Part shown: one piece after another, positions 1 to 64,000 of the stretch | How the letters are laid out: each line of letters opens with the position of its first letter | Position numbering within the stretch: the first letter of the stretch is position 1 | Source: an uncultured Gammaproteobacteria bacterium | GTDB lineage: Bacteria > Patescibacteriota > Microgenomatia > UBA8517 | Length of the DNA stretch: 64,000 bases | NCBI GenBank assembly: GCA_965231135.1 | Contig: OZ246419.1 | Coordinates: forward strand, 733,865 to 797,864 | Reading direction: 5' to 3' | Notes under the pieces: generated by a model | What the model saw: only the letters and a program-made list of their open reading frames with translations | What the model was told of the DNA's origin: nothing | The model's database searches: none | Translations under genes and position numbers: made by a program

Positions 1-73
1 CGGAAATATAAACATCGTAGATATTGCAATGGCTTTAAGCAATTATACGGCGCTAGTTGTCCCTGGAGATTAG
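1..73 (+). CDS. 3' end of an upstream gene (partial; ...ALSNYTALVVPGD*), product unknown
   Basis: Open frame from the window edge to TAG at 71-73; no recognisable motif. Confidence 0.3.
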   Translation, partial: GNINIVDIAMALSNYTALVVPGD

Positions 74-138
74 TTTCTTACTGATTTATAACTTAGTTAT
101 TAAATTTATTTGTATTTTATTTATAAAAAAATATTAAT

Positions 139-318
139 ATGCCAAAGTATTCTAAAGAGGCAGAACAAAAAGTGAAACTGGCAATAGATCAAATGAAGGC
201 GGGAAAGTTAAAATCTGGCCAAGGCAGAAAAACCGTAAAAAACAGAAAGCAGGCTATTGCAATTGGTCTTTCAGAAGCCCGTAAAGAAGGTGCAAAAGTT
301 CCCAAGAAAAAGAAATAA
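139..318 (+). CDS. Small basic conserved protein, 59 aa (MPKYSKEAEQKVKLAIDQMKAGKLKSGQGRKTVKNRKQAIAIGLSEARKEGAKVPKKKK); resembles the short KGG/DUF6496-like bacterial family
   Basis: ATG at 139, TAA at 316-318, 60 codons translated by hand. It is below the 60-aa cut-off of the ORF track. Lys-rich C-terminus typical of small nucleic-acid-associated proteins. Confidence 0.5.
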   Translation: MPKYSKEAEQKVKLAIDQMKAGKLKSGQGRKTVKNRKQAIAIGLSEARKEGAKVPKKKK

Positions 319-432
319 AGATTATTTTTTGAACAATAATTATTCGTTTATTAACAATAAAATTTTTGGTTAATTTGTTTACGAATTTTATCCGAACTAA
401 AAGGAATGTTATAAGCAAAGCTTGTAGCATTC

Positions 433-441
433 TGCTATAAT
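433..441 (+). promoter_or_regulatory. Extended -10 element (TGcTATAAT) upstream of rpsU
   Basis: tgctataat at 433-441; SD aaggagg at 480-486 sits 10 nt before the rpsU ATG at 497. Confidence 0.35.
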
Positions 442-496
442 ATTTTATGATTTTGTCCAAGTTAGAAATTGGCAAAGATAAGGAGGTGTTTTTTGA

Positions 497-694
497 ATGG
501 TTGTTGTTAAAAAACAAAAAGGTGAAAGCGACGACAGGCTTATTGCCCGTTTTCGTAAAAAAATTATTGACTCGGGAATTCTTATTGATTACCGAGAGCG
601 TGAGCGTTATAAGAAAAAATCTCAAAGACGTAAAGAGCAAAAATATCGTGTTAACTACATGAAAGAGCTCGAAAAGAAGAGAAACGCTGCCTAA
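497..694 (+). CDS. rpsU: 30S ribosomal protein S21
   Basis: 65 aa, highly basic; ...RFRKKIIDSGILIDYRERERYKKKSQRRKEQK... matches the S21 pattern; strong SD upstream. Confidence 0.85.
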   Translation: MVVVKKQKGESDDRLIARFRKKIIDSGILIDYRERERYKKKSQRRKEQKYRVNYMKELEKKRNAA

Positions 695-1661
695 TTAGTT
701 CCATCAGGATAATCTCGAAGATAACCAGTTTGTAAGGCATGTTGGTTTATTTCTGCTGCTTTATCAAGTATATCTTGCCAGCCATTGGGGTGAATTAAGC
801 GAAAACGCGGATCATTCTGGAGATCATACATCTGTGTGGATGACCATTCTTTATTAGATCCATACTGCCATCTTATTTCAGAAATTACTTTGCCGCCAAT
901 GCTCGCCATCTCCCGTACATATTCTTGCAGTAACGGATTGGAAGCATCTGTTCCTAGGACAGAAATACACAATTCTTTATATAAACTTCTAAAGAAGTCA
1001 GTGTTTAAATTGTCGTGAATTGGTAGTACAAAAACTTTATCCACTATTGGCGAAGAAGCTATTTCCCACATTCTTCCAGCTAATCCTGGTATTCTTGGTC
1101 TATCTAACCCTTTTCTTTTTTTACAATTGTATTGGGATCAAAACCAAAAATGATTTTATGGGTTTCGGGATAAAGTCTTGCGCAAGCGCTTAGGTGGCCA
1201 GCATGAGGAGGATCTATGGCGCCATGGACTAAACCAATTACTTCCCCTTTGGCATGCCAACTATTGGTTAAAGTGAGAATTTCTTCCCAGGTTGCATATT
1301 TTGTTTCAGGATGAGTTTCTAATGGTTCACCTGTTTTCATCCAATTATCAATATCTTGGGTACTGAATAATCCAGATTCGATTCCAAGATATTGGAGAGC
1401 CATACATTTTGCATAACTTCTAGTTGTCATAAAGGGATCTATTCCCAACATTTCTTCAATTGCATATTGTTGTAATGAGACAGAGAGTTCTTTTACGAAA
1501 CATTCTCGTAAGGCAGATAGAGAAGGTTCAAAAAGAAAATTTGCTGCTATTTTTTTATTTAGCGGATCGTCAAGCAAATCCATGACTATTCCTGACAGGT
1601 CATCAAAGCCCAAATCAGATCTGTAAGTATGACGAAGTACCCCGGCTTCTTTAAAAGGCAT
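691..1661 (-). pseudogene. Cytidylyltransferase-like (HxGH) nucleotidyltransferase with an unknown N-terminal domain, split into two ORFs (1104..1661 and 691..1071) by a frameshift at a T7/A7 homopolymer (1116-1122)
   Basis: ORF1 carries GLVHGAIDPPHAGH (a GxFDxxHxGH-type motif) then KIIFGFDPNT. ORF2 continues with SPIVDKVFVLP...ISVLGTDAS...GGKVISEIRWQ, matching the YVDEVIP / DVFVMGDD / ISTTxIR regions of GCT/TagD-type enzymes. Adding one A to the A7 run joins the frames with no intervening stop (...TIVKKRKGLDRPRIPGLAGRMWEIASSP...). Confidence 0.55.
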
Positions 1662-1669
1662 TTTAGAGA

Positions 1670-2287
1670 TTATACTATTTTTCTAGTAAATAGTTTGCGA
1701 TGATAATTAGTTAAGCCATATTTTGCAATCGCATCTCTATGTTCTTTAGTTCCGTAGCCTTTATTTTTATGCCAACAATAACTACTATATTTTTTATTTT
1801 GAGATAGTTTTGTCATCAGTTCATCACGATAAACTTTGGCAATAATTGAAGCTGCGGCAATTGAATACGATTTACTATCGCCTTTTATTATCGGAAGTTG
1901 TTTAGTGCGCCTTAATCCACGAATGTTTGGGATATAAAATGCATCTATTAATAGGTAGTCAACTTTTGTATGAGAATTTTTTAAAGCACGGCGAAAAGCC
2001 ATGTTAGTTGCTTTTACAATACCGTGTCTATTAATTTCAGCAACACTTGCCTTTCCTATACCATAATTTATGGCATTTCGTTTTATCCAATTATTGGCTA
2101 ATTCTCTATTTTTTGCAGACATTTTTTTACTATCATTAATTAAAATATTCATTTTTGTATTTTTATTGAAACTTACAAAAGCAGTTACAACCGGACCAGC
2201 TAGACTACCGCGACCAACTTCATCAAGGCCTGCAATAACATTAATTCCCTTTTTCCAAAGCTTATTTTCGTATGAGAAATCTGGCAT
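1670..2287 (-). CDS. rnhB: Ribonuclease HII
   Basis: GLDEVGRGSLAGPVV active-site motif; start taken at MPDFSYE (2287) inside the ORF 1670..2305. Confidence 0.85.
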   Translation of the reverse strand: MPDFSYENKLWKKGINVIAGLDEVGRGSLAGPVVTAFVSFNKNTKMNILINDSKKMSAKNRELANNWIKRNAINYGIGKASVAEINRHGIVKATNMAFRRALKNSHTKVDYLLIDAFYIPNIRGLRRTKQLPIIKGDSKSYSIAAASIIAKVYRDELMTKLSQNKKYSSYCWHKNKGYGTKEHRDAIAKYGLTNYHRKLFTRKIV

Positions 2288-2316
2288 TTTGAAAAATATT
2301 AGCACATTTGATATAA

Positions 2317-2508
2317 TTGCTTGTGATTAACCCAATTAAGTACTTGCTTGAAGTAAAAAGCGAATTAGGTTTAGTTACCTGGCCCAAAATAAGTGATGTT
2401 GTTAGATTAACTTTACTTGTTGTCTTAATATCAATTATTGTGGGATTATACTTAAGCGGACTTGATGCAGGATTTACAAAATTAATTGGATTAATATTAA
2501 GCAAATAA
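2317..2508 (+). CDS. secE: Preprotein translocase subunit SecE
   Basis: 63 aa, a single C-terminal TM helix preceded by VTWPK (SecE signature); it sits directly upstream of nusG as in the conserved cluster; TTG start. Confidence 0.75.
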   Translation: MLVINPIKYLLEVKSELGLVTWPKISDVVRLTLLVVLISIIVGLYLSGLDAGFTKLIGLILSK

Positions 2509-2549
2509 GAATTTGCTTGTGATGATTACATTATAAACAAATAAATTTT

Positions 2550-3170
2550 ATGGATAATACACAAAATACAAATGCAGGCGTTGATGAACGCGGCGTTGGT
2601 GCAAAGAAAATTCCTGGACATATTGTTATTGAACAAACAGATAACGAAAATGCCAAATGGTATGTGGTTCACACACAATCAGGACATGAAGCACGAGTCT
2701 CTGAGACTTTGAGACAAAGAGTTACAACTTTGGGATTAAACGGAAAAGTTTTTGAACTTCTTGTCCCAACTCAAGACAAAGTTGTTGTACGAGGCGGAAA
2801 AAAGGCAACTGTCAAAGAAAAAATTTTTCCTGGATATCTTCTTGTAAAAATGATTTTAGATGATGAAGTATGGCTTGCTATTCGTACAACTCCTGGAATT
2901 ACAGGATTCGTTGGAGTGGATAATAAACCAACACCAATTTCAGCTACAGAAGTTGCAAACATTCAAAAATTCGTCAGTAGTCCAGCTCCAAGATTTAAAA
3001 CAAAACTTGCAATTAGCGATGCTGTAAAAATTACAGATGGACCTTTTACAGGATTTTTGGGAACAGTTAATGAAGTTGATGAGGATAAAGGACGCGTCAA
3101 AGTTTTGGTTTCTATTTTTGGAAGAGAAACTCCAGTTGAACTAGATTTTCTTCAGGTTGTGAAAGTATAA
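2550..3170 (+). CDS. nusG: Transcription termination/antitermination factor NusG
   Basis: WYVVHTQSGHE... NGN domain and a C-terminal KOW (GPFTGFLGTVNEVDEDKGRVKVLVSIFGRETPVELDF). Confidence 0.9.
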   Translation: MDNTQNTNAGVDERGVGAKKIPGHIVIEQTDNENAKWYVVHTQSGHEARVSETLRQRVTTLGLNGKVFELLVPTQDKVVVRGGKKATVKEKIFPGYLLVKMILDDEVWLAIRTTPGITGFVGVDNKPTPISATEVANIQKFVSSPAPRFKTKLAISDAVKITDGPFTGFLGTVNEVDEDKGRVKVLVSIFGRETPVELDFLQVVKV

Positions 3171-3180
3171 AATATTAAAG

Positions 3181-3756
3181 CTAAGGCTTTTTAAAAACCA
3201 GTGCGTATTTTCCTGTTGTTGTTCCAGCCAGAGTAGCCTTAACAAAAGGATGTTTTTGAGATTCTTCTTTAAAAATATGTTTTATTTCTCCGTTTTCGTA
3301 TTCTTCACTTAATTCAAATCCTAATTTTTTGAATTCATCTATAACTTTTATTTTTGGTGATACGTCTGGTGTATAAGTTTCTACGATTATTACATTTCCT
3401 CCTGATTTTGCTTTCTCATAAAAACTTTTGCCTATTTCGTCTATCTGAGGATGGTCCGAAGCGCCAGCGAACCTTTTTTTAATATGTCCCATGACGTTTA
3501 CTGCTAAAATACTTGAGCATGAATTGTCCGGAGTAGGTATGTTTCTCGCATTACCTTGAACTCTAAGGATTCCAGAATATTCATTTAACCTCATTATTTC
3601 GAAATCTTCCGGGTTAATATTTTCCAATGCTTCGCGGCTTCTATCTACTAATACTCCGGGGCCTTTACCTCGCAGGTCCTGTCGCAATGTTCCAAGTAAC
3701 GGTGTGACTCCTGGTCCCATTTCTAGATTAATATCTAGATCTTTCTGGTCAGCCAT
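3181..3756 (-). CDS. Hypothetical protein (191 aa), sits between nusG and rplK on the opposite strand
   Basis: Intact ORF with native codon usage; no motif recognised. Confidence 0.5.
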   Translation of the reverse strand: MADQKDLDINLEMGPGVTPLLGTLRQDLRGKGPGVLVDRSREALENINPEDFEIMRLNEYSGILRVQGNARNIPTPDNSCSSILAVNVMGHIKKRFAGASDHPQIDEIGKSFYEKAKSGGNVIIVETYTPDVSPKIKVIDEFKKLGFELSEEYENGEIKHIFKEESQKHPFVKATLAGTTTGKYALVFKKP

Positions 3757-3810
3757 GAACTAATACTATATTCAAACTATTTTATTTGCAAGCTGAGATT
3801 TTTTATAAAA

Positions 3811-4074
3811 TTATTCTGTTTGTTTAAATTTTGGAACACTTTTCTTAAGTGCTTTCAAATAAGATACATAGTCTAAACAGACTCCTGCATTTCTTAAATT
3901 AAGATCTGTTTGAAGTCTGTCCCAAGCAGCTTTTGTCCATTCTCCGTCAGCTGATCCGTTTATGCATTGATTTTCAATATATTTTGCCATTATACATTCA
4001 CCAGTCATATCAAATGGGCATAAAATAATGTCTGGAAGATCAGGATTGGTACAAACTTCACTGTTTTCATTCAT
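3811..4074 (-). CDS. Hypothetical small Cys-rich protein (87 aa, 5 Cys)
   Basis: Intact ORF; cysteine pattern C8/C19/C27/C37/C66; no homology recognised. Confidence 0.4.
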   Translation of the reverse strand: MNENSEVCTNPDLPDIILCPFDMTGECIMAKYIENQCINGSADGEWTKAAWDRLQTDLNLRNAGVCLDYVSYLKALKKSVPKFKQTE

Positions 4075-4101
4075 ATGGTTGATATTATAGTCTTTTTCTA
4101 A

Positions 4102-4107
4102 TATAAT
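4102..4107 (+). promoter_or_regulatory. -10-like TATAAT upstream of rplK
   Basis: tataat at 4102-4107, about 45 nt before the rplK ATG (4152). Confidence 0.3.
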
Positions 4108-4151
4108 TGCTTACCACCTTAAAAAAGTGGGAGACGAAAGGTCTAATCAAA

Positions 4152-4580
4152 ATGGCAGGAAAGAAAATAAAGACAGTAGTTAAAATTAATCTTCAAGCTG
4201 GAGCAGCAACACCTGCACCACCAGTTGGAACAGCGCTTGGACAACACGGAGTCTCTATTATGGACTTTGTGAAGCAATACAACGATAAAACTGCTTCAAT
4301 GAAAGGAAATACAGTTCCTGCAGTTATTACAATTTATGAAGACCGCACTTTTGATTTTATTATCAAAATGGCACCAGTAAGCGATATGATTCGTAAAAAA
4401 CTTGGAATTGAAAAAGCATCACATAACCCAGGAAAAGAAATTGTTGCAACACTCACCAAACAACAGGCTGAAGAAATTGCAAAAGACAAACTAGTAGACT
4501 TAAATACTGATGATCTTGCAGCAGCAACAAAAATTGTTGCAGGCACTGCAAGAAGCATGGGAATTAAAACTGAACTTTAA
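4152..4580 (+). CDS. rplK: 50S ribosomal protein L11
   Basis: MAGKKIKTVVKINLQAGAATPAPPVGTALGQHGVSIMDFVKQYN... canonical L11; the true ATG is at 4152 inside the track ORF 4107..4580. Confidence 0.9.
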   Translation: MAGKKIKTVVKINLQAGAATPAPPVGTALGQHGVSIMDFVKQYNDKTASMKGNTVPAVITIYEDRTFDFIIKMAPVSDMIRKKLGIEKASHNPGKEIVATLTKQQAEEIAKDKLVDLNTDDLAAATKIVAGTARSMGIKTEL

Positions 4581-4606
4581 AACAAAAAATAACTAAATAA
4601 GAATTT

Positions 4607-5296
4607 ATGGCAAACAAACAAATAATGAAAAGCAAAGCTGAAAAAGCAAAAGAAATGGAAGCAGCTCAAGCTGCTCCAGAAGCTAAAAAGACAAAGCGCG
4701 AAATTGTTGCAAAGGTTCGCGGAAAAAATTATCAAGAAACTAAAGCTAAAATTGACCACAATAAAAATTACACTCTAGCTGAAGCTATAAAATTCTTTAA
4801 GGAAAACAAAGATGGAGCTAAATTTGACCAAACTCTTGAATTACATATGATTGTCAAAAAAATTGGCCTTAATGTGAATGCAAATCTCCCCCATTCTTCT
4901 GGAAAAGAGAAAAAGGTTGAAGTTGCAGATGATGCAACTCTTAAAAAACTTGATGCAGGAAAAGTCGATTTTGATGTGCTTCTTGCAACAGCTGACATGA
5001 TGCCAAAACTTGTTAAATATGCAAGAATTTTAGGGCCAAAAGGAATGATGCCAAATCCTAAAAACGGAACTTTAATAAAAAGTACAGCTGATGCAAAGAA
5101 TTTCTCAGGAAATTCAAAAACTATAAAGACTGAAAAAGAAGCACCTTTAATTCATACAAGCTTTGGAAAAGTATCACAAAATGAAAAAGAATTAGTAGAA
5201 AATGCTGATGTGATACTTGATGCGGTAAACCGCAAACAAATTGTCCGTGTATTCATGAAATCTACAATGAGCCCAAGCTTGAAAGTACAGATTTAA
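4607..5296 (+). CDS. rplA: 50S ribosomal protein L1
   Basis: 229 aa; ...YARILGPKGMMPNPKNGT... L1 signature. Confidence 0.9.
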   Translation: MANKQIMKSKAEKAKEMEAAQAAPEAKKTKREIVAKVRGKNYQETKAKIDHNKNYTLAEAIKFFKENKDGAKFDQTLELHMIVKKIGLNVNANLPHSSGKEKKVEVADDATLKKLDAGKVDFDVLLATADMMPKLVKYARILGPKGMMPNPKNGTLIKSTADAKNFSGNSKTIKTEKEAPLIHTSFGKVSQNEKELVENADVILDAVNRKQIVRVFMKSTMSPSLKVQI

Positions 5297-5297
5297 G

Positions 5298-6170
5298 ATG
5301 ACTCCAGAACCAAACTCACGAAGATTGGTTAATGATGAAGGCGAATTATTAAAAATAAATAATTTTCTAGCGCAAAATACTTCTGCAGAACAAAATCGAC
5401 TTAGTTTACAACATGAAAGTGAAGTAAAAAAAGATTTACTGCGACAAAAAATGTGGCATATTATTTATGGATTTCAAGAAATAGATAGAGGTTTAGATGA
5501 AAAAATAATGTATTTATTCAATGATTCTCTCTCAGCCGCAGCAATAGTTATTAATTTTCCATTTATAAATGTTGAAAACGGAAATATAAATATTAGATAT
5601 TTAGCCGCAACAACTCAGGGCTTTGGATATTTATCTTTCAGCTTTGATAAAGTAATTAAAAGTGCTCAAGATACAATATTTTCCATAGAAATTCCTTTAA
5701 ATTCTGCTTATTCTGACATAGATAAAATTTATGCTTTGGCTCCAACACCTAGCGAGAATAATAAATCTCTTGACATAGATAATCTTAGAATACTTAACGA
5801 TTATTTTGACAAAATAAATGGCAATTTAGGCGAAGGAAAACCTGGAACTCTTGATCAATTGACCGAAGATGAGATGGGGCTGGTTTTTAAAAATAGTTGG
5901 GAATTAAGAAATAGTAGATTGCCTATAAATTTTAGTCTTGCTCAAAAGTTTGATGTGGCAATTGATTTACAAACTGTCTTAGATAAATTGACCAAAGTAA
6001 AACAAGCACAAATAAATGAAGCTAATATATCTGTGGATGAAGCTACAAATAGACTTAATTTAGCCAATGACTCTCTTGAAATATTGGGTAGAAAAGAAGA
6101 ACTAGAGCCAAGAATATCTGAAGTTGAAACAGATAAACCTAAAAAGAAAAAGAGATTTGTTCTTTTTTAA
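5298..6170 (+). CDS. Hypothetical protein (290 aa) inserted between rplA and rplJ
   Basis: ATG at 5298 overlaps the rplA stop (TAAgATG); no SD; ends with a KKKK tail; no motif recognised. Confidence 0.55.
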   Translation: MTPEPNSRRLVNDEGELLKINNFLAQNTSAEQNRLSLQHESEVKKDLLRQKMWHIIYGFQEIDRGLDEKIMYLFNDSLSAAAIVINFPFINVENGNINIRYLAATTQGFGYLSFSFDKVIKSAQDTIFSIEIPLNSAYSDIDKIYALAPTPSENNKSLDIDNLRILNDYFDKINGNLGEGKPGTLDQLTEDEMGLVFKNSWELRNSRLPINFSLAQKFDVAIDLQTVLDKLTKVKQAQINEANISVDEATNRLNLANDSLEILGRKEELEPRISEVETDKPKKKKRFVLF

Positions 6171-6230
6171 AAATCTGATATACTATCAATTACCAAAGAC
6201 AACACGCAGTTGAATGGTTCAATTTAAGTC

Positions 6231-6758
6231 GTGTCGAGGTATATGTTAAAACAAGATAAATCAACATTAATAAACGAGCTATCCAAAGACTTCAAGGATG
6301 CTTCTTCTATTTCATTAGTTGATTTCACTGGCATGAATATTGTTGCCCAGCAGGATCTCAAGAAAAAACTTAAAGAGGCAAAAGCACGCATGATTGTTGC
6401 TAAAAATACTTTAATTAAACTTGCAGCAAAGGATGCAAAACTTCCAGAAGATATAATAACTGATGAAATTTTAAGCGGACAAACTGCAGTAGTTTTTGGA
6501 AAAGAAGATGCAGTTTCCCCTATTCAAGCAATTGGAAACTTTGCAAAAGATAATGAAGCTCTTAAATTTAAGGCTGGAATTTTAGATGGAGCTTTTCAGG
6601 ACAAAGCTGGAATGGAAGCAATTTCCAAACTTCCAGGCAAAGAAGCTCTTAAAGGACAAGTTGTTGGCAATATCGCAAGCCCAATGTATATGCTTATTTC
6701 TAATTTGCAAGCGAGTGTTCAGGAATTAATCGGAACACTAACAGCGAAGGTGGGGTGA
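6231..6758 (+). CDS. rplJ: 50S ribosomal protein L10 (probable true start at ATG 6243)
   Basis: ...SLVDFTGMNIVAQQDLKKKLKEAKARMIVAKNTLIKLA... L10 pattern. Confidence 0.85.
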   Translation: MSRYMLKQDKSTLINELSKDFKDASSISLVDFTGMNIVAQQDLKKKLKEAKARMIVAKNTLIKLAAKDAKLPEDIITDEILSGQTAVVFGKEDAVSPIQAIGNFAKDNEALKFKAGILDGAFQDKAGMEAISKLPGKEALKGQVVGNIASPMYMLISNLQASVQELIGTLTAKVG

Positions 6759-6763
6759 TTTAA

Positions 6764-7153
6764 ATGGCAGAAGAAAAAAACAAAGTAACAAAAATAGTTG
6801 ATGAAATTGCAGAACTTACAGTTTTGGAACTTTCAGAACTAAACAAAGCATTGCAGGAGAAACTTGGAGTTACTCCTATGGCAATGGCAGCCCCAGCAGC
6901 AGGAGCCGCATCAGCAGATGCAGAGACAAGCGCAGCAGGAGCAAGCCAAACAGTTGTTATGACAAATGCAGGAGCAAATAAAATAGCTGTCATCAAAGCA
7001 CTTCGAGAAATTAATCCAAACCTTGGATTACAAGAAGCAAAAGCAATGACTGACACAGTTCCAGCAGAAGTACTTAAAGACGCTAAAGCAGAAGATGCTA
7101 AAGGCGCAGCTGATAAATTAAAAGCAGCTGGAGCAACTGTAGAATTAAAATAA
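6764..7153 (+). CDS. rplL: 50S ribosomal protein L7/L12
   Basis: Ala-rich flexible hinge, C-terminal ...KIAVIKALREINPNLGLQEAKAMTD...GATVELK. Confidence 0.9.
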   Translation: MAEEKNKVTKIVDEIAELTVLELSELNKALQEKLGVTPMAMAAPAAGAASADAETSAAGASQTVVMTNAGANKIAVIKALREINPNLGLQEAKAMTDTVPAEVLKDAKAEDAKGAADKLKAAGATVELK

Positions 7154-7195
7154 GAATTTTAATTCTGCGCGCAGAAGACTGCGGTAGAACTTAGA

Positions 7196-7225
7196 AAATC
7201 CCTCAAGAAATTGAGGGATTTTTAA
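7196..7225. terminator. Rho-independent, probably bidirectional, terminator between rplL and the convergent GATase1 gene
   Basis: aaatccctcaa-gaaa-ttgagggattt perfect 11-bp stem, followed by TTTTT on the + strand and TTTTCT on the - strand. Confidence 0.6.
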
Positions 7226-7228
7226 TGG

Positions 7229-8128
7229 TTATTGAGCATTTTGCCATGCAAAACGAAGAAAGTTTGATAGAATTATTTTTGCTTCATCGTTGTATGTTTC
7301 CCCTAAAGCTTTAATATCATCTATTTTTTTATTTTTCTTTTCCAATCTTTGTCTAACATCGTCTTTGTCTAAATAATTCATCATTTGTTCCCTGCTTTTT
7401 TCTGGATGAAATTGGAATCCATAGATTTTTCCAAGTTTAAATCCTTGAACTCCTCTTTCGTTTTCAAGCAGAACTTCACCGCCTTCAGGTAATTTAGTGA
7501 TAGTCATTTCGTGATCTTGAGGCACAAGAAACTCTTCAGGCAAGCCTCTTAAGACAGGATCTTCTCTGCTTCCTGTATAGCGTTTTACATAACTCCAACC
7601 TATTTCCCAGAAATTACTACCCTTTTGTGTTTTTAAATCTTTAAGTTGACCACCTAAAGCTTCGACAATTCCTTCTGCACCGAAGCAAATTCCAAGCAAT
7701 GGAATACGAGCATCGCGGATAGCATATACAAATTGATAAAATTCCTTTCTCCAGTCTTTTATAAGAACTCCTTTCTTAATCTCTCTTGTTTGGGGATTTT
7801 CGTGATCGATGACGCTTGGGCGAGCGATTAACTGACTTCCTGTAATAATAACTGCCTGATAATTATTCAATCTTTCGAAAGGAAGTAATAAATTGGCTTT
7901 GGTAACTGATTTATCTTTATCATCAGGGTGTTTTATTAAATCAATAACTTTTAGAGAAGCATTTTCGAGTATTCGTTTTTTATATTCCGTGTAGGTTTCA
8001 CCATTTTGTCTAGGAGTATCAAATAATCCTCCCGCAATGCTCACATACGGAGTTTGATCAACATTAAAATTGACAATAAGTACATTTGCTGGCCTTACAA
8101 TTTCTTTATCTTCTAGTTTCTCTGGCAT
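7229..8128 (-). CDS. Class-I glutamine amidotransferase-like / peptidase C26 (gamma-glutamyl hydrolase-like) protein
   Basis: Catalytic-triad signatures LLGICFGAEG (nucleophile Cys) and GFQFHPE (His-x-Glu); last gene of the ATP-grasp operon. Confidence 0.7.
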   Translation of the reverse strand: MPEKLEDKEIVRPANVLIVNFNVDQTPYVSIAGGLFDTPRQNGETYTEYKKRILENASLKVIDLIKHPDDKDKSVTKANLLLPFERLNNYQAVIITGSQLIARPSVIDHENPQTREIKKGVLIKDWRKEFYQFVYAIRDARIPLLGICFGAEGIVEALGGQLKDLKTQKGSNFWEIGWSYVKRYTGSREDPVLRGLPEEFLVPQDHEMTITKLPEGGEVLLENERGVQGFKLGKIYGFQFHPEKSREQMMNYLDKDDVRQRLEKKNKKIDDIKALGETYNDEAKIILSNFLRFAWQNAQ

Positions 8129-8132
8129 ACTC

Positions 8133-9020
8133 CTATTTTATCAAAGAATTGAGATATTTTTCTAATTCTGGTAATTCAGGAGAGATACTGGGGTCAAGAG
8201 TTAATCCTGGTCCTCTATTTATTTCAAAAACATAAACTTTTCCTTTTTTATCAATACAAATATCGACTCCAGAAATGTTTAAATCGACAGATTTTGTTCC
8301 TTGTATAGAATAATTTATTAATTCTTTAGAAATATTATTTTTATCTATCCAACCAGCAGAAGATTCTTCATCGTTTACTGAAATTTTGTTTTCAATAATT
8401 TTTCTAGTAGATTCTTCATGAATTCCAACAACTTCATTTCCCATTACAACAATTCGATATTCCTTATCTATTTCAACTTTTTCCTGGAATAAAAATCCGT
8501 TACTTTCATCTTTTTTAAGAAGTTTTTCGAAGTCTGCAATTTCGTTAATTATAAAAAGTCCATTTCTTTTTTGGCTCCATAAATTTTTAGCATAAATTGG
8601 AAAAGCAAAAGATTTCATAATTTCATCTTTTGAATTAATTATTTCTTCTCTGGAAAAATAAAAAGTATTAGGAACTGGAATATTCCCATATGCAATTAGA
8701 AGAAGATTGTTTAGTTTATCTTTGGAGGCGCCTACTTTTTCAAATGTTTTATCGATAAAAGGAATATTATTTTTTAAACAAAAAGTGGCAATTGATCCTG
8801 CCAGTGGAATATAATTTCGGGTTTGACGAAAATAGACAAGATCAAATTCCAACAAGTTTAAATCTCCAACAAAACATTCGATTTTTGAATCTATTATCGA
8901 TATTGATATTTCTGATAATTTTTTTAAAATAAATTTGTTATTTGAATTTTTATTTAAGTAATCGGTAATTTGATTATGTCTTGAAGTTATTTTATTAACC
9001 AAAATCAATATTTTTTTCAT
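8133..9020 (-). CDS. ATP-grasp ligase, divergent RimK-like paralog
   Basis: FPIYAKN (ATP-binding Lys), FQEKVE, YRIVVMGNEVVG, ISGVDICIDKKGKVYVFEINRGPGL (E-x-N Mg site). It lacks the DFRxN..GG motif of its neighbours. Confidence 0.65.
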   Translation of the reverse strand: MKKILILVNKITSRHNQITDYLNKNSNNKFILKKLSEISISIIDSKIECFVGDLNLLEFDLVYFRQTRNYIPLAGSIATFCLKNNIPFIDKTFEKVGASKDKLNNLLLIAYGNIPVPNTFYFSREEIINSKDEIMKSFAFPIYAKNLWSQKRNGLFIINEIADFEKLLKKDESNGFLFQEKVEIDKEYRIVVMGNEVVGIHEESTRKIIENKISVNDEESSAGWIDKNNISKELINYSIQGTKSVDLNISGVDICIDKKGKVYVFEINRGPGLTLDPSISPELPELEKYLNSLIK

Positions 9021-9895
9021 AAACTGACAAAATATTTAATAATTTCTGAAGCGATATTTTTATTTGTATATTTTTCCAATCCTTTAAATTGCGGGCCTAC
9101 ATTTACTTCTAATAAATAAGGCTTACCGTCAATGCCTATCATAATATCAACTCCTGCAATTTCAATTCCTGTTATTTTTGCAGCTTTTTGGGCAATTTCT
9201 TTGATTTCTTTATTTTTTTCTAAATCAAATATTTCTCCAGTTGCCCCTTGGGAAATATTATTTCTGAAATCGCCTTCCGCAGACTTTCTTTTCATTGCAG
9301 CAACAGCTTTAAAACCAACTGTAAAAATTCTCACATCACCGTCATTTGGAATAAATTCACGAAGTAGATATGTCTTCATTGGATTTTTGATCATAATATC
9401 TTTTCCTTCCTGAAAATTATTTATTAAAAACACACCTTTTCCTTGATGCATCTCAGAAATTTTCATGATTGCAGGTAATTTAAAGTTTTTTAACATTAAT
9501 TCAAGATTTTCTTCCGAATAAATTGAATATGTTTTTGGAGAGCGAATTTTATTTTCAAACTGTTTTAAGTAAAACCAACTCTGGATCGGATAATAATTAA
9601 AATTTGGATTTGCAACAACACTGTTTACAATTTTTGTTTTGGTGTTTTTTAATAAAAACTGGCATGCAACGAACCACTCGAGGCGCATTTTCGACTCGAC
9701 TCCGGCACAAAGATAAATCAAATCAAAATCAGAAAGAGATTTGCCGTTTATTGTAGGATTAAAAACTTCACCGTTAGTTTCTATAATTAAATCTTTTGAA
9801 TGACATCCTGTTACTTGATGGCCTAATTTTTGTGCTTCTTCCTGAAATCTAGTTATTTGACTTCCTTTAATTAAACCTACAATTAGAATTTTCAT
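9017..9895 (-). CDS. RimK-like ATP-grasp (alpha-L-glutamate ligase family)
   Basis: PAIMKISEMHQGKGVFLI, DVRIFTVGFKAVAAMKRKSAEGDFRNNISQGATGE, GVDIMIGIDGKPYLLEVNVGP. Confidence 0.75.
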   Translation of the reverse strand: MKILIVGLIKGSQITRFQEEAQKLGHQVTGCHSKDLIIETNGEVFNPTINGKSLSDFDLIYLCAGVESKMRLEWFVACQFLLKNTKTKIVNSVVANPNFNYYPIQSWFYLKQFENKIRSPKTYSIYSEENLELMLKNFKLPAIMKISEMHQGKGVFLINNFQEGKDIMIKNPMKTYLLREFIPNDGDVRIFTVGFKAVAAMKRKSAEGDFRNNISQGATGEIFDLEKNKEIKEIAQKAAKITGIEIAGVDIMIGIDGKPYLLEVNVGPQFKGLEKYTNKNIASEIIKYFVSL

Positions 9896-9898
9896 AAG

Positions 9899-10768
9899 TT
9901 AGCGGGCGTTTTTAATTGCATAATTTAAATATATTTTGGTTATATTTTCTCCAGTTGCCTTTTCCATTCCAACCATCCCAGGAGTGTGATTGACCTCCAA
10001 AATATAGTTTTTATTGTCTTTATCTATTAATACATCAACTCCCGCTACTTCAAGGCCAATTGCATCCATTGCATCTTTTGCTAGTTTCTTTAATTCAGGA
10101 GTTAGAGGGAACAGCTCAACAGAGCCGCCCAAGGAAAAGTTTGCTCTAAAATCCCCTGCTCTTGGAATTCTTCTCATACAATACATTTTTTCTCCAATTA
10201 CTAAAATTCTTAAATCGTATTTATAGTCAATAAAACCTTGAACAAGAATATTTTTTGCAGGATAATTTTCGCGGTCAAATTTATTTATAAAATTTACAAA
10301 TTCGCTATTGTCTTTTACAAGCCACACCTTTCCACCTTTGCCAGCTCTTGAGGATTTCATAACAAGCGGAAAACCCAATTTATCACCCAATCTATATAAA
10401 TCTTTGTATTCGCGAGTACTGAATGTGTCTGGGACAGGAATTTTATGAAGTATTAATTTCAAAATATCATATGACTTATTCATTGAGTATTTTTGAGCAA
10501 AAAGATTATTGTCAAATATTTTTGCTCTTCTATAGCCAAGATAGTCTTTTAAAGATTCAAGAGATTTCATTGTAGAGAATAGCCCGCGAATAATTACAAG
10601 ATCTGAATCCGGAATTTCCGGACTAAAGGAAAATTCGTGACCTTTTTTAAAAAATTTGAAAGAACTAAAATCGATTAATTTAAATTCGTGACCAAGAGCA
10701 AGCGATTCTTCTTTGATCCTTCTTACTTCATCCAAACTTGCCGCTGATGTAATTAAAGTTATTTTCAT
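9899..10768 (-). CDS. RimK-like ATP-grasp (alpha-L-glutamate ligase family)
   Basis: FPLVMKSSRAGKGGKVWLV, DLRILVIGEKMYCMRRIPRAGDFRANFSLGGSVE, GVDVLIDKDNKNYILEVNHTPG. Confidence 0.75.
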   Translation of the reverse strand: MKITLITSAASLDEVRRIKEESLALGHEFKLIDFSSFKFFKKGHEFSFSPEIPDSDLVIIRGLFSTMKSLESLKDYLGYRRAKIFDNNLFAQKYSMNKSYDILKLILHKIPVPDTFSTREYKDLYRLGDKLGFPLVMKSSRAGKGGKVWLVKDNSEFVNFINKFDRENYPAKNILVQGFIDYKYDLRILVIGEKMYCMRRIPRAGDFRANFSLGGSVELFPLTPELKKLAKDAMDAIGLEVAGVDVLIDKDNKNYILEVNHTPGMVGMEKATGENITKIYLNYAIKNAR

Positions 10769-12057
10769 CTTTTTTCAATCCATGGTTTTACTAAAAAGCC
10801 CTGCAGATCTGTTCTACCAATTAAAACTTTAAAAGTCAATTTGCTGCGATCGGAAACCCCCATTGTTGTTTTTATTCTTTTTCCTGCCAATCTTAATGAT
10901 ACATTAATAACAGGCCAATTGTTTTCTCCTAAAGCACTTAATTTTCTTCGATAAAATAAGATTTTTTCTTTCTCTAAAAGTCCTAATTTTTTGGCAAATT
11001 CTCTGTCAATTGAACTACTCCATGCTCCAGTATCTACTTTCGCTAAAACTTTAATCCAGTGGCCATTTGCATCTCTTACTTTAATTTCCTCAGACGCCCC
11101 AATCGTTAAAATACCATCTTTTGCGGCAACGCGATCTGCAAACCTTTCAGCAAAAAGAGCTTTGGCTATATTTACACCATGCTTTTCGTCGCGAACATCC
11201 AAATCTTCTACTCTATCTAATCTTTTTTTGAGGCCTGCCATATTGGCTAACTGAATTTGAAGACCAGGCCGGGCGTTTAATTCCAAAACCATTGGGCCTT
11301 TTTCAGGATCAATAACCATATCAACTCCTGCAAAGCCTAATCCTGAAACAATTGCAGTTTTTACAGCTATTTCCAAAACTTTTGTCCAGTCGGGAATTTT
11401 TATTCCGTGAAGCTTGTGATTTGTTTCCGGTTTAAATTTTATTAATTCTCCATGCCAAATTGCTTTTGTAGTAATTCCTGTTGCTATATCAACTCCTACT
11501 CCAATTGCTCCTTGGTGAAGATTTGCATGACCCCCAGACTCTTTTGTGGGAAGACGGAGCATTGCCATTACAGGAATTTTATTAAAGACAATTACGCGAA
11601 TATCAGGAGTTCCGCGATATGAAAATCTTCTGAAACTTTTATTTCTTCCGACATATTCCTGAACAAAAGCAACATCAGGCTCGTTTTTTAAACTATATGC
11701 GCCCTCTAAAATATCAAGCGTATGAAGTTTTAAATCCGCATCTGTAATTTCTTCACGCTGAGTTGTAAGCCAAACGTCTGGCTTTATTCTTTTTTTAACA
11801 ACAATAATTCCCTCACCTCCAAAGCCGCGGCTGGGCTTTAATGCAAAACTATCTGGAAGAGTTTTCCAATCGAAATCAAAAACTTCCTTTGCATCACGAA
11901 ATTTTTTGTAAACATCCGGGGTCGGAATATCTGCTTTTTTAAGAGTCTTTGCCATTTGCAGTTTTGAGTCAGCAATTCTTCTCGCTTTTGGTGAATTAAG
12001 CGGAGTTAAATATAATTGAGAACGGGCATTTAGCCCTAAAATTGATGAGACTTTCAT
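10765..12057 (-). CDS. Fusion protein: alpha-L-glutamate-ligase-related ATP-grasp (TIGR02291-like) N-terminal domain plus a C-terminal retropepsin-like aspartic protease domain (the so-called ATP-dependent zinc protease family)
   Basis: N-terminus ILGLNARSQLYLTPLNSPKARRIADSKL... and GGHANLHQGAIG match the RimK-related E-ligase family; C-terminus WIKVLAKVDTGAWSSSID carries a DTGA aspartyl-protease motif (nt ~11023-11034). Confidence 0.7.
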   Translation of the reverse strand: MKVSSILGLNARSQLYLTPLNSPKARRIADSKLQMAKTLKKADIPTPDVYKKFRDAKEVFDFDWKTLPDSFALKPSRGFGGEGIIVVKKRIKPDVWLTTQREEITDADLKLHTLDILEGAYSLKNEPDVAFVQEYVGRNKSFRRFSYRGTPDIRVIVFNKIPVMAMLRLPTKESGGHANLHQGAIGVGVDIATGITTKAIWHGELIKFKPETNHKLHGIKIPDWTKVLEIAVKTAIVSGLGFAGVDMVIDPEKGPMVLELNARPGLQIQLANMAGLKKRLDRVEDLDVRDEKHGVNIAKALFAERFADRVAAKDGILTIGASEEIKVRDANGHWIKVLAKVDTGAWSSSIDREFAKKLGLLEKEKILFYRRKLSALGENNWPVINVSLRLAGKRIKTTMGVSDRSKLTFKVLIGRTDLQGFLVKPWIEKR

Positions 12058-12866
12058 TAGCTTCTGATTAATTTTCTAAATCTCCAGAATTCTATAAAAC
12101 GAAGACCGACATATTTTCCTAAAATAAAATCAAAAATTGCAACACCTACAAGAAGAATTTCCGGATTTAGAATTGCAAATCTTTCAAAAGGGGCAAAAGA
12201 TAAAATTAAAAAACTTACAAAAGCCAAAATCAAAGTTTCTGTAGTTAAATTGATAGCTGTTTTGACTGACTTTCCAAGCTGAACTCTTATAAAATCTTCT
12301 GCAAGCAAAATCAAAATAAAAAGAGGCAAAACGGAGATATTCTCAAAATCAATGCCTCCAAAAACTGGAGCTAAAAATAAAACAAGAAGCACACAAACAA
12401 CAACTCCCCATAGAATAAAAGACATACGAGGAAGATACTGAAGATGAATTTTTAATTTGCGAAGAGCAAAACGAACAATACTTGCGATACCAATTATTAA
12501 TAAAAATAAACCAATTCCAAAAAGAGGGCCAATAGTTACGAACACAACCGATAAAGCTGCTGGTAAGAAAATTCCAAAGGAACGAACTCCAAGAAGATGT
12601 CTAACACCAGCAATAAAAGCGGTGACAACAGTTAATAATAGAAGAAGAGAAACTGTTTTTGCCGAAACTCCGCTTACAACAGCGCCGTGAATTACATATT
12701 TAATTGGATTAAGCCAAACATTACCAAGCTGCTGACTTTTTAGAACGGAATCAAGATTAACATTTTGCGATTGAAAGGATTGAATTGCAGGAAAATCAAA
12801 AACAAAAAGGCCCAAAAGGAAACCAAGAAAAGTTGCTGCAACAAGAATTAGCAGGAAATTCTTCAT
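12057..12866 (-). CDS. Polytopic (about 7-9 TM) membrane protein, 7TM-transglutaminase-associated type without the transglutaminase domain
   Basis: 269 aa, almost entirely hydrophobic helices; an acidic LLAEDFIRV segment inside the membrane region; its start ATG at 12057 is shared with the stop of the downstream ligase gene. Confidence 0.55.
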   Translation of the reverse strand: MKNFLLILVAATFLGFLLGLFVFDFPAIQSFQSQNVNLDSVLKSQQLGNVWLNPIKYVIHGAVVSGVSAKTVSLLLLLTVVTAFIAGVRHLLGVRSFGIFLPAALSVVFVTIGPLFGIGLFLLIIGIASIVRFALRKLKIHLQYLPRMSFILWGVVVCVLLVLFLAPVFGGIDFENISVLPLFILILLAEDFIRVQLGKSVKTAINLTTETLILAFVSFLILSFAPFERFAILNPEILLVGVAIFDFILGKYVGLRFIEFWRFRKLIRS

Positions 12867-12878
12867 GCATATATTATA

Positions 12879-13094
12879 CTATTCTTTATTTGTCATTCCT
12901 AGCATCCAGAGGACTGCTTCTTTTTTATAGCGACGATCACCGCGAGAATTTATTCGGATTGGTGTTAATTTGCCGCGTTTTCCCCATCTTTTGATGGTTA
13001 AAACTGAAACTCTTAGTAGATCTGCAACTTCTCTTACTGTTAAAAGATCTGGAAGGTCTTCTAACTTGATTTTCTTCTTTGTAGTTTGATCCAT
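12879..13094 (-). CDS. Small HTH DNA-binding protein (excisionase / MerR-type HTH_17-like)
   Basis: LTVREVADLLRVSVLTIKRWGKRGKLTPIRINSRGDRRYKKEAV helix-turn-helix pattern; first gene of the ATP-grasp operon. Confidence 0.7.
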   Translation of the reverse strand: MDQTTKKKIKLEDLPDLLTVREVADLLRVSVLTIKRWGKRGKLTPIRINSRGDRRYKKEAVLWMLGMTNKE

Positions 13095-13112
13095 TTTTAT
13101 AGTATTCCCTGC

Positions 13113-13128
13113 CTAAGTATTATCTTAG
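13113..13128. promoter_or_regulatory. Inverted repeat ctaag-N6-cttag in the promoter region of the HTH gene (candidate operator)
   Basis: ctaagtattatcttag; a third ctaag half-site lies at 13144-13148. Confidence 0.3.
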
Positions 13129-13165
13129 TTAATCAGACTATAACTAAGGAGTGCAAGGACTGTCA

Positions 13166-13870
13166 ATGGGCAAATTTAATTGTTACAATCAATTTATGTT
13201 GCAATTTTTACAAAAACACAAGAAAGCAATTATTATTGTGGCTATTTTAATATTCACAACTATTTCTATTTGGTATTTGAACAGGCATCATGTGTTTAAT
13301 CGAAGAGAATTGCGAGAGTTGCAAAATAATATCAAATCTTATGGAAGCTTTTCTGCAGTGGCAATTATTGTTTTAGTTCTAATTAGTACACTTGTTCCTC
13401 CCCTTCCCATACCAGTACCGCTTGTGGAAATTGTTTGCGGACTGATTTTTGGTTTTATTCCCGGAATGATTATTAATTATTTGGCACAAATTATTTCTTC
13501 TTCAATTGCCTTTTATTTAGCGAGAATTTTAGGAAGAAAGTTTTTTAGAAAAATTTTGGATAACAAGATTTTCACGTCTTATAAAAAATATATTAACAAA
13601 AACGGCTCCGTGGCAGTTCTGACATTGCGGGCAACAATTGGTGCACCATTTAATATGGTGAGTTTTTTAGCTGGGCTCACTGAAATGAACTTCAAGAGTT
13701 TTCTAATTGCTACTCTACTCGGTTGCATCCCAGAAGTAATACTTTTTACTTTTATAGGAAATGCGTTACAAACATCTAGATTTAGAATCTCTTACGTATT
13801 TTTGTTTGTAATACTACTAGGAGGAGTTGGAATGCTTACAACTCTCTGGGTGTTAAGACGTAAAAAATAA
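13166..13870 (+). CDS. TVP38/TMEM64 (DedA/SNARE-associated) family membrane protein
   Basis: Multi-TM with ...AVLTLRATIGAPFNMVSFLAGLT... typical of DedA proteins; ATG at 13166 or 13196. Confidence 0.65.
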   Translation: MGKFNCYNQFMLQFLQKHKKAIIIVAILIFTTISIWYLNRHHVFNRRELRELQNNIKSYGSFSAVAIIVLVLISTLVPPLPIPVPLVEIVCGLIFGFIPGMIINYLAQIISSSIAFYLARILGRKFFRKILDNKIFTSYKKYINKNGSVAVLTLRATIGAPFNMVSFLAGLTEMNFKSFLIATLLGCIPEVILFTFIGNALQTSRFRISYVFLFVILLGGVGMLTTLWVLRRKK

Positions 13871-14112
13871 TTTTCCTTATATCTGGAATAAACTAAATAC
13901 ATCTGACGTATATTATATTTTTCTTTAAGCAAAGATAAATTTGCCTCTTGTATCAAGTTTTCCAGATACAGGAACTTTTTCGCGTTATGTCTTTATACCG
14001 GTAGAGCAGCCTTTCTTTTTCCCCTCATATAACAGTATGATTATATTTAATTTTGTTTGTCAAGGGTATAAATAATCTTATCTTAATCTTATCAAAAATG
14101 ACTTTTTTGTAT

Positions 14113-14141
14113 TTGACAGAGAAAAAAGTAAAGATAATAAT
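14113..14141 (+). promoter_or_regulatory. Sigma70-like promoter (TTGACA-17-AATAAT) placing the transcription start within a few nt of the Fic-like gene's ATG (leaderless)
   Basis: ttgaca at 14113-14118, 17-nt spacer, aataat at 14136-14141, ATG at 14148; no SD. Confidence 0.4.
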
Positions 14142-14147
14142 TAATTA

Positions 14148-14984
14148 ATGATATTGTCTTATGCAATAACTGACAATTTAAAAGGTTATTTAAAAACAAT
14201 TCATGATTTGCGCGTTAAAATACTTATTTATCCCCTGCCAGTAAACGATGAAATAATTCTTAGATGGAAAACCGCAGAAGCTCGAGGCGACAAAGAGATA
14301 TTTGATTATATAAAACAAAATTGGTATGTAACTGCAAAAAATATTGATATTGTCACCGTTAAAAAAGTATACGAACTTGTTTCCGAAAAAAGATTCGGTC
14401 CAACATCGGGCATGATAGAATTCACAGAAAAGAAGCTAAATGAATTTTTAAAGTATTTTGAAAGTTCAAACGATCATCCGGTTATTCAGGCAGCACTCAT
14501 ACAAGCTGAAATTATTAATCTTAACCCTTTTGGGGATGTCAGCGAGAAAGTGGCAAGAATGATGTCTTATTTCATGCTTTATAAATACGGTTATGACATA
14601 CGCGGTTTAGTTAATATAGAGGATTTTTACAATGCAGATCTAGTCACATACAGAAAATTTCTGAGAATGTCACAAAACAACAGGACTGCATTTTTGGAAT
14701 ATTTTGCATATGCTTTAATGAAATCTTTAGAGAAAAAATATGACGAAACTAAAAAGATGACCGATAACATTAATAGTTTTCATGACTTTTGGAGGCTAAG
14801 TGTAAGACAGCAGAAAATACTGGAACTTTTCGAAGAGCCAAATAAAAGATTGAGGAATAAAGAGATACAAAAAATCTTCAAAATCTCACAAGTTACGGCT
14901 TCGCGCGATATGGCAAGATTATATAAATTGGGACTTCTTTTGGCTCATGGAAAAGGAAGAGGTGTTTTTTATACGAAAGCTTAG
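14148..14984 (+). CDS. Fic-family protein with a degenerate Fic motif and a C-terminal winged-helix domain
   Basis: NPFGDVSEKVAR occupies the HPFx[DE]GNGRxxR position with H, G, N and G substituted; C-terminus ISQVTASRDMARLYKLGLLLAHGKGRGVFY is wHTH-like. Confidence 0.55.
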   Translation: MILSYAITDNLKGYLKTIHDLRVKILIYPLPVNDEIILRWKTAEARGDKEIFDYIKQNWYVTAKNIDIVTVKKVYELVSEKRFGPTSGMIEFTEKKLNEFLKYFESSNDHPVIQAALIQAEIINLNPFGDVSEKVARMMSYFMLYKYGYDIRGLVNIEDFYNADLVTYRKFLRMSQNNRTAFLEYFAYALMKSLEKKYDETKKMTDNINSFHDFWRLSVRQQKILELFEEPNKRLRNKEIQKIFKISQVTASRDMARLYKLGLLLAHGKGRGVFYTKA

Positions 14985-14988
14985 CAGT

Positions 14989-16227
14989 TTATGCAACGCG
15001 GTCTTTGAGTGCCTTATAATATTTAACTAAATATTCTTGGGCAAGATCCCAGTTGCCGACTTGTCTTTGGTTTTCAGCTAATACACGCAGATGTGCAGCT
15101 TTTTTGGCCTGAAATTCCGAAATGCGATATGTTTCTGCCAATAAATCAGTTTGTGCTTCTTCATCTGCTTTATTCTGCCAGGATTTTATTTCAAGAGATG
15201 CAACAATTGTTGGCTCAAAAGCTAATTTGACTTCATCTTTTATGAGTTTATAGAATTTTGCTAATTTAATTCCTGCCTTTTTCCAATCTTTTTGATCTCC
15301 TTCTGCAACTGCTCCGATCATGTAAATTGCTGCTTCTTTTGCAAGCTTAGTTGATAATCCAAATTGTTCTTTAATATGTTCATAAGCATATTCACTAAAC
15401 TTTTTTCCTTCTGGAATATTTTTTAATCTCCACCAATTGATTTCGAATTTGGCTGCAACTTCAGGACGAAATCTTAAATGATCTTCTTTATCGTTCCCCC
15501 CAAACCTTCTTCGACGCCTTGAATAATCTAAAATTGCATCGCGAAGTTTTTCTGGAGTAAAGTCTGGCAAATGATCTGCTTCCCAATAAGTTTCTGCATA
15601 TGCGGATTGCCACAAAAGCAAACCGCTTGTTCTTTGTTCTCCTGAAGTTCTAATTAATAGATCAACGTAAGGATAGGGCTGTCCTTTTGTATCTAAGTAT
15701 TTTTCAAATGTTTCTTTAGATATATCTTCAGGTTTGAGATTATCTTTAATCATATTTTGGGTTGCACGAATAATGTCATCATATCCTCCATGATCAAGAG
15801 CTATATTGCCAATAAAAGTTTTGTTATCTTTGGTTATTTCTTCCGCCTGCACTATTTTTTTAACTAAAGGCTTTGGTAAACGGTCTTTTCTTCCTAAATG
15901 AATTATTCTAACGTCTTCCTCCATTGCTTCTTTTAAATATTGGTCTATCAATCTTTCATAAAGCTTCATTAAATAAGCAATTTCTTTTGGAGTGCGATCC
16001 CAATTTTCTGTTGAAAAACCCCAAATAGTAAAAGTGTGAACTCCCAGCTGGCGCGAAGCTCGAGCAAGCTTTAAAACAGTATCAAAACCTTTTTTATGAC
16101 CTTCAAGAGTGTACAATCCCCGAGCGCGAGCCCAGCGACGATTGCCGTCTGGAACAATGGCAATGTGGTTTGGAACTAAAGTTCCTTTTGGGAGATTGAT
16201 TCTTGAATCAGCCATCTTCTTGGGCAT
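14989..16227 (-). CDS. uppS: Undecaprenyl-diphosphate synthase (cis-isoprenyl transferase) with a roughly 190-aa C-terminal extension
   Basis: HIAIVPDGNRRWA and DLLIRTSGEQRTSGLLLWQSAY signatures; start taken at MPKKMADSR (16227) to avoid overlapping the divergent NUDIX gene. Confidence 0.85.
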   Translation of the reverse strand: MPKKMADSRINLPKGTLVPNHIAIVPDGNRRWARARGLYTLEGHKKGFDTVLKLARASRQLGVHTFTIWGFSTENWDRTPKEIAYLMKLYERLIDQYLKEAMEEDVRIIHLGRKDRLPKPLVKKIVQAEEITKDNKTFIGNIALDHGGYDDIIRATQNMIKDNLKPEDISKETFEKYLDTKGQPYPYVDLLIRTSGEQRTSGLLLWQSAYAETYWEADHLPDFTPEKLRDAILDYSRRRRRFGGNDKEDHLRFRPEVAAKFEINWWRLKNIPEGKKFSEYAYEHIKEQFGLSTKLAKEAAIYMIGAVAEGDQKDWKKAGIKLAKFYKLIKDEVKLAFEPTIVASLEIKSWQNKADEEAQTDLLAETYRISEFQAKKAAHLRVLAENQRQVGNWDLAQEYLVKYYKALKDRVA

Positions 16228-16269
16228 GGAAATAATTATATCACAGCATGTCCATGTTATAATTTTAAA

Positions 16270-16710
16270 ATGCAACTTTTAGCTGGTGTTGCCATATTTA
16301 AAAATAATAAGGTTTTACTCTTAAAAAACGTAGGCGGCGGCGATCAAAATGATAAATGGGGTCCACCAGCTGGACACGGTGAAGCAAACGAAACAACAGA
16401 AGAAACAGCTATTCGTGAAGCTAAAGAAGAAACAAATCTAGATGTGGAACTTTTAGGAATTATACAAGTTGGATATTTTAACTATCATGCAAAAGATTAT
16501 TTATATGTTTTTTATTTAGCTAAAGCCAAAGATTTATCCAAAATAAATCTACAGAAAGAAGAGGTATCTGAATACATTTGGGCAAGTAAACAAGATTTAT
16601 TGAAAAATAAATATGAGTTTAGAAAAGAGTTTTTAAAAGAACCAATTTTACTTTCATTCGAACAAAAACCTTCGAAAAACAATTTATTTAAAATATATAC
16701 TGTAAAATAG
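16270..16710 (+). CDS. NUDIX hydrolase
   Basis: Nudix box GPPAGHGEANETTEETAIREAKEETNL (GX5EX7REUXEEXGU). Confidence 0.8.
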   Translation: MQLLAGVAIFKNNKVLLLKNVGGGDQNDKWGPPAGHGEANETTEETAIREAKEETNLDVELLGIIQVGYFNYHAKDYLYVFYLAKAKDLSKINLQKEEVSEYIWASKQDLLKNKYEFRKEFLKEPILLSFEQKPSKNNLFKIYTVK

Positions 16711-16712
16711 TT

Positions 16713-17333
16713 ATGAACTTCATTTTTGATTTTGATGGGACAATTTGTGATTCGCTAGATATTACAATTGGCATATTAAACGCATACGCAAAAAAGTTAA
16801 ATAGGCCACAAATAACTAAAGAAAATTTTAGAACAAAAGGTATCGAAGCATTAATTAATGAATACCATTTTAATAAGTTGCAGGTATTACTTTATGTTTT
16901 AAAAGGTAGACAGGAATTATCAAAACACATAAATGAAATGAAAAGTTATGAAGGCTTGCCTGAGGTTTTGAAGAAGCTGTCTGAAAAAAATAATCTTGGA
17001 ATAGTTAGTTCAAATTCATCAAAAAACATTGAAAGATTCTTAAAAAATAATAATTTGGCCTCATATTTTAAATTTATTTACTCTTCCACTTCCCTGTTTG
17101 ATAAATCCAAAAAAATTAAATCTGCAATGCAAAAATATGATTTAAAGGCTAGTGAAACTGTTTATATAGGAGATGAAATTCGAGATATTAAAGCTGCGCA
17201 TGATATAAATTTAAATTGTATTTCAGTTTCCTGGGGTTTTGAGAGTAAGAAATTGCTTCGCGAATACGCTCCAAACTTCTTGATTAGCTATCCGAAAGAA
17301 TTACTTTCAACGGAAAAACAATTACTGCATTAA
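16713..17333 (+). CDS. HAD-superfamily hydrolase
   Basis: N-terminal FIFDFDGTICDS (DxD motif I) and C-terminal GDEIRDIKAAHDINL (motif IV). Confidence 0.75.
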   Translation: MNFIFDFDGTICDSLDITIGILNAYAKKLNRPQITKENFRTKGIEALINEYHFNKLQVLLYVLKGRQELSKHINEMKSYEGLPEVLKKLSEKNNLGIVSSNSSKNIERFLKNNNLASYFKFIYSSTSLFDKSKKIKSAMQKYDLKASETVYIGDEIRDIKAAHDINLNCISVSWGFESKKLLREYAPNFLISYPKELLSTEKQLLH

Positions 17334-18024
17334 AAATTCTTCCTGCGCGCTTCGGCTCCTGGATCAATCTCCATAACCATTCGAGGCTAAATTTAGTAAA
17401 AAAATCTGGCACTTGCCTGACTTGTCCGCTAAAATAATCGAGACTTCCGCCTATTGCCATAAAACATTTTGCATTAATTTCATTTCTATATTTATTGATC
17501 AAGTACTCTTGTTTTGGAGCACCTAAGGCAACAAACAATATATCTGGTTTAAATAAATTTATGTTTTTTAATATATCAAAAGGTAAATTAATATTACCTT
17601 TTGTAACAGAAATATTACTTTCCCCTTTTGCTTTTATGTTTGGAAATTCTTTTTTAATTTTATTTAAACTTTTAGTATTCACATCTTTTGTTGATCCCAA
17701 CAAGTAAATTTTTAGTTTTTTATCATTTCCTAATTTGAAAAGATCAAGCATAAATTCTCTACCTTTTATAATCTCCAGCTTTGGGTCTGCAATTTTTAAA
17801 CCATTTCCATCAGGAAGATTGAAATCAGACTTGTTCAAAATTTCTTTGAGCTTTAAATCGTTGCAAGCTTCCAAGATTATTTCCGGGTTAGGAGTAAAAA
17901 TGGTGAATTTGGATTTAGATTTTAATTTTAATGATATTTCTTCCAGCAATTCGTTTTTTTGATTGCTATTCACCTTTATTCCTAATATTTTGGTAAATTT
18001 ACTATAAGTTTTAGTGTTTTTCAT
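17284..18024 (-). CDS. WecB/TagA/CpsF-family glycosyltransferase
   Basis: C-terminal LEWLWRLIQEPKRAGRIFN signature; a TGTTATAAT extended -10 (plus 18033-18041) sits about 10 nt upstream of its ATG. Confidence 0.75.
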   Translation of the reverse strand: MKNTKTYSKFTKILGIKVNSNQKNELLEEISLKLKSKSKFTIFTPNPEIILEACNDLKLKEILNKSDFNLPDGNGLKIADPKLEIIKGREFMLDLFKLGNDKKLKIYLLGSTKDVNTKSLNKIKKEFPNIKAKGESNISVTKGNINLPFDILKNINLFKPDILFVALGAPKQEYLINKYRNEINAKCFMAIGGSLDYFSGQVRQVPDFFTKFSLEWLWRLIQEPKRAGRIFNAVIVFPLKVILSDS

Positions 18025-18122
18025 AGTGATGTTGTAATTATAACATTTTGTGTATAAATATTGCTCGTAATTTACGTTCGCTTTTTACTATTTATGCACA
18101 AACTATAAACAAAATCTTGATA

Positions 18123-19133
18123 TTATCTTTTAGTTACTATATTCCTTCTCCAAAGCTCTATATTCTCCAAAACAATCCCAGTTCCCTTAACAACACAGAA
18201 TAATGCATCTTCTGCAACATGCGCTGGAACCCCAGTTTCCTGGGTAAGGAGCTTATCGAAGTTGCGAAGAAGCGCAGTTCCCCCGCTCATAACAATACCT
18301 TTATCAATAATATCAGCTGCAAGCTCAGGAGGAGTGTCTTCCAATACTCCTTTTACAGCTCCAATGATTTGGTTTAGTGCAGGCTGAATTGCTTCTGTGA
18401 TATCTACTGAAGTCACTACAACACTTCGAGGAAGACCAAAAACTAAATCTCGGCCGGAGATTTCCATTCGTTCTTCTTTCACAAGAGGAGTTGCAGAACC
18501 TATTTTAATTTTTATATCTTCTGCTGTTTGGTCTCCAACAATTAAATTATATTTTTTCTTGAGAAAAGATTGAATTGCTTCATCAATTTTATTTCCAGCA
18601 ACTCGGACTGATTTGTGAATCACAGTTCCACCTAATGCAATAACAGCAGCCTCTGCAGCTCCTCCTCCCATATCAAGTATCATGTGGCCTGACGGAGCTG
18701 AAACGGGAATGCCTGCACCGATAGCTGCAGCTAACGGTTCATCAATTAAATATGCATGCCCTGCTCCTGCGCCCATTGCAGCATCAAGCGCCGCGCGGCG
18801 CTCGACTTGGGTACAGCCTGCTGGAACGCAAAGCATAACATCCGGCTTAAAAAGTAAAACACGACCAGCAGTTTTATTTATAAAAAATTCCAGCATTGAT
18901 TTGGTTAAACTATAATCTGCAATAACACCTGCTGCCATAGGGCGGACTGCGGTTAAGTTTTCAGGAGTGCGACCGAGCATTTTTTTTGCTTCAATACCAA
19001 CTGCAACAACTTTATTAGAATCAGTAGTTACTGCAACAACCGTTGGTTCGTTTGTGATTATTCCCGCTTCAGGAGTCCAAACTAAAGTATTTGCAGTTCC
19101 TAAATCGATTGCTATTCTCTTTCGTAAAGCCAT
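18123..19133 (-). CDS. mreB: Rod-shape determining protein MreB
   Basis: IAIDLGTANTLV, HMILDMGGGAAEAAVIALGG, VMSGGTALLRNFDKLLTQETGVPAHVAEDAL; start at MALRK (19133). Confidence 0.9.
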   Translation of the reverse strand: MALRKRIAIDLGTANTLVWTPEAGIITNEPTVVAVTTDSNKVVAVGIEAKKMLGRTPENLTAVRPMAAGVIADYSLTKSMLEFFINKTAGRVLLFKPDVMLCVPAGCTQVERRAALDAAMGAGAGHAYLIDEPLAAAIGAGIPVSAPSGHMILDMGGGAAEAAVIALGGTVIHKSVRVAGNKIDEAIQSFLKKKYNLIVGDQTAEDIKIKIGSATPLVKEERMEISGRDLVFGLPRSVVVTSVDITEAIQPALNQIIGAVKGVLEDTPPELAADIIDKGIVMSGGTALLRNFDKLLTQETGVPAHVAEDALFCVVKGTGIVLENIELWRRNIVTKR

Positions 19134-19155
19134 TGAAACATTATATAATACTCTT

Positions 19156-20298
19156 ATGACTAAGATTCGTATACTCATACTTCTTTTGACGATTTTTGTT
19201 GTTGGATTTGCCGGATATGCACTTATTCTTTACGCAAACGGTTATAGATTAAATAAAGATAATAAATTAGTTGCAAACGGTTTATTGGTTGCTAATTCTG
19301 ATCCAAACGGAGCTCAGATTTTAATTGACGGAAAACTAAATTCTGCAACCAATGCCACGATTACACTTTCTCCTGGAAGTTATAGCGTCGATATTAAAAA
19401 GGAAGGTTATCTTGACTGGAATAAACAAATTCAGATCCAAAACGGAATTGTGACTGAAGTTGATGCTTCTTTATTCCCTCAGGCGGTTTCTCTTAATCCA
19501 ATTACGTTTGCAGGAGCAATTAATCCTGTAATTTCTCCTGACTATTCGAAGATTGTTTATGGAGACGCAACTGGAATTTGGGTTGTAGAAACAATTAATT
19601 TGCCGCTTGGATTTAATAGTGCACCAACAGAAATCACAGATTTAGTACCTGATGCAAATACAACATGGTCCTGGTCTCCTGATTCAAGACAGATCTTAGT
19701 GAAGACAAAGACATCAAATTACTTACTAAACATATCAAGTACAACTACTGTTAGCCAATTAGTTGATCTAACTGCCACACTAGCGAAGACAAAAGCTGAA
19801 TGGCAGACAACACAGGATAAACAATTGCAATCTTTAATTTCAAAACTTCCAGATGGACTTCAAGGAATTTTTACAAATGATACAAGTAATGTTTTATTCT
19901 CGCCCGACCAGACAAAAGTTTTATATACGGCAACAAGTAGCGCAATAATTCCTGACGGATTAGTTCCTCCGCTTCCAGGAAGCTCAACCCAAAAACAAAC
20001 CAGAAGTTTAGTTAAAAATCATATTTATGTCTATGATTTGAAAGAAGATCGTAATTTTGAAATAACTGATGTGACAGGGCCTATATATTGGTTTGCGTCC
20101 AGCCGCAATTTAATAATCCCAGAGAAAGATAAACTCGTGATTGAAGATTATGACAATACAAATAAACAAACCGTTTATGGAGGAAGTTATGTGTATCCAA
20201 ATGCATTCCCGACTCCAAACACTAACAGAGTTTTTATATTAACTAATTTGGGAGCAACAAACGGAACTCCTAATCTTTATTCGCTTAACTTGAGGTGA
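19156..20298 (+). CDS. Membrane-anchored PEGA-domain / TolB-like beta-propeller protein
   Basis: N-terminal TM helix; PEGA-like LLVANSDPNGAQILIDGKL...TLSPGSYSVDIKKEGY; repeated SPDxSKIVY / WSPDSRQILV / FSPDQTKVLY blades; start at MTKIRIL (19156) rather than the track start, which would overlap mreB. Confidence 0.6.
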   Translation: MTKIRILILLLTIFVVGFAGYALILYANGYRLNKDNKLVANGLLVANSDPNGAQILIDGKLNSATNATITLSPGSYSVDIKKEGYLDWNKQIQIQNGIVTEVDASLFPQAVSLNPITFAGAINPVISPDYSKIVYGDATGIWVVETINLPLGFNSAPTEITDLVPDANTTWSWSPDSRQILVKTKTSNYLLNISSTTTVSQLVDLTATLAKTKAEWQTTQDKQLQSLISKLPDGLQGIFTNDTSNVLFSPDQTKVLYTATSSAIIPDGLVPPLPGSSTQKQTRSLVKNHIYVYDLKEDRNFEITDVTGPIYWFASSRNLIIPEKDKLVIEDYDNTNKQTVYGGSYVYPNAFPTPNTNRVFILTNLGATNGTPNLYSLNLR

Positions 20299-20302
20299 AA
20301 AT

Positions 20303-20310
20303 TGTATAAT
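20303..20310 (+). promoter_or_regulatory. -10 box (tgTATAAT) for tRNA-Arg
   Basis: ttgtataat ends 8 nt before the tRNA 5' end. Confidence 0.4.
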
Positions 20311-20318
20311 ACTTCCAA

Positions 20319-20390
20319 GTCCTCGTAGTTCAATGGATAGAATAGAGGTTTCCTAAACCTTTGATCCAAGTTCGATTCTCGGCGAGGACA
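20319..20390 (+). tRNA. tRNA-Arg (anticodon CCU)
   Basis: Folded by hand: 7-bp acceptor gtcctcg/cgaggac, D-loop aatggata, anticodon stem gaggt/acctt with loop ttCCTaa, T-loop ttcgatt; CCA not encoded. Confidence 0.8.
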
Positions 20391-20395
20391 CTCAT

Positions 20396-21499
20396 ATGTC
20401 TAAACCAAAATATTTTAAAACTTTAACTGGGGAAAGGATTCCCCTACCTGTATTTTTTCCTGATGCAACGCGCGCAGTTCTTAAAACTTTAGACAGCGTT
20501 GATATCGAACAAACTAAAACAAAAGGTATATTAGTGAATACATATCATTTGTATAAAGATCTTGGAAAATCGGTAATTAAAGAACACAAAGGAATAAGAG
20601 GCTTTATGAATTTCCACGGCGCAGTGATTTCTGACTCAGGAGGATTTCAAGTGATGAGCCTTGCAAAAACACTGGGAGGGAAAATTACAGACAGTGGCGT
20701 GACTTTTAAGCCTGCAGGAGAACCTAAAGTAACACTTACCCCTGAGGATTCAATTGAATTTCAATTAGCTTTAAAAACAGATATGGTCGTGGTCCTGGAT
20801 GACTTCACGCTACCTACTGCAACGCACAAAGAAGCAGAAGAGACTGTTGAAAGAACTTTATACTGGGCAAAAAGATGTAGAGCTCATTTTGATAAGTTAA
20901 CAAAAAACATGAAACAGAAGCCATATTTGCTTGGAGTTGTTCAGGGTGGATTTTACCAAGATCTTCGTAAATATTGCACCCAAGAACTTGTAAAAATTGG
21001 ATTTGATGGGCTTGGATATGGAGGCTGGCCGATTACAGAGACTGGAGAATTTGATTATGAAACTCCAAAAACTATTGCAGAAAATGCACCTGACAATTAT
21101 TTTTTGTATGGACTTGGAGTTGGCAAACCACACGAAATAGTTAATTTATATAAAATGGGATTTAATATTTTTGACTGTGTACTCCCTACTCGAGATGCCA
21201 GACATAAAAGACTTTATGTTTATAACAGTGAAAAGCTTAGCAATATCGATGTGATTCTGCCAGACTTTTATTCATATTTTGTGCCTGATAAAGAGAAATA
21301 TTATCATGACACAAGAGCCGTTAGCACTGCCTGCGATTGTTTGCTATGTACTAATTACTCTCGAGCTTACCTTGCTCATTTATTTCGAAATAACGAAATG
21401 ACTGCAGGGAGACTAGCGACAATTCATAATTTGAGGTTTTATTCTATTTTGATGGAAAAATTGGTTGATTTAAGAGAAGATAGTGATCCCAGTTTTTAA
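20396..21499 (+). CDS. tgt: Queuine tRNA-ribosyltransferase
   Basis: VISDSGGFQV catalytic motif and zinc site CDCLLCTNYSRAYLAHL. Confidence 0.9.
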   Translation: MSKPKYFKTLTGERIPLPVFFPDATRAVLKTLDSVDIEQTKTKGILVNTYHLYKDLGKSVIKEHKGIRGFMNFHGAVISDSGGFQVMSLAKTLGGKITDSGVTFKPAGEPKVTLTPEDSIEFQLALKTDMVVVLDDFTLPTATHKEAEETVERTLYWAKRCRAHFDKLTKNMKQKPYLLGVVQGGFYQDLRKYCTQELVKIGFDGLGYGGWPITETGEFDYETPKTIAENAPDNYFLYGLGVGKPHEIVNLYKMGFNIFDCVLPTRDARHKRLYVYNSEKLSNIDVILPDFYSYFVPDKEKYYHDTRAVSTACDCLLCTNYSRAYLAHLFRNNEMTAGRLATIHNLRFYSILMEKLVDLREDSDPSF

Positions 21500-21605
21500 T
21501 ATAAATATTCCCTGGAATTTCTAAATCACGATAGAATTTTACAATTGATCAGACTCTTCAACAAGCTTATCAAATTTTGAAAATAATTCTTCGATAAATC
21601 GCATA

Positions 21606-22286
21606 TTAGCCTTCAAGAATGCAAACCAATTCACCTTTCACCCTACCCAATTCTTTTTGTTCTTTTTCGAGCTCAAGCTTGGCGTTTAGTAAACTTGTTC
21701 TTAAAGTCCTCTCGTGCATTTTAGTTAATTCCTGACCTATAAATATTCTTTTGTCTTCTCCAAATTCAGTTATAAGTAAATTTAATGTTTTTGAAATGCG
21801 AAATGGAGATTCAAAGAAAACAACCGGGCAATCTAGCGATTTTATTTTTTCTATAGTTTTATGAGCTTTTTTCTTGGGCCAGAAGCCAATAAACATAAAA
21901 GTGCTTATATTAAAACCTGAAATTGATAAAGCTGAGGTTAAACTTGAAGCTCCTGGAATAGATATAGTCTTAATATTGAATTGATTTAGAAAATTAATTA
22001 GTTCATTTCCAGGATCTGAAATACCCGGCGTACCTGCATCTGTAACAAGAGCTAAATTTTTACCTTCCTGAAGAAGTTTAAAAATTTCATGCATTTTTGC
22101 AGGATTACTTTGCTGGTGATAACTCAAAGTATTATTTTGTATATCAAAATGATCTAAAAGCTTTTGAGTAACACGGGTATCTTCACAAAGAATTAAGTCA
22201 ACTTCTTTGAGCGTTTTAATTGCACGGAAAGTAATGTCTTCAAGATTTCCTATTGGCGTTGCAACCAGATACAAATTTCCTAACAT
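21606..22286 (-). CDS. rsmI: 16S rRNA (cytidine1402-2'-O)-methyltransferase RsmI
   Basis: LYLVATPIGNLEDITFRAIKTLKEVDLILCEDTR N-terminal signature of the tetrapyrrole-methylase-fold RsmI. Confidence 0.85.
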   Translation of the reverse strand: MLGNLYLVATPIGNLEDITFRAIKTLKEVDLILCEDTRVTQKLLDHFDIQNNTLSYHQQSNPAKMHEIFKLLQEGKNLALVTDAGTPGISDPGNELINFLNQFNIKTISIPGASSLTSALSISGFNISTFMFIGFWPKKKAHKTIEKIKSLDCPVVFFESPFRISKTLNLLITEFGEDKRIFIGQELTKMHERTLRTSLLNAKLELEKEQKELGRVKGELVCILEG

Positions 22287-22451
22287 GAGAATATTATACT
22301 ATATATATTACTATGAGATGTGGATTTGTGTACACAGATTTTGTGGATAATTATGTGTGCAACTAATACTATGAGTCTTAATATGGAAAGTTTTTTGTTT
22401 TAAAGCAGATTTAGTATCTTGATTTAGCTTAAATTATATTAATATAATTGA

Positions 22452-22868
22452 TTGCCCGGTAATAAACGTAGAGATATGTACTCAACACATTATAAAGGTA
22501 TTCTTGGTGAATTAGCTTTTACTTATCACCTAATTGAAAAGGGTTTTACTGTTCTTAATCCTATTAACCATAATTCAAGTTACGATTTAGTAATTGAAAA
22601 AAATGGAAAGTTTATCAGAATACAAGTAAAATACAGAGTTCCAGTAAAGGGAGTCTTGAGAGTAGAGTTATATAGACCTAAAAAGCCTAATTTTCAATAT
22701 TTCAATCGTGAAGTTGATGCCATGGGTTTGTATAATCCATTATCTAATAAGTTTTATTTGATACCATTACATATAATTAAGACAACAAGAGAGTTTTGGA
22801 TTAGAGTTGATAAGCCGAAAGGTAAAAAAACTAAATCTATGCATTTTGCAGAGGAGTTTGAAATTTAA
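22452..22868 (+). CDS. PD-(D/E)xK nuclease-fold protein (Hjc/restriction-endonuclease-like)
   Basis: SYDLVIEKNGKFIRIQVKY gives a D...E-x-K arrangement typical of the fold; possible true start at MYSTHYK (22476); the stop abuts tRNA-Pro. Confidence 0.5.
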   Translation: MPGNKRRDMYSTHYKGILGELAFTYHLIEKGFTVLNPINHNSSYDLVIEKNGKFIRIQVKYRVPVKGVLRVELYRPKKPNFQYFNREVDAMGLYNPLSNKFYLIPLHIIKTTREFWIRVDKPKGKKTKSMHFAEEFEI

Positions 22869-22940
22869 CGGGGTGTGGCTCAATGGTAGAGCGCTCGCTT
22901 CGGGTGCGAGAGGTTCCCAGTTCAAATCTGGGCACCCCGA
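22869..22940 (+). tRNA. tRNA-Pro (anticodon CGG)
   Basis: Acceptor cggggtg/caccccg, D-arm gctc-aatggta-gagc, anticodon stem ctcgc/gcgag with loop ttCGGgt, T-arm cccag-ttcaaat-ctggg. Confidence 0.8.
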
Positions 22941-22952
22941 CTGATGATGAAA

Positions 22953-23462
22953 TTATTTCTTCTTTGCTTGAGTGAAGACTTCGTGGACTGTTGGATAATC
23001 AAAAATTTCTGACTTTGAAAACCAATGAGCAATTTCTTTTTTAGCTTCTTCTGGATCGCCCGAGGCATGAATTAAATTGTATACGTCAGAATTCTTTTTA
23101 TCTGCATAAGCGAAACTCATATGAGCATAATCGCCTCTTATAGTTCCTGGGTTTGCCGACTTTGGTTCTGTTGCTCCTACCATTTTACGAACTTGTGAAA
23201 CTGCTTCTACTCCTTCAAGTACCATGGCAATCACTGGACCTTGTTGCATCATTTCCAAAGCAACTTTAAAAGTTTGTTCGCCACGCCTTGTGATCATTTT
23301 TCCTATTTCTTCATAATGAGTATGATAATGTTCTTCTGAAGGGAAAACCATTTTAGCTGCTACAATTTTCAGTCCTACTTTTTCGAATCTACTTAAAATT
23401 TCTCCAACAACTCCACGTTGAACTGCATGAGGCTTAAAAATAATTAACGTTTGCTCTATCAT
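22953..23462 (-). CDS. ndk: Nucleoside diphosphate kinase
   Basis: EQTLIIFKPHAVQRGVVGEILSRFEKVGLKIVAAKM...; catalytic-His region NLIHASGDPEEA. Confidence 0.9.
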   Translation of the reverse strand: MIEQTLIIFKPHAVQRGVVGEILSRFEKVGLKIVAAKMVFPSEEHYHTHYEEIGKMITRRGEQTFKVALEMMQQGPVIAMVLEGVEAVSQVRKMVGATEPKSANPGTIRGDYAHMSFAYADKKNSDVYNLIHASGDPEEAKKEIAHWFSKSEIFDYPTVHEVFTQAKKK

Positions 23463-24733
23463 ACAAGTATTTTTTTGAACTTATCTTGACCATTATATGG
23501 CCCAATTATGCTTAAATTCAAGTTCTGTTTTAAGAAAATTTGCTTTGCAACATCATAAACCTGATCTATGGTTACTTTATCTAGACTTTCAAAGATTTCT
23601 TCTGGAGTCTGAGGAGATTCGATTAATAATTCTTTTTCGCCAAAGAATTGATTAACTGCACTTGTATCTTCAAGACTTAAAGCAATATGGCCTTTGAGGT
23701 ATTCTTTCGCTTTTTGAAACTCTGAAACTTCAATTAACTTAACTTTATCTTTTATTGCATAGTGCTCTTCTAAAATGATTTTAATGGCTTCCTCTGCATT
23801 TTTTGGATCCACACCGACATAAGTTGAGAAATAACCAGTATCAATTAAATGATCTGCGCTTGTATGAACAGAATAAGCTAGTCCTCTTTTTTCTCTTACT
23901 TCAATAAATAATCTGGAAGACATTCCTTTACCTAAAATAGTTGCCAAAATATTTTCAGCAAAACGGGTTTGATCTCCTAATTTGAAACCTCGGAAGCCCA
24001 AAATTAAATGAGCCTGCTCGATTTTTTTATATTTTAATTTAACCCAGGGCTCATTTTGTTTCGCAACAAATTTTGGAAAATTTTCTTTTGGTTCGTTTTC
24101 TGGAAGATTAATAAAATATTTATTTACTAAATCTATCGCTTCTTTTTCTGTTACTCCGCCTGCAACTGTAATAAGTAGGTTTTCAGGAAAGTAATATTTC
24201 TTTCTAAACTCAATAAAATCATTTCTTGTAATATTTTTAATCGCTTTTTCAGTACCTACTATGTTTCTCCCAAGAGGGTTTCCTTGAAAAATAAGTTCTT
24301 CAAATACATCACCAATATCTGAAGTGGGAGTGTCTTCGTACATTGCTTTCTCTTCTAAAATTACTCCTTTTTCTTTTTCAAGTTCATCTTTGTCTATCAA
24401 AGGATTTAAAATCATATCAGATAAAACGTCAAATGCTTTTTCCAGATGATTTTTAGAAGATTTAATGTAGAAATTAGTCCATTCTTTTGTAGTTCCTGCG
24501 TTAAATTCCCCGCCAAAAGAATCTACAAACGAAGATAAATCTTTTGTAGTCGGATACTTTTTGCTACCTTTAAATACAATGTGTTCTGTAAAATGAGAAA
24601 TTCCTGCAACTTGCTCTTCTTCATACCTGCTACCGACATTTGCCCAGACAGTAACAGTAACTGATTCTGCTCCAGACATAGGAATAGTTAGAACACGAAG
24701 GCCTGATGGTAAAGTTGTTTTATTAAAATTCAT
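23459..24733 (-). CDS. M16 (pitrilysin/insulinase) family zinc peptidase
   Basis: HxxEH motif GISHFTEHIVFKGS; 4-nt overlap with ndk. Confidence 0.8.
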   Translation of the reverse strand: MNFNKTTLPSGLRVLTIPMSGAESVTVTVWANVGSRYEEEQVAGISHFTEHIVFKGSKKYPTTKDLSSFVDSFGGEFNAGTTKEWTNFYIKSSKNHLEKAFDVLSDMILNPLIDKDELEKEKGVILEEKAMYEDTPTSDIGDVFEELIFQGNPLGRNIVGTEKAIKNITRNDFIEFRKKYYFPENLLITVAGGVTEKEAIDLVNKYFINLPENEPKENFPKFVAKQNEPWVKLKYKKIEQAHLILGFRGFKLGDQTRFAENILATILGKGMSSRLFIEVREKRGLAYSVHTSADHLIDTGYFSTYVGVDPKNAEEAIKIILEEHYAIKDKVKLIEVSEFQKAKEYLKGHIALSLEDTSAVNQFFGEKELLIESPQTPEEIFESLDKVTIDQVYDVAKQIFLKQNLNLSIIGPYNGQDKFKKILV

Positions 24734-24736
24734 GAT

Positions 24737-26440
24737 TTACATTTTACCTGGTGCTTCAATTCCAAGCAAATTTAATCCATTTTTTAAAATTTGTCCCACT
24801 GAGAAAGTTAATGCAAGCTTAAATTCTTCGTTTTCTGATCCAATTATTTGTACTTTGTTATAATATGTATTAAATAAAGATGCAACATTATATAAATACT
24901 CACATAAAATATTTGGGGAATAAGAAGTGGCTGCTAATTCAATTATTTCTGGGAATCTTGATAATAATCTTTCAATTAGGTTTTCTTCTTCATTCATAAT
25001 TACATCACTAAGTTTAGGTTTCTTGTTTGATTTATTTAAAATACTTTGAGCTCTTGCATATGTGTATTGAATATATGGGCCAGAGTTGCCTTCAAAGCTG
25101 AGAGATTCGTTAAAATCGAATGCAATATCTTGCATTCTGCCAACTTTTAAAATACTGTATTTTATTGCACCGAGAGCAATTTCTTCTGCTAAATTATTAT
25201 TTATAGAATGCATTTTTATTATTTTTTCTTTAGCTTCATCAATAAGATCGTCAATATAAACAACATTTCCTTTTCTCGAGCTCATTTTTCCTTGGCCTTT
25301 AATACTCATGAATCCAAACGCAATATGTGTAAACATATCAAGTTTACCAATTCCCAATTGTTCACAAACTGCAAATAATTGTTTTAAGGCAAGAGATTGC
25401 TCAGGACCAATTACCCAAAATAAATGATTTGGATGAAAGGTTTCTATTTTAAGTTTGGTTAGGGCAAGATCTTGAGTAATATACAAAGCAGTTCCATCTG
25501 ATTTAATTACGACTGTGTCTGGTAAGTTATATTTTTTAAGGTCTGTAACTATTGCTCCACCTTTTCCATTTTTGAAAATTCCCTTTTTTAAACCATCTTC
25601 GACTATTTCTTTACCTTTTTTATAATGTTCATGCTCGTGCCAAACCTTGTCATGAATATTTCCTAATCTTTTGAGAGTTAATTGTTGACCTCGATATGAA
25701 TATTCCAAAACTTTTTTCCAAAGTTCCCATGTGATTTTGTCGTCTTTCTCCCAATTAATAACGATTTGTCTTATTTTCTTTTCATTTTCTTCATTCTCAA
25801 AATCAATTGAAGCTCTTGCGTATAGTTCATCAACAAACCTGTCGGGGCGAATATTTGAATCACTTGGCTCACTCCATTCGTCTTGATGCTCGTACCAATA
25901 GTTTATATCAGTAATTTCTTTTTTATTTTTATTTGCAAATTTAAGATAACCCCACATAAGCTTAGCAATTGCAATTCCTCTATTATTATCAATATCGTCT
26001 CTAATTACTCTTACTCCAGTTGTCTGCCAAATATTAGCGATAGCCATACCGAGAATATTGTTTCTAAGATGTCCTAAATGCATAGCTTTGTTCGGATTTG
26101 GAGATGTATGCTCAATAAGCCAAGTTTTACCTTTGTTTTTTTCACTATTTCCATACTTACCTTTTTGCTCAATAATTTGAGATAAATTGTTAGTAAGTAC
26201 TTTAGTGTTCAAGTGAAAATTTATAAATCCTGGGCCTGCAATTTCTATTTTTGAGACAATTTTTTTTAAATCGTTATCGTCGTTTAATTTAGAAATCAAT
26301 TCTTTTGCGTTTAATTTATTTTGAATAGCGATATTAGTTGTGTAATCTCCAAATTCAGTTTTTGATGAAAATTCTACATGAGGGTTCTTGATCCCAGAAG
26401 CTTTTTCTAGTGATTTTTGGATTTCTTGTTTAATGTTCAT
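24737..26440 (-). CDS. argS: Arginine--tRNA ligase
   Basis: HIGH-type HLGHLRNNILG and KMSK-type KMSSRKG motifs; 567 aa. Confidence 0.9.
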   Translation of the reverse strand: MNIKQEIQKSLEKASGIKNPHVEFSSKTEFGDYTTNIAIQNKLNAKELISKLNDDNDLKKIVSKIEIAGPGFINFHLNTKVLTNNLSQIIEQKGKYGNSEKNKGKTWLIEHTSPNPNKAMHLGHLRNNILGMAIANIWQTTGVRVIRDDIDNNRGIAIAKLMWGYLKFANKNKKEITDINYWYEHQDEWSEPSDSNIRPDRFVDELYARASIDFENEENEKKIRQIVINWEKDDKITWELWKKVLEYSYRGQQLTLKRLGNIHDKVWHEHEHYKKGKEIVEDGLKKGIFKNGKGGAIVTDLKKYNLPDTVVIKSDGTALYITQDLALTKLKIETFHPNHLFWVIGPEQSLALKQLFAVCEQLGIGKLDMFTHIAFGFMSIKGQGKMSSRKGNVVYIDDLIDEAKEKIIKMHSINNNLAEEIALGAIKYSILKVGRMQDIAFDFNESLSFEGNSGPYIQYTYARAQSILNKSNKKPKLSDVIMNEEENLIERLLSRFPEIIELAATSYSPNILCEYLYNVASLFNTYYNKVQIIGSENEEFKLALTFSVGQILKNGLNLLGIEAPGKM

Positions 26441-26458
26441 TAATAAATTATATCATGA

Positions 26459-27334
26459 CTATAAGCCTAATATTGAAATAAAGTAACTTAAAAGAGGTAT
26501 CACAGGTAATAAAATTAATTTCCCTAAAACAGGCGAAATGAAGCTTATTAACCCTCCAGCCAGGCCTAAAATTAAAATTGGAGAAATTGTCCAAACCAGG
26601 AGTAGAGATAGAATTGCTCCCAAGAAATTAAAATTGCCAAAAAGAAAAAAGATTATTGGAAAAATTCCCAGATTTGTACTAAGGGCTATTGATAGATCCT
26701 CCTTTAAGATTTCTGGAATAAATTTTAATGAATTTTTTATTTTTGAGTTGAACAAAACGATTGAGAATGTGGCTGTAAAAGATAAAATGAAGCCCAAGTC
26801 TAGTATTAAAAAGGGCCAAATAATTAGCATTAACAGAAACACAATTAAACTAATTTTAAGAGTATTTGTCACACGCCCAAAAATTAAACCGATGAATGCA
26901 ATTGTAGTAATTAAACCTGATTTAATCGATGATGTCTGAGAGCCAGTAATAAATATATAAATCCATATAATAAGAATTATTAATATTGCAGATTTTTGCC
27001 TTTTAATTTTATTTATAAAAATAGTCATTAAGAATCCTGCAAGAATTGTTATTTTTATTCCAGATGTTTCTGTTAAGAAAGTTATTCCTAAATTTTTAAT
27101 TTTGTTTCCCAAAAAATAAGTTAAATTATTTTTTGTACCCAAAACAATACTTGACAAAATTTCTCCTTTATCCCCTGGTATTGATGTATCAAAAAAATTT
27201 TCTAAAGATTTACTAATAAAATTTTCGTTAATGTCTTGAACAGGCTTTTGCAAATTAGTTGTCAGGAGACGAAAAAGAAGAAGACAGATCAACAAAAACC
27301 ACAAGGAATATTTCATTTTAAAATTAATAAACAA
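26459..27334 (-). CDS. comEC: ComEC/Rec2-family competence membrane protein (short, channel domain only)
   Basis: Polytopic; competence-domain-like LGTKNNLTYFLGNKIKNLGITFLTETSGIKITILAGFL; downstream of comEA. Confidence 0.65.
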   Translation of the reverse strand: MFINFKMKYSLWFLLICLLLFRLLTTNLQKPVQDINENFISKSLENFFDTSIPGDKGEILSSIVLGTKNNLTYFLGNKIKNLGITFLTETSGIKITILAGFLMTIFINKIKRQKSAILIILIIWIYIFITGSQTSSIKSGLITTIAFIGLIFGRVTNTLKISLIVFLLMLIIWPFLILDLGFILSFTATFSIVLFNSKIKNSLKFIPEILKEDLSIALSTNLGIFPIIFFLFGNFNFLGAILSLLLVWTISPILILGLAGGLISFISPVLGKLILLPVIPLLSYFISILGL

Positions 27335-27992
27335 TCAGTCGGTCTTTTATTTTGTTATATTCGCTTTGTTTTAAAACACTTTTGGAAAGCAACTCTTCAA
27401 CAGCCGAGTACGGTCTGTTATCAATTATTTTTTGACCGTATACTTGGCCTATTCCTTCTAAACTTTCCAGTTCTCCAAGACTTGCAGTGTTAATATTTAT
27501 TTGCCCACTTTCTGATTGTGCGACACTTGAATTTTGTTCATTTGAGCTAGCAATGTCATTGTTTGATTGCTGAAGAGAAGGTATATAGATCTTTTGGCCG
27601 TCTGTTAATTTTGCCGCCTTATTAATATTTTTATCAACCCAGTTTTTATCAGCATTGTCAGTAATTCCTCCGGCTTTTTGTAATGCATCTTCTACTCTAC
27701 TGCCAAAATCCAACTCATAAACTCCAGGGTTTACAACCTCACCTGAGACATCAATTTCTATTTTTAATGAAGCGCTACTTTCTGGACTATTTTCAACTGT
27801 AGAATTTCCTAGCACTTCTTGACTCTGATTGCTTGTAGAATGATTATTGCCTCTCAATATTAAACCTAGAATAACAAGGATTATGCCTAAGCTTAAGAAA
27901 ATGATCTGAAGTTTATATGGAGACGACAAAATTAATAATTTTGCCTGCGACAAAAATGACTTTGTAGTCTTTTCCACTGATCCATTTTTCAA
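27324..27992 (-). CDS. comEA: Competence protein ComEA (TM anchor + SLBB + helix-hairpin-helix)
   Basis: C-terminal HhH ININTASLGELESLEGIGQVYGQKIIDNRPY; TTG start at 27992 overlaps the leuS 3' end by about 80 nt, and alternative GTG/TTG starts exist at 27977 and 27953. Confidence 0.75.
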   Translation of the reverse strand: MKNGSVEKTTKSFLSQAKLLILSSPYKLQIIFLSLGIILVILGLILRGNNHSTSNQSQEVLGNSTVENSPESSASLKIEIDVSGEVVNPGVYELDFGSRVEDALQKAGGITDNADKNWVDKNINKAAKLTDGQKIYIPSLQQSNNDIASSNEQNSSVAQSESGQININTASLGELESLEGIGQVYGQKIIDNRPYSAVEELLSKSVLKQSEYNKIKDRLIVY

Positions 27993-30522
27993 CTTTTTCG
28001 TCTTTTAATGCAAGAGCTGTTATTTTTTTCTTATCTTTTCCTTCGCTTGTTTCAACTTGAACCTGGGATCTGAATTTACCATTTACTTGAACAATTATTG
28101 TTAACTGATCTACTTTAATATATTTTGAATTATATTTAGGCCAATTTGAATTATGAACCGAATATTTTTCTTGCAATACTTCATTCCATAATTCTTCTGT
28201 AACGTGCGGTGCAAAAGGAGCAAGAAGCTGACATAAGGCAATTAACGATTCTTTGCTAGTTCCGTTGTCATATAAATAGTTAACAAATTCCATGATTGTT
28301 GCAATCGCTGTATTGTAATGAAATATTTCTATATCTTTTGTAACCTTTTGAATGGTTTGGTGTAATTTTGACTGTAATTTCTTTTCATCTTTTGGTTTTT
28401 TGTTTTCGAAATATAAATTCCAAACTCTTCTAATAAACTTTTGCATTCCCTCTATGCCTGTATCTCTAAAGTCTGGTGAGCCGTCCATTGGACCAATAAA
28501 TACCACATACATTCTTAATGTGTCTGCACCAAATTTTTTGATGTATTCATCAGGATTGACAACGTTCCCTCGAGATTTACTCATCTTTGCACCATCTTTA
28601 ATCATCAACCCGTGCGCAAAGAAGTTTGGAAAAGGTTCTTCAAAATTTAAATAATCAAGATCATGAAGAACCATTGTCACAAATCTTGCATACATAAGAT
28701 GTAGCACTGCATGCTCCGCTCCGCCAAAGTATTGGTTAACAGGAAGCCATTTCTTAGTAATTTCCTTATCAAAAGGAACTTTATCAAAGTTTGTTGAAGG
28801 ATATCGTAAAAAATACCATGAACTATCTAAAAATGTATCAGCTACGTCTGTTTCTCTTTTAGCATTGCTTCCACAATGCGGGCATTTTACTTCATAAAAC
28901 TCTGGATGGTTTGCCAAAGGTCCACGGCCGTTTCCTTCAGGTTTGTAATCTTCTATTACTGGAAGTTTAACTGGTAAGTTTTCTTCAGGCCACCACCCTT
29001 GCCAGTCCCAATCTGATTGATTTTGATGTAAAAGATTATTGTTTGTTTTTAAATAACCATCGCCTTTTTTGGCACATTCTTCACAGAAAATCATTGGTAA
29101 CGGGCATCCCCAATATCGCTGTCGGCCAATTCCCCAATCACGAAGATGATAAGTAAAAACTCTTTTACCCCAACCTTTTTCTTCAAAATAATTTTTAGTT
29201 TTTTCCATTGCTTTGGTAAATTCAATACCGTTTAAAAAGTCTGAATTGATCATTTTTCCTGCTTCTTCTCCTGCATGAAGTTGTTCTACTTCTTTAATTT
29301 CCCCTGCTTCTCCATTTTTACCTTCAACTACCCGAGTGATTGGTAGTCCAAATTTTTTGGCGAACTCAAAATCTCTTTTATCGTGACCTGGACAGCCTTG
29401 AACAGCTCCAGTCCCGAAGTCCATCAGAACAAAATCTGTTACCCAAACAGGAATTTGTTTTTTAGTTAAATGATTTTCAACATACAAACCAGTAAAAACG
29501 CCAGTTTTATCCTTGCCTTCAGCTTCTCTTTGTTGTTTTGTTTTACTTAGAGATCTTTTGATATACTTTTTTACATCTTCTTTGTTGCTTTCGGGAATAA
29601 TCTCTAATAAATTATCCCGTGCATATTCCGGGGCTACGACTAAGAATGTAGCTCCAAAATTAATAGGAGTTGTTGTAAAAACTGTTATTTTTTCATTATG
29701 ATTTATTATTTTGAAATCTATTTCAATACCTTCTTTTTTCCCGATCCATTCCCGTTGAGCTACGATAACACGTTCTGACCAGTTTATTTTAGGTAGGTTT
29801 TCTAATAATCTTTCTGCATAATCGGTAATCCTAAAAAACCAAACTTCTAATTCTTTTTTCTCAACAACTGTGCCGCAGCGTTCGCAAACCATTAATCCCT
29901 CTGTGTTTGCAACTGGATTACCTTTTGCATCAATTGGATCTTTACCTGCTTGCTTTGGCGTCATAACCTGCTCGTCGGATAAAACTGTTTTATCTTTTGG
30001 ACAAAAATTTACTAATGCTTTTTTTCTATACGCCAAACCTGCTTTAAATAATTCTTTAAAAACCCACTCGGTCCAGTGATAATAATTAACATCTGAGGTT
30101 GTTACAGTATGCGTCCAATCATAACCATGGCCAAAACTTTTAAATTGTTCCTCAAAGTGCTTAATTGATCTATTTAGCATTACTTGCGGAGACTCACCTA
30201 TTTTAAGCGCATAATTTTCTGAATGAATTCCAAATGAATCGTAACCCATTGGCTGCAATACATTTTTTCCATTCATTCTTTGGAATCTTCCATAAATGTC
30301 GCTTCCAGTTGAGCTCATTGCATGACCTGCGTGAAGCCCTTCTGCTGAAGGGTAAGGAAACATAAACAAATTGTAAAAAGGATTTTGCGCTTTTTGAATG
30401 TCCGGAGAATAAATTTTACTTTCTTCCCATCTATTTTGCCATTTTGCTTCGATATTTTTATGATCGTATTTAATCTTACTTGTCATTTGATTTATTGTAT
30501 TTGAATTAGCTTTAAGTGTCAA
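27913..30522 (-). CDS. leuS: Leucine--tRNA ligase
   Basis: 869 aa; PYPSAEGLHAGHAMSSTGSDIYGRFQRM (HIGH region), KMSKSRGN, editing (CP1) domain present. Confidence 0.92.
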   Translation of the reverse strand: MTLKANSNTINQMTSKIKYDHKNIEAKWQNRWEESKIYSPDIQKAQNPFYNLFMFPYPSAEGLHAGHAMSSTGSDIYGRFQRMNGKNVLQPMGYDSFGIHSENYALKIGESPQVMLNRSIKHFEEQFKSFGHGYDWTHTVTTSDVNYYHWTEWVFKELFKAGLAYRKKALVNFCPKDKTVLSDEQVMTPKQAGKDPIDAKGNPVANTEGLMVCERCGTVVEKKELEVWFFRITDYAERLLENLPKINWSERVIVAQREWIGKKEGIEIDFKIINHNEKITVFTTTPINFGATFLVVAPEYARDNLLEIIPESNKEDVKKYIKRSLSKTKQQREAEGKDKTGVFTGLYVENHLTKKQIPVWVTDFVLMDFGTGAVQGCPGHDKRDFEFAKKFGLPITRVVEGKNGEAGEIKEVEQLHAGEEAGKMINSDFLNGIEFTKAMEKTKNYFEEKGWGKRVFTYHLRDWGIGRQRYWGCPLPMIFCEECAKKGDGYLKTNNNLLHQNQSDWDWQGWWPEENLPVKLPVIEDYKPEGNGRGPLANHPEFYEVKCPHCGSNAKRETDVADTFLDSSWYFLRYPSTNFDKVPFDKEITKKWLPVNQYFGGAEHAVLHLMYARFVTMVLHDLDYLNFEEPFPNFFAHGLMIKDGAKMSKSRGNVVNPDEYIKKFGADTLRMYVVFIGPMDGSPDFRDTGIEGMQKFIRRVWNLYFENKKPKDEKKLQSKLHQTIQKVTKDIEIFHYNTAIATIMEFVNYLYDNGTSKESLIALCQLLAPFAPHVTEELWNEVLQEKYSVHNSNWPKYNSKYIKVDQLTIIVQVNGKFRSQVQVETSEGKDKKKITALALKDEKVEKWISGKDYKVIFVAGKIINFVVSI

Positions 30523-30813
30523 TTTGTTGAGATAAATTATTACAGTATATATAGTAGCAGCCTTGTATTTAGTTTGCTAATTAATTAAATGTCCAACTTT
30601 TGTAGCTAAACTGTATATTTCCTATAATATTTACTTGTTGCAAGCGTTAATTATATATTCTCCGCTATTTTCCGTATTATTATTAAATATATATCAAATA
30701 AAATACGAATATTGTTCTTTATCTATAAAACTAAAAGTATTTAATTTTTATGTTTTATATTGTAATTAGATTTGATTTTAACTGCGTTTATTAAACTACA
30801 GGTTTTGTGAAAT

Positions 30814-31055
30814 TTATTTAATACCTAAATAAATCCAAACTCTATTCTCTCTGACCTTAATAAGAGCATTTGTGTCAACAACTATCTGCTGTTCATAACC
30901 TCTTTGCCTAAAAATAATTTGTTTTTCAATAATAGATATAAAATTAGAATGATCGTCTAAGATATCAAAAATACCACTTTTATTGTAGGAAGTTATATTG
31001 TCAACTTCTCCCTGAAAGACTATTTTATCTCTGTTTTTAACTAATAAACTTAGCA

Positions 31056-31056
<1 letters not shown>
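30814..31056 (-). CDS. atpC: F-type ATP synthase epsilon subunit (N-terminal beta-sandwich only, 80 aa)
   Basis: Position directly after atpD with shared boundary at 31056; LLVKNRDKIVFQGEVDNITSYNKSGIFDIL resembles the epsilon N-domain. Confidence 0.65.
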
Positions 31057-32438
<1,382 letters not shown>

Positions 32439-33314
32439 TTAAATAAATCTCCTTTGAGAAACCACTGTCGATAAATATTCTAATTGTTTTTTATTTGTTC
32501 TTGCATGAGCAAGTTTCAAATTTTGTGTTTTTGCTATCTCAAGATTTTTTCTAACCTTTTCTCCTGCCTGATCCATAGCAAGCATACGTGAGGCAAATTT
32601 GGCCAGCTGAGATTCTGTAATTGTCTGTTCAAAAATTGAAGAGAACATTTCTTTTTCGAAAAACATTAAAATTTCTTCCAGACTTGGTTCGAATAAATAT
32701 TTTATTTTCCTTCCCTTCTCGTCTTTATTTACTGGAGTTTCTGCAGATATAACTACTTCTTCTGGATCTTGATTGATTATGCTTTTAAACTTTCCATAAA
32801 AAATATGGATCTCTTCGTATTCGACCAAGTGACGAACAAGATCTCCCATCTTTTCTCTATCAAATCCGAAATCAGGAAGATCAAAATATGAATAAGATTT
32901 ATCCGGGAAAGATTGACGAAACATTTCTAAACCAAGAGTACCCACAATTGTAGCTTCGTAATCTCTTTCTCTAACTTCCTGAATAAATTTATTAAAAACT
33001 TTTCGAGTTAAATCGCCATAAAAGCCTGTATTTGCAGAAATAAATACTGCTACAGTTTTACCGTTATGACTTATTAACTTTAGTTTTTGACCGTTTTTGA
33101 TACCTTTTTTCTTTAATAATTTTTGAAATTCATCAGTGTATGATGCTTGTAATTCTTTAAATATTTGCTGCATATCTTCCAAGAATTCTCTAGAAGAAAG
33201 AACTGAACCTCTTGTAGCTTTCATGCGGCTTGAGGAGATTTGTGCATAAGCATCTGCTAATACACCTAATATTTCAAGATCAGTAACTTGTTTAGTAGTA
33301 TTTTTCTTGTCCAT
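32439..33314 (-). CDS. atpG: F-type ATP synthase gamma subunit
   Basis: Position between atpA and atpD; coiled-coil termini; ...QITESQLAKFASRMLAMDQAGEKV... matches gamma. Confidence 0.8.
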   Translation of the reverse strand: MDKKNTTKQVTDLEILGVLADAYAQISSSRMKATRGSVLSSREFLEDMQQIFKELQASYTDEFQKLLKKKGIKNGQKLKLISHNGKTVAVFISANTGFYGDLTRKVFNKFIQEVRERDYEATIVGTLGLEMFRQSFPDKSYSYFDLPDFGFDREKMGDLVRHLVEYEEIHIFYGKFKSIINQDPEEVVISAETPVNKDEKGRKIKYLFEPSLEEILMFFEKEMFSSIFEQTITESQLAKFASRMLAMDQAGEKVRKNLEIAKTQNLKLAHARTNKKQLEYLSTVVSQRRFI

Positions 33315-34737
33315 AATTTCCTTCTCTAAGCTTGTTCAGGAAGTCTGAATAAGCGGATGTTGATTTGATTAAAGAATCGATCTTATTTTTGAAATTTGCG
33401 TCTTTTTCATAATCGCTTACCATAGTTTTGATTTTTTCTTTCATTTGGAGAGGAGCCTGGTTTCTCCAAGAACCTGTCCAAAGCATTGCAATACATAAAA
33501 TACTTATATTTATAGGCATCACATCAACTGGCTGATTAAAAAATTCAAGAATCCTATCCCCCAACTTAAGCTTTTGCAAAACGTCTTCTGATAATTCTGC
33601 TCCAAAATGTACGAAGTCTCTTAATTTTTCAAGACTAACAAGAAATGAACTTAAATCACGGGTAATATCGCGAAGTAATGGAGTTTGGGCCTGTCCTCCT
33701 ACACGGGTAACTGATAAAAACGGATTAATTGGCGGGCGGCGTCCTAAGTTTGCCAACTCTGAGTCAAAGAAAATATGACCGTCTGTGATAGACATAAGAT
33801 TAGTTTGAATATATCCAGATAAATCTCCCAGGATTGATTCTGCTACAGGAAAACATGTAATTGAACCTGTTTTAAAATTTCCAGCACGTTCTAATAACTT
33901 TGAATGAAGATAAAAAATGTCTCCTGGATAAGAATTGCGGCCTGGAAAACGGCCTGCAAGAAGCGAGATCTGACGATAATATTTTGCGTGAGTTGTGAGA
34001 TCATCAAGAATAACGACTACATCTTTGCCCTGATCTCGGAAATGTTCTGCAATGGTCATAGCTGTATAAGGAGTCAAATAAATTAACCCTGGAGCATCTG
34101 AAGAAGCTGAGGCAACAATGATTGTATTTTGTAGCACCCCTTTTTTCTTAAGCGTGTTTAAAATTTCTTTTATTTCAACAATTCTTTTTCCGACCGAAGC
34201 GTAAATACAAATATTTTCTTTCTGAGTTTGATTGACAATTGTCTTAATAAAAAATTGAGTTTTTCCAGTTTTGCGATCTCCGATCACTAACTCTCTTTGG
34301 CCTTTACCGATTGGGATAACAAGATCAACAAGCGAGACTCCAGTTTCAAGAGATTCTTTTATTGGAGTTCTTGAAAGTAAATTTGGAGGTGTTGTATCGA
34401 TTTCTCTTATTGTTCCTGCAGGGCAGTTTTGATTATCTAAACAATGCCCGAGAGGATCCACTGTTTTTCCTAAAATTGCATTTGAAATATCAATTGATAA
34501 AGATTTATTTGTGCGAGCAACTTTTTGCCCAACTTTAATTGGAACATGGGACAAAACAAGAACTTCCGAATGTTCATTTGAGATAGAAATTGTCTGGCCT
34601 GTCTCTCCATTATCAAAAACAACAACTTCGTTTGGCTTTAAAGAAGGAAGGCCGCTTACGTAGACTATTGAATGCAACACTTCTTTTACTTCTCCGATTT
34701 CACCTGTTTCATTTAGATAATCTTGGTATTTTGGCAT
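33292..34737 (-). CDS. atpA: F-type ATP synthase alpha subunit
   Basis: Walker A GDRKTGKTQ; ILDDLTTHAKYYRQISLLAGRFPGRNSYPGDIFYLHSKLLERA. Confidence 0.92.
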   Translation of the reverse strand: MPKYQDYLNETGEIGEVKEVLHSIVYVSGLPSLKPNEVVVFDNGETGQTISISNEHSEVLVLSHVPIKVGQKVARTNKSLSIDISNAILGKTVDPLGHCLDNQNCPAGTIREIDTTPPNLLSRTPIKESLETGVSLVDLVIPIGKGQRELVIGDRKTGKTQFFIKTIVNQTQKENICIYASVGKRIVEIKEILNTLKKKGVLQNTIIVASASSDAPGLIYLTPYTAMTIAEHFRDQGKDVVVILDDLTTHAKYYRQISLLAGRFPGRNSYPGDIFYLHSKLLERAGNFKTGSITCFPVAESILGDLSGYIQTNLMSITDGHIFFDSELANLGRRPPINPFLSVTRVGGQAQTPLLRDITRDLSSFLVSLEKLRDFVHFGAELSEDVLQKLKLGDRILEFFNQPVDVMPINISILCIAMLWTGSWRNQAPLQMKEKIKTMVSDYEKDANFKNKIDSLIKSTSAYSDFLNKLREGNYGQEKYY

Positions 34738-34738
34738 A

Positions 34739-35188
34739 TTAGAAAGAGTTTAAAGTTTCGTTTATTAATTTATTTATGGAGCCATCAAAAAATTTTCCTT
34801 TATAGGAAAAGGTTGCTCCAGCGATAATTTTGGGATCCACTTTTATATCTAAAGCAATCTTATGATCTGTATTTTTTTGTAGCCAATTAGTTATTTTTTC
34901 AATTAAAATTTCTGACGGTTCTTTTGGAATTGTTATTTCTAAAAATTCAATTTTTTCAAGAAATTCTTTTATTTTTTTTATCACTTCTTCTTTGTTTTGA
35001 CCTTCTGTTAATTTTGAAATTGTATCTGCAAATGTTTTTTTGATTTTATTTTTAAGAACAAAATCAAAATTTTCTTTTTCTTCATAAATCGACTTCTCGA
35101 GAAGATCTAAATCGTTTTCAATATTTAAAACGTCATCACGAGTTGATACAAAATTAATAATTTCAGAATAAATTTGATCGTTTTGCAT
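34739..35188 (-). CDS. atpH: F-type ATP synthase delta (OSCP) subunit
   Basis: Position between atpF and atpA; 149 aa, helical, C-terminal IIAGATFSYKGKFFDGSINKL resembles the delta C-terminus. Confidence 0.6.
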   Translation of the reverse strand: MQNDQIYSEIINFVSTRDDVLNIENDLDLLEKSIYEEKENFDFVLKNKIKKTFADTISKLTEGQNKEEVIKKIKEFLEKIEFLEITIPKEPSEILIEKITNWLQKNTDHKIALDIKVDPKIIAGATFSYKGKFFDGSINKLINETLNSF

Positions 35189-35684
35189 TTTCTAAAGCCT
35201 TTAAAATAAGTTCGTCTTGTTTATTGTCATCAATAGAGCTTGAAACTATATCTGTAAATTTGCTTTTTAAGAGATCGTTTGCAGTTTTTCTAATTCTTTG
35301 AAATTCACTTGCTTTATATTTTTCAATTTCGTCTTTTGCGATATCGTATTCTGCAGAAACAGCTTTATCTTCTCCCCTTTTTTCTTCTATTAGATCTTCG
35401 ACGGTTTTCCTTTTTATTGAGTTTGCAATATTTTTAGCATTCTTTTCTATAAGTTCTACTGCTTCTAAACTTGCTTTTTGAATTGCATCGTCTAATTTCT
35501 CACTTGTAATACGGCTTGTATCAAGGTTTATTTTTCGTTTTATTTCATTTTTTTCAATATTTAATTTAAGATTTGTGTACTTATCAAGCGTTTTTTTATA
35601 TAGGAAAACTAGATACAAAACACAACCTAAAAGGACTGCAGTTATTAACATAAAAACTATAAATATAATTGACAAAATACTCAT
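35163..35684 (-). CDS. atpF: F-type ATP synthase B subunit
   Basis: A single N-terminal TM helix followed by a long charged coiled coil; operon position. Confidence 0.7.
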   Translation of the reverse strand: MSILSIIFIVFMLITAVLLGCVLYLVFLYKKTLDKYTNLKLNIEKNEIKRKINLDTSRITSEKLDDAIQKASLEAVELIEKNAKNIANSIKRKTVEDLIEEKRGEDKAVSAEYDIAKDEIEKYKASEFQRIRKTANDLLKSKFTDIVSSSIDDNKQDELILKALENAKRSNLF

Positions 35685-35688
35685 ATTT

Positions 35689-37386
35689 TCAGCTTAATAG
35701 ATTTTTGCCTGTCATGACAGGTGGAATTTCTAAACCTAATAATTTTAAAATTGTTGGAGATATATCAGCAAGGATTCCTTTTGGAATTTGTTTATTAGAT
35801 CTAAATAAATTTTTACTTACAGCGATGAAAGGCACTGGATTTGTGGTGTGATCTGTGCTCATTTTCCCTTTGTCTGACGTAAAAAAGAAACTGCTTGAGT
35901 CATATCTAAGTTTTTGTTCAGCATTTCCATGATCTGCTGTAATCAATAACGTACCATTACAAACCATAACACTTTCGGCGATTTCTTTAAGGCATGCATC
36001 GACTGCTTTAATGGCTTTAATAGTTGCTTGTATATTTCCAGTATGCCCAACCATATCAGCATTTGCTATGTTCATAACAATAAATTTATACATGTCTTTG
36101 TTTAAAACTTTTTTAAATTCTTCGGTTAAAGAATAAACTGACATTTCCGGCTTTTTGTCATATGTTGGTACATGGGGAGAAGGAACAATTGCGACGTCTT
36201 CTCCTTCCTGCTTCTCTTCCCGAAGGCCGTCAAAGTAATAAGTTACAAAACGCTCTTTTTCGCTTTCTGCCATATGCATTTGTTCAATATTATTTTTTGA
36301 AAGAATAACAGACAAACAATCAGAAACTATTTCAGGCGGAAAGCCGATGTCATTTACTGGGATATTTTTTTGATATTGTGTCATTGTTACAAAATAAAGG
36401 TTTGATAATACCCCTCCTCTTGCAAATGGCTCTTTATCTAAAACAACTTCTTTATCTCCTTCGTGTTTATGTTCGTAATCAACAGCGTAAGGGTCAAATT
36501 CCCATGTTAAATTTGATTTTGTAAAATCTTTTATAACAAAAGACATCGTAAGCTGTCTTGGTCTATCAATTCTAAAATTAAAGAAGACCGCAGCGTCGTT
36601 ATTTTCAACCAAACCGTTTTTGTTAATAATTGTTGGTACGATAAATTCATCAGTAATACCTGCAGCGTAGCTAGCCTTTAAGGCTTCGCTTGCTGAAGTT
36701 GCTGTTGGACCGATTGCTTTTACCATTGCCTCATAAGTTTTTTTAGTACGATCCCACCTTTTATCGCGGTCCATTGCATAATATCTTCCAGATATTGTTG
36801 CGATTTGGGCAGATTTTGTCTTATTAAGATAATCTTCGAGTTTTGTAACGACATTAATTCCCTCCTGTGGAGGTGCATCACGACCATCTGTGAATAAGTG
36901 AATATAAATAGGTCTTGTGTTATTTGTTTTTTGGAAAAATTCTAGTAGTGCATATAAATGATCTATAGATGAATGAACTTTTCCTGTACTTACAAGCCCC
37001 ATGATATGAATTTTGGAATTATTTTTTTGTGCGTGGAATCCGGCATGATAAAAAGCTCTGTTCTCAAAAAAAGAACCATCCTGAATTGCTTTATTTATTT
37101 TTGGAAGATCTTGTAAGATTACACGCCCAGCTCCGATATTTAAATGACCTACTTCAGTATTTCCCACTTCATTTGCCGGTAAACCAACAGATTCTCCTGA
37201 TGCTAAAAGTTCTGAATGCGGGTAGTTTGCAAGTAGATTGTTATAGTTATCTGGATTTGCAAGAGTAATTGCATTTCCATCTGATGCCGGAGCTATTCCC
37301 CATCCGTCAAGTATGACTAGAACAACCGGATTTGTTTTTCCGGCATTTACTTTTACTTTTGGTTTTGAAAAAAGACTAAAAAACAT
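35689..37386 (-). CDS. gpmI: 2,3-bisphosphoglycerate-independent phosphoglycerate mutase
   Basis: N-terminus VVLVILDGWGIAP; ...NADMVGHTGN...; 565 aa, typical iPGM size. Confidence 0.88.
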   Translation of the reverse strand: MFFSLFSKPKVKVNAGKTNPVVLVILDGWGIAPASDGNAITLANPDNYNNLLANYPHSELLASGESVGLPANEVGNTEVGHLNIGAGRVILQDLPKINKAIQDGSFFENRAFYHAGFHAQKNNSKIHIMGLVSTGKVHSSIDHLYALLEFFQKTNNTRPIYIHLFTDGRDAPPQEGINVVTKLEDYLNKTKSAQIATISGRYYAMDRDKRWDRTKKTYEAMVKAIGPTATSASEALKASYAAGITDEFIVPTIINKNGLVENNDAAVFFNFRIDRPRQLTMSFVIKDFTKSNLTWEFDPYAVDYEHKHEGDKEVVLDKEPFARGGVLSNLYFVTMTQYQKNIPVNDIGFPPEIVSDCLSVILSKNNIEQMHMAESEKERFVTYYFDGLREEKQEGEDVAIVPSPHVPTYDKKPEMSVYSLTEEFKKVLNKDMYKFIVMNIANADMVGHTGNIQATIKAIKAVDACLKEIAESVMVCNGTLLITADHGNAEQKLRYDSSSFFFTSDKGKMSTDHTTNPVPFIAVSKNLFRSNKQIPKGILADISPTILKLLGLEIPPVMTGKNLLS

Positions 37387-37389
37387 TTA

Positions 37390-38160
37390 TTAAATAATTA
37401 AAACTAGATAAGCTGCAACTAGGCCTACAAGAACAATCGCAATCATGACTGCGACGTTTATAATAACGCTTGCCTGAATACGGATTCCTGCCAAAGGATT
37501 TCTTCCGATTGCTTCAACTCCCGTTTTTGCAATACGGCCAAAGTAGACAAATCCTATGACAAATGATGAAATAACAAGAATTGAGGCGAGAATGTAACGA
37601 AGGGCAGAAATAGGACTTATACCCAAACCTGCAAGGCCGTTTTGTAAAAGAGAAACTAAATTTGTTCTTGCATTTAAATTTAAATCTGTTCGCGGATGGA
37701 TATTTAAACTTGCTTGAATGGTTCCAATCGCATTTTTGTCAGTAGAATTGTAATCCTGAAGAGCTGTTCCAATCACAAAACCAGGATTAATTGATAACTC
37801 TGCCACTCCCGGAATTTTAGAGCTTGTTAAGAAATCTCCCTTTTTAATTTCTCCATTTATAGAAGAAACTCGAAGAGGAACTTCACCTCTTGAAACTACT
37901 GTTTGAGAATTAGTTAAGTCTACTATTTGTACATCTGCTGAAGGATTGGAGTCTACAACCCCATACATAGAAGAGTCGTATTCATTTTGACAGAGAATAT
38001 AGCCTGATGATCCCGAACAAATTATGTCTCCGTCTTGGATATTATTACCACTAACAGAAATTGAAGAACCCACATCTGTAAAAGATTGTGTCTGAGCAAA
38101 AACATTATTTGTACTTAAAATTCCTAATATAAATATTACTAATAAAATTTTTTTGGGCAT
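37390..38160 (-). CDS. Secreted/membrane protein: signal peptide, about 170-aa Cys-containing extracellular domain, C-terminal two-helix hairpin resembling an F0 c-subunit fold
   Basis: Signal peptide MPKKILLVIFILGILSTNNVFA. Hairpin ...FGRIAKTGVEAIGRNPLAGIRIQASVIINVAVMIAIVLVGLV resembles c-subunit helix1-ARQPE loop-helix2 but has no helix-2 carboxylate. The extracellular domain is homologous to the C-terminal domain of the neighbouring giant protein. Confidence 0.55.
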   Translation of the reverse strand: MPKKILLVIFILGILSTNNVFAQTQSFTDVGSSISVSGNNIQDGDIICSGSSGYILCQNEYDSSMYGVVDSNPSADVQIVDLTNSQTVVSRGEVPLRVSSINGEIKKGDFLTSSKIPGVAELSINPGFVIGTALQDYNSTDKNAIGTIQASLNIHPRTDLNLNARTNLVSLLQNGLAGLGISPISALRYILASILVISSFVIGFVYFGRIAKTGVEAIGRNPLAGIRIQASVIINVAVMIAIVLVGLVAAYLVLII

Positions 38161-38323
38161 GGCGTATTAAGTAATACTACTTATTACCAAAACACTGGTC
38201 AATACCCTATCGAAAAAAATAAGTTGCTTATTGACAAGCTACTTTAATAAATGTCTTAATGTATATACAAAATCTTGGACAATGTCTAAATTTTTGAAGC
38301 TAATATAAAAATATTTAAATACT

Positions 38324-41300
38324 ATGAGTAAACTGCCCCGAAATAAATATATCTCCATTAATGAAGCTGCAATAAAACTTGGAGTATCTACTAAAACCTT
38401 AAGAAGATGGGAAGTTGCTGGAAAACTTATTGCAGTAAGAACTAATGGCGGCCACAGAAGATATGAAATTTCAAAACTTACAGAGTTAAAGATAAATGGT
38501 TTTAAGACGCCAAGAAAAGAATATATAAAGAAAATTGTTGTTAATCAAACTGTTAGTGATACCCCGAAAATAATTAAGATAGATAATATAGTAGAACCTC
38601 TTAAAATAAACCCTAATATCATCACTGAAGCATTACCTACTCCAATAGATATATATAATGCCCCAACGCTTGCACCTCAGCAAAAAAATATTCTAAAAAT
38701 AGTTGGTTTTTCTTTTTTTGGTTTTATTTTGATTGCAGGAGTATTTAAAATTTCTCCCGCAGTAATCTCCGCAACGAACTTATTCAAAGCTAATGCGGAT
38801 AATATTGCGGTAAATTACTTTCCAGGTATGCCTGGTGCTGTTAAAAGTTTTTTAAGCTCCAGGAATAATAATTTTGCGGATAATAAAGATGTGGCCTCAA
38901 AATTTGGACAAAATGTCCAAGTTTTGGCAGCAGAGACAAAAGCTAATGTCCCGGTTTTTAATGTAAACATTGAGTCTTCTTTTAAACAAGTTGCGGATTT
39001 TGTAAAGGGTTTAACATCAACCGATGTTTCAACTGGAACGCTGGAAGCATCAGACAATGCAACTTTTGCAAAAAATGTTGATATATCAGGCGATTTGACT
39101 TCATCAAGTGCAACATTTAATTTATTACCAAAAAACGTAACATCTCTTAATATCGGACTTACCTCAACTACAACAAGTATTTCAGCAACAACCGGTACTA
39201 CTACTATTAATAATGATTTAAATGTTAAAGGTGCCACCGCTCTTTCTGGTGCTCTTAATGTCGGTGGTAAGATTACAGGAAGCGGAGATTTAGCAATTTC
39301 GGGAGCAAGCGTATTGTCTGGAGCTTTAAATGTTTCTGGAGTGACGACACTTGCATCAGACCTCTCAGCGGCAGGAAACGCAACATTTGGCAATATTACT
39401 AAAGTTAATGGAGTGACTTATTCATTTCCTACAACTCAAGGAGCAGGCGGATCTACGTTAACTAATGACGGTTCGGGAAATCTCAGTTGGGTTAGCGGAA
39501 GTGGCAGTGGAACAATCGGTTTTTGGACAAGAACTGGAACAATATTAACACCAGCTACTGAAGGAGACACAATAGCAACTACCGGACAAATTGGAGCAGG
39601 AACAACAACACCAAGCTACCAGCTTGATATACAAAACCCAATTTCAGCCAACAACGGTATTCTTGCCAACTTTGCTTTATCAAATTCAAATACCGGAGCT
39701 GGAATCATTACAAACGGTATAAACGTATCTGCAACCGGGTCTATTCCAGCGAGCGGAACTAATACGAATAACCTTATTAATCTTTCAGCAATAACTGCTG
39801 GAAGTAATACTTTTAATGGAATAAATTTTGGTTCAGGTTTATCAAACTATATAAATAGTACAAATTTCATTGTCACTGCCGCTGGAGCAGAGACCCTTAA
39901 TTCTTCTTTGGTTGCAGTTGGAGTAAATGCCCAAAGCGGACTTCTTCAAGGCACAGGTGGACTAACTTTAACTGGGACAACAAATATAAATAGTACAGGA
40001 GTTGCAAATACTACTGTTGGTAATACAAGTGGAACGCTTGCTTTATCTTCTAACGCTTTTAACCTTGATACTTCAGGAAATATAACAGGAGTTCCAAGCT
40101 TAGATACAATCAACGTTTCATCTACTGCCTTAACATTTGCAGGAGCTGGAACAATTGATTCAGGAACAGCAAACGCTCTCAATCTTGGGACGGGAAATAA
40201 CGCAAAAACCATAAACATTGGAACAGGAAATGCTGGCAATATTATTAATATAGGAACAAATGATACAACCGCTGATGCAATTAATATTGCAAGCGCAAAA
40301 GACACCACTACACTTGCAGGCAACATTAGTCTTACTAATTTATCACTTGGCACTGGAAGTGCTTTGTGTTTAGATGGATCAAACAATTTAGTAACATGTA
40401 CTACTGGAACAGGCGGTATTTCTGGAAGCGGTGCAAGCGGACAAATTGCATATTATAACGGGGCAAGTAGCATTACAGGGAATAATAGTTTTTTCTGGAA
40501 TACGGCAACCACACAGCTCGGAATCGGAACAAATTCAACAACAGCTGGAGTTACTATTGCTGAAAATAGCGGTGACTTAATTGATGCTGGAACAACATCA
40601 AGCACTAAATTTACTCTTGATAATTCTGGAAACATTTTAGTTTCTCCTTCAACAAGATATGATACATTAACTTCCGGAACTCTTGGCGTCGGAACAACAA
40701 ACGCCACAACAGTAAACGTAGGAAACCTGAGCTCAACTACAAATTTAATTGGGGCAACAAATATTAATACAACAGGAAGCGGAAATACAACGATCGGCAA
40801 CGGAAGCGGAACTGTGGCTTTAAATCTGGGATCTGATGCAACTGGAGATATTTATTACAGAAATTCCGGTGGAACCTTAAGTAGACTAGGGATTGGATCG
40901 TCAGGACAAACATTAACAGTTTCAGCTGGAATCCCAAGCTGGGTTGGAGGCTCTGGAGGGACTGGAAGCTCGGGTTTTTGGAGTAGGACATCAGGGGGTG
41001 TTTTATCACCTGCAACAGCAACAGATACATTCAATCTAGCTCCTAATACAACAAACGGAACTGGAGTGAACGCTGGATTTAATTTGCAAGCAAACTCATT
41101 AACAAGTGGAAACGCTGTTGACATATCAAGCAGCTCAATAACAAGCGGTAATTTATTATCACTTTCTTCTACTTCAACGGCTTTTACATCTGGAGCAATT
41201 GCAAACCTCAGCTGGTCACCAAGTGCTTCAACAACTGCAACTGGAGATTTATTAAAACTTAATGTTGGTTCTAATGGAATTTTAGGTAATATTCTTGATG

Positions 41301-44300
41301 TACAAAATAATGGTTCAACTATATTTGGAGTGAGCCAAACTCAAATAATAGCTGCTCTTCCAACACAGTTCACTGCAGCTGGAGATGTTGGATTTGCATA
41401 CGATGTTAATTTTACAAATCCGGTTGCAAGTAATATCAAGTCCAGTTCTAATCTTAATATTGCTGCTGGCGAAACATTTAATTCATCAGATCTGACTTTG
41501 ACAACATATAATGCCGGAAATATTTTACTAAATACAGGTACAAGCTCGACAGGAAACGGGAAAGTTGGAATTGGGCCGTCAGTTACCCCCACTTCCTTAC
41601 TTACAGTAAACAATGCAAATGAATTATCAAACATAGGACAATCATTAGCTTTATTTAATCAGACTGAAAATCAAGATATTATGACCGCCAGCAATTCAGG
41701 GACAACAAGATGGACACTTGGATATCAAGGAAATATAACGGGAACTGCGGTAAATACCAGCGGCAACAGCTATAGTTACACGAATACAGCACTTAATACA
41801 ACAAGCGCAAATCTTCAGGCACTGGCATTTACAAATGCTGCATCAAGCGGAAGCATAACAGTAAGCGGAGAAAATATAACTGCAACAGGAACTGCAACTT
41901 CTGGAACAAACACTAACAATCTAGTAAATTTAAGTGTTGCAGCTGCGGCAAGTAATAACACATTTAATGGTATTAATTTTGGAAGCAATTTAACTAACTA
42001 TATAAATGGAACAAATTGGGTGGTAACAGCAGCAGGAAATGAAACGATAGCAGGAATAAATGTCACAGGACTTACAGCAAACTCAGCTGTATATACTGAT
42101 GGAAGCAAGAATTTAACAACATCAGCCCCAAGCTCTGGAGCTCTTGGATATTGGACTAGAACAGGAACTACACTCTCACCTACTACAAGCGGTGATGCTG
42201 TGACAACTTCTGGAAATATTTCTACAACTGGGTCAGGAACTATAACTAGCGCGTCAGATCTGGCGGTTAACGGATCAAATTTCACAAGTAGTTCAAGCTC
42301 GTTTAACCTACTGAATTCAACCCCAACAACTATTAATTTTGGGGGAAATGCTACAACTGCACTTAATATCGGCAATGGAAATAGTGCCTACACTGCAATA
42401 AACTTTGGAAGTGGAACCGGAGGCAATACAATTGGTATTGGAAATGGAGCTAACACAGGAGCGCAAACGATTAATATCGCTGCTGGAGCAGCAGGGGCAA
42501 ATTCAACAGTAAATATTTTATCAGGAATTGCAACTTCCGGGACACAGACACTTAATCTTGGAACAGGAGCTTCTGCAAAAACAGTAAACATCGGTAATTC
42601 AACAGGCGCGACAGCACTGAATTTCACAAGCGGTACAGGAGCTCAAACATTTGCATCAAGTGTTGTAACTGGCACGACAACCTCTGGAGCATTTGCATTC
42701 AATGCAAACTCTTTGACAACTGGCGATGGACTTTATCTTAATTCGTCTAGCATAACAACAGGCAATCTGCTAAATATCACATCTACCTCCACTGCTTTCA
42801 CTTCAGGTAATTTGGCAAGCATTTATTGGAACCCAGGATCTTCTACTACTGCAACTGGAGATTTATTAAAACTTAATGTTGGTTCTAATGGAATTTTAGG
42901 TAATATTCTTGATGTACAAAATAATGGTTCAACTATATTTGGAGTAAGCCAAACTCAAATTTCAAATAATTTACCAGTTTCATTTAATGCTCCTGGAGAT
43001 ATTGTTGATGCATATGACTTTTCATTTACGAATCCAGTTTCAAGCAACATAAAATCTTCTGCTCCGCTTACTATTGCAGCTGGCGAAATATTTAATTCTT
43101 CTAATTTGACTTTAACTACATATAATCTTGGAAATATATTATTAAATAGTGGAACAAGTACGGGTGGAAACGGACTTGTTGGAATTGGCCCTTCAGTATC
43201 TCCTACTTCACTTTTAACAGTTGATAATACCAATGAATTGTCGACAATCGGCCAATCTCTTGTACTTCTTAATCAAACAGAAAGCCAAGATATTTTAACA
43301 GCAAGCAATTCAGGAACAACAAGATTTAAGATAAATTCTGCTGGAAACACATTTACAACTCTAAGAAGTACAGGAACTGCAGCACTTTGTCATACTACAA
43401 ACGGAGCAGGATTTGATGAAATAACAGATTGTTCTGGAACTCCAGCTGCAGATTATGCTGAGTTTTATCCAACAGACGGAAGCGTTGATTATGGCGATAT
43501 CGTTGCTCCAAGCAGCCAAACCGTAACAACTAAAGTAAGCGACGGTCAAGGAGGAATAATTACCGGACAAACACAGCAAACTTCAGTTTTAACAAAGTCT
43601 AGTTTAGCTTATCAAGGAAATGTGATCGGAATAGTATCGAATAACTATAATGACTTTACATCAACCGGATACAATATAGTTGATCCTTCAAATAATCCAA
43701 AGCCAGTTGCTCTTAATGGACGTGTTCCCGTAAAAATTGCAACAGATTCTCCTGAGATTGCTCCAGGAGATTATCTTACAACTAGCGATCAACCTGGACG
43801 CGCAACTAAAGCTACACAAGCCGGAAGAGTTATTGGTATGGCACTTGAAAACTGGAGCTCTTCAAGCGGCAAAGATACAGTATTGGTTTTTGTAAATAAT
43901 ACCTGGTACGATCCTAACGCTGATGCAATCGCTGCAACAGGAAGCGCACAACTAAACAACATTGCATTAATGCTTCAAGATAGCTTTACAGCAAGCGATA
44001 GCGGAATTATTGCAAACTTACACGAGCTTGATACTGCAAAATTGAATGTACTTGGAGATACGACTTTGGGAGATACAGTTGTAAACGGCAAGCTTAATGT
44101 TGGCGGATTGACATTTGATGATACTAATCAATCAATAAATGCAATAGGCGTTTTGAAAATTCAAGACTTAGCTTTGGGAAATGTTGAATTTATGAACGGA
44201 CTGATAACTTTTGATACAAACGGAAATGCAAAGTTCCAATCTGTTACTGCTAATAAATATAATGTTGCTGGAACATCGGCTGGAACAGGCACAATTACAG

Positions 44301-44494
44301 CTGGAGCAACAAATGTTATTATTAATACTAATGCTGTTAACAACAGCTCTTTAATCTTTGTAACCGCAAGCACAGCAACAAGCAAGGTTTTAGCGGTAAC
44401 AACAAAGGTTCAAGGAACAAGTTTTACAGTTTCGATTCCGACAGCAGACATCAATAATATTAATTTCAATTGGTGGATTGTTGACAAACAATAA
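38324..44494 (+). CDS. Giant (2056 aa) membrane-anchored repetitive Ser/Thr/Gly/Asn-rich protein with an N-terminal cytoplasmic HTH (excisionase/MerR-type) domain, one TM helix, and a long beta-helix-like repeat region
   Basis: HTH YISINEAAIKLGVSTKTLRRWEVAGKLIAVRTNGGHRRYEI (nt ~38345-38500); TM ILKIVGFSFFGFILIAGVF (nt ~38690-38747); internal duplicated modules; a non-repetitive Cys-containing C-terminal domain (~43.3-44.5 kb). Confidence 0.75.
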   Translation: MSKLPRNKYISINEAAIKLGVSTKTLRRWEVAGKLIAVRTNGGHRRYEISKLTELKINGFKTPRKEYIKKIVVNQTVSDTPKIIKIDNIVEPLKINPNIITEALPTPIDIYNAPTLAPQQKNILKIVGFSFFGFILIAGVFKISPAVISATNLFKANADNIAVNYFPGMPGAVKSFLSSRNNNFADNKDVASKFGQNVQVLAAETKANVPVFNVNIESSFKQVADFVKGLTSTDVSTGTLEASDNATFAKNVDISGDLTSSSATFNLLPKNVTSLNIGLTSTTTSISATTGTTTINNDLNVKGATALSGALNVGGKITGSGDLAISGASVLSGALNVSGVTTLASDLSAAGNATFGNITKVNGVTYSFPTTQGAGGSTLTNDGSGNLSWVSGSGSGTIGFWTRTGTILTPATEGDTIATTGQIGAGTTTPSYQLDIQNPISANNGILANFALSNSNTGAGIITNGINVSATGSIPASGTNTNNLINLSAITAGSNTFNGINFGSGLSNYINSTNFIVTAAGAETLNSSLVAVGVNAQSGLLQGTGGLTLTGTTNINSTGVANTTVGNTSGTLALSSNAFNLDTSGNITGVPSLDTINVSSTALTFAGAGTIDSGTANALNLGTGNNAKTINIGTGNAGNIINIGTNDTTADAINIASAKDTTTLAGNISLTNLSLGTGSALCLDGSNNLVTCTTGTGGISGSGASGQIAYYNGASSITGNNSFFWNTATTQLGIGTNSTTAGVTIAENSGDLIDAGTTSSTKFTLDNSGNILVSPSTRYDTLTSGTLGVGTTNATTVNVGNLSSTTNLIGATNINTTGSGNTTIGNGSGTVALNLGSDATGDIYYRNSGGTLSRLGIGSSGQTLTVSAGIPSWVGGSGGTGSSGFWSRTSGGVLSPATATDTFNLAPNTTNGTGVNAGFNLQANSLTSGNAVDISSSSITSGNLLSLSSTSTAFTSGAIANLSWSPSASTTATGDLLKLNVGSNGILGNILDVQNNGSTIFGVSQTQIIAALPTQFTAAGDVGFAYDVNFTNPVASNIKSSSNLNIAAGETFNSSDLTLTTYNAGNILLNTGTSSTGNGKVGIGPSVTPTSLLTVNNANELSNIGQSLALFNQTENQDIMTASNSGTTRWTLGYQGNITGTAVNTSGNSYSYTNTALNTTSANLQALAFTNAASSGSITVSGENITATGTATSGTNTNNLVNLSVAAAASNNTFNGINFGSNLTNYINGTNWVVTAAGNETIAGINVTGLTANSAVYTDGSKNLTTSAPSSGALGYWTRTGTTLSPTTSGDAVTTSGNISTTGSGTITSASDLAVNGSNFTSSSSSFNLLNSTPTTINFGGNATTALNIGNGNSAYTAINFGSGTGGNTIGIGNGANTGAQTINIAAGAAGANSTVNILSGIATSGTQTLNLGTGASAKTVNIGNSTGATALNFTSGTGAQTFASSVVTGTTTSGAFAFNANSLTTGDGLYLNSSSITTGNLLNITSTSTAFTSGNLASIYWNPGSSTTATGDLLKLNVGSNGILGNILDVQNNGSTIFGVSQTQISNNLPVSFNAPGDIVDAYDFSFTNPVSSNIKSSAPLTIAAGEIFNSSNLTLTTYNLGNILLNSGTSTGGNGLVGIGPSVSPTSLLTVDNTNELSTIGQSLVLLNQTESQDILTASNSGTTRFKINSAGNTFTTLRSTGTAALCHTTNGAGFDEITDCSGTPAADYAEFYPTDGSVDYGDIVAPSSQTVTTKVSDGQGGIITGQTQQTSVLTKSSLAYQGNVIGIVSNNYNDFTSTGYNIVDPSNNPKPVALNGRVPVKIATDSPEIAPGDYLTTSDQPGRATKATQAGRVIGMALENWSSSSGKDTVLVFVNNTWYDPNADAIAATGSAQLNNIALMLQDSFTASDSGIIANLHELDTAKLNVLGDTTLGDTVVNGKLNVGGLTFDDTNQSINAIGVLKIQDLALGNVEFMNGLITFDTNGNAKFQSVTANKYNVAGTSAGTGTITAGATNVIINTNAVNNSSLIFVTASTATSKVLAVTTKVQGTSFTVSIPTADINNINFNWWIVDKQ
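41235..41346 (+). repeat. 112-nt direct repeat (copy 1) inside the giant gene, part of a roughly 1.6-kb diverged internal duplication
   Basis: Identical to 42849-42960 except one mismatch (gtgagcc vs gtaagcc); encodes GDLLKLNVGSNGILGNILDVQNNGSTIFGVSQTQI. Confidence 0.85.
42849..42960 (+). repeat. 112-nt direct repeat (copy 2)
   Basis: See copy 1; the flanking protein sequence is about 70% identical over roughly 500 aa. Confidence 0.85.
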
Positions 44495-47400
44495 TGAAAA
44501 AACTTTTCAAAAGAAAACCAAAATTATTTTACGGACTTATACTATTTATAGTAGTTATATCTTTAGTTGGAATAAAACTTTGGGCGGGTAAACCAGTACA
44601 AGGAGCATGGTTTGATACCAAGTGGGCTTTTCGACAACGCTTCCCTATTTCCAATACCTCCGGTGCAACACAAACAAATTTTCAGACGCAAATAACATTA
44701 GACACTTCAACATTAATAAGTGCAGGGAAAATGCTTTCGACTTGTAACGATTTGCGAATTACAAATGCAACTGGAAAACAACTTCCTTTTTGGATAGAGC
44801 CAACTACATGCAATACAGCTTCAACTTTAATCTGGATAAATGTTGATTCGATTCCAACAACAGGAGCTGATGTTTATTTATATTATGGAAATCCATCTGC
44901 AAGCCCTGCAGGGTATACAACTAACCAAGTTTTTATTACAGATATGAATCAAGCTGTTGCGGGTTGGCCTTTGGATGATACAACCACTACCCAAAGTTAT
45001 GCGAGAGCAGTGAATGGTGCGACTAGTACAGGAAGAAATTTAGTTTTAAACGGAACTTTTGATAGCAGCTCAAGTTGGAACTTTAATGGGACAGGTTGGA
45101 CTATTTCTGGTGGGATGGGAGTGGCTACAAACGCACAAACTACTGACCTTACTTATCAAAATGTTCCTTTGGTAGCTGGAAGAAGTTATCAAATCACTTA
45201 TACCATTTCTGGTTATACCTCAGGAAGTGTCAGGGTTCTCGCAGGAAATGGTGGCTTTGGAACGATGCGCTCAGCAAATGGAACATACACTGAAAATATT
45301 ATTGCAGCCGGAGCTTTATATGTGGGATTCCAAATTCCAGTGAATGGAACAACCCTAAATATTGATAACGTTTCAGTTACTGAAGTAAACATTCCCTCTT
45401 CTACTGCAACACCAACACAATTACTTACTGATGGAAATATGGAAGCAAGTGGGACGGGGGCGTGGACAGCAGGCGGAAGCGCAACACTTTCGAAACAAAC
45501 AGGGACTTCCCATGGAGGAACACAAATTTTAAGAATCACTGCAACCGGTGGTACAAATCCTAATGCTTCTCAGAATATTCTTTCTAACAATACTGTTTAC
45601 AGGGTTTATGGATATGCAAGAAGTGATGGGAATATTGCACCTAAAGTTTATTTGGGAAGTAATCTTATGTGGACTGGAACAACATCGGCAACCTGGCAAC
45701 CGTTTGACTTTGTAGGTTTAACTTCTACGGGTAATAGTACTTTTTATCTGCTTCAATCAAGCAGTATAAATGGCCAATATGTAGAATTTGACGACGTAAC
45801 AGTTTCCCTTGATACAGGCATAAGAAGTGATTCTATTTTATCTACACTTGATGGAGATATGGAACAGTCTGGGACTTCTTACTGGAGCACATTAAATGGC
45901 GCTACGATCTCGAAAGATGCCAGCAGTCCACATGGCGGAACTCAATCTTTAAAGATAGTCAGCTCTGGCGCCTCAAGCCAGAATGTATACCAGACTTACC
46001 TATCTAGCGTTGCAGGAAAAACTTATCGAATTACTGGGTACGCAAGAGGAGATGGAACTGCTGTTCCTCAAATTCTTTTACCAAACGGAGCTGCTTTGTG
46101 GACCGGAACAAATTCAAGTTCTTGGCAATCATTTGATGCAACGTATGTATATGTAGCTGCTTCTCCATACGGATCTCCAATTTTAAGGCCTCAAAATACT
46201 GCTCCTAACGGCGATTATGTTGAATTTGATGATATTATCATTAACGAAGTCGATCCTCTAGTTGGAATCCCTACAAACGGAGTAACTCTTGGAGCTAGTG
46301 CAAACGGCCATCTCACTAATGCATATTCTTTTGATGGCACAAATGATAATGTGAATATTTATTCAGGAAGCTTAAATTCTGTCTTTAATCCTTCTGAAGG
46401 AACAATTGTGGCATGGGCAAAAGTAAGTGGAGCTGGAGTGTGGACAGATGGAACTCAGAGAGTGATTGTGAGAATTGGCCGTGTGGATGGAAATAATAAT
46501 TTAACTATTTCCAAAAGCGCGTCATCTAATACACTTACGGCTTCTTATGTTGCTGGAGGGTCAAATTTAACTGCTAATACAACTACTTCAACAAGCGGAT
46601 GGTTTATGGTTACACTAAGCTGGTCTAAGAGCAGTGACCAGGTTAAACTTTATTTAAACGGCACGCAATCAGGATCGACTTTGACAGGAGTTGGTACATG
46701 GAGCGGAAATTTTCAAAGCGTTAACTCAGTTATTGGAGATGCAAGTACAACACCCGGTTTTCCATGGAGCGGGCTCATTAATGATGTACGAATTTATAAT
46801 TACGCATTAACACCGGCCCAGATTGCCGCACAATACAACGCATCTTATGACACACAAAACTACACAACTGCAAACGATACAGGACACGAATTGGTGCGAG
46901 AGTACAATACAAACATTACAGTTGGAGCGGCTGCAACAGAAGAAGTTGGGCAAGCTTCAATATTAAACTGGCATTTGGACGAAGGAAATGGAACAACTGC
47001 AAACGATGCAAGCACAAATGCAAATAACGGAACTTTAGCTGGCACTACTCCACCATCCTGGCAAACTGAAAATAATTGTGTAATTGGTAAATGTTTGCTT
47101 TTTGACGGACAGAGCTCAAAAATAACTGGAACAAAGGCAGCTAATAATTTGCAAACTGTAGCTTTCTGGATTTATCCAACTGATATAACAAGCCGCGGGA
47201 TTATGAACTTAGACGGCGGAACTCACAAAATATCTTTGAGTTCGTCTGGAATTGTAACTGCTACAGGCTGGTCTTCTCCAACATATTATGTAAATGGTAT
47301 TGCAACAACAAATCCTGTTTTATCCTTAAATCAATGGCAGTATGTGGAAATTACAACAGCAACACCTTTCTCTACTTCAAGCTCTTTTACAGTCGGGACT

Positions 47401-50400
47401 GACGGGAGCACTTTTACACAAGGATATTTGGATGAAATAAAATTTTATAATTATGCAAGAAGTGCTGCACAGGCACTTGCGAATTACAATTCTGTCGGAA
47501 ATTTGATTGGAGCTGCAAGACAATACGGACCAAACGGATTAATTGCAAACTGGGGGCTACAAGATACAACTTCTACACAAAGTTATGCAAGTGTAAGCAA
47601 TGCAGGACAAAGTACTGGACGTAATATAGCTGTTGACGGAGACATGGAAGCCTCAGATACAAGTGCGTGGACAAATGCAGGTTCTGGAGCAGCTTTTACC
47701 AAAGATACAACTAATCCTCATGCTGGATCTAGAGATTTGAGAATTACTTGGGTGTCAGGATCTAATCCTTTGGCACAGTTAGTTAGCAATCCAATAGTAA
47801 TTGGCAGATCATATCGAGTTCGCGGATGGTTTAAATCAGACGGTTCTCATACTTCTGGAGTCTATGACAACTCCACTCCTTTAGCTGTTTCAACTACTGG
47901 AGGTTCCTGGGAATCTTTTGATATTACTTATGTTGCCACTACCACAGGTTTACGTTTTCGTGTCAACACTAGCTCTGCTGGATATGCCGATTTTGATGAT
48001 ATTACAGTTCAGGAAGTTAATATTCCTTCTTCTGCAACAACACCAGCTCAACTACTTACTGATGGAAATATGGAAACTTCTGGAACTGCTGCATGGACAG
48101 CAGGTTTTTCAGCAACTTTATCAAAACAAACAAACAACCCTCATAGTGGTGCTCTAGTATTAAGAGTAGCTTCAAATGGCTCGCTTCAAGGGTATGCGGG
48201 TCAGAATATTCTTACGGTAGGAAATGTCTATCGTATTTATGGTTATGCAAGAAGTGATGGAACCGCTATTCCCAAAATTGCAGGAAACTCTGTAACATAT
48301 TGGGGCTCTGGAACAAATTCAACAACCTGGCAACCTTTTGATGTTGTGTTAGTAGCTAGTAGTGGATCCTTATTGGCTCTCCAAAATCAGACCACAAGTG
48401 GCTATGTTGAGTTTGATGATGTGACAGTTTCACTTGATACTGGAATAAGATCTGATTCTATTTTGTCTACTCTTGATGGAGATATGGAACAAAGTGGAAC
48501 GAGCTACTGGACAGCTGCAAACGCTGCTACGCTTTCAAAAGATTCATCTGCTTCTCATGGTGGAACTCAAGCTTTAGAAATCTTATGTACTGGCACAGGA
48601 AATCCTGCTGCGAGGCAAACGCCACTTTTAACTGGCAAAACCTACAGGTTGACTGGCTGGGCAAAAGGCGATGGTACAGTTGGCCCATCAGTCGTTGTTG
48701 CTTCAGGTGCAATTTGGACTGGAACAGCTTCGACTTCGTGGCAATTTTTTGATGTAAGTTGGATTGCAACTTCTAATTTAATCAGTCTTGTCGCTGCTAC
48801 TTCTAGCAGTGGTAAATTTGTGGAATTTGACGATCTTACATTAACTGAAATTTCACCTCTTTCTGGAATAAATACAAACGGAGTAACTGTAGGAGCTGCT
48901 GCAAACGGACATTTAACTAATGCATATAGTTTTGATGGGACAAATGATTTTGTAAATATTTATTCAGGAAGTTTGAATAGCGCCTTTAATTCAAGTGAGG
49001 GCACACTTATTGCGTGGGCTAAAGTGAATGGAAGTGGAGTTTGGACAGATGGCTCAGTTAGGAGAATTGTTAGTTTGTCAGTTGACGGCAGCAATCTCAT
49101 TTCATTGGCAAAATCAAATGCAAATAACACGCTTATTATGCAATATTATGCTGGTGGTACAGCTTCTTATGTCTCTAACGGTTCTGACCCAAGTGGTTGG
49201 TTTCAAATTGCTATTACCTGGAGTAAGTCAACCGATCAAGCAAAAGGTTACCTTAACGGCACCCAACAAGGGGCGACGATGACAAATTTGGGTACATGGG
49301 CAGGAAACCTTACTTCTAGCAGAGTCACTATTGGAGCCGACACGACTTCAGGTTCCAATCCATGGTCTGGCCTCATCAACGACGTCCGTCTTTATAACCG
49401 CGCTTTATCCCCTGCTGAAATTTCACAGCTTTATAACTATGCTCCAGGGCCTGTTGCTTACTGGAAGATGGATGAAGGCACTGGAACAAATGTCAATGAT
49501 TCATCAGGAAATGGGAATACTGGAACATGGAATGGAACTTTAGGGAGTCAATGGGCTAGTGGAAAATATGGAAAAGGAGGAAACTTTAATGGGACTGATA
49601 ATTATGTTTCTGTCTCAAGTTCAAATACTTTGGGTCCCACTGCAATTACTATGGCAGCTTGGGTAAAATTACCGTCGGGTTTTGCTTCAAATGGTGATGT
49701 AATAAACAGAGGAGATAATAGTGGTTACAGAATGCAAATCACGGCGGGAAAAACAGTTGCTTTTGATGATCGTGGAGCTACCAATCAGGTTAATCCATCC
49801 ACGACCTTAACTACTGGAGTTTGGAATCATATAGAAATGGTTGGTGATTCTTCTGGCCTAAAAGTTTATTTAAATGGGGTATTGATTGGAAGCAATTCTA
49901 CAGCCTATGGAGGAACAAATACAGGAAATCTCTTAATAGGTAGCCGTTTTACCAGTTCTGGATATTTGCCAGCAGTTATTGATGATGTGAAAATTTATAA
50001 TTATGCAAGAACTCCTCAACAAATTTTAGATGATATGAATGGCGGACAAAACGCAAACAATTTGTCTGCGCAAGGAAATAGTTTGCCCAAACCTTTGGAC
50101 TATTGGAAATTTAATGAAGGTTATGGAACAACAGCAAACAACTCTGGAGTTAACTCAACGGAAACTGGAACATTAAATAGCGCAACATGGTTGCTTAATA
50201 ATAATTGCAAAGCTAATAATTGTGTAAATATATCTGCAAGTACTAATAATGTTTCTTTTGGAGATGTTAGTTATATTGATTCTCTAACTGGTTTTTCAAC
50301 TGACTTTTGGGTAAATCCGCAGGTTTTGGGTACTTCTAAGATGATACTTTCAAAAGCGAACACTAGTTCGCAGCGAGTTTTCGCAATCGAGACAGATCCC

Positions 50401-52242
50401 TCTACTAATAGTGAAATAAGAGTATTTGTTTCATCAAGTGCTTCTGATACAAGTAATTTCTGCAAAACAACTGGACTTGGACTAACTACTGGAACTTGGC
50501 AGCATTTAGCAATTGTTTATGATGGCACTGGACCTACTATTACTGTATATAAAAACGGAAATCCTATTACCTGTACTGTAACCGGCACTATTCCCTCTTC
50601 TTTAGTTTCAGGAACTACAAGCAATTTGAAACTTGGGCAGGGAGATGATTCAACGCCAACTGCACTTCTTGCATATTATGATGATCTTAAAATTTATAAT
50701 ACTGCCCTATCACAATCGCAAATATTATTAGATCAAAACGGCGGACAAGCTGAAGACTTTGGAACAAGAAGCGCGCCTGAAGCAAATCAATTAACAGATA
50801 CTGCTGGAAACCCACCAGTTGCTTACTGGAATTTTGATGAAGGAACTGGATCCACCGTCAATGATTCCAGCGGAAATTCTAACACAGGCACTTGGCAAGG
50901 AACACTAGGAAATCAGTGGGCAACAGGCAAATATGGTAAAGGAGGAAATTTTAATGGAAGCGATAATTATGTAAGCACTAACACTTCTACAAGTACCACT
51001 ACTATGCCAAATTTTACAAGTGAGGCTTGGTTTAAAACAGGAACTGCTTCTGGACACGATATAATTTCACTTGGTGGAACTCAAACAGGGACAGACAATA
51101 GTCATTCGAGAGATTTATACATGGGTGCTGACGGAAAAATTTATTTTGGAATTGCAGACGGTGGATCAAATATTTATACAGTAAATTCACTCTCAACTCT
51201 TAATGATGGCAAGTGGCATTTTGCAGTTGGAACTTATACGAGCTCTACTAAGGCAATAGCTCTTTATATTGACGGAGTATCGCAAGGAACCACAAATGAC
51301 ACAGGTGAATCAAGTTTTTCAGGCTGGTGGCGTATTGGAAGTTATAGGTTAACAGCTTGGACGCAAGCTTCGGATGGTTATTTCACAGGTCAAATTGACG
51401 ACGTCAAAATCTACAATTACGCCCGAACTCAAGCTCAAATTGCATATGATTATAACCGTGGGGCGCCAGTTGGATGGTGGAAATTTGATGAATGCCAGGG
51501 AACTACAGCTAATGATTCATCCGGGAACAGAAACACAGGAACAATAACAATTGGAGGAAGCGGAACTCAAACTTCTGCAGGAACCTGCAACACAAGCGGA
51601 ACTGCCTGGGGAAACGGTGTCGTCGGAAAGTTTGATTCTTCCCTTAATTTTGATGGAACTGACGATTATGTCAACACTAATTCTACCTTTAGTTCAATTT
51701 TCCAAAACAGTTACAGTATTTCCTTCTGGATGAAGCCAAGTAATGGACATCCTGCAGGCATTCAAAGCATGTTTGGGAATGCTGAAAGTGTAAGTTGTGG
51801 AGGAAACCCATGTATTGTCAAATCGTTCTTAAACGGTGATGGAACAATTGAATTTCAGTTTCAACCGGGGGGAGCTACTACTGCTGATGCAAAGACAAAT
51901 AATGCTATTTTTGCAAGTGGACAAGGAAACTGGACACATGTAACAATTGTTGCCAATTCTACAATCAATGGTATTGGAGGAATTTTGATTTATATTAATG
52001 GACAACTTGCAACATTAAATGCAACAAATAACGGAAGTACTGCTAGTGTTACTTTTTCTGGTTATACTGCTATTAATAAACTATTCCTTGGAGCCCGTGA
52101 TAGTGGAACTGCTAGCCAACTTTTTAGTGGCCAAATTGATGATGTCAGAATTTATAACTATGCCCTATCACTTACACAGGTGCAAAAACTTTATAATGAC
52201 GGATTTAGCACTTTTTACGGACCTAGCACAGGTACTCCATAA
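44494..52242 (+). CDS. Giant (2582 aa) N-terminally anchored surface protein: DUF2341 domain, multiple CBM4/9-like carbohydrate-binding modules and multiple LamG/concanavalin-A-like lectin domains
   Basis: ATG overlaps the upstream stop (TAATG); TM LFYGLILFIVVISLVGIKLW; DUF2341 signature WAFRQRFPI...DLRITNATGKQLPFWIE...VYLYYGN; repeated LamG units ending ...GLINDVRIYNYAL(T/S)PAQI...; CBM-like units QLLTDGNMEASGTGAWTA...YVEFDDVTVS. Confidence 0.8.
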   Translation: MKKLFKRKPKLFYGLILFIVVISLVGIKLWAGKPVQGAWFDTKWAFRQRFPISNTSGATQTNFQTQITLDTSTLISAGKMLSTCNDLRITNATGKQLPFWIEPTTCNTASTLIWINVDSIPTTGADVYLYYGNPSASPAGYTTNQVFITDMNQAVAGWPLDDTTTTQSYARAVNGATSTGRNLVLNGTFDSSSSWNFNGTGWTISGGMGVATNAQTTDLTYQNVPLVAGRSYQITYTISGYTSGSVRVLAGNGGFGTMRSANGTYTENIIAAGALYVGFQIPVNGTTLNIDNVSVTEVNIPSSTATPTQLLTDGNMEASGTGAWTAGGSATLSKQTGTSHGGTQILRITATGGTNPNASQNILSNNTVYRVYGYARSDGNIAPKVYLGSNLMWTGTTSATWQPFDFVGLTSTGNSTFYLLQSSSINGQYVEFDDVTVSLDTGIRSDSILSTLDGDMEQSGTSYWSTLNGATISKDASSPHGGTQSLKIVSSGASSQNVYQTYLSSVAGKTYRITGYARGDGTAVPQILLPNGAALWTGTNSSSWQSFDATYVYVAASPYGSPILRPQNTAPNGDYVEFDDIIINEVDPLVGIPTNGVTLGASANGHLTNAYSFDGTNDNVNIYSGSLNSVFNPSEGTIVAWAKVSGAGVWTDGTQRVIVRIGRVDGNNNLTISKSASSNTLTASYVAGGSNLTANTTTSTSGWFMVTLSWSKSSDQVKLYLNGTQSGSTLTGVGTWSGNFQSVNSVIGDASTTPGFPWSGLINDVRIYNYALTPAQIAAQYNASYDTQNYTTANDTGHELVREYNTNITVGAAATEEVGQASILNWHLDEGNGTTANDASTNANNGTLAGTTPPSWQTENNCVIGKCLLFDGQSSKITGTKAANNLQTVAFWIYPTDITSRGIMNLDGGTHKISLSSSGIVTATGWSSPTYYVNGIATTNPVLSLNQWQYVEITTATPFSTSSSFTVGTDGSTFTQGYLDEIKFYNYARSAAQALANYNSVGNLIGAARQYGPNGLIANWGLQDTTSTQSYASVSNAGQSTGRNIAVDGDMEASDTSAWTNAGSGAAFTKDTTNPHAGSRDLRITWVSGSNPLAQLVSNPIVIGRSYRVRGWFKSDGSHTSGVYDNSTPLAVSTTGGSWESFDITYVATTTGLRFRVNTSSAGYADFDDITVQEVNIPSSATTPAQLLTDGNMETSGTAAWTAGFSATLSKQTNNPHSGALVLRVASNGSLQGYAGQNILTVGNVYRIYGYARSDGTAIPKIAGNSVTYWGSGTNSTTWQPFDVVLVASSGSLLALQNQTTSGYVEFDDVTVSLDTGIRSDSILSTLDGDMEQSGTSYWTAANAATLSKDSSASHGGTQALEILCTGTGNPAARQTPLLTGKTYRLTGWAKGDGTVGPSVVVASGAIWTGTASTSWQFFDVSWIATSNLISLVAATSSSGKFVEFDDLTLTEISPLSGINTNGVTVGAAANGHLTNAYSFDGTNDFVNIYSGSLNSAFNSSEGTLIAWAKVNGSGVWTDGSVRRIVSLSVDGSNLISLAKSNANNTLIMQYYAGGTASYVSNGSDPSGWFQIAITWSKSTDQAKGYLNGTQQGATMTNLGTWAGNLTSSRVTIGADTTSGSNPWSGLINDVRLYNRALSPAEISQLYNYAPGPVAYWKMDEGTGTNVNDSSGNGNTGTWNGTLGSQWASGKYGKGGNFNGTDNYVSVSSSNTLGPTAITMAAWVKLPSGFASNGDVINRGDNSGYRMQITAGKTVAFDDRGATNQVNPSTTLTTGVWNHIEMVGDSSGLKVYLNGVLIGSNSTAYGGTNTGNLLIGSRFTSSGYLPAVIDDVKIYNYARTPQQILDDMNGGQNANNLSAQGNSLPKPLDYWKFNEGYGTTANNSGVNSTETGTLNSATWLLNNNCKANNCVNISASTNNVSFGDVSYIDSLTGFSTDFWVNPQVLGTSKMILSKANTSSQRVFAIETDPSTNSEIRVFVSSSASDTSNFCKTTGLGLTTGTWQHLAIVYDGTGPTITVYKNGNPITCTVTGTIPSSLVSGTTSNLKLGQGDDSTPTALLAYYDDLKIYNTALSQSQILLDQNGGQAEDFGTRSAPEANQLTDTAGNPPVAYWNFDEGTGSTVNDSSGNSNTGTWQGTLGNQWATGKYGKGGNFNGSDNYVSTNTSTSTTTMPNFTSEAWFKTGTASGHDIISLGGTQTGTDNSHSRDLYMGADGKIYFGIADGGSNIYTVNSLSTLNDGKWHFAVGTYTSSTKAIALYIDGVSQGTTNDTGESSFSGWWRIGSYRLTAWTQASDGYFTGQIDDVKIYNYARTQAQIAYDYNRGAPVGWWKFDECQGTTANDSSGNRNTGTITIGGSGTQTSAGTCNTSGTAWGNGVVGKFDSSLNFDGTDDYVNTNSTFSSIFQNSYSISFWMKPSNGHPAGIQSMFGNAESVSCGGNPCIVKSFLNGDGTIEFQFQPGGATTADAKTNNAIFASGQGNWTHVTIVANSTINGIGGILIYINGQLATLNATNNGSTASVTFSGYTAINKLFLGARDSGTASQLFSGQIDDVRIYNYALSLTQVQKLYNDGFSTFYGPSTGTP

Positions 52243-52267
52243 GAGATAGAATGAATATATTTAATAA

Positions 52268-55200
52268 ATGAAAAAAGGGCTGAAAATTTTACGACTCAAA
52301 TTTTCAAAATATTACAGACAAAGACCTAAACTTTTTTTTGGGACGATTTTACTTGTCACTATTTTACTTTTGGTGGGGATTAAACTTTGGGCGGGAGGCC
52401 TGGTAAAAGGTGCCTGGTTTGATAACAACTGGGCTTACAGACAAAGAGTTGATATAACTGTTTCTTCAAATTCAAGCGATGTAAAGAATCTTGAAACTTT
52501 GATGACAATTAACACATCAAGCCTAGTTTCTGCCGGCAAATTGCAAAGTTCGTGTCAAGATTTACGGTTTACAAACATACATGGCGATTCTTTACATTAT
52601 TATATTGATTCAGGGTGCAATACTTCTACCACAAAAGTTTGGGTGATGGTTGATCTTGTTCCTAAAAATACCACTACTTATTCGCTTTATATGTATTATG
52701 GAAATCCGACAGCAACTGCGGGATCAAGTTCGACTTTTTTTGATAATGTTGTTCATTTGATGGGCTATTGGACTATGAACGAATCCAGCTGGAACGGAAC
52801 TGCTGGAGAGGTAAAAGATTCCAGTGTTACGGGAGGAAACGGCGGTGGGCTCTGTACAGGAACAGGATGCTCAATACCTTCTACAACCACTGGAGAATAT
52901 GGTAATGCCGCAAGCTTTGCAACAAGCGGCACAACAAATGAGCAATATGCTCTTATTCCTGATAATAATTTTATAAATATTACTGGCGATTTTACAATTG
53001 AGATGTGGATTAATCCTGCAAGCTCTAGCCAGAATGCAAATAACGACATTCTTCGTAAAGAATCTACGAATAACGGATTTGGTATTGAGGCCACTGGAAG
53101 TAATTTAACTTATGTCGCTGGATGGAAAAATGGAGCAACTAATAATTGTTATACCACTAACACTTTTAGCTTAAGTGCGAGTACATGGCAACATCTTGTG
53201 ATTACAAAAAGCGGAACAACAAGAACTGTTTATATAAATGGGGCAATTCAGGGAGGTGCAACCTGTACTGGAACAAACGCAACAATTTCTTCAAGCAATG
53301 GAGCTGCGCTTAATATTGGAGGCTGGTCTTTACAAACCACACGAGGATTTAACGGAAAAATTGATGATGTTAAACTTTATAATACAGCAAGAAGCGCAGC
53401 TCAAATATCGGCTGATTATACAAATACAAGCTGCGGGGGCTTAGCGTGCGCCATTGCCAGTTCAACTGTGCCGGTTACAACTCCGACTACTTCGTTTGCC
53501 TCAGAAGAAGTCACTCCTGGAGCAATTCTAACTTATAAGTTTGATGAAAATATGGGAACGACAGCAAACGATTCAACAGCAAATGCAAATAACGGGACAC
53601 TTGGCGGGACAACTCCCCCATCCTGGCAAACTTCAGATCAGTGTGTTAGTAACACTTGTTTATTCTTTGATGGCCAAAGCTCAATTGTGACGGGTAGTAA
53701 AGTCGCTACCGGAATCAAATCTATCTCTTTTTGGATCAGGCCAAGTAATATCGGCAAACAAGGGATTCTTAATCTAGATGGCGGGACACATAAGGTTTCC
53801 ACTAATGAGTCTGGAGTAATCAGCGCCACTGGTTTTAGTTCACCGACTTACTATATTAACGGCACGGTTACTACCACTCCAACTCTGACTTTAGGACAAT
53901 GGAACTATGTCACGATTACCACTGGCACCAGTTTTAATTCAACTTCCAGTTTTACGCTGGGAACTGATGGAGTCACTTTTGCAGGCGGGTATGTAGACGA
54001 AGTGCAATTTTATAATTATGTGCGAACTGCAGCTCAAGTGCAATCTGGATATAATCTGGGGGCTTCGGCGATTAAGCTAAATCCAACTGTTCCTTTGAAC
54101 AGTTTAGTTGCTTCTTGGCCGCTGGATGACACCACCAGCACCCAAAGTTATGCCAGAGCGGTGACGCCAGGAGCTGGTACAGGAAGAAATATCGTTCTAA
54201 ATGGAGGATTTGATAGTACTTCTAATTGGTTACTAGGCACAGGCTGGACTATTGCAAATGGAGTTGCGCATCAAGATGGTACAGGAAGTGCTGCCTCACC
54301 TATGTATGAAGTTCCAAGTTTGGTAGCTGGTAAAGCATATAAGATTACTTATACAATTTCAAATTATGGAGGCACAGGATCTATCAACTCACAAGTTGGT
54401 TCAGGCGCCGCCAGCTCTCCTCATTCAGGTAATGGTACATATACTGATACTTTAATTGCTCCAACTAATCCTTATCTAGGGATAAATGTTTGGACATCAG
54501 GATTTGTTGGCGACATTGATAATGTTTCAGTTCAAGAGATTAACATTCCTGCCTCTACTGCCACCCCTACCCAACTCCTGACTGATGGAAATATGGAAGC
54601 AAGTGGCACGGGGGCGTGGACTGCAAACAATGCTGCCACATTAAGCAAACAAACAACAAATCCTCACAGCGGAAGTCAATTGTTAAGAGTTGCAAGAAGC
54701 ACAACTAACCTTGCTTATGCCTCTCAAACAATACTTACAACAGGGCAGGTCTACAGAATCTATGGGTATATGAGAAGCGATGGGACAGCTACACCTCAAA
54801 TTGCTCAAAGCGGTAGCAATATTGTTGTTGGGACTGCGTCAACAACTTGGCAGCCGTTTGATGCTGTTTTTGTAGCCACGGGTAATTTCATACAATTAAT
54901 TAATCAAGCGTCCTCAGGTACACCTTATGTTGAATTTGATGACGTGACTGTTTCTCTTGATACAGGAGTAAGATCTGACTCTATTCTTTCAACTCTTGAT
55001 GGAGATATGGAACAGAGTGGAACGAGTTACTGGACAGTTGGAAACGCAGCTACACTGTCCAAGGATTCTTCTGCACCTCACGGAGGAACGAATGCTTTGA
55101 AAGTTGCAAATAGCGGATCTTCTAGTCCTGAAGCTATTGAACTTGTGTTGGTCGCAGGAAAAACATACCACTTAACCGGCTGGGCAAAAGGAGATGGTAC

Positions 55201-58200
55201 TGCAATACCAAGAGTATTAGATGGAACAGCTACTGCAAGATTTACTGGTACAACTTCCACATCATGGCAGCAGATTGATACAACATTTATTAATTCTACC
55301 GGTGCAAGTATGTATTTAACGGCTACTGGAGGAACAACTGGAAATTATGCAGAATTTGATGATATTACAGTTCAGGAAATTTCCCCCCTTTCTGGTCTCA
55401 ACACCAATGGTGTGACTGTGGGGGCAGCTGCAAATGGCCACCTCACCAATGCATATTCTTTTGATGGCACAAATGATAATGTGAATATTTATTCAGGGAG
55501 TTTGAATTCAATCTTTAACAATGATCAAGGAACTTTAGTTGCTTGGGCGAAGTTTACTGGTACATGGTCTGAAGCTGCTGAACGCTATGTTGCTATCATG
55601 CAGACAAATGGTTCAAATGCAGTCGGCATTGAAAAAAGTGGATCTAATACTCTAACTGCTAAGTATGTTGCGAATGGAACCACAAAATCTGTTAATATTT
55701 CTACCTCTACAACTAATTGGTTCCAGGTTGTAATAACATGGGACAAAACAAGTGATCAAGTCAAAATCTACTTTAATGGTAGTCAGTACGGTTCTACTCA
55801 AACAGGATTGGGGACGTGGACTGGAAATTTGACATCAGTTGGTGCAGTCATAGGCTCCGTAAACACTTCTGGTACTTTCCCTTGGTCTGGGATGATTAAT
55901 GATGTCCGCCTTTATAACCGTGCTTTGTCGCCCACAGAAATTTCTCAACTTTACAGCTATGCTCCTGGGCCTGTTGCGTATTGGAAACTTGATGAGGGCA
56001 CCGGTAGTACCGCTTTTGACGTGTCCGGTAACTCCAATACCGGCACTTTGACTGGTTCTCCAACGTGGACCACTGGTAAAGTTGGTAAAGCGTTAAATTT
56101 TAATGGCAGTAGCCAATACATTGTCGGACCCGCGAGCCCCAGTGTGGAAATGACCAGTGGCGTGACTGTTGGCGCTTGGGTGAATCCCAGTGTAGTTGAT
56201 AGTGCCTACCACACTATTGCTGGGAGATGGAAAGTGGGAGGCGATCAACACTATATTTTGCAACTTAATTCAGATAACAAATTCGGTTTCTTTTTTGATA
56301 CCGATGGCGGCGACGCTTCCACTGGACAATTTTTTGTAGAGTCGACGACCACACCGAGTGCCAACACTTGGTATTACGTCGAGGGGGTTTTCGATCCCTC
56401 AACCACCAGTCTAAAAATGTATGTGAATGGGAATCTGGAAGCCACCACCACTGATGCCAGTCTAACTACCGGCGCTGCCGGATCGATAGAATTAACTGCT
56501 GGTTCAAAAAAGAATTCCGGAGGGACTTATATAGAATTCTGGCCGGGGAAGCTGGATGACATCAAAGTCTATAACTACGCCAGAAATCAAACTCAAATTT
56601 TGGATGATATGAGTGGAGGTCAAAGCGCAGGTCCTATTTCTCAAAGTACCGTTCTACCTCAGCCGGTTGGTTACTGGAAATTTAACGAAGGCTATGGAAC
56701 CACCGCCAATAACTCAGGTTTGGGTGGCTCAGCTTTAAACGGAACACTTACGAATATGGCCTCGCCGGCTACTAGTACCTCGGGTTGGCAAACGCCTCAG
56801 TCCGGAAATTGTAAGATTAATGGCTGTCTGGCGTTTGACGGCAGTAATGATTTGGTTAATATTACCGATAATAGTGATACTCTGGGAACCAGCGCAAGTG
56901 ACTTCTCAACCTCTGCCTGGTTTAAAACAACCGATAATAAAAGTTTTAACGGTATCATTTCAAAAGGATTTAACAGCCACTGGCAATATGCAATGTATTT
57001 AGCTGCAGGACTTCCCAAATGTCAGCTTTTTCAGAATGGTTCTGGATCTACCTATTTATCGTTTACTGGGACCAGAACTCTTAATGACGGGGTATTTCAT
57101 CACATAACCTGTACTTTTTCTGCTTCTACTACTACGCTTACTTTATATGTAGATGGCAACAAAATTGGTTCTTCTAATACCACGTCGGGCAGCAGAGATA
57201 CATCTACTGGATCTAAAGTTGTTCTTGGAGCTTTTGCTGATAACAGCAGCGATAATTTTGACGGACTTATTGACGAAGTCAAAGTCTATAATACTGCTCT
57301 TACCCAGCAGCAAGTTCAGGCTGACATGAACGCCAGTTCGGTTGTAAATAACGGAACAACCGCTGCAAACGAAGCGTCTCTTCTTATGGGCGGCGCTGGG
57401 AACCCTCCTGTTGGATACTGGAATTTTGAAGAAGGCACCGGTACCACTGCTCACGACGCAAGCGGAAACGCGAATAACGGGACTTTGACTAACGGTCCAA
57501 CTTGGACTGTCGGCAAGATAGGCAAAGCAGTTAAGTTTGATGGGAGCAATGATTATATTGATGTAGGAAGCGGATCTTCTTTGGGCCCCAGCACTGTAAC
57601 GATTTCTGCCTGGATTGATCCTTCCAGCAGCTGGTCAGATTACGGAAACATTCTTTCAAATAATGACAATAGCGGTTTTAGAGTGCGAGTAAATAATGAC
57701 TTAACACTCACCTTTTTGGACCGAGGACCAACTAATAATGTATCAACAACTGCTACTATTCCTTTAAATACTTGGACTTATGTAACTTTTGTTGGAGATT
57801 CAGCCGGTTTAAAGATCTATATCAATGGAACTTTAAGTGCGAGTAATGCCGTTGCTTTTAATAAGGGAACAACTGGCGACACTGTTATTGGGGCGCGATC
57901 CACAATAAGTTCGCTAGAAATTTTCAAGGGGGTAATTGATGAAGTCAAGGTATATAACTATGCTAGAACTCAAGCTCAGATTGCATATGACTATAACCGG
58001 GGGGCACCAGTTGGCTGGTGGAAAATGGACGAATGCCAGGGAACAACACTAAATGATTCAAGCGGAAACGGAAATGCCCTAACGCTTAGTGTTGGTGGCA
58101 GTGGGACCCAGACTGCTATTGGGACATGCAACACTTCTGGGACTGCCTGGGGAAATGGCGCAACGGGGAAATTTAATTCATCGCTTAACTTTGACGGAAA

Positions 58201-58741
58201 TGACGACTATGCTGATAAAGCTTCTCCTTCCAGTGGTGTCTTATTGGGAGCTTTAAGTTCATATTCTATCTCAGCCTGGTTTAGGACCACTTCTACTACC
58301 AATGATTTGGTGCTTTACTCTGAAACCAATTCCTCAACTAATACGCCCGCAGTACTGATTATGGTTAATCGCAACACTATTGGGGGGGTTGGGACATATA
58401 AACGAGATGATTCAGGGAACACAGATGATTTTACCGGCGGACGAAATTTGGGTGCAAATGATGGAAATTGGCATAATTTGATTGGTGAACGAAATGGCAA
58501 CACCTTGTATGTTTATTTTGATGGCAAATTAATTAATACCACTTCAGGCTCGGCCGGGACGGCTACCACGAACAGAATCACTATTGGCGCCCAAGGCAGA
58601 ACGTCAGGGTTAATTAATTACTTCCCAGGGCAAATTGATGAGGTAAAAGTTTATAATTATGCCCTTTCGAGTTCGCAGGTGCAAGAAGTTTACAATCAAG
58701 GAGCGGCTTTGCGGTTTGGACCGACTTCTGGAAATCCGTAA
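52268..58741 (+). CDS. Giant (2157 aa) paralog of the preceding gene (TM, DUF2341, CBM-like and LamG-like modules)
   Basis: Same architecture; WAYRQRVDITV...DLRFTNIHGDSLHYYID...LYMYYGN; shares near-identical nt tracts with 44494..52242 (e.g. 46318-46367 = 55448-55497). Confidence 0.8.
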   Translation: MKKGLKILRLKFSKYYRQRPKLFFGTILLVTILLLVGIKLWAGGLVKGAWFDNNWAYRQRVDITVSSNSSDVKNLETLMTINTSSLVSAGKLQSSCQDLRFTNIHGDSLHYYIDSGCNTSTTKVWVMVDLVPKNTTTYSLYMYYGNPTATAGSSSTFFDNVVHLMGYWTMNESSWNGTAGEVKDSSVTGGNGGGLCTGTGCSIPSTTTGEYGNAASFATSGTTNEQYALIPDNNFINITGDFTIEMWINPASSSQNANNDILRKESTNNGFGIEATGSNLTYVAGWKNGATNNCYTTNTFSLSASTWQHLVITKSGTTRTVYINGAIQGGATCTGTNATISSSNGAALNIGGWSLQTTRGFNGKIDDVKLYNTARSAAQISADYTNTSCGGLACAIASSTVPVTTPTTSFASEEVTPGAILTYKFDENMGTTANDSTANANNGTLGGTTPPSWQTSDQCVSNTCLFFDGQSSIVTGSKVATGIKSISFWIRPSNIGKQGILNLDGGTHKVSTNESGVISATGFSSPTYYINGTVTTTPTLTLGQWNYVTITTGTSFNSTSSFTLGTDGVTFAGGYVDEVQFYNYVRTAAQVQSGYNLGASAIKLNPTVPLNSLVASWPLDDTTSTQSYARAVTPGAGTGRNIVLNGGFDSTSNWLLGTGWTIANGVAHQDGTGSAASPMYEVPSLVAGKAYKITYTISNYGGTGSINSQVGSGAASSPHSGNGTYTDTLIAPTNPYLGINVWTSGFVGDIDNVSVQEINIPASTATPTQLLTDGNMEASGTGAWTANNAATLSKQTTNPHSGSQLLRVARSTTNLAYASQTILTTGQVYRIYGYMRSDGTATPQIAQSGSNIVVGTASTTWQPFDAVFVATGNFIQLINQASSGTPYVEFDDVTVSLDTGVRSDSILSTLDGDMEQSGTSYWTVGNAATLSKDSSAPHGGTNALKVANSGSSSPEAIELVLVAGKTYHLTGWAKGDGTAIPRVLDGTATARFTGTTSTSWQQIDTTFINSTGASMYLTATGGTTGNYAEFDDITVQEISPLSGLNTNGVTVGAAANGHLTNAYSFDGTNDNVNIYSGSLNSIFNNDQGTLVAWAKFTGTWSEAAERYVAIMQTNGSNAVGIEKSGSNTLTAKYVANGTTKSVNISTSTTNWFQVVITWDKTSDQVKIYFNGSQYGSTQTGLGTWTGNLTSVGAVIGSVNTSGTFPWSGMINDVRLYNRALSPTEISQLYSYAPGPVAYWKLDEGTGSTAFDVSGNSNTGTLTGSPTWTTGKVGKALNFNGSSQYIVGPASPSVEMTSGVTVGAWVNPSVVDSAYHTIAGRWKVGGDQHYILQLNSDNKFGFFFDTDGGDASTGQFFVESTTTPSANTWYYVEGVFDPSTTSLKMYVNGNLEATTTDASLTTGAAGSIELTAGSKKNSGGTYIEFWPGKLDDIKVYNYARNQTQILDDMSGGQSAGPISQSTVLPQPVGYWKFNEGYGTTANNSGLGGSALNGTLTNMASPATSTSGWQTPQSGNCKINGCLAFDGSNDLVNITDNSDTLGTSASDFSTSAWFKTTDNKSFNGIISKGFNSHWQYAMYLAAGLPKCQLFQNGSGSTYLSFTGTRTLNDGVFHHITCTFSASTTTLTLYVDGNKIGSSNTTSGSRDTSTGSKVVLGAFADNSSDNFDGLIDEVKVYNTALTQQQVQADMNASSVVNNGTTAANEASLLMGGAGNPPVGYWNFEEGTGTTAHDASGNANNGTLTNGPTWTVGKIGKAVKFDGSNDYIDVGSGSSLGPSTVTISAWIDPSSSWSDYGNILSNNDNSGFRVRVNNDLTLTFLDRGPTNNVSTTATIPLNTWTYVTFVGDSAGLKIYINGTLSASNAVAFNKGTTGDTVIGARSTISSLEIFKGVIDEVKVYNYARTQAQIAYDYNRGAPVGWWKMDECQGTTLNDSSGNGNALTLSVGGSGTQTAIGTCNTSGTAWGNGATGKFNSSLNFDGNDDYADKASPSSGVLLGALSSYSISAWFRTTSTTNDLVLYSETNSSTNTPAVLIMVNRNTIGGVGTYKRDDSGNTDDFTGGRNLGANDGNWHNLIGERNGNTLYVYFDGKLINTTSGSAGTATTNRITIGAQGRTSGLINYFPGQIDEVKVYNYALSSSQVQEVYNQGAALRFGPTSGNP

Positions 58742-58783
58742 TTGGGTTGACATAGCTTCCTAAGAAAGGAATAATAAACATAC

Positions 58784-60829
58784 ATGCAAAGGCAGTTAGA
58801 AAATATTCGTGAATATTTGATTTTAGGAATTGTATTTTTGTTTCCTTTTACTTTTGCAGGGACCTTTATTGATTCATTTACAATTCCAAAATTAATTGTT
58901 TTGGGAACGTTAATTTGTCTTTCTTTAATTGTGGTTGCGATTCAGATTTACCTCACAGGAAAATTTAAAATTGGAATTGGAAAGTTTGATTTACCAATAT
59001 TTTTAATCGCATTTTCCTATCTTATTTCGGCAATTCTTGTTACGCCAAATAAAATGGAAGCGTTTTTTTTGCCAGGGAATGCAAGTATAGTTATCGGCTT
59101 TGCCATATTTTATTTTCTTCTTAATACAATTGCGGACAAAAATAAAATCAAACTAACTCTTTTTGCAAGCGTGACATGTTTTGCAATTCTTATTTTTGCA
59201 AGCTTTTTGGGAGTTTTTGATAAGATTTCAAATTTGCCTTCCTTTATGAAACTTGCTTCGTTTAATCCTGCAGGAGATTATCTAACAGGAGCAATATTAC
59301 TTCTTTCTGTAGTTCCTTTTGCAATTAACTATGTAGTAAAAGAAAATATTCTTACCAAAAAGACAGTCTTTGCATTCGGGCTTGTTTTTGTATTAGTTGC
59401 CGCAGGAATTTCTTTATTTACACTTGTTTCATCAGATAAAAAGATTGCACCAACACTGCCTTCATTTGCAACAAGCTGGGCAACTGCTGTTGGAACAATT
59501 GGAGAAAATCCAGTTTTGGGAATTGGGCCTGGAAATTATATTACTGCTTTTAACAGGTTTAGACCGGTTACATACAACGCGACAGACCTTTGGCAATTAA
59601 GGTTTTCTACAGCAAGAGATTTTTATTTGACAGTTCTTACTGAAACCGGACTTTTGGGAATGTTTGCTGTCTTTTTGTTAATTTTTTATCTAATTAAACA
59701 AATAAATCGCAATTTAACAATTTATAAAGAAAGCAGGAGCGTTGTAGTTGACATGGTTTCAACAGGTACACTTCTTGGACTGCTTATTATATTTTTTATT
59801 TTTCCAACAACTCCTGTTTCGTTATTTTTAATTTTTGTTTTCTTTTCTTTAATTTCTCAAGCGAAAGTACAAGAAGTAGGTTTCTTTGAGGGAAGTACTT
59901 CGGCAACAGGAAGAGTTTTGGCAAGCCTTGCAATTATTGCATGTGTTTTTTATTTTGGAATAAAAGCAAAACCAGTAATTCAAGCTGAAGCTATATTTAA
60001 AAATGCAAATGATGCACTTTCTGCAAATGACGGAAAAACAACTTATACAGATTTACAAAGTGCAATTAATTTAAATCCGATGGTTGACAGATATCATGCT
60101 TCATATGCGCAGGTAAATTTGGCAATCGCAAGAAGTATTGCAACAAGTGTTGCCGACCCAAAAAGCCTTACACAGGATCAACAAAATACAATTTTACAAC
60201 TCATTCAGCAGGCAATTCGCGAAGGACAAAATACGGTTACATTAAACAGCACAAGATCACAAAACTGGCAAATACTTGCAAACATTTATCAACTTATTAT
60301 TCCTTATGCACAACAAGCTGACCAATTTGCATTACAATCTTATTCACAGGCGATTACTCTTGACCCGATTGATCCAAACTTAAGAATTGCTCTTGGAGGA
60401 CTTTACTATAGCTTGGGCCAATATGACAGCGCAATTGGTTCTTTTCAATTTGCAGTTTACGCAAAACCAGATCTTGCTAATGCATATTACAATTTAGCGA
60501 GCGGTTATGCTGCTAAAAGCGATTTTACAAATGCTGTTGCTGCTATGAATCAAGTGATTCTCCTTGTTCCAAAAAATTCAAATGATTACAAAACAGCACA
60601 AGAGACTTTGACTGATTATCAAAATAAACAAAAAACGACTGCAACAACAAATAATGGTAATTCATCGTTAACAACTCCACAAAAAGAAACACCGGCAATT
60701 AACCCACAAATCACTCTTCCTGAAGAAGCATCGCCTCCAGCTGCACCAAAGATACCAAGCGCGACAGCAACACCTGTAGCAACAAATGAAGGCGGACAAA
60801 CTGAAGCTTCACCAACTCCCCTTCCGTAA
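58784..60829 (+). CDS. Polytopic membrane protein with C-terminal TPR repeats and a Pro/Thr-rich tail; tentatively O-antigen-ligase (Wzy_C)-like
   Basis: About 12 predicted TM helices in the first ~400 aa; TPR-like ...LGQYDSAIGSFQFAVYAKPDLANAYYNLASGYAAKSDFTNAVAAMNQVI...; the Wzy_C assignment comes from architecture only. Confidence 0.5.
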   Translation: MQRQLENIREYLILGIVFLFPFTFAGTFIDSFTIPKLIVLGTLICLSLIVVAIQIYLTGKFKIGIGKFDLPIFLIAFSYLISAILVTPNKMEAFFLPGNASIVIGFAIFYFLLNTIADKNKIKLTLFASVTCFAILIFASFLGVFDKISNLPSFMKLASFNPAGDYLTGAILLLSVVPFAINYVVKENILTKKTVFAFGLVFVLVAAGISLFTLVSSDKKIAPTLPSFATSWATAVGTIGENPVLGIGPGNYITAFNRFRPVTYNATDLWQLRFSTARDFYLTVLTETGLLGMFAVFLLIFYLIKQINRNLTIYKESRSVVVDMVSTGTLLGLLIIFFIFPTTPVSLFLIFVFFSLISQAKVQEVGFFEGSTSATGRVLASLAIIACVFYFGIKAKPVIQAEAIFKNANDALSANDGKTTYTDLQSAINLNPMVDRYHASYAQVNLAIARSIATSVADPKSLTQDQQNTILQLIQQAIREGQNTVTLNSTRSQNWQILANIYQLIIPYAQQADQFALQSYSQAITLDPIDPNLRIALGGLYYSLGQYDSAIGSFQFAVYAKPDLANAYYNLASGYAAKSDFTNAVAAMNQVILLVPKNSNDYKTAQETLTDYQNKQKTTATTNNGNSSLTTPQKETPAINPQITLPEEASPPAAPKIPSATATPVATNEGGQTEASPTPLP

Positions 60830-60853
60830 GCAAAGCTTGTCACTTTGATAAAG

Positions 60854-60924
60854 TGGACCTGAGCGGAATTGAACCGCTATTTCTGCAATGCGAATGCAGT
60901 GTTCTGCCGTTTAACTACAGGCCC
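60854..60924 (-). tRNA. tRNA-Ala (anticodon CGC)
   Basis: Reverse complement folds as a tRNA: acceptor gggcctg/caggtcc with the G3:U70 Ala identity pair, anticodon stem ctgca/tgcag with loop ttCGCat, T-arm agcgg-ttcaatt-ccgct. Confidence 0.75.
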
Positions 60925-60955
60925 AATAAACATTCGTATTATATCAATAATATAT

Positions 60956-62035
60956 TTACTGAAGGAAATTAAGAGGATTCAAATGAACTCCTGCCTGATG
61001 AACTTCGAAATGTAAATGAGGACCCGTGGAATTGCCTGTACTTCCCATTCTTCCGATAACGTCACCACGGTGGACTGTTTGACCTAAAGTTACATAGAAA
61101 GCACTCATATGAGCATATAAAGTCTGATAACCATTACCATGATCAATCATAATCATATTTCCATAACCTGTATTATCCCAGCCTTCGCGAATAATTGTGC
61201 CACTATCTGCAGCAAGGATATTTGGCTCGGCGGGATTGGCGATATCAACTCCGGGATGATACCAGTAAAATCCTTGCGTAATTACTCCTTGAGTCGGCCA
61301 GACAAATTGCCCTGAGGCAACAACAGTACCAGCATTTGGTGTGACCTGAACTGGAACTGCAACAACACTTCCAGAAGATGAAGGCATTGCTCCATTTGGA
61401 ACGTAAACAATTTGACCAATAGCTAATGAAAAGGTTTCATCATCTGCAAAAGTATTAAAGGGAAATTCTACAATAGCTTCAGCTGAAGGAAGTCCATATT
61501 TTTTTGCAATAGATTGAACAGTATCACCTTTTACAACAGTATGGGCAATACCTGTAACTGGAAGAATTTGTAATGTGTCACCTATTTTAATATCATCTGC
61601 TGAAGTTAATTTATTTTGCCAAATGATTGTGTTACCTGAGATGCCAAATTTATCTGCAATAGAACTTATCGTGTCACCGTCTTGAACTGTATAGCTAATT
61701 ATACCTTCGCGAGCTGAGGATATATTAGTTGATGTGACGCTTGTATCTGTTGAAGCTGATAAAACTTCAGGAGGGTTTGTAATGCTCCAGGGATTAACTG
61801 ATCGGCCTGGAAACTCTTTAGCGACGTATGGGCCTATTAAAATACCAAGAACTGCAAGAATTGTCATCCCAATATGAATTAATCTTTTGGAATTTTTACC
61901 TCTTTGCCTATAAAGTTTACCGACAAACTTATCTTCTGTTTTTTGTGCTGAAAGATAAACAGAAATTGATTTGGATTTGGTAAATTTGAAAAGCTCTATA
62001 AGAAATATACGAAATTCTTTTGCAAACTCTTGCAT
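60956..62035 (-). CDS. LysM-domain M23-family peptidoglycan endopeptidase
   Basis: Two LysM repeats (YTVQDGDTISSIADKFGIS..., HTVVKGDTVQSIAKKYGLP...) and an M23 core HxxxD...HLHFEVH (GRMGSTGNSTGPHLHFEVH). Confidence 0.8.
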   Translation of the reverse strand: MQEFAKEFRIFLIELFKFTKSKSISVYLSAQKTEDKFVGKLYRQRGKNSKRLIHIGMTILAVLGILIGPYVAKEFPGRSVNPWSITNPPEVLSASTDTSVTSTNISSAREGIISYTVQDGDTISSIADKFGISGNTIIWQNKLTSADDIKIGDTLQILPVTGIAHTVVKGDTVQSIAKKYGLPSAEAIVEFPFNTFADDETFSLAIGQIVYVPNGAMPSSSGSVVAVPVQVTPNAGTVVASGQFVWPTQGVITQGFYWYHPGVDIANPAEPNILAADSGTIIREGWDNTGYGNMIMIDHGNGYQTLYAHMSAFYVTLGQTVHRGDVIGRMGSTGNSTGPHLHFEVHQAGVHLNPLNFLQ

Positions 62036-62052
62036 ATTGAAAGCTAATTATA

Positions 62053-63252
62053 TCACGCAGTCTGAAGGCTATCTAAGAAGTCCTGGTTTGTTTTTGCTTT
62101 GCTTACTTTTTCTAAAATAGTTTCTGTTCTTTCGTCTTCTGGAATCATATCAAGCATTCTTCTTAAAGTGTGGACTTTGGTAAGATTTTCTTTACCATAC
62201 AACAATTCTTCCTGCCTTGTTCCTGAAGTTGTTATGTCAATTGCTGGAAAAATTCTTTTTTCTGCAAGTTTTCTTACTAAATGTAATTCCATATTTCCAG
62301 TACCTTTAAACTCTTCATAAATAAGATCGTCCATACGACTTCCAGTTTCAATTAAACAAGTACCAATGATTGTGAGAGATCCGCCTTTTTCAAGTTTTCT
62401 TGCTGCTCCAAAAAACTTTTTAGCCGGGAAAATAGCTTGAGGATTAAAACCTCCAGACAATGTTCCTCCTGAACTTGGCAATGCCAAATTGTAAGCTCTT
62501 GCAAGTCTTGTGATTGAATCAAGAACTATTACTACATCAACGCCTGTTTCAACTAATCTTTTTGCACGGTCTAATGCAAGCTCTGCAATTCTTGTTTGGT
62601 TTCTTGCTGGATCGTCAAAATTGCTTCCTACTACTTCTCCTTTGCCTTTGGTAACGTCAGCCATTTGGCGAGTAATATCTGTAACTTCTTCTGGACGCTC
62701 ACCAATTAAAACTGCCATTAAATGGACTTTTGGATAATTTTTGGCAATGCCTGCAATAATATCTTTTAGTAACCAGGTTTTGCCTGCTTTTGGAGGAGAA
62801 ACTATTAAGCTTCTTTGCCCAAAGCCAATTGGAGCAACCAAATCAACCAATCTTGTTGTTAAAGTTTCCTGGTCTGTTGCTAATTCAATTTGCTTTTCTG
62901 GATATATAGCTGTTAATTCTTCAAACTCAGGCCTATTTTTAATGGATTCGACGGGCTCACCATTGACTGCGTCAACTTTTAATAATCCCCAGTATCTTTC
63001 ATTTTCTTTTGGACGTCTTGCAAGTCCTTCTATCAAGTCTCCATTTCGGAGATTAAATCTTCTTATTTGAGATGAGGAAATATAAATATCATTGTTTGAA
63101 GGAGCAATTTTTGGACGTAATAATCCAGATCCTTCATTTGCAATATCAAGGATTCCTGAAACTTTTTCTGTTGGAAGATCGGAGTCTGGAATGACGCGAT
63201 CATCTACAACAAGTTTATCTATAGGTGTATCTGTATCTGGCATATTATTCAA
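62053..63252 (-). CDS. rho: Transcription termination factor Rho
   Basis: RNA-binding CSD-like region (RFNLRNGDLIEG), Walker A GQRSLIVSPPKAGKT, Q/R loops. Confidence 0.9.
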   Translation of the reverse strand: MNNMPDTDTPIDKLVVDDRVIPDSDLPTEKVSGILDIANEGSGLLRPKIAPSNNDIYISSSQIRRFNLRNGDLIEGLARRPKENERYWGLLKVDAVNGEPVESIKNRPEFEELTAIYPEKQIELATDQETLTTRLVDLVAPIGFGQRSLIVSPPKAGKTWLLKDIIAGIAKNYPKVHLMAVLIGERPEEVTDITRQMADVTKGKGEVVGSNFDDPARNQTRIAELALDRAKRLVETGVDVVIVLDSITRLARAYNLALPSSGGTLSGGFNPQAIFPAKKFFGAARKLEKGGSLTIIGTCLIETGSRMDDLIYEEFKGTGNMELHLVRKLAEKRIFPAIDITTSGTRQEELLYGKENLTKVHTLRRMLDMIPEDERTETILEKVSKAKTNQDFLDSLQTA

Positions 63253-63298
63253 TTAACATTTAGGAGGGCAAATCGTAAGATAAATATATTTTATCAAA

Positions 63299-64000
63299 TT
63301 AAACTGGCTTTGCAAGTACTAAGAGCCTATTCCATGATGTTCCTGGCGGATAACAAGTTTGTAATATCAAAGTTTCACTGCCGTCATTGTAACTTAAATA
63401 AGAAGTGTCATTTGGCCCAATGATTTTGGTTTCACTTACTTTATAAACATATCTTTGGTCTGCAAAGTAAACAATTATTTGATCGCCTGTCTGCATTTTA
63501 TCAAGCAAATAAAAAACTGCATTGTATTTTGCTACGTTTAAAGGAGAATTGGTTGAATGGGCAAAAAGAAAAATTGTTTTTCCCTGGCCCGGAAAATAGG
63601 TTCCTTTTGCCTGAGCAACACCTTCCTGTAAAGCTTCGTCGTATTCTTTTTGATTCCCTGCATCGACATTTGCAATAATATTTGCATGAGCATTAATTTT
63701 TGGAATAACGATTGAAAAATAAGAACTTACTCCAAAGTTTTGGGCCTCCTGTTGAATTGCGCTTGTATTTTGGGCATTTATTAAATCAACTTGAGAAGGA
63801 TGAATTGATAAGTCGTAACCTAATTCGTTTTTGACTAATGGGCCAAAGGTAAAAATAGCAGCAATAATTATAAAACCAATTAATCCTGCTCCAAAACCTC
63901 GAGCAAAAGTGTAAGCAATTTTGGTAGCGCGACTTGCATGTAAATTTGCAGATCCGTGAGGACCTGACTTTTCTGAATTATAAATATGATAAATAATTCC
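63299..64000 (-). CDS. Sortase (transpeptidase), 5' end beyond the window
   Basis: The track lists only the last 69 aa (from a TTG). Hand translation shows the frame stays open to the window edge: TM LIGFIIAAIFTFGPLV, then IVIPKINAHANI..., His region GKTIFLFAHS, catalytic TLILQTCYPPG and a downstream Arg (SWNRLLV). Confidence 0.7.
   Translation of the reverse strand, partial: GIIYHIYNSEKSGPHGSANLHASRATKIAYTFARGFGAGLIGFIIIAAIFTFGPLVKNELGYDLSIHPSQVDLINAQNTSAIQQEAQNFGVSSYFSIVIPKINAHANIIANVDAGNQKEYDEALQEGVAQAKGTYFPGQGKTIFLFAHSTNSPLNVAKYNAVFYLLDKMQTGDQIIVYFADQRYVYKVSETKIIGPNDTSYLSYNDGSETLILQTCYPPGTSWNRLLVLAKPV

Follow-up and report, generated by a model that had tools for sequence, protein, structure and literature searches.

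A frameshift at an A7 run divides a predicted HldC-like nucleotidyltransferase gene of a Patescibacteria genome, probably through a recent one-base deletion

Introduction

Two neighbouring short ORFs in a Patescibacteria genome, both annotated as hypothetical proteins, raise the question whether they are two genes or the two halves of a single gene and, in the latter case, how the reading frame came to be broken. They lie in a 64-kb window, which is the whole stretch of DNA analysed here. An initial annotation had proposed that a single extra A in a run of seven As (A7) would join them into one cytidylyltransferase-like protein, and had offered three options for the origin of the break: a sequencing or assembly error, a recent pseudogenisation, or a slippage-prone, possibly phase-variable tract.

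Results

Layout of the locus and position of the frame break

Both ORFs and the A7 run are read on the minus strand, which is the coding strand at this locus. The features are as follows (coordinates refer to the window):

1104..1661, minus strand: upstream ORF, 185 aa plus a TAG stop at 1106..1104 (NCBI: hypothetical protein HWA51604.1 / VG895_00935); it supplies the helical domain at the N-terminus (about residues 20-110) as well as the first third of the predicted nucleotidyltransferase fold, including HxGH (H153-A-G-H156).
1116..1122, minus strand: A7 homopolymer, the frame-break site (T7 on the plus strand).
691..1116, minus strand: downstream part of the coding sequence, read in the -1 frame: 141 codons and then a stop at 693..691; it contains the RKGxDRPR motif, three further Rossmann-like sheet strands, SST (S274-S-T276) and the C-terminal helix with GYLRDYP.
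1072..1103, minus strand: apparent intergenic gap of 32 nt, which encodes DRPRIPGLAGR in the -1 frame.
691..1071, minus strand: downstream annotated ORF, 126 aa, starting at the internal Met codon 1071..1069 (HWA51605.1 / VG895_00940).
Junction-spanning peptides of the repaired product: IVKKRKGLDR; IIFGFDPNTIVK and then GLDRPR after K/R cleavage.

The upstream ORF ends ACA ATT GTA AAA AAA GAA AAG GGT TAG. In the 0 frame the run is positioned as GT[A AAA AAA] GAA AAG GGT TAG, and the stop is reached 4 codons past the run, which gives the C-terminus KEKG-stop. The -1 frame is open from about 5 codons before the run. Insertion of one A into A7 generates a 323-aa ORF without a stop, reading ...GFDPNTIVKKRKGLDRPRIPGLAGRMWEIASSPIVDKVFVLP...; the initial annotation had expected a joined protein of ~324 aa, and the positions it gave for T7 (1116-1122) and for the ORFs (1104..1661 and 691..1071) are all exact.

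In the segment 497-2305 of the window, the adjoining genes are rnhB, at a distance of 8 nt, and the convergent rpsU (S21), with 3' ends overlapping by 4 nt. With 38% GC versus 36% for the genome, the composition of the gene matches that of the genome. A second copy of the nucleotidyltransferase gene was looked for in the 64-kb window and none was found. A promoter scan gave fewer matches than shuffled sequences, and a terminator was not found.

Some observations concern gene starts in the window more generally. TATAAT is located 5-13 nt upstream of the ATG in many ORFs (e.g., starts 1661, 12866, 16270, 18024, 22286, 26440 and 62035); the copy at 1674..1669 is missed by a sigma-70 two-hexamer scan. 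Only 7 of 35 long ORFs have a Shine-Dalgarno-like motif upstream. This pattern suggests that the genome commonly uses leaderless mRNAs or mRNAs with very short leaders.

The two ORFs are halves of one gene

A HMMER search with the fused protein among 1.84 billion protein cluster representatives resulted in 90 matches, of which 51 reach E<=1e-10. Leaving aside the two fragments from the window itself, the best matches are single proteins of ~300-330 aa that cover both halves, for example P0003 (317 aa, E 1.4e-45, query residues 41-322) and P0004 (313 aa, E 1.6e-45). A word-indexed search with the fused protein as query found nothing but the window's own 185-aa ORF, hence no close relatives, and the best homologue in the databases searched is ~40% identical.

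We aligned the fused protein with 44 single-ORF homologues (45-sequence set) and within a closest set of 11 sequences. It is colinear with the single-ORF homologues, and in both alignments the junction is crossed without a gap. The break sits within the strongest motif of the family, GFDxNxxxxxRKGxDRPRFPQLAWRMWExASLPTVDxVFV, and the 0-frame GFDPNTIV as well as the -1-frame RKGLDRPR fit this motif. The family spacing (GFD, 7 residues, RKG) is matched by the A8 reading, whereas deletion of two As (A5) leaves it one residue short; the reading frame must accordingly change at the two Lys codons of the run. The apparent gap specifies a portion of the family's best-conserved motif and is therefore coding DNA rather than a spacer: R188, P189, R190, P192, L194 and R197, all located within 1103..1072, are invariant in the 11-sequence alignment. 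The ATG of the downstream ORF corresponds to the conserved internal Met of the family motif WRMWE.

Through the 11-sequence alignment, two genome and five metagenome loci, none of them close, were also read as DNA. All seven are in frame and have no A run at the junction (e.g., ATT AGA AAA AGA AAG GGT). This comparison of frame-break conservation covers seven loci, with no database relative closer than ~40% identity. The two ORFs are halves of one gene and no chance juxtaposition.

The repaired gene is predicted to encode an HldC-like nucleotidyltransferase

An AlphaFold (AF2) model of the fused protein, calculated on the 45-sequence alignment (pLDDT 88.7, pTM 0.89), shows two domains: a helical one at the N-terminus and then a single Rossmann-like one, whose parallel sheet has five strands. 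Strands 142-147 and 169-174 derive from the upstream ORF, strands 209-212, 235-239 and 258-262 from the downstream ORF. The HxGH motif is found in the upstream ORF (G147-AIDPP-H153-A-G-H156), with G147, D150 and H156 at least 90% conserved among the 45 sequences. KGxxRP and the second, ISSTxxR-like signature (W-S274-S275-T276-Q) are found in the downstream ORF; T276 is at least 90% conserved among the 45 sequences and S275 is invariant in the 11 closest. In the HIGH superfamily both signatures contact the NTP. Since these signatures fall on separate fragments, neither fragment should be active alone.

The structure nearest to the model is HldC. The family profile matches the ethanolamine-phosphate cytidylyltransferase ECT (3elb) at 4.4e-10, with an alignment that crosses the junction, and it also matches HldC (1e-5), NMNAT, PPAT and GCT. 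For PF01467 the fused protein reaches 12.4 bits versus a cut-off of 21, and 21 of the 45 family members match this model at E<0.01 (best 3.4e-8). The score for the NCBIfam model rfaE_dom_II (TIGR02199) is 21.5 bits (E 1.7e-4), while the equivalog cut-off is 181.5 bits; as this cut-off is missed widely, an HldC orthologue is ruled out, and the protein is HldC-like in fold. We predict that the fused product is a HIGH-type (cytidylyltransferase-like, HldC-like) nucleotidyltransferase.

Homologues, structure model and fold and profile matches are thus all in agreement with the view of the initial annotation that the ORFs are halves of one gene, and the matches to HldC, ECT, GCT, PPAT and NMNAT support its proposal that one extra A restores a complete cytidylyltransferase-like enzyme. 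It had also considered that orthologs might be split as well, or that the downstream ORF might belong to an unrelated family; homologues are unsplit at this place, and the downstream ORF is of the same family as the upstream one.

The family of the window protein is not covered by any Pfam or NCBIfam model. The family comprises ~90 cluster representatives in the 1.84 billion proteins, with members of 300-330 aa that carry a C-terminal GYLRDYPNGT. The gene neighbourhoods of its members are unrelated and none is conserved (loci L003-L009). As far as seen, the family appears to be confined to Patescibacteria (CPR) type genomes, e.g., Woesebacteria. One of its loci (L003, CAYFQP010000021.1) is a 3.7-kb contig with 37% GC that is binned as 'uncultured Gammaproteobacteria' and bears this Patescibacteria-type gene; in the 120-nt junction segment it is identical to the metagenome contig L005, and it is probably mis-binned. 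With its helical N-terminal domain joined to an HldC-like catalytic core, the uncharacterised CPR family may deserve a definition of its own.

The A7 run is reproducible across assemblies

The window is matched at 100% identity, A7 included, by Logan assemblies of two single runs: SRR12170514 over 1877 nt and SRR12170516 over 1189 nt. At consensus level, A7 is therefore common to the deposited Patescibacteria MAG (810-kb contig) and to two single-run assemblies. ORFs in the window reach 2582 aa, intact ORFs include 36 further coding-strand A runs of at least 7, and no gene of the window is broken by any of its 46 other A/T runs of 7-8. Considering these long ORFs and the A runs in intact ORFs, the assembly is not prone to frameshifts. 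With the same A7 in two independent single-run assemblies and clean coding sequence in the rest of the window, assembly is unlikely to have introduced the break by random error.

Homopolymers that join two long open frames were also sought by a mechanical scan, which flagged 8 sites in the window. The sites 33301-33305, 23470-23476 and 9011-9017 (minus strand) are junctions of adjacent ORFs; other flagged sites are two on the plus strand within the 2582-aa ORF, and A5 at 1678-1682 near the rnhB end. A second frameshift was considered for the 80-nt overlap of ORFs 27324..27992 and 27913..30522 and was rejected, since LeuRS ends normally and the next ORF is over-extended at its 5' end.

The 2582-aa ORF is one of three consecutive giant ORFs at 38324-58741 on the plus strand (2056, 2582 and 2157 aa). 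The 2056-aa ORF has an N-terminal MerR-type HTH; the other two show six Laminin_G_3 (concanavalin-like) matches each, together with DUF2341 and sialidase-N-like matches. Surface or adhesion proteins are the probable products.

If the break were an artefact, the true genome would have A8 and an intact gene, and the consensus would have dropped one A. As expected from such an error, the break coincides exactly with a homopolymer, and decay is entirely absent from the downstream half (see below). Sporadic breaks are also seen elsewhere in metagenome assemblies of this family: P0094/P0095 (ENA contig of 7084 nt, 90% cluster of P0004), a homologue of another lineage, is split after ...ATWDDIV in one assembly, whereas four sister assemblies (at least 90% identity) are intact. 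This split can be either a real variant or an assembly error. Since it is located at another position and its sisters are intact, breaks in the family are sporadic and not positionally conserved. Against an artefact stand, however, the agreement of the MAG with the assemblies of two separate runs, which are 100% identical over the shared 1.2-1.9 kb, and the 46 further A/T runs that leave their genes unbroken. Moreover, a run of 7 is short for systematic short-read error. The MAG and the two assemblies may share sample origin and platform, and a systematic homopolymer miscall or a minority A8 may still lie behind the common A7. On balance, we consider it unlikely that the gene is intact in the true genome.

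The downstream half shows no decay and the gene is accessory

With a leave-one-out family HMM, the downstream half scores 140 bits and the catalytic-domain part upstream of the break 88 bits. The resulting C/N score ratio of 1.59 is within the range of intact family members. No stop is present in the 141 downstream codons, though 71 single substitutions could make one, and this absence bounds neutral divergence at < ~0.13 substitutions per site (95%). Such absence of decay in the downstream half points to a young mutation or to some continuing, weak use of the gene. Since no database relative is closer than ~40% identity, we can only infer the ancestral A8 and the age of the mutation.

The nearest genomes were found through the adjacent RNase HII gene, which is 65-68% identical (loci L010-L014). 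In these relatives the order is L1-L11-NusG-(SecE)-x-rnhB, followed by convergent rpsU, which directly abuts or overlaps. No gene is present between rnhB and rpsU, and no homologue was detected within 3 kb. Because the nearest relatives lack the gene at this slot, it is accessory and its loss is tolerated in related lineages. The difference in gene content between rnhB and rpsU could result from a lineage-specific gain or from repeated precise loss.

The run has the form of a slippery heptamer and lacks stimulators of recoding

In the 0-frame phase, A7 reads A_AAA_AAA, which is formally an X_XXY_YYZ -1 slippery heptamer; the run starts at codon position 3. If A7 is the true sequence, a useful full-length enzyme could be produced by -1 frameshifting on A_AAA_AAA_G and/or by RNA polymerase adding an A, and the split state would be maintained or tolerated by selection, possibly with two products. 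Several observations are in line with such recoding. The heptamer is perfect and in phase, a shift into the -1 frame yields exactly a sequence like that of the homologues, and translation in the 0 frame ends just 4 codons further on. No family-invariant residue has been lost from the fully intact downstream half, as expected if the full-length protein is still made and selected, and A7 is reproducible across assemblies. RNA polymerase is known to make predominantly single-base insertions in A/T runs, and the rate grows exponentially as runs lengthen (PMC5574713); in endosymbionts, a partial correction of poly-A-tract frameshifts among the transcripts has been reported (Tamas 2008, cited in PMC3622351).

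Other data speak against this mechanism. RNA folding around A7 (141-nt and 66-nt segments) gave z ~ -1.0, with 34-35 of 200 shuffles folding as well, and thus revealed no stimulatory structure in the form of a downstream stem-loop or pseudoknot. Neither GGAG nor AGGA occurs as a Shine-Dalgarno-like stimulator in the 25 nt upstream of A7. In E. coli, A_AAA_AAA is far less shift-prone than A_AAA_AAG, and efficient transcriptional slippage was described for runs of ~9 or more (PMC5009743), a threshold that is not reached by the run of 7 at the break. A transcriptome-wide study in Buchnera found zero cases of reading-frame restoration (PMC5574713). An A run or a frame break at the junction is present in 0 of the 7 homologous loci. 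Finally, the identical in-phase heptamer also occurs in intact genes of the window, with the same in-phase GTAAAAAAAG in the intact gene 5298..6170, and in-phase A8 runs are present in three intact genes. Given such in-phase A7 and A8 runs in intact genes, there would be nothing unusual for this genome in an A8 ancestor.

The codon phase of such runs is uneven: in the 45 long ORFs, coding-strand A7 runs start 18 times at position 1, 11 times at position 2 and 5 times at position 3 (the A_AAA_AAA phase), and all three A8 runs start at position 3. The uneven phase of A7 could reflect codon usage or mild avoidance of the slippery phase.

Overall, low-level unprogrammed rescue is plausible and high-level recoding is unsupported; functional recoding under selection appears improbable to us. 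We are similarly doubtful that A7 is the working form of the gene, with the accessory HldC-like enzyme made exclusively by stimulator-independent slippage (ribosomal -1 or RNA polymerase +A). If this were true, it would imply a very low enzyme dose or a reversible on/off control of a surface-glycan step, and it would be the first example of recoding or of a contingency locus in CPR.

Phase variation and a two-chain enzyme as improbable alternatives

Reversible replication slippage between A7 and A8 could toggle a glycan-related nucleotidyltransferase within the population. In other bacteria, enzymes of the HldC-like, sugar-nucleotide type are typically among the targets of phase variation, and the gene is accessory. 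Furthermore, a role of homopolymeric tracts as general on/off switches of prokaryotes has been put forward (PMC2831843). The MAG and both single-run assemblies, however, all have the OFF length A7 at consensus level, and homologues have no tract at the junction. The tract itself is nothing special, because A7 runs are commonplace in a genome of 36% GC (42 in the 64 kb). In addition, seven A/T are short for a contingency locus. Phase variation thus has little probability in our view.

That the two ORFs are separately translated and form an active two-chain enzyme is very improbable: the downstream ORF does have an ATG (1071) with an AGGA/GGAAG string upstream, but this ATG is the conserved internal Met of WRMWE and no evolved start, Shine-Dalgarno use is rare in the genome (7 of 35 starts), no homologue is split at the junction, and separate translation would cut helix 177-184 inside the fold and lose the invariant segment LDRPRIPGLAGR (residues 186-197), so that we reject this possibility on the ground that the gap encodes invariant residues.

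Discussion

We favour a genuine, recent one-base deletion (A8 to A7) that inactivated or nearly inactivated an accessory HldC-like nucleotidyltransferase gene, and assign a probability of about 0.58 to this explanation. The ancestral sequence would have been GTA AAA AAA AGA AAA GGG (A8), and loss of a single A would have produced A7. As a consequence of this deletion, 0-frame translation would stop 4 codons after the run. The NTP-binding HxGH would be stranded on a 185-aa fragment, with RKGxxRP, SST and three of the five sheet strands left in the other frame. Neither fragment would be expected to be active alone, and function would be lost. The gene would accordingly represent an early-stage pseudogene or a strongly down-expressed gene. 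A small full-length fraction may still arise by unprogrammed slippage, either by RNA polymerase adding one A or by a ribosomal -1 shift on A_AAA_AAA.

Of the three options put forward in the initial annotation, recent pseudogenisation is the one we favour. Sequencing or assembly error has been weakened by the same A7 in two assemblies, and programmed or phase-variable slippage has received no positive support.

Homopolymers are indel hotspots that start gene degradation in AT-rich reduced genomes (PMC3622351). A frameshift of this kind is a classic, ordinary first step of gene erosion in AT-rich small genomes and leaves the current understanding unchallenged. For annotation, the entries HWA51604.1 and HWA51605.1, now listed as hypothetical proteins, ought to be combined into a single HIGH-type nucleotidyltransferase gene that is marked as frameshifted.

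The closest known enzymes are HldC / RfaE domain II and the PF01467 superfamily (GCT/TagD, CCT/ECT, PPAT, NMNAT, FMNAT). Identity to HldC / RfaE domain II is only 19-23%, and compared to HldC the window protein has an extra N-terminal helical domain of ~115 aa and a C-terminal helix ending in GYLRDYPNGT, which is absent from HldC.

With programmed -1 frameshifting of the dnaX or IS-element type, the locus shares a formal in-phase slippery heptamer and a nearby 0-frame stop. It differs from this type in having A_AAA_AAA instead of A_AAA_AAG, in the absence of stimulators, in a site that is unconserved in homologues, and in the occurrence of the heptamer in intact genes as well.

The poly-A frameshifts of endosymbionts (PMC5574713; Tamas 2008, cited in PMC3622351) provide a further comparison. 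The run of 7 is shorter than the ~9 or more described for efficient slippage (PMC5009743), the present case was analysed at the DNA level, and the host belongs to a free-living or episymbiotic Patescibacteria lineage, unlike the insect endosymbionts. In common with the endosymbiont cases are the AT-rich small genome, the single-base indel in a coding-strand A run and the intact downstream frame. The case thus illustrates that poly-A tracts can act as break points for the loss of accessory genes in AT-rich Patescibacteria, as they do in insect endosymbionts.

Follow-up and report, generated by a model that had tools for sequence, protein, structure and literature searches.

A gene family located directly behind rplA in one small clade of Woesebacteria, with a candidate role at the ribosome

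Background

In the stretch of DNA analysed here (the window, 64,000 nucleotides), an open reading frame (ORF) of 290 codons separates the genes for ribosomal proteins L1 and L10, which raises the question whether it is a gene at all and, if so, whether its product has a part in the ribosome. Bacteria of the candidate phyla radiation are known for the unusual composition of their ribosomes, and to our knowledge few clade-specific additions to the ribosome have been pinned down among them. A previously undescribed protein family that is locked behind rplA in one clade of Woesebacteria is a concrete candidate for such an addition.

Results

Layout of the gene cluster

The cluster in which the ORF lies consists of the following features, in order along the window.

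4079 to 4107, plus strand: promoter-like site before rplK, TTGATA-17-TATAAT (consensus match 11/12), the probable start of an rplK-rplA-ORF transcript; promoter-like sites in this region are as numerous as in shuffled sequence, and no more so
4152 to 4580, plus strand: rplK (ribosomal protein L11), with its probable ATG at 4152 (the ORF list begins at an upstream TTG, 4107); 67-89% identical to its counterparts in related loci
4607 to 5296, plus strand: rplA (ribosomal protein L1), 229 aa, stop codon TAA at 5294-5296; PF00687, E 5.7e-21, and comparison with related loci
5298 to 6170, plus strand: the ORF of interest, ATG to TAA, 290 aa; coding signature, family, synteny and predicted fold
6243 to 6758, plus strand: rplJ (ribosomal protein L10), start taken as the ATG at 6243; PF00466, E 1.3e-22, Shine-Dalgarno (SD) duplex of -7.2 kcal/mol
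6764 to 7153, plus strand: rplL (ribosomal protein L7/L12); comparison with related loci
7194 to 7223, plus strand: terminator-like hairpin after rplL with a 13-bp stem; terminator scan

The start of rplJ was placed at ATG 6243 because GAGG precedes it and the N-termini of the orthologues agree with it. A spacer of 60-70 nt before rplJ, as estimated in an earlier reading of the window made from its letters alone (the sequence-only reading), therefore holds for the GTG at 6231 of the ORF list (60 nt) and not for this likelier start (72 nt). The plus-strand terminator scan from rplK onwards gave no site ahead of the hairpin after rplL, and hence none between rplA and the ORF. With the rplKAJL cluster of the E. 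coli type the window shares the gene order and the two-unit logic of an L11 operon (rplK-rplA) ahead of an L10 operon with its own promoter and L10(L12)4-binding leader. Further common features are the promoter-like site before rplK, the terminator-like hairpin after rplL and, directly before rplJ, a conserved -10 box of its own together with an operator of the L10(L12)4 type. It differs in the additional 290-codon cistron 1 nt after rplA, in the length of the rplJ leader (just ~50 nt from the first conserved base to the ATG) and in what comes after rplL, i.e. genes on the minus strand instead of rpoBC. Furthermore, in E. coli the coupled rplK-rplA pair is repressed by L1 (PMC3616713), whereas Rfam gave no match to an L1-binding leader around these two genes in the window.

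Coding status and protein family

The ORF at 5298-6170 is a genuine protein-coding gene. At the local composition, the chance of meeting no stop over 290 codons is ~7e-10, the codon-usage score of 0.316 bits/codon is that of an average gene in this genome (0.314 +/- 0.10 in the other long ORFs), the five alternative frames of the same region score -0.18 to -1.46 bits/codon, and the base composition by codon position follows GC1 > GC2 > GC3. Its coordinates, strand and length had been read exactly, and its placement between rplA and rplJ is borne out by the Pfam families Ribosomal_L1 and Ribosomal_L10 on its two sides. The genes for ribosomal proteins score higher (0.45-0.76), and the merely average score of the ORF argues against a stoichiometric core component of the ribosome. 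In existing databases the ORF is annotated as 'hypothetical protein' at most.

The product had been described as an acidic protein with a KKKK tail and without a recognisable motif, which is accurate on each count: its pI is 5.0 (44 D+E versus 35 K+R), its C-terminus reads PKKKKRFVLF, and it matches no Pfam, NCBIfam or PHROG family. The body has a pI of ~4.8, and in 6 of the 7 full-length family members the C-terminal 25 residues have a basic pI (9.3-11.5). Searches of PADLOC with the window protein and the family gave no consistent match, and PHROGs likewise none; a single marginal PADLOC match to AbiZ (1/10 members, E 1e-4) was disregarded. A diverged paralogue of L10 or L1 was considered and rejected, the hhalign probabilities of the family against their alignments being 0.1% and 1.9%, respectively. 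A search for the direct repeats that an insertion might have left on either side of the ORF gave nothing but short A-rich chance matches.

A word-indexed homology search matched the protein to itself alone, and with the family alignment as query it added just P0007. An exhaustive HMMER search of 1.84 billion cluster representatives, on the other hand, returned 9 relatives at ~30% identity (E 4.6e-16 to 8.4e-4), six of which are 277-294 aa long and align with the window protein from end to end. Two scans of the JGI metagenomes with family sub-alignments returned no relatives. Judged by these alignments, the 290-aa protein is a member of a previously undescribed family and not an orphan, and intact full-length orthologues are present in at least 7 independent assemblies. 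Across the ~30%-identical relatives the motifs IRYLxATxxGFGY, LNxYF and DLQxIL are kept, together with the length and the predicted secondary structure, and the retention of these motifs in so long a frame points to selection on the protein itself. Conservation falls mostly on aromatic, Gly or Pro residues of the core, and a conserved catalytic constellation is absent. The family has diverged far faster than the genes around it (24-43% identity, compared to 63-89% for L1, L11 and L12 across the same pairs of genomes) and is narrowly distributed, being represented in one clade by 10 cluster representatives (that of the window included) among the 1.84 billion. In both rate and breadth of conservation it falls short of ribosomal components.

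Position behind rplA

According to the sequence-only reading, the ATG of the ORF overlaps the stop codon of rplA, which is not the case: the sequence is TAA-g-ATG, i.e. the two genes are adjacent with a gap of 1 nt. The distance from the rplA stop to the family ATG is 1, 3, 8, 0, 6, 5 and 1 nt in seven loci, and 1 and 8 nt in L089 and L090. In all nine loci with readable context (window included), the family gene thus follows rplA at 0-8 nt and is co-oriented with it within the ribosomal protein operon. The next gene downstream is rplJ in 6/6 loci where it can be read (window included), the exception being L090, in which an unrelated 108-aa ORF takes the place of rplJ. The window holds a single copy of the family, and every relative with readable context has its copy directly behind rplA. 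The check on conservation and position in related genomes that had been proposed for this ORF consequently came out positive, with a monophyletic set of homologues in nine loci, and the notion of a lineage-specific gene packed tightly behind rplA in the rplK-rplA-rplJ-rplL cluster is supported.

Stop-to-start distances of a few nucleotides are those expected of a translationally coupled cistron. The ORF indeed lacks an SD sequence, as had been noted (its anti-SD duplex is just -0.7 kcal/mol), and for the family gene in all seven loci the duplex energies range from +0.4 to -3.3 kcal/mol. The step from a missing SD to coupled translation does not hold, however, because starts without SD are the norm in this genome. 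An anti-SD duplex of <= -4 kcal/mol precedes ~18% of 39 long ORFs in the window, compared to 19.5% of random 20-mers, so that SD-like sites at gene starts are at chance level, and rplA too is without one. Since most genes in the window have no SD, its absence says little, and since tight spacing combined with missing SDs is common in this compact genome, the spacing of the ORF is also weak as a sign of coupling.

One clade and its sister lineages

In a neighbour-joining tree of NusG+L11+L1+L10+L12, the carriers of the family gene are monophyletic in 200/200 bootstraps. They make up one small Woesebacteria clade (candidate phyla radiation), within which the identity of the flanking L1 is 63-78%, compared to 57-62% outside, and the sister lineages do not have the gene. 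The carriers derive from the samples SRR12170516, SRR29230221, SRR31418081, SRR21686403 and ERR7626357 and from the assemblies GCA_964587425.1 and GCA_040959485.1. Monophyly of the carriers and absence from the sisters point to a single gain followed by vertical inheritance. The sequence-only reading had named absence from close relatives with adjacent rplA and rplJ as evidence against its proposal; such absence is found in the closest lineages outside the clade (L003 and L005), whereas inside the clade the gene is retained at 24-43% identity.

The rplA-rplJ junction is occupied by other material in further sisters. L002 carries three unrelated genes there, the junction of L004 contains more than 4.8 kb and that of L006 a 105-aa ORF, and hhalign found no kinship of the family with the junction ORFs of L002 and L006. 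Because unrelated genes occur at the same junction, position alone is weak evidence for function, which weakens any inference towards the ribosome. The gap between nusG and rplK is a second variable island, the contents of which are not conserved. In L090, a relic of the L1 C-terminus (MSPSVKLQIA*) lies behind the family gene, which we read as a recombination footprint; the family copy of this locus appears to carry a single frameshift and also contains an N run, and it keeps its basic tail although no rplJ promoter comes after it. Literature searches gave nothing relevant on an operon arrangement with an extra gene behind rplA in Woesebacteria.

Promoter and leader of rplJ

The sequence-only reading put the ORF in the position usually taken by the L10(L12)4 leader of rplJ. 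The ORF has not replaced this leader, however: a compact form of it, together with the -10 box of a putative promoter, is kept in the 72-nt spacer between ORF and rplJ.

6157 to 6184, plus strand: putative rplJ promoter, with -35 TTGTTC at 6157-6162 (within the final codons of the ORF) and -10 TATACT at 6179-6184, separated by 16 nt; comparison of related loci
6191 to 6242, plus strand: compact L10(L12)4 leader/operator, UACC-AAAGACA-[ACACG]-loop-[CGTGT]-CGAGG-UAU; sub-threshold RF00557, alignment, stem pairing and RNA fold

In 12/12 related loci, the leader core is preceded at 7-9 nt by a -10 hexamer with 5/6 or more matches; the -35 of the window is weak (3/6), and a generic promoter scan did not pick up the site. 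The leader core CCnAAGAnA...[CT]GAGG is likewise present in 12/12 loci (in the CGAGG form in 11/12), and its 5-bp helix pairs 5/5 in all twelve through at least 7 different stem sequences, i.e. with covariation (e.g. ACACG/CGTGT, AAGCG/CGCTT, GTGTG/CACAC, GAGTG/CATTC, GCTCG/CGAGC and GTAGG/CCTAC). The core of the window, a 23S mimic that encloses the helix (UACC-AAGACA-helix-CGAGGUA), fits the consensus of RF00557 (L10_leader), which together with the rplJL attenuator of B. subtilis is among the closest known systems. Its RF00557 score of 24.8 bits (E 0.14 in a 1.3-kb search, span 6175-6316) lies below the gathering score of 44 bits, and the model is accordingly missing from the gathering-level Rfam scan of the window; three relatives carry sub-threshold RF00557 before rplJ as well, the relatives' scores being 34-36.5 bits.

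The leader core is located directly 5' of rplJ, ending 3 nt before ATG 6243, and the same arrangement is seen in L082, L084, L086, L087 and L088. Between core and ATG, no hairpin with U-run was found in any ORF-carrying locus, so that the terminator hairpin of the B. subtilis attenuator is absent from the window and from all of these loci. In contrast, a hairpin with U-run is present in ORF-less loci alone (L002, L003, L005, L006 and L007), ORF-less Woesebacteria and a Levyibacteria genome having it downstream as expected of an attenuator. In E. coli, L10(L12)4 regulates rplJL through its leader at the level of translation, and in B. subtilis it does so through attenuation (Yakhnin et al. 2015, PMC4538822). 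In the window, the GAGG of the operator is at the same time the SD of rplJ, with the ATG 3 nt further on, which would imply that control works by direct blocking of the start site and not by attenuation; the leader is a putative L10(L12)4 operator that would act on the translation of rplJ. The locus thereby offers a natural comparison of two L10(L12)4 leader forms in sister lineages, i.e. the attenuator type and the compact type with embedded SD.

Predicted fold

An AlphaFold model from the single sequence (pLDDT 38) was not usable. The AF2 model based on the 10-sequence alignment (pLDDT 68.6, pTM 0.64) predicts a helix at 13-62, four strands, a helix at 154-173, three strands and a helix at 217-262, and its pLDDT falls below 50 at residues 265-290. 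The long helices are amphipathic and without clean heptad periodicity, for which reason no coiled-coil claim is made from the sequence. The best fold matches are scaffolds of DNA repair and of the centriole and not ribosomal proteins. Foldseek against PDB and BFVD gave nothing significant, and the family profile matched no PDB chain sequence at E <= 10.

The XRCC4 superfamily (XRCC4, XLF, PAXX, SAS-6 and CCDC61) comprises eukaryotic scaffolds built of a head, a coiled coil and a low-complexity tail (PMC7267773). The medium-confidence prediction shares with it the order of four strands, helix, three strands, long helix and disordered tail, in which helix 217-262 followed by residues 265-290 would be the counterpart of the stalk and the low-complexity tail. 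It differs in an additional 50-residue N-terminal helix, in the bacterial host and in the location of the gene within a ribosomal protein operon; there is no sequence or profile similarity, no Pfam family is common to the members, and the XLF entries in Foldseek are at a non-significant E of 1.6-2.0. XLF closes with a few clustered basic residues and, behind them, a hydrophobic Ku-binding motif, an ending that loosely resembles the KKKKRF[VG]LF seen here. A Ku-binding motif lies at the very C-terminus of XLF (PMC7267773). PUR/Whirly-like repeats (beta-beta-beta-beta-alpha, twice) align over just 55 residues with scores well below those of the XRCC4-type matches, and they offer no counterpart to the long terminal helices. 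A non-exhaustive literature search gave no report of a prokaryotic member of the XRCC4 superfamily; if the XRCC4-like fold is true, a scaffold architecture so far described just in eukaryotes would extend to bacteria.

Discussion

Taken together, we favour (with a probability of about 0.55) the reading that the ORF is a vertically inherited gene, gained once at the base of its clade and fixed as the third cistron of the rplK-rplA unit, with a scaffold role that may be exerted at the ribosome. The gene would have been gained at the base of this small Woesebacteria clade and would be transcribed from the rplK promoter. Its translation may be carried out by ribosomes fresh from termination on rplA (termination-reinitiation), in which case its output would follow the synthesis of L11 and L1 as well as any L1-mediated feedback on the mRNA, and rplJL would retain its own promoter and an operator working on translation. 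The product could be a non-enzymatic scaffold with an acidic body, in which a small beta-rich head lies between two long helices, one N-terminal and one C-terminal, and a disordered basic tail comes last; it probably self-associates via its helices, and the tail probably binds nucleic acid or an acidic partner. Because its linkage to rplA is fixed, the likeliest partner would be the ribosome, or an assembly intermediate, near the L1 stalk or the L7/L12 stalk, which is the weakest step of the proposal. Association with the ribosome is a plausible candidate role, based on gene context. It is conceivable, but improbable, that an XRCC4/SAS-6-type bacterial scaffold coupled with L1 forms a clade-specific accessory of the ribosome in Woesebacteria, placed at one of its two stalks (L1 or L7/L12) or on an assembly intermediate, and that its gain coincided with a switch of rplJL from attenuation to start-site occlusion.

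Alternatively, the protein could be specific to the clade without any ribosomal role (e.g. a nucleoid- or DNA-associated protein or another cytoplasmic scaffold), carried along in a recombination-permissive gap between operons and staying put because the site gives strong constitutive expression. This would agree with the unrelated genes that sister lineages carry at the rplA-rplJ junction, with the non-conserved second island between nusG and rplK, with the relic in L090 as a recombination footprint at the site, with fast evolution and average codon usage, and with top fold matches to DNA-repair and centriole scaffolds instead of ribosomal proteins. We nevertheless consider it less likely than the favoured reading, seeing that the exact position and the 0-8 nt spacing are kept in 9/9 loci through 24-43% identity, whereas other junction contents are not conserved, and that no second family copy was seen away from the site downstream of rplA, either in the window or in relatives with readable context. 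Even if the protein is unrelated to ribosomes, the locus documents hot spots of gene gain in this lineage, which lie in the gaps that separate the nusG, rplKA and rplJL units.

It could also be the act of translation that matters rather than the product, if ribosomes reaching a stop ~20 nt before the L10 operator modulated the occupancy of the rplJ promoter or the folding of the leader, in resemblance to the leader peptide of B. subtilis rplJL. The 3' end of the ORF overlaps the putative -35 in 5/7 loci and its stop lies 3-30 nt before the -10 box, and expression of B. subtilis rplJL is raised by translation of the leader peptide (PMC4538822). The conservation of a 290-codon frame with its motifs, length and predicted secondary structure shows selection on a protein, however, and L090 keeps the gene without rplJ downstream, which makes this explanation very unlikely.

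An accessory gene of a mobile, defence or toxin type, for which the patchy and narrow distribution and the one marginal AbiZ match might speak, is less probable still: neither the window protein nor the family as a whole matches PHROG or PADLOC, flanking repeats and a partner gene are absent, the codon usage is native, and the pattern is strictly vertical, the C-terminal tail types shared within sub-groups agreeing with the ribosomal protein tree. Finally, a spurious or decaying frame in an expanded spacer, as the annotation (no better than 'hypothetical protein') and the apparent frameshift and N run of the L090 copy might suggest, is effectively refuted by the negligible chance of so long a frame, by its genome-average in-frame codon signature and by the intact orthologues in independent assemblies.

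Genomic context and coding potential

The window has a low GC content (35.7%) and derives from the Patescibacteria group, with Woesebacteria as the nearest genomes in a comparison of L1. The ORF was found exactly where, and at the length at which, the sequence-only reading had placed it, within the following gene order.

Features around the ORF (window coordinates)
2550-3170, + strand: nusG
3181-4074, minus strand: two ORFs of 191 and 87 aa that interrupt nusG-rplK, the 191-aa one with a weak methyltransferase-like match
4152-4580, + strand: rplK, with ATG 4152 as the probable start, not TTG 4107
4607-5296, + strand: rplA
5298-6170, + strand: the ORF, 290 aa
6243-6758, + strand: rplJ
6764-7153, + strand: rplL
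7194-7223: terminator-like site after rplL, with none earlier in rplK-rplA-ORF-rplJ-rplL

Although the longest rplJ frame begins at GTG 6231, ATG 6243 is the likelier start, given the N-termini of orthologues and the GAGG that lies 3 nt before it. The ORF is a genuine gene and not a chance frame: a stop-free stretch of 290 codons has a probability of ~7e-10 at the base composition of the window, and the codon-usage log-odds of the ORF (0.316 bits/codon; the other long ORFs average 0.314 +/- 0.10) are above zero in every 30-codon block, compared to -0.18 to -1.46 for the five alternative frames.

A protein family confined to one clade

The only database name for the product is 'MAG TPA: hypothetical protein VG895_00895 [Patescibacteria group bacterium]', and a word-indexed homology search with the protein returned no match besides itself. 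Searching 1.84 billion cluster representatives exhaustively with HMMER gave nine relatives (E 4.6e-16 to 8.4e-4). Six of these are 277-294 aa long and align end to end; the other three are shorter, being located at contig ends or in a broken assembly. Pairwise identity within the family is 24-43%, the common motifs being DGxL..IQDYLAS, RVVYxF, VINxP, IRYLxATxxGFGY, LNxYF and DLQxIL, followed by a basic C-terminus (LKRKRG or KKKKRFxLF). Two scans of JGI metagenomes yielded no relatives, from which it follows that the family is rare, and no match was obtained in Pfam, NCBIfam, PHROGs, PADLOC or PDB sequences. Comparison with both L1 and L10 ruled out a diverged copy of either.

Every family member with readable context (L082, L083, L084/L085, L086, L087, L088, L089 and L090) lies directly 3' of rplA, and rplJ comes next in the window, L082, L084, L086, L087 and L088; the exception is L090, where an unrelated 108-aa ORF takes the place of rplJ. 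In a neighbour-joining tree of concatenated NusG, L11, L1, L10 and L12, the carriers of the gene are monophyletic (200/200 bootstraps), with the ORF-less Woesebacteria L002-L006 as their sister group, and the window L1 shares 63-78% identity with orthologues inside the clade versus 57-62% outside it. The sequence-only reading had named absence from close relatives with adjacent rplA and rplJ as evidence against it; this is what its closest outside lineages show, with rplA-rplJ spacers measuring 236 nt (L003) and 136 nt (L005), whereas the clade itself has kept the gene. The comparison of related genomes thus reveals a clade-specific gene fixed behind rplA, for which the simplest history is that it was gained once, at the clade's base, and then passed on vertically.

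L1 itself is 193-244 aa long in the carrier clade versus 262-303 aa in the ORF-less sisters. Its Lys/Glu-rich N-terminal extension (window 4607-4720) is highly variable in length, and the Pfam match to the window L1 is confined to residues 113-223.

Possible coupling to rplA

Contrary to the earlier claim, the ORF does not overlap the rplA stop codon, since the junction reads TAA-g-ATG, with the start one base past the stop. The distance from the rplA stop to the family gene is 0-8 nt in all nine loci, window included, a spacing that fits termination-reinitiation. The reported lack of a Shine-Dalgarno (SD) sequence holds, as all seven loci tested lack an SD-like sequence before the start, but it is a weak argument for coupling, because SD-like sites are no commoner than chance at gene starts in the window: taking the first ATG of each of its 39 ORFs of at least 150 aa as the start, 18% reach an anti-SD duplex energy of -4 kcal/mol or lower, versus 19.5% of random 20-mers. 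rplA and nusG likewise have none, rplJ and rplL are exceptions, and initiation in the host organism seems largely SD-independent. In E. coli, L1 acts as a repressor of the coupled rplK-rplA pair (PMC3616713), and if control of this type holds, the ORF would be under the same L1 feedback as rplK-rplA; an Rfam scan detected no L1-binding element near rplK/rplA.

The L10 leader and its two forms

The ORF was previously thought to stand in place of the L10 leader, whereas the leader turns out to be kept, in compact form, between the ORF and rplJ. At gathering level, Rfam reports only three tRNAs in the whole window and no L10_leader, but with the cutoff relaxed an L10_leader match comes up at 6175-6316, well short of the threshold (24.8 versus 44 bits), with UUACCAAAGACAACACG...CGUGUCGAGGUAUA as its well-aligned part. 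The matches of the relatives, at 34-36.5 bits, likewise come before rplJ, and the one in L002 follows a 3.3-kb insertion. A core, CCnAAGAnA-[5 nt]-loop-[5 nt]-[CT]GAGG, is present in 12/12 loci (CGAGG in 11, TGAGG in the outgroup L007), and its 5-nt arms pair 5/5 in all twelve despite differing sequences (ACACG/CGTGT, AAGCG/CGCTT, GTGTG/CACAC, GTGTG/CGCAC, GAGTG/CATTC, GTGCG/CGCAC, GCTCG/CGAGC, GTACG/CGTAC and GTAGG/CCTAC).

All 12 loci have a -10 hexamer (at least 5/6 to TATAAT) at a distance of 7-9 nt before the core, and five of the seven ORF-carrying loci have a matching -35 within the last ORF codons, in three of these as a TTGAAA formed by the Leu-Lys codons of ...LKRKRG. With a putative promoter and the leader before rplJ, the layout becomes rplK-rplA-ORF, rplJ promoter, leader, rplJ-rplL.

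Forms of the leader
Window 6191-6242 (ORF-carrying clade): compact, SD embedded, without terminator hairpin
L003:6750-6902, L005:6206-6293, L006:7008-7106, L002:9715-9930, L007:7141-7260: longer, with hairpin and U-run

Downstream of the core, the ORF-less relatives and the Levyibacteria outgroup have 50-150 nt with a GC-rich hairpin and a U-run, the same layout as in the B. subtilis attenuator (PMC4538822). No ORF-carrying locus has this hairpin, and in these loci 3 nt separate the GAGG of the core from the rplJ ATG. In the window, this GAGG (duplex energy -7.2 kcal/mol) belongs to the few strong SD-like sites, and in the predicted RNA fold, where UACC pairs with GGUA, the SD lies within the operator helix. 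Binding of L10(L12)4 would then directly block rplJ initiation, and comparison of the two forms suggests that rplJL autoregulation has switched from attenuation to translational occlusion.

Predicted structure and possible role

As the sequence-only reading had it, the product is acidic (pI 5.0) with a KKKK tail, ending in PKKKKRFVLF. Its AlphaFold model, built on a 10-sequence alignment, is of medium confidence (mean pLDDT 68.6, pTM 0.64).

Elements of the AlphaFold model
Residues 13-62: helix
Residues 71-116: four strands
Residues ~117-153: poorly modelled loop
Residues 154-173: helix
Residues 184-209: three strands
Residues 217-262: helix
Residues 265-290: disordered tail

Because Foldseek found nothing significant for the model in PDB and BFVD, with XLF entries at just E 1.6-2.0, an XRCC4-like architecture is a lead with roughly even odds, not a membership. 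The invariant positions of the family are for the most part aromatic, Gly and Pro, the pattern of a structural protein and not of an enzyme. Acidic body and basic tail are kept in nearly all full-length members, and the tail also in L090, where the rplJ promoter is absent downstream, which implies a constraint on the protein beyond that on promoter DNA alone.

Our best guess is a non-enzymatic, self-associating scaffold that is made in step with L1 and acts at or near the ribosome. The main rival is a hitch-hiking scaffold without a tie to ribosomes. The ribosomal role is weakened by the evolution of the family, ~3 times faster than that of the neighbouring genes, and the average codon score of the ORF, compared to 0.45-0.76 for rplK, rplA, rplJ and rplL, also favours hitch-hiking. 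So does the rplA-rplJ junction being a hot spot of gene gain in the sister Woesebacteria: in L002 (6583-9930) it holds three genes, namely ORFs of 246 and 285 aa and, on the minus strand, a 372-aa sigma-factor-like protein; L004 (6583-11407) has over 4.8 kb there, with a 490-aa membrane protein among the content, and L006 (6622-7106) a 105-aa ORF, none with a detectable relationship to the ORF family. L090 points the same way, with a relic of 11 codons from an L1 C-terminus behind its family gene, and so does the nusG-rplK gap, a second variable site like the junction. The locus provides a concrete candidate and a natural experiment on rplJL regulation.

The relic, MSPSVKLQIA* at L090:4889-4921 (GCA_009772315.1, WNFM01122699.1), is located before the unrelated 108-aa ORF, while the rplA of L090 itself ends in MSPAVKISF; it looks like a recombination footprint, of a cassette that arrived with a foreign rplA 3' end. 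The nusG-rplK gap of the relatives contains one to seven small ORFs, mostly different and nearly all on the minus strand. Downstream of rplL, window 7229-12057 (minus strand) carries a class-I glutamine amidotransferase-like gene and then four ATP-grasp-like genes, spaced by 4-nt overlaps or gaps of a few nt and identified by their resemblance to Pfam-annotated RimK-type genes of related loci. This cluster is kept downstream of rplL in ORF-carrying and ORF-less relatives alike, where it is extended by a 7TM_transglut gene.

Follow-up and report, generated by a model that had tools for sequence, protein, structure and literature searches.

A modular cassette of a 7TM membrane protein and a ligase-retropepsin fusion in Patescibacteria, a possible new form of the Rlo/Rim type

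The minus-strand cluster at 7229-13094 of the window (the whole stretch of 64,000 nucleotides that was analysed), which belongs to a Patescibacteria (CPR) genome, is a modular unit with an invariant core, a 7TM membrane protein and an ATP-grasp ligase fused to a retropepsin-like protease, and a variable downstream set of genes; it is not a fixed six-gene operon. Judged from sequence, it is best read as a new form of the known Rlo/Rim kind, in which lineage-specific tailoring enzymes accompany the conserved pair. This Patescibacteria form of a Rlo/Rim-type glutamate ligase with its retropepsin would perform the cytoplasmic, membrane-associated synthesis and trimming of an oligo-glutamate-type chain, an explanation to which we give about an even chance. 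The RimK-related cassette now named RloABC has been characterised genetically in Pseudomonas aeruginosa (mBio 2025, PMC12239564).

Organisation of the gene cluster

The cluster, described as six-gene, is densely packed, and the ORF coordinates given in the preliminary description (12879-13094 through 7229-8128) match the ORF listing exactly. According to coordinates and sequence, the HTH and 7TM genes are separated by a 12-nt gap, the 7TM and fusion genes overlap by 1 nt, and the fusion and ligase 1 genes by 4 nt, followed by a 3-nt gap (ligase 1/ligase 2), a 4-nt overlap (ligase 2/ligase 3) and a 4-nt gap (ligase 3/GATase). The ORF coordinates leave no room for an additional gene between the ORFs of 7229-13094, which agrees with the absence of a precursor gene reported earlier, and the earlier domain calls were all upheld by profile searches of each ORF.

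The terminator and promoter proposed to fence the cluster were both found as consensus matches. A strong hairpin at 7194-7223 with a 13-bp stem and a 4-nt loop, a probable bidirectional terminator, separates the convergent rplL gene (6764-7153, plus strand) from the cluster, and could act on both strands because an A-run lies on one side of it and a T-run on the other. A promoter-like site, TTGACA-18-TATAGT (13166-13137, minus strand; 11 of 12 consensus matches), lies just upstream of the HTH start, within the intergenic region common to the HTH gene and a divergent DedA/VTT-like gene (13151-13870, plus strand), and had the top score among 29 promoter-like sites in a scan of 6900-13400 (6.5 kb). 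These calls are consensus matches only, and the totals of promoter-like and terminator-like signals in the region show no excess over the shuffled expectation. Gene packing and boundary signals are compatible with one transcription unit.

The HTH gene (12879-13094, minus strand) encodes a BldC-like protein of 71 aa (MerR_1/HTH_17) without an effector domain and with the C-terminus ...GMTNKE. Its homologues, cassette-proximal in 13 of 82 loci, are nearly invariant across these 13; the gene stands immediately 5' of the 7TM gene in L077, L078, L080, L081 and the window, and an opposite-strand ABC transporter gene often intervenes between it and the cassette. The gene, earlier taken for the cluster's own regulator heading the operon, can be given this role only tentatively, since it is a conserved neighbour in 13 loci only and often split off by the ABC transporter gene.

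Conservation of the cassette

The comparison set comprised 80 loci, 77 of them with the upstream sequence needed to assess adjacency of the 7TM and fusion genes, and in 77/77 the 7TM gene lies directly upstream of the fusion and is co-directional with it. Of the six genes formerly presented as one conserved unit, only this pair is conserved. It occurs in Woesebacteria, Shapiro-, Moran-, Kaiser-, Dojka-, Collier-, Beckwith- and Saccharibacteria, and the top 120 database relatives of the fusion are all full-length fusions with 64-76% identity. The fusion itself and the loss of the transglutaminase from the 7TM protein, previously regarded as rearrangements, are real, but they are the standard Patescibacteria form and not a peculiarity of the window.

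The genes behind the pair vary and include ATP-grasp ligases, a SAM methyltransferase, GNAT, a MATCAP-like carboxypeptidase, PBP1A and GATase; at least one further ATP-grasp gene is found in 59/80 loci (range 0-4 ligases). The expansion noted in the window is thus present as three ligases and a GATase, but as part of an accessory set that differs between genomes. A weakly Fem-like domain also occurs in the accessory repertoire of other loci. The adjacency of rplJ-rplL to the cassette is conserved as well, but the suggested link to a ribosomal target was not found.

The 7TM protein and the ligase-retropepsin fusion

The polytopic membrane protein of 269 aa (12057-12866, minus strand) belongs to PF14402 (E 8e-18; 65.2 bits, cut-off 25) and matches positions 301-507 only of the RloB profile, that is the C-terminal part, without the transglutaminase domain. 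Its AF2 model is all-helical (pLDDT 76.7), and structure comparison found neither a solved structural relative nor a recognisable transporter or enzyme fold, so that any role given to this protein is a guess. The C-terminal tail, cytoplasmic by the positive-inside rule, is basic (...RFRKLIRS) in the window, where it reads ...GLRFIEFWRFRKLIRS, and in 67 other loci.

The fusion protein (430 aa; 10765-12057, minus strand) matches PF14397 (E 1e-65) and TIGR02291 (E 4.5e-82). Its ATP-grasp domain (residues 1-300; 11158-12057) is of the RloC/TIGR02291/PF14397 type and lacks the RimK-type pre-ATP-grasp N-domain; the residues K74, D246, E259 and N261 are conserved as K-D-E-N in 78/80 proteins, the other two being N-terminally truncated. 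By structure comparison the fold is nearest to ArgX/LysX, RimK, cyanophycin synthetase and PsnB. These neighbours ligate onto peptide or protein carboxylates, such as LysW for ArgX/LysX and RpsF for RimK.

The retropepsin-like domain (residues ~320-430; 10765-11100, minus strand) carries the motif DTGA at residues 342-345 (nt 11023-11034). As a single sequence, the window fusion scores 20.7 with PF05618, below the Pfam cut-off of 27; the family profile matches the retropepsin-like structures 9g59 (E 6e-8), 9g58 and 2pma (PF05618-type), as well as RimK, and we take 9g59 and 9g58 to be RloA-type structures. DTG or DSG is present in 70/80 fusion proteins, and the catalytic DTG is retained in the window. 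In P. aeruginosa RloA, polyglutamate is coordinated by K46/R114/R137 (PMC12239564). The equivalent positions are basic in 70/71, 67/71 and 70/71 fusion proteins with an intact catalytic Asp and have decayed in 9 D->N proteins; the window has K340, W381 and R404, with W instead of R at the second position. The poly-Glu-type chemistry proposed earlier is supported, as a reading, by these basic residues. We infer the glutamate specificity of the fusion ligase mainly from its protease domain, since the RimK N-domain is absent and the TIGR02291 score of 275.6 is below the equivalog cut-off of 314.2.

Accessory ligases and the GATase

Ligase 1 (289 aa; 9899-10768, minus strand) is a RimK-family enzyme over its full length, including the pre-ATP-grasp domain, with the motifs DFRAN and GVD...EVN; it scores 144.4 bits with TIGR00768 (cut-off 143.4) and can be aligned with RimK 7qyr over its entire length (E 3e-19). 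RimK-family ligase 2 (292 aa; 9017-9895, minus strand) carries DFRNN and falls just below the same cut-off (132.7 bits), while the divergent ligase 3 (295 aa; 8133-9020, minus strand; RimK E 2e-13, R2K_2) has the Mg/ATP motif GVD...EIN and lacks the RimK DFRxN. PF08443 matches the three with E values of 4e-32, 4e-33 and 2e-13. Ligases 2 and 3 are 31% and 23% identical to ligase 1, which makes the three old paralogues and implies distinct specificities. Orthologues of ligases 1 and 2 stand behind the fusion in only 2/79 other loci, and those of ligase 3 (139-199 bits) in about 15/79, usually as the final ligase ahead of rplL in Woesebacteria loci.

The last gene (7229-8128, minus strand) encodes a protein of 299 aa with the class I glutamine amidotransferase (GATase) fold (PF00117 E 3e-16; Peptidase_C26 E 4e-7). 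Its Cys-His-Glu triad lies in GICFG (146-150) and FHPE (240-243), and its N-terminal region is, at ~125 aa, unusually long. Its family is small and cassette-internal in 5/5 members looked up. The best solved relatives, TM1158 and GMP synthase subunit A, place it nearer GuaA-type amidotransferases than C26 hydrolases, and the hydrolytic trimming once ascribed to it is therefore only one of two readings; a C26-type hydrolase role and ammonia supply appear equally possible.

Possible function

The fusion enzyme may use ATP to make an alpha-linked acidic chain of the oligo- or polyglutamate type at the membrane's inner face, working together with the 7TM protein through the latter's conserved basic loops and tail in the cytoplasm. 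The fusion's own retropepsin, which must dimerise, would cut the chain and thereby control how long it grows and how fast it turns over, in the way that RimB acts for RimK. A ligase working with an antagonistic peptidase also fits the distribution of the MATCAP-like HExxxH carboxypeptidase, which accompanies 9/10 fusions that lost DTG versus 2/70 intact ones. In the window genome, the two DFRxN RimK-type ligases and the divergent third might extend or diversify the chain, and the GATase might deliver ammonia to amidate a ligase-activated carboxylate or hydrolyse gamma-glutamyl or amide bonds. No precursor gene is encoded, and the acceptor is most likely free glutamate or an oligopeptide, or a protein or envelope carboxylate. 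The accessory methyltransferase, GNAT, Fem-like domain and amidotransferase point to a product possibly more complex than polyglutamate alone. By analogy with rlo mutants, which have osmotic, cell-shape and beta-lactam phenotypes (PMC12239564), the physiological role might be envelope or osmotic homeostasis.

The alternative that survives best, unlikely as it is, would be a small free peptide metabolite or osmolyte made by stand-alone L-amino-acid ligases acting in sequence and amidated by the GATase, with the 7TM protein as exporter or sensor. The NAGGN pathway, with a GNAT, the ATP-grasp Ngg and the amidotransferase AsnO, provides an analogy. The old divergence of the three ligases, the GuaA-like GATase, an accessory set of ligases, SAM methyltransferase, GNAT, weakly Fem-like domain and amidotransferase, with acetylation or methylation as tailoring in other genomes, and the osmotic phenotypes of rlo mutants all point in this direction; however, the variability of that set speaks against a single defined product, a di- or tripeptide would hardly call for an in-built endoprotease whose binding residues are of the polyglutamate type, and a transporter fold is not seen in the 7TM protein.

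Less probable again is the reversible modification of protein tails, to which the ligases would add glutamates, possibly other residues, and from which the retropepsin or MATCAP would remove them. The residues might be accepted by the 7TM protein's cytoplasmic tail, by the neighbouring HTH protein (...KE/...KEE) or by ribosomal protein S6. The C-terminal Glu-Glu of RpsF is the RimK acceptor. RimK modifies RpsF in this way (PMC11957791), a precedent extended by the target-protein C-termini of the structural neighbours ArgX/LysX and RimK; rpsF was searched for in the window and not found, which counts against this explanation. In support of it, 9 related loci that have lost the retropepsin Asp have also gained MATCAP, and in them the cytoplasmic 7TM tail ends in acidic ...EE or ...QE (Fisher p for this co-variation about 3e-9, which overstates the support because the co-variation covers roughly two independent lineages). 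In the window and 67 other loci the tail is, however, basic and not acidic. Cassette-adjacent HTH homologues end in ...EE (9/13) or ...E (2/13), but the gene is near the cassette in so few loci, and of 38 short-tailed representatives of the HTH family no more than 17 have D/E as the last residue and 5 finish with two acidic residues.

A still smaller probability is given to envelope decoration, in which amino acids would be attached at the cytoplasmic face to a lipid-linked peptidoglycan, teichoic-acid-like or polysaccharide precursor. In this reading the 7TM protein would serve as scaffold or flippase, with the GATase as an amidating enzyme like MurT/GatD. Envelope genes recur nearby (UppS and a DedA/VTT protein upstream of the cassette in the window lineage, a PBP1A-like gene behind the ligases in 9 loci, GH18 in several and a GT4 glycosyltransferase in L039), PF14397 is named 'sugar-transfer associated', and rlo mutants have the cell-shape and beta-lactam phenotypes mentioned; but these neighbours vary by lineage, none being universal, and the specificity residues of the protease indicate polyglutamate and not stem peptides.

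Very improbable, and in effect already refuted, is a graspetide/RiPP cluster or an anti-phage defence system. CPR bacteria are known to have graspetide clusters (PMC8939145), and the ligases weakly match graspetide maturase models, but the maturase scores are 18-33 bits against cut-offs of 230-425 (RimK-family scores 133-144), the cluster lacks space for a precursor gene, and PADLOC found no defence system save a generic HTH match.

Comparison with known systems

The tubulin tyrosination cycle (TTL ATP-grasp and MATCAP) resembles the subset of related loci that encode an ATP-grasp, a MATCAP-family HExxxH peptidase and an ...EE tail, but the parallel is only an analogy: the window has no MATCAP, and a bacterial membrane protein would be the acceptor. 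NAGGN synthesis (Ngg/AsnO), MurT/GatD and carbamoyl-phosphate synthetase likewise have a carboxylate-activating ligase beside a glutamine amidotransferase. In such pairs the carboxylate is activated by ATP, and ammonia possibly comes from the glutamine amidotransferase. The window GATase differs from them in belonging to a separate, GuaA-like family whose N-terminal region is long.

RimB stimulates poly-alpha-Glu synthesis by RimK and trims the product, and a RimB-RimK hybrid is active (JBC 2025, PMC11957791). RimK/RimB and RimBK share with the cassette a cytoplasmic glutamate ligase that has a retropepsin as partner or as fused domain, and window ligases 1 and 2 are full-length RimK relatives. 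In RimBK, however, the protease is N-terminal to a true RimK, whereas in the window it is C-terminal to a RloC-type ligase without the RimK N-domain, which makes the window fusion an independent one. The Patescibacteria cassette has an obligate 7TM partner, unlike RimK/RimB, and the link to RpsF was not found.

The likeness to the RimK-related cassette recognised in the preliminary description proved to be real homology, with a cytoplasmic TIGR02291-type ATP-grasp (RloC), a PF14402 7TM module (RloB) and a PF05618 retropepsin that has DTG and basic residues for polyglutamate coordination (RloA) in one gene cluster. Reportedly 96% of RloB matches come from Proteobacteria (PMC12239564), whereas the present cassette is from Patescibacteria and its ligase stays below the TIGR02291 equivalog cut-off. 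RloB has a periplasmic inactive transglutaminase domain that the window 7TM protein lacks, and the window protease, in contrast to RloABC, lacks a signal peptide and follows the ligase as its C-terminal fusion partner, so that it probably acts in the cytoplasm. Compared with RloABC, the Patescibacteria form mostly adds one to four extra ligases and tailoring enzymes downstream.

Organisation of the gene cluster

All genes of the cluster (7229-13094) are located on the minus strand. In the reading order of that strand, it comprises a helix-turn-helix protein (HTH; 71 aa, 12879-13094), a polytopic membrane protein of the PF14402 type (7TM; 269 aa, 12057-12866), an RloC-type ATP-grasp ligase carrying a C-terminal retropepsin domain (the fusion; 430 aa, 10765-12057), the ATP-grasp ligases 1 (289 aa, 9899-10768), 2 (292 aa, 9017-9895) and 3 (295 aa, 8133-9020), and a class I glutamine amidotransferase-like protein (GATase; 299 aa, 7229-8128). 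The ORF listing agreed exactly with the coordinates that a preliminary description had given for six minus-strand ORFs, and profile searches reproduced every one of its domain calls for the cluster genes. The HTH and 7TM genes are 12 nt apart, 7TM overlaps the fusion by 1 nt, and the fusion overlaps ligase 1 by 4 nt; ligases 1 and 2 are 3 nt apart, ligases 2 and 3 overlap by 4 nt, and another 4 nt lie between ligase 3 and the GATase. Thus, there is no room for an additional gene or a precursor ORF, and none had been noted before. A hairpin with a 13-bp stem and A- and T-runs at its sides (7194-7223) lies between the cluster and the convergent rplJ-rplL genes, and a minus-strand promoter-like site matching 11 of 12 consensus positions (13166-13137), the top match of a consensus scan of 6900-13400, is located directly upstream of HTH, both sites being consensus matches of kinds whose total counts in the scanned region do not exceed the shuffled expectation. 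Judging from the sequence, co-transcription of the cluster genes is plausible.

The rplJ-rplL genes (6231-7153, plus strand) precede the convergent ligase cluster, and no rpoB-sized ORF follows rplL. The usual bacterial order is rplJ-rplL followed by rpoB-rpoC.

The fusion protein and the 7TM protein

The ligase domain of the fusion matches PF14397 at 222 bits (cut-off 31.4) and TIGR02291 at 275.6 bits (E 4.5e-82; 289 of 317 profile positions), the latter against an equivalog cut-off of 314.2, and the profile of the fusion family also matches RimK across this domain. In an AF2 model (pLDDT 75.7), its nearest structural neighbours are ArgX/LysX (with LysW), RimK (with RpsF), cyanophycin synthetase and PsnB, all of which ligate onto peptide or protein carboxylates. 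Residues K74, D246, E259 and N261 are kept in 78 of 80 aligned fusions, the remaining two being N-terminally truncated.

The protease domain spans residues ~320-430, with the catalytic DTGA at residues 342-345; DTG or DSG is found at this position in 70 of the 80 fusions. The C-terminal region gives weak matches when searched as a single sequence (PF05618, 20.7 bits; Pfam cut-off 27), and the family profile matches the PF05618-type structures 9g59 (E 6e-8), 9g58 and 2pma over residues 336-428, of which 9g58 and 9g59 are presumably RloA-type structures. The PF14397 score, the DTGA motif and the 9g59 match together bear out the ATP-grasp::retropepsin fusion proposed in the preliminary description. 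No transmembrane segment or signal peptide is present between the two domains, so the protease is not of the secreted type.

RloA, which has been assayed on SUMO-(Glu)n-GFP reporters, cuts runs of at least eight Glu residues by means of K46, R114 and R137 (Lormand et al. 2025, PMC12239564, to which the NCBIfam models RloA2, RloA3 and RloB pointed). In the 9g59 alignment, these residues correspond to K340, W381 and R404 of the window fusion, which keeps two of the three polyglutamate-type positions, W381 replacing an arginine. Among the fusions with an intact catalytic Asp, the K46 position is K or R in 70/71, the R114 position is R in 67/71 and the R137 position is R or K in 70/71, so that most of the family would keep a polyglutamate-type substrate channel. 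The K46- and R114-equivalent positions have decayed in nine fusions with a D-to-N replacement.

The 7TM protein matches PF14402 at 65.2 bits (cut-off 25) and the 508-position NCBIfam model of RloB at positions 301-507 only, corresponding to its C-terminal 7TM part (54 bits; cut-off 900). Thus, no transglutaminase domain is present in this protein of 269 aa, as had been described previously. The extracytoplasmic loop is ~45 aa long, and the C-terminal tail is cytoplasmic according to the positive-inside rule. This tail is basic in the window (...RFRKLIRS), and basic tails occur in 67 loci in all, outside the MATCAP-type set considered below.

Additional ligases and the GATase

Scores against TIGR00768 (cut-off 143.4) were 144.4 for ligase 1, 132.7 for ligase 2 and 48.8 for ligase 3, and those against the RimK equivalog PRK10446 were 23-78 bits (cut-off 331). 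Ligases 1 and 2 share 31% identity and a RimK-like DFRxN motif. Ligase 3, which is 23% identical to ligase 1, is divergent and R2K_2-like and lacks this motif. All three ligases keep the Mg/ATP motif GVD...E(V/I)N.

The GATase has a class I fold (PF00117, 60.2 bits, cut-off 22.8; PF07722/Peptidase_C26, 30.5 bits, cut-off 20.5) and a Cys-His-Glu triad, its GICFG and FHPE motifs aligning with the triad of TM1158 and GMP synthase subunit A (GuaA), amidotransferases that are its nearest solved relatives. The sequence fits either role, so this enzyme may be an ammonia donor or a gamma-glutamyl hydrolase. Its family comprises about 15 full-length relatives with 31-37% identity, none of which was found in 74 species-representative loci. 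All five relatives looked up are located inside a cassette, each behind an ATP-grasp protein of ~480-800 aa; compared with these five, the window is the only case in which the GATase is placed after RimK-type ligases.

Distribution of the cassette in Patescibacteria

The cassette was compared across 74 species-representative genome loci, nine contig loci (handles L001-L083) and the window, with ORFs labelled by phmmer, jackhmmer and Pfam. The fusion is a member of a very large Patescibacteria family, with 6655 database matches at E <= 1e-10, the best 120 of which are all full-length fusions with 64-76% identity; relatives include proteins annotated from Saccharimonadales, whereas an exact-sequence search with the window fusion returned no recorded contig. 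A 7TM gene is located directly upstream on the same strand in 77 of the 77 loci with upstream sequence (80 loci have a fusion; 75 pairs came from greedy gene calling, and L053 and L054 were added by inspection), and the 7TM proteins of relatives are 53-79% identical. With this identity of both partners, the cassette is among the better-conserved multi-gene modules of these reduced genomes, which suggests an important function in organisms with few biosynthetic pathways. Within 10 kb of the fusion genes, the search gave 80 retropepsin matches, each of them a fusion itself, and no stand-alone retropepsin.

At least one additional ATP-grasp gene follows the fusion in 59/80 loci, of which 54 were identified by jackhmmer and five have only a '480-aa ATP-grasp_3' family, which sometimes bears a ~300-aa, weakly Fem/GNAT-like C-terminal domain. 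Accessory genes encode SAM methyltransferases (10 loci), MATCAP/DUF1704-type HExxxH carboxypeptidases (11), PBP1A-like proteins (9), GNAT (seen in L006), GH18 and MnmA. Only in L005 and L020 is the fusion followed by orthologues of ligases 1 and 2 (>260 bits); those of ligase 3 (139-199 bits) are typically the final ligase before rplL in Woesebacteria loci. Conservation of the neighbourhood, proposed earlier as a check, therefore holds for the 7TM gene and the fusion (77/77 loci) but not for the downstream gene set, which varies.

Convergent rplL-rplJ genes are next to the cassette in at least 19 loci. The rplJ(L) genes adjoin it in a convergent arrangement in Woesebacteria, run in the same direction in WS6 (L063) and diverge from it in Dojkabacteria (L066). 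This proximity could be merely inherited synteny.

Several unassigned or unusual proteins were seen in these loci. A protein of 755-801 aa without Pfam assignment follows the fusion gene in eight of them (L002, L006, L042, L078, L080-L083). This protein shares homology with the 480-aa ATP-grasp_3 family over its N-terminal ~480 aa, and its C-terminal ~300 aa also stand as separate ORFs in L061 and L048; for this C-terminal domain there was no PDB match, and the FemAB_like/GNAT hints were weak (best E 3.7e-4, 3/8 members). In L080-L083 the long protein is located immediately before the GATase, or before a methyltransferase and then the GATase, a position taken in L079 by a 482-aa form of the ATP-grasp_3 family. 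A conserved ORF of ~190-200 aa without a Pfam match, absent from the window, occurs inside Woesebacteria ligase arrays, between methyltransferase or ligase genes (L001, L005, L008, L009, L075). Loci of the Shapirobacteria type (L033, L041, L044, L069, L072 and others) carry tandem arrays of five to six ~120-aa paralogues that match T4SS_pilin (PF18895), on the opposite strand and upstream of the 7TM gene.

Also in the window, a 428-aa ORF (14989-16275, minus strand) encodes a UppS-like prenyltransferase; a typical UppS is ~170 aa shorter. UppS-like relatives of 410-424 aa are located upstream of the cassette in L077, L078, L080 and L081, and the UppS-like gene has a DedA/VTT-type membrane protein as its neighbour in L077, as it does at 13151-13870 of the window.

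The HTH protein

Profile searches place the HTH with MerR_1/HTH_17, BldC-like proteins (BldC model, 40.6 bits; cut-off 77), although this 71-aa protein consists of the HTH only and lacks the dimerisation helix and effector-binding domain of the MerR family. It is near-invariant in 13 loci, adjoining the 7TM gene on its upstream side in five of these; in some of the 13, an opposite-strand ABC exporter gene is located between the HTH and the cassette. Over ~60 residues it is almost unchanged among genomes with fusions only 62-75% identical. In an exhaustive HMMER search, the family comprised 127 cluster representatives at E <= 1e-10; among 38 representatives with short tails, 17 have a D or E at the C-terminal end and 5 have two acidic residues there. 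Some relatives are long proteins with three to eight tandem domain copies, such as the family representative P0283 (623 aa, eight matched stretches).

Proposed mechanism and possible acceptors

The homology of the 7TM/fusion pair and its specificity residues point to oligo-glutamate chemistry: in the best-supported reading, the pair would work on the inner side of the membrane, where it would make and trim a chain of the oligo-glutamate type. By analogy with the action of RimB on RimK, a dimer of the fused retropepsin might keep the chain short and perhaps also stimulate ligation. The product could then be extended or diversified by ligases 1-3, as their distinctness and the variable ligase arrays elsewhere suggest, and finally amidated or hydrolysed by the GATase. 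The acceptor may be a free peptide, a protein tail or an envelope precursor, which are treated here as rival possibilities.

A protein tail is suggested by loci of one particular type. A MATCAP-like gene is present in 9/10 loci whose fusion lacks DTG/DSG, versus 2/70 loci with an intact motif (Fisher p about 2e-9, which overstates the support because the co-varying loci represent roughly two independent lineages). In nine loci (L053, L054, L059-L062, L065, L066, L071) this gene and a retropepsin motif changed to NTG, NTA or DTN coincide with an acidic 7TM tail; the tails end in ...ETEE, ...DQEE, ...EEQE, ...DPEE or ...EELEEE. The C-terminal Glu-Glu of RpsF is the acceptor determinant of RimK, and TTL and MATCAP work on the tubulin tail ...EEY. 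This suggests that ligation in the MATCAP clade takes place on the 7TM tail and that MATCAP supplants the retropepsin as eraser there. The pattern is absent from the lineage of the window.

Under a more general proposal, which seems improbable, the cassette would write and erase a 'tail code' of C-terminal peptides on bacterial proteins. Glutamylation and further tailoring by the ATP-grasp ligases would take place on the cytoplasmic tail of the 7TM protein encoded with them, or on another protein, for instance the adjacent HTH. The mark would be removed by the retropepsin domain or, in other lineages, by the MATCAP-like enzyme, and the membrane protein would be gated in this way. If true, many Patescibacteria would have a prokaryotic equivalent of the tubulin tyrosination/polyglutamylation cycle, which would also hint at the function of RloB and RloC in Pseudomonas. 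HTH proteins ending in ...KEE are weak acceptor candidates because tails vary across the wider family; the window HTH ends in ...LGMTNKE.

Ribosomal S6 was rejected as a local target, since rpsF is absent from the window; the C-termini of RplL and RplJ (...VELK and ...AKVG) are not acidic. A defence system was rejected as PADLOC gave a generic HTH match only, and a graspetide/RiPP pathway because MdnB/C- and PsnB-type maturase models scored 18-33 bits against cut-offs of 230-425 and there is no space for a precursor.

Giant ORFs in the same window

On the plus strand, 38324-58741 is taken up by three giant ORFs (2056, 2582 and 2157 aa) that run in the same direction; GC in this stretch is 0.39-0.44 versus about 0.33 elsewhere, and a TPR protein follows (58784-60829). 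The second and third each contain DUF2341 and six Laminin_G_3/ConA-like domains and are therefore probably surface proteins. In the 2056-aa protein (38324-44494, plus strand), Pfam matches only a MerR-type HTH, at residues 11-56, and leaves the other ~2000 residues unassigned; this is an unusual setting for a DNA-binding domain.

Comparison with the Rlo and Rim systems

The cassette was reportedly first predicted by Iyer et al. in 2009, and the parts and core logic found here are of this known Rlo/Rim kind. In Pseudomonas aeruginosa, the loss of three RloA paralogues causes hypo-osmotic lethality and defects in shape, biofilm and beta-lactam response, which are suppressed by deletion of rloB or rloC (PMC12239564). 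RimB trims polyglutamylated RpsF and stimulates the synthesis of poly-alpha-Glu by RimK, and RimBK is an active hybrid of an N-terminal RimB and a C-terminal RimK (Little et al. 2025, PMC11957791).

Literature searches on links between bacterial MATCAP and ATP-grasp proteins and on this cassette in Patescibacteria returned nothing relevant. In the literature searched, the fusion of a C-terminal retropepsin with an RloC-type ligase, a 7TM partner without the transglutaminase domain, the near-universal pairing of the two in Patescibacteria, the modular ligase/tailoring arrays and the dedicated GATase family appear to be undescribed.

The domain order of the window fusion is the reverse of that in RimBK, and its ligase is of the PF14397/TIGR02291 type rather than a true RimK. 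With RloABC, the window shares a PF14402 module beside a ligase and a retropepsin with DTG and basic polyglutamate-type residues; it differs in that its 7TM protein lacks the inactive transglutaminase domain of RloB and its protease lacks a signal peptide. The Patescibacteria version is a natural experiment on what the Rlo system makes and acts on: the protease is joined to a cytoplasmic ligase, so that both would be able to act in one compartment; the transglutaminase domain is dispensable, whereas the 7TM module is never lost in the Patescibacteria loci; and a MATCAP-type carboxypeptidase may stand in for the protease, alongside an acidic 7TM tail. These points restrict the possible mechanisms and yield concrete acceptor candidates, and the cassette gives comparative leverage on the mechanism of Rlo.

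Follow-up and report, generated by a model that had tools for sequence, protein, structure and literature searches.

A Conserved Fusion of an RloC-Type ATP-Grasp Ligase and a Retropepsin-Like Protease in Patescibacteria

Results

The Fusion Gene and Its Neighborhood

The window analyzed here, by which we mean the whole 64-kb stretch of DNA, contains at positions 10765 to 12057 of the minus strand a gene whose product joins an RloC-type ATP-grasp ligase to a C-terminal retropepsin-like protease. The gene is a single ORF without interruption, begins with ATG and encodes 430 amino acids (ORF list). An earlier note on this DNA had reported one 430 amino acid long ORF with a ligase N-terminus and the sequence VDTGAW in its C-terminal part. 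This is borne out: the peptides quoted there (ILGLNARSQLYLTPLNSPKARRIADSKL, GGHANLHQGAIG and VDTGAW) are all found within the ORF. The strand was absent from that note; the genes and features described below are also on the minus strand unless stated otherwise.

The first gene of the cluster (12879 to 13094) encodes a 71 amino acid long MerR/excisionase-type HTH protein with matches to PF13411, PF12728 and the BldC family. Upstream of it lies the best sigma-70-like promoter match (13137 to 13166; TTGACA-18-TATAGT), which is a consensus match only, at 11 of 12 positions. The second gene (12057 to 12866; 269 amino acids) encodes a 7TM membrane partner that resembles the 7TM half of RloB (PF14402 on residues 71–266, 65.2 bits versus a gathering score of 25). 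The NCBIfam RloB model covers this protein with model positions 301–507 of 508 only (54 bits versus a cutoff of 900), and the N-terminal periplasmic inactive transglutaminase domain is missing; relatives have a PKD or retropepsin domain in the transglutaminase position. The stop codon of the 7TM gene and the ATG of the fusion overlap by one nucleotide (TAATG).

Downstream of the fusion are three paralogous ligase genes of the RimK family. The first (9899 to 10768; 289 amino acids; PF08443, E-value 3.8e-32; TIGR00768, 144.4 bits versus a cutoff of 143.4) has its start codon overlapping the fusion stop by four nucleotides (ATGA). It is followed by a second ATP-grasp ligase (9017 to 9895; 292 amino acids; PF08443, E-value 3.9e-33) and by a divergent RimK/R2K-type enzyme (8133 to 9020; 295 amino acids; PF08443, E-value 1.7e-13; PF18299 R2K_2, E-value 2.4e-6). 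The last gene (7229 to 8128) encodes a 299 amino acid long class-I glutamine amidotransferase/peptidase C26-like protein (PF00117, E-value 2.8e-16; PF07722, 30.5 bits versus a gathering score of 20.5), whose translation shows the motifs GICFG and HPE. A terminator-like 13-bp hairpin (7194 to 7223, no strand assigned) is located between the end of the operon and the converging rplL. No Rfam family was matched around the operon.

We fetched and examined 80 related loci, out of at least 549 GTDB species representatives that encode a relative of the fusion. These loci, at 40–67% identity, come from Woesebacteria, Microgenomates, Moranbacteria, Parcubacteria and Saccharibacteria. The 7TM gene is directly upstream of the fusion in 78 of them, and RimK paralogs follow it downstream in about 50; one locus (L081) shares this arrangement in synteny. 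In 12 Woesebacteria-like loci, as in L081, a close homolog of the HTH gene (E-values 1e-30 to 1e-36) stands upstream of the 7TM gene. The constancy of the 7TM gene on one side and the frequency of RimK ligases on the other therefore point to a compact rlo-like operon, which is probably translationally coupled and runs from the HTH gene through the 7TM and fusion genes and the three ligases of the RimK family to a last gene that varies. We found the amidotransferase/C26-like gene in none of the 80 related loci, and a methyltransferase takes its place in the syntenic locus; this gene is a variable accessory outside the conserved set. Other neighbors in the window include a UppS fusion and a DedA/VTT protein, and the syntenic locus has UppS, a polyprenyl synthase, WecG and MreB nearby.

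Recurrence across Patescibacteria

Relatives with the same length as the fusion and full coverage form more than 120 protein clusters at 64–76% identity. Both domains are encoded in one ORF in 79 of the 80 related loci, and the matches reach about residue 424. One of the 80 is cut short by a contig end, and another is frameshifted within the ATP-grasp part and not at the junction. The earlier note had proposed a survey of related genomes for the fusion, and the architecture proves to be kept in them.

The source of the gene is a metagenome-assembled genome, and it could be argued that two neighboring genes were united artificially, by an assembly join or by a frameshift in the sequencing. Against this stand the collinear architecture of 426–470 amino acids, found in all these independent clusters and independently assembled species genomes, and an alignment that is ungapped across the domain junction. 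The fusion is conserved in many genomes and is therefore not an assembly join; on this recurrence across clusters and species genomes we reject an artifact of either kind, whose probability we consider negligible. Sequence comparison thus confirms the fusion as genuine. We think it likely that it is an anciently conserved bifunctional enzyme of Patescibacteria, made of an RloC-type ligase and a retropepsin of the RimB/RloA kind.

Domains of the Fusion Protein

The assignment of an ATP-grasp and a retropepsin domain in the earlier note holds, as judged from PF14397/TIGR02291, a domain profile, Foldseek and an alignment of 34 relatives, on which residue conservation was also assessed. Of the two models that it proposed for placing the boundaries, TIGR02291 covers residues 3–290, and PF05618, on the single sequence (residues ~317–425), stays at 20.7 bits, under its gathering score of 27.

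The ligase domain spans residues 1 to ~305 (11143 to 12057). PF14397 (ATPgrasp_ST), labeled by Pfam as a “sugar-transfer associated” ATP-grasp, matches residues 12–284 with 222 bits (gathering score 31.4; E-value 1.2e-65). TIGR02291, “alpha-L-glutamate ligase-like,” is by far the best NCBIfam match (275.6 bits, E-value 4.5e-82), though under its equivalog cutoff of 314.2, and the RimK family model TIGR00768 gives 54 bits versus a cutoff of 143. On these profile scores the domain is a member of the PF14397/RloC family, not a certified ortholog. The best Foldseek matches are RimK, ArgX and LysX. The catalytic residues of ATP-grasp enzymes (the ATP-binding Lys and the Mg-binding Asp, Glu and Asn) are present: K74, D246, E259 and N261 are invariant in the 34 relatives, and the GVD and EVN motifs of Escherichia coli RimK align with the last three. 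Residue 177, which aligns with the Arg in the “FRSNLH” motif of RimK, is His where most relatives have Arg; several close relatives of the fusion share this His. To our knowledge, ligase activity and amino acid specificity have not been measured even for Pseudomonas RloC.

Between the two domains lies a linker (residues ~306–316; 11110 to 11142) that is aligned in the 34 relatives without gaps or stops (mean identity 63%). AlphaFold gives a pLDDT below 50 at residues 304–315, and we take the linker to be a predicted flexible segment of about 12 residues. The full-length AlphaFold model (pTM 0.66) holds nothing usable on contacts between the ligase and protease domains.

The protease domain occupies residues 317–430 (10768 to 11109). 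Single-sequence searches of this domain against Pfam, NCBIfam and the PDB returned sub-threshold matches only; besides PF05618, these were weak matches to PF13650, TIGR03698 and the RloA2 model, and 23 bits versus a cutoff of 210 for the RloA3 model. A domain profile and a structure model were needed. The profile matches the structures of RloA2 (9g59, E-value 1.4e-5) and RloA (9g58, E-value 1.7e-4) as well as ApRick and Lpg0085. The AlphaFold model of the domain has a pLDDT of 90.2, and its best 50 Foldseek matches in the PDB are all retropepsin folds, RloA, RloA2, ApRick and Lpg0085 among them. A PF05618 match is also precomputed for most close relatives of the fusion. By profile and model, the C-terminal domain is a retropepsin fold with the catalytic D-T/S-G-A motif. 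The motif reads D342-T343-G344-A345 (11023 to 11034), and its invariance in the 34 relatives answers the question raised by the earlier note about the context of the catalytic Asp. The alignment also shows a GR-x-DL motif. No second retropepsin copy was found in the window.

Two basic residues, K340 (two residues before DTGA) and R404 (the arginine of “DRS”), are invariant in the 34 relatives. By residue counting from the profile alignment, as opposed to a checked RloA alignment, they would correspond to K46 and R137 of RloA. In that protein, encoded by the rloABC operon of Pseudomonas aeruginosa, K46, R114 and R137 are basic residues that coordinate polyglutamate, R114 being a strong binder (Lormand et al. 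2025, mBio; PMC12239564). The position that we count as R114 is W381 in the fusion and its closest relatives and Arg in most other family members, so specificity may differ. The domain is internal, behind an ATP-grasp domain with a non-hydrophobic N-terminus, and the protein has no signal peptide. The protease is therefore probably cytoplasmic, a location like that of RimB and unlike that of RloA.

Other Fusions of the Same Modules

The modules of this cluster are joined in other ways as well. Related genomes encode signal-anchored retropepsin-7TM fusion proteins, and one such gene is followed by an overlapping standalone ATPgrasp_ST gene. The protease is thus fused to the ligase in Patescibacteria and to the 7TM protein in other lineages. 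Saccharibacteria relatives have a ligase-retropepsin-MATCAP triple fusion, with a MATCAP-family domain (PF08014) after the retropepsin domain. The alternative fusions of ligase, retropepsin and 7TM modules support one cooperating machine.

Discussion

Our favored explanation, which we hold with somewhat better than even confidence, is a bifunctional ligase-retropepsin in a compact rloABC-like operon, in which acidic chains made by the ligase are cut by the tethered protease. The ligase domain would work on the cytoplasmic side of the membrane, attached to the 7TM partner, and would spend ATP on extending a primer or a growing chain with amino acids, of which glutamate or some other acidic residue is the most likely. 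The retropepsin domains of two fusion subunits would dimerize to form one active site, and this site would cut the acidic chain, thereby limiting its length, releasing it or recycling it, as RimB does for RimK. The 7TM protein would serve as the anchor of the complex and might also carry its product to the other side of the membrane. The window was searched for an encoded substrate, but none of its ORFs has a run of glutamates or an acidic tail at the C-terminus. The suggestion in the earlier note that both domains serve a shared substrate in one complex, with the protease trimming the product of the ligase, agrees with the experiments on RimB-RimK and RloA and with the alternative fusions; that the present protein works in this way is what we infer from them.

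The acceptor might instead belong to the cell envelope, with one or more ligases attaching amino acids to a lipid- or sugar-linked precursor whose peptide stem is edited by the protease. The “sugar-transfer” name of PF14397, together with the UppS and DedA/VTT neighbors here and those of the syntenic locus, makes such a non-protein acceptor possible, and four consecutive ATP-grasp ligases resemble stepwise peptide assembly. The Pseudomonas rlo phenotypes include antibiotic tolerance and biofilm formation and, in line with an envelope role, cell shape, hypo-osmotic survival and beta-lactam sensitivity (PMC12239564). The biochemistry of the protease family, however, is cleavage of alpha-linked polyglutamate only (PMC11957791, PMC12239564). 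As the operon contains no glycosyltransferase and the neighborhood past the HTH-to-RimK core was compared in one syntenic locus only, we regard an envelope acceptor as unlikely.

Two further readings keep the fusion and question what the protease domain does in it. Retroviral proteases and the rickettsial retropepsin ApRick process themselves out of larger precursors, and by analogy the fusion might serve only for equal co-expression, the retropepsin excising itself at the linker and the two enzymes then acting apart. The low pLDDT of the linker would suit such a cut, as would the acidic stretch VEDLDVRDE (residues ~284–292) just upstream of it. But the linker has no glutamate run of the length that RloA and RimB require (at least eight for RloA; PMC12239564), and the RimBK hybrid of D. 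psychrophila was purified as a hybrid with protease activity (PMC11957791). No computed result here favors cleavage, and we find self-excision quite unlikely. We are a little more skeptical still of the idea that the retropepsin fold does not hydrolyze at all and acts as a dimerization or peptide-binding module that holds the acceptor chain for the ligase. Retropepsin folds can serve mainly in binding (the RVP domains of Ddi1 are among our fold matches), W381 replaces a substrate-binding Arg, and a peptidase fold that has lost its activity is already known from the rlo system in the transglutaminase domain of RloB (PMC12239564). Yet the invariance of DTGA, K340 and R404 in 34 of 34 relatives is hard to explain without catalysis, and in RimBK the homologous domain has protease activity (PMC11957791).

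Returning to a catalytic protease that cuts the ligase product, the same modules occur with the protease outside the membrane (RloA and the retropepsin-7TM fusions) or, as inferred here, inside it. On this ground it is tempting to speculate, as a long shot, that the protease acts on a ligase-made acidic peptide chain which lies across or passes through the membrane by way of the 7TM protein, and that PF14402 proteins are the export or synthase platform of an unrecognized secretion pathway for poly-alpha-amino acids. In the minimal-genome Patescibacteria its role would be to make or reshape a polyanion on the cell surface, the synthase itself controlling the length.

The fusions bear on how the rlo system works at the molecular level: they are comparative evidence that its three modules are parts of a single physical machine. 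For biochemistry, the patescibacterial version is the simpler object, consisting of one soluble bifunctional protein and a bare 7TM partner. With it, rlo-like systems reach a phylum not previously reported to have them, and the ability of the protease to sit on either side of the membrane becomes a puzzle that can be tested. A literature search found no description of the ligase-retropepsin fusion; a catalog by Iyer et al. (2009, Mol Biosyst), said to cover the comparative genomics of ATP-grasp amidoligases, may already list the architecture.

Comparison with Known Systems

In the tubulin tail code, TTL/TTLL ATP-grasp ligases add amino acids at the chain end, and MATCAP and other carboxypeptidases remove them. 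The likeness to our system lies in this add-then-remove logic and is a functional resemblance only; a MATCAP-family domain occurs in the Saccharibacteria relatives, whereas the fusion in the window has none. We know of no tubulin-like acceptor for the fusion.

The rloABC operon of P. aeruginosa is similar in that it brings together an RloC-type ATP-grasp protein (TIGR02291/PF14397), a PF05618-like DTG protease with a retropepsin-like fold and a 7TM membrane protein of PF14402, and the protease described here keeps the Lys and Arg that we count as RloA K46 and R137. There, genetics alone joins RloA, RloB and RloC: the triple deletion of rloA1-3 is suppressed when rloB or rloC is deleted too (PMC12239564). 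Several differences stand beside these likenesses. Ligase and protease are one polypeptide here, the 7TM protein has no counterpart of the inactive periplasmic transglutaminase domain of RloB, one to three extra RimK-family ligases are attached, and the hosts are Patescibacteria, while 96% of the published RloB matches are from Proteobacteria (PMC12239564). With TIGR02291 at 275.6 versus 314.2 bits and PF05618 at 20.7 versus 27, there is no ortholog-level match to RloC or RloA. RloA, moreover, is secreted, and the protease here would lie on the opposite side of the membrane from it and from the retropepsin-7TM fusions, which makes a simple transfer of function from Pseudomonas unsafe.

The closest parallel in domain content is found among the Rim proteins. 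RimB binds RimK, removes RimK-added glutamates from RpsF and stimulates poly-alpha-glutamate synthesis (PMC11957791). The proteolytically active hybrid RimBK (D. psychrophila DP2392; Little et al. 2025, J Biol Chem; PMC11957791), which occurs mainly in Flavobacteriales and Rhodobacterales, is cytoplasmic and unites in one chain a retropepsin-like protease that trims glutamates and an ATP-grasp alpha-L-glutamate ligase. The present fusion, probably cytoplasmic as well, resembles it in bringing both kinds of enzyme together in one polypeptide, and RimBK is precedent for protease activity in such a fusion. The earlier statement that described cassettes keep ligase and protease as separate genes thus needs correcting, and the fusion as such is not unprecedented. 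However, the order is protease-ligase in RimBK and ligase-protease here, its ATP-grasp domain belongs to the RimK family and ours to the RloC/ATPgrasp_ST family, and it has no 7TM partner; these differences point to an independent fusion event. The RloC-type ligase and the reverse order set the present fusion apart as an apparently undescribed variant of the known Rlo/Rim systems that add glutamates and then trim them.

Organization of the Fusion Gene and Its Operon

The ORF listing of the window contains one uninterrupted 430 amino acid ORF at 10765-12057 (−), an intact bifunctional polypeptide with an ATP-grasp ligase domain followed by a retropepsin-like protease domain. This agrees with the earlier note, which had read the two activities from a single ORF, and all the peptides quoted there are present. 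The gene is the third in a tightly packed cluster on the minus strand. It is preceded by genes for a MerR/excisionase-type HTH protein (71 amino acids; 12879-13094) and a seven-transmembrane (7TM) membrane protein (269 amino acids; 12057-12866), and followed by three RimK-family ATP-grasp genes (9899-10768, 9017-9895, and 8133-9020). The last gene of the operon (7229-8128) encodes a class-I glutamine amidotransferase/peptidase-C26-like protein with GICFG and HPE motifs; a putative role of the gamma-glutamyl hydrolase type would suit an operon that ligates glutamate. The fusion is translationally coupled to its 7TM partner, whose stop overlaps the fusion start (TAATG), and the fusion stop overlaps the start of the next, RimK-family gene (ATGA). 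By consensus match only, the best sigma-70-like site on the minus strand lies just 5' of the HTH gene, and a 13-bp hairpin separates the last operon gene from the converging rplL. The match of the 7TM protein to the model for RloB, the Pseudomonas transglutaminase-7TM protein, is confined to the membrane half of that model (positions 301-507 of 508), and family-model searches find no transglutaminase domain in the window protein. Elsewhere in the window, an ORF of approximately 2056 amino acids (38324-44494, +) surfaced solely as a weak match to the HTH query.

Recurrence of the Fusion and Its Neighborhood

The earlier note had suggested a survey of related genomes. A homology search returns more than 120 clusters (64-76% identity, 426-454 amino acids, 95-100% query coverage), most with precomputed matches to both PF05618 and PF14397; the exact protein is among the NCBI entries, on an 810-kb contig of a Patescibacteria MAG. 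With each GTDB species represented by a single genome, at least 549 genomes encode a relative. We kept 80 loci at 40-67% identity for comparison. All align with the query to about residue 424, save one on a truncated contig, and by our own ORF calling 79 of them carry both domains within one ORF; the sole exception, L011, is broken inside the ATP-grasp domain and not at the domain junction. The junction is ungapped in the alignment, with mean identity to the window protein of 73% in the ligase, 63% in the linker, and 56% in the protease. Because the architecture recurs across clusters and loci, we regard the fusion as real; the same recurrence leads us to reject an assembly artefact, whose probability we consider negligible.

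By record title, the 80 loci belong to Woesebacteria, Microgenomates, Moranbacteria, Parcubacteria/Paceibacteria, and Saccharibacteria. Many operon-bearing GTDB-representative records (L001, L003, L004, L006, L012, etc.) are titled "uncultured Gammaproteobacteria," "Pseudomonadales," "Bdellovibrionales," or "Micavibrio." Yet in sequence (41-67% identity) and in synteny they agree with Patescibacteria loci at 30-54% GC, and their titles seem to be placeholders or taxonomic errors.

In 78 of the 80 loci, the next gene upstream in the same orientation encodes a PF14402 7TM protein; about 50 of the 80 have between one and three RimK-family ligases on the downstream side, and the small HTH gene recurs in the Woesebacteria-like subset. 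A relative at 73% identity, L081, is fully syntenic (UppS, HTH, 7TM, fusion, three RimK genes, rplL), with a methyltransferase in place of the amidotransferase-like gene. The latter is found in none of the 80 related loci and is therefore a variable accessory. In Moranbacteria-type loci (L035:9390-11330, L036, and L048:9387-11165), double-length RimK-family proteins of 592-646 amino acids lie downstream of the fusion; that of L035 has two ATP-grasp stretches and that of L048 a C-terminal DUF3541-like region.

Beyond the operon in the window are a 428 amino acid protein resembling undecaprenyl-diphosphate synthase (UppS; 14989-16275, −), with a C-terminal extension of approximately 180 amino acids, and a DedA/VTT-domain membrane protein (13151-13870, +) weakly matching the model of the undecaprenyl-phosphate transporter UptA. 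These neighbors, with UppS recurring in L081, hint at a cell-envelope context.

The Ligase and Protease Domains

Residues 3-290 match PF14397 (ATPgrasp_ST; 222 bits, E-value 1.2e-65) and TIGR02291, "alpha-L-glutamate ligase-like protein" (275.6 bits, E-value 4.5e-82; below the equivalog cutoff of 314.2), while the RimK family model gives only 54 bits. The best PDB fold matches of the full-length AlphaFold model (mean pLDDT 78) are RimK, ArgX, and LysX. In an alignment of 34 relatives K74, D246, E259, and N261 are invariant, and the GVD and EVN motifs of E. coli RimK align with the last three.

In a single-sequence search, the C-terminal region (approximately 115 residues) yields only subthreshold matches: PF05618 (20.7 bits against a threshold of 27), PF13650, TIGR03698, and the RloA3/RloA2 models. 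A domain profile built from 21 relatives matches the structures of P. aeruginosa RloA2 (9g59, E-value 1.4e-5) and P. fluorescens RloA (9g58, E-value 1.7e-4), as well as ApRick and Lpg0085. Modelled alone, the domain reaches a pLDDT of 90.2, and the best 50 Foldseek matches in the PDB are all retropepsin folds (ApRick, RloA2, RloA, Ddi1 RVP, and retroviral proteases). Since the profile, the domain model, and Foldseek agree, we consider the retropepsin identity settled. The catalytic Asp context, whose absence would have refuted the proposal of the earlier note, is invariant among the 34 relatives (D342-T343-G344-A345), and a retropepsin-like GR-x-DL motif is conserved near the C-terminus. Residues 304-315 (AlphaFold pLDDT below 50) probably mark a flexible linker.

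K340 and R404 are also invariant in this alignment. By our own residue counting they correspond to the polyglutamate-binding K46 and R137 of RloA, and would favor an acidic substrate. The same counting places W381 (nt ~10915-10917) at RloA R114, which cautions against such a substrate; most family members have Arg at this position, the window protein and the relatives nearest to it Trp. These proteins also have H177, in the ligase motif GGRANLHQGA (nt ~11527-11529), at a site where most others have Arg. Together, W381 and H177 may define a subclade whose specificity has changed.

Alternative Fusions of the Same Modules

Searched alone against 1.84 billion representative proteins, the C-terminal domain has 431 relatives at E-values of at most 1e-3: full-length fusions, fragments, standalone proteins, and a class of 350-420 amino acids. 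In all six single-domain examples tested (P0164, P0172, P0176, P0183, P0191, and P0214) the retropepsin precedes a PF14402 7TM domain, and in P0124 two tandem retropepsin domains do so. The retropepsin sits where RloB has its periplasmic transglutaminase domain. Each of the four sequences read (P0164, P0172, P0176, and P0124) has an N-terminal hydrophobic signal or transmembrane anchor ahead of the retropepsin. This group, which also includes loci L082:2275-4370 and L083:1631-3726, joins the three modules in another way and puts the protease outside the membrane. Two independent contigs show P0164 with a standalone ATPgrasp_ST gene directly downstream, the two genes overlapping.

A triple fusion of 756-800 amino acids (ATPgrasp_ST, retropepsin, PF08014 MATCAP) occurs in Saccharibacteria-labelled sequences (L045:3474-5876, +; L076:7983-10250, +; P0235). 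PF08014 is named by Pfam for microtubule-associated tyrosine carboxypeptidase. A single chain thus combines a ligase with an endopeptidase and a predicted carboxypeptidase, an arrangement that recalls the writer and eraser set of tubulin-tail enzymes. In upstream 7TM_transglut partners of 516-521 amino acids (L045:1870-3420, L076:6434-7999, L073:1392-2948), an N-terminal PKD domain replaces the inactive transglutaminase domain of Pseudomonas RloB. The repeated joining of three modules in differing combinations is a classic comparative sign of one working complex.

A Proposed Mechanism and Its Alternatives

Retropepsins function only as dimers, and RloA is dimeric in its structures. We propose that the ligase domain would dock onto the 7TM protein on the cytoplasmic side and there lengthen a chain by adding glutamate or a different acidic residue. 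The retropepsin domains of two fusion subunits would pair into one active site and cut that chain, limiting its length or releasing it, as RimB does for RimK; the extra RimK paralogs may add further residues. The fusion protease is probably cytoplasmic, because no signal peptide precedes it and the domain before it needs ATP, whereas in RloA and the retropepsin-7TM fusions it lies outside the membrane. This would mean either that the chain being cut can be reached on both faces (e.g., during export via the 7TM protein) or that the protease has taken on a different role.

The acceptor might instead be a lipid- or sugar-linked component of the envelope, in place of protein or free polyglutamate. 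This would fit the name that Pfam gives to PF14397, the presence of UppS and DedA nearby, and the envelope phenotypes in Pseudomonas; we nonetheless think it unlikely. Slightly less probable still is a polyprotein that excises itself, and a little lower again we place a C-terminal domain serving as a noncatalytic binding or dimerization module, against which the invariant DTGA argues. Our preferred reading is a ligase with a trimming protease. The proposal of the earlier note that both activities act on the same substrate in one complex is supported by the alternative fusions and by the RimB/RimK and RloABC precedents; the observation behind it is confirmed, and its functional part we infer.

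Comparison with Known Systems

The nearest systems come from two papers of 2025. Pseudomonas rloABC encodes a secreted retropepsin-like RloA, an inactive-transglutaminase-7TM RloB, and a cytoplasmic ATP-grasp RloC (PMC12239564). RloA cuts glutamate runs of at least eight. A triple protease mutant has osmotic, antibiotic, biofilm, and shape defects that are suppressed when rloB or rloC is deleted; RloB is reported as 96% proteobacterial, and the authors of that study left the biochemical role open (PMC12239564). In the paralogous Rim system, RimB binds RimK, strips RimK-added glutamates off RpsF, and stimulates poly-alpha-glutamate synthesis (PMC11957791). In the RimBK hybrid of Desulfotalea psychrophila, which is proteolytically active, RimB is N-terminal to RimK; such hybrids occur mainly in Flavobacteriales and Rhodobacterales (PMC11957791). 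Other ligase-retropepsin fusions thus precede the window protein, although the earlier note describes the two as separate adjacent genes in described cassettes.

Our literature search, which covered sources other than Iyer et al. 2009 (a possible prior catalogue), found no paper describing a ligase-then-retropepsin fusion. The pairing of a ligase with a trimming retropepsin, and even their fusion, is already published. RimBK differs from the window fusion in domain order (protease-ligase against ligase-protease), ligase type (RimK against RloC), the 7TM partner present here, and host phylum. The new element is an RloC-retropepsin fusion, spread across Patescibacteria and set in a minimal operon of the rlo type; it offers the Rim/Rlo specialist both the evidence of fusion and a simpler experimental system.
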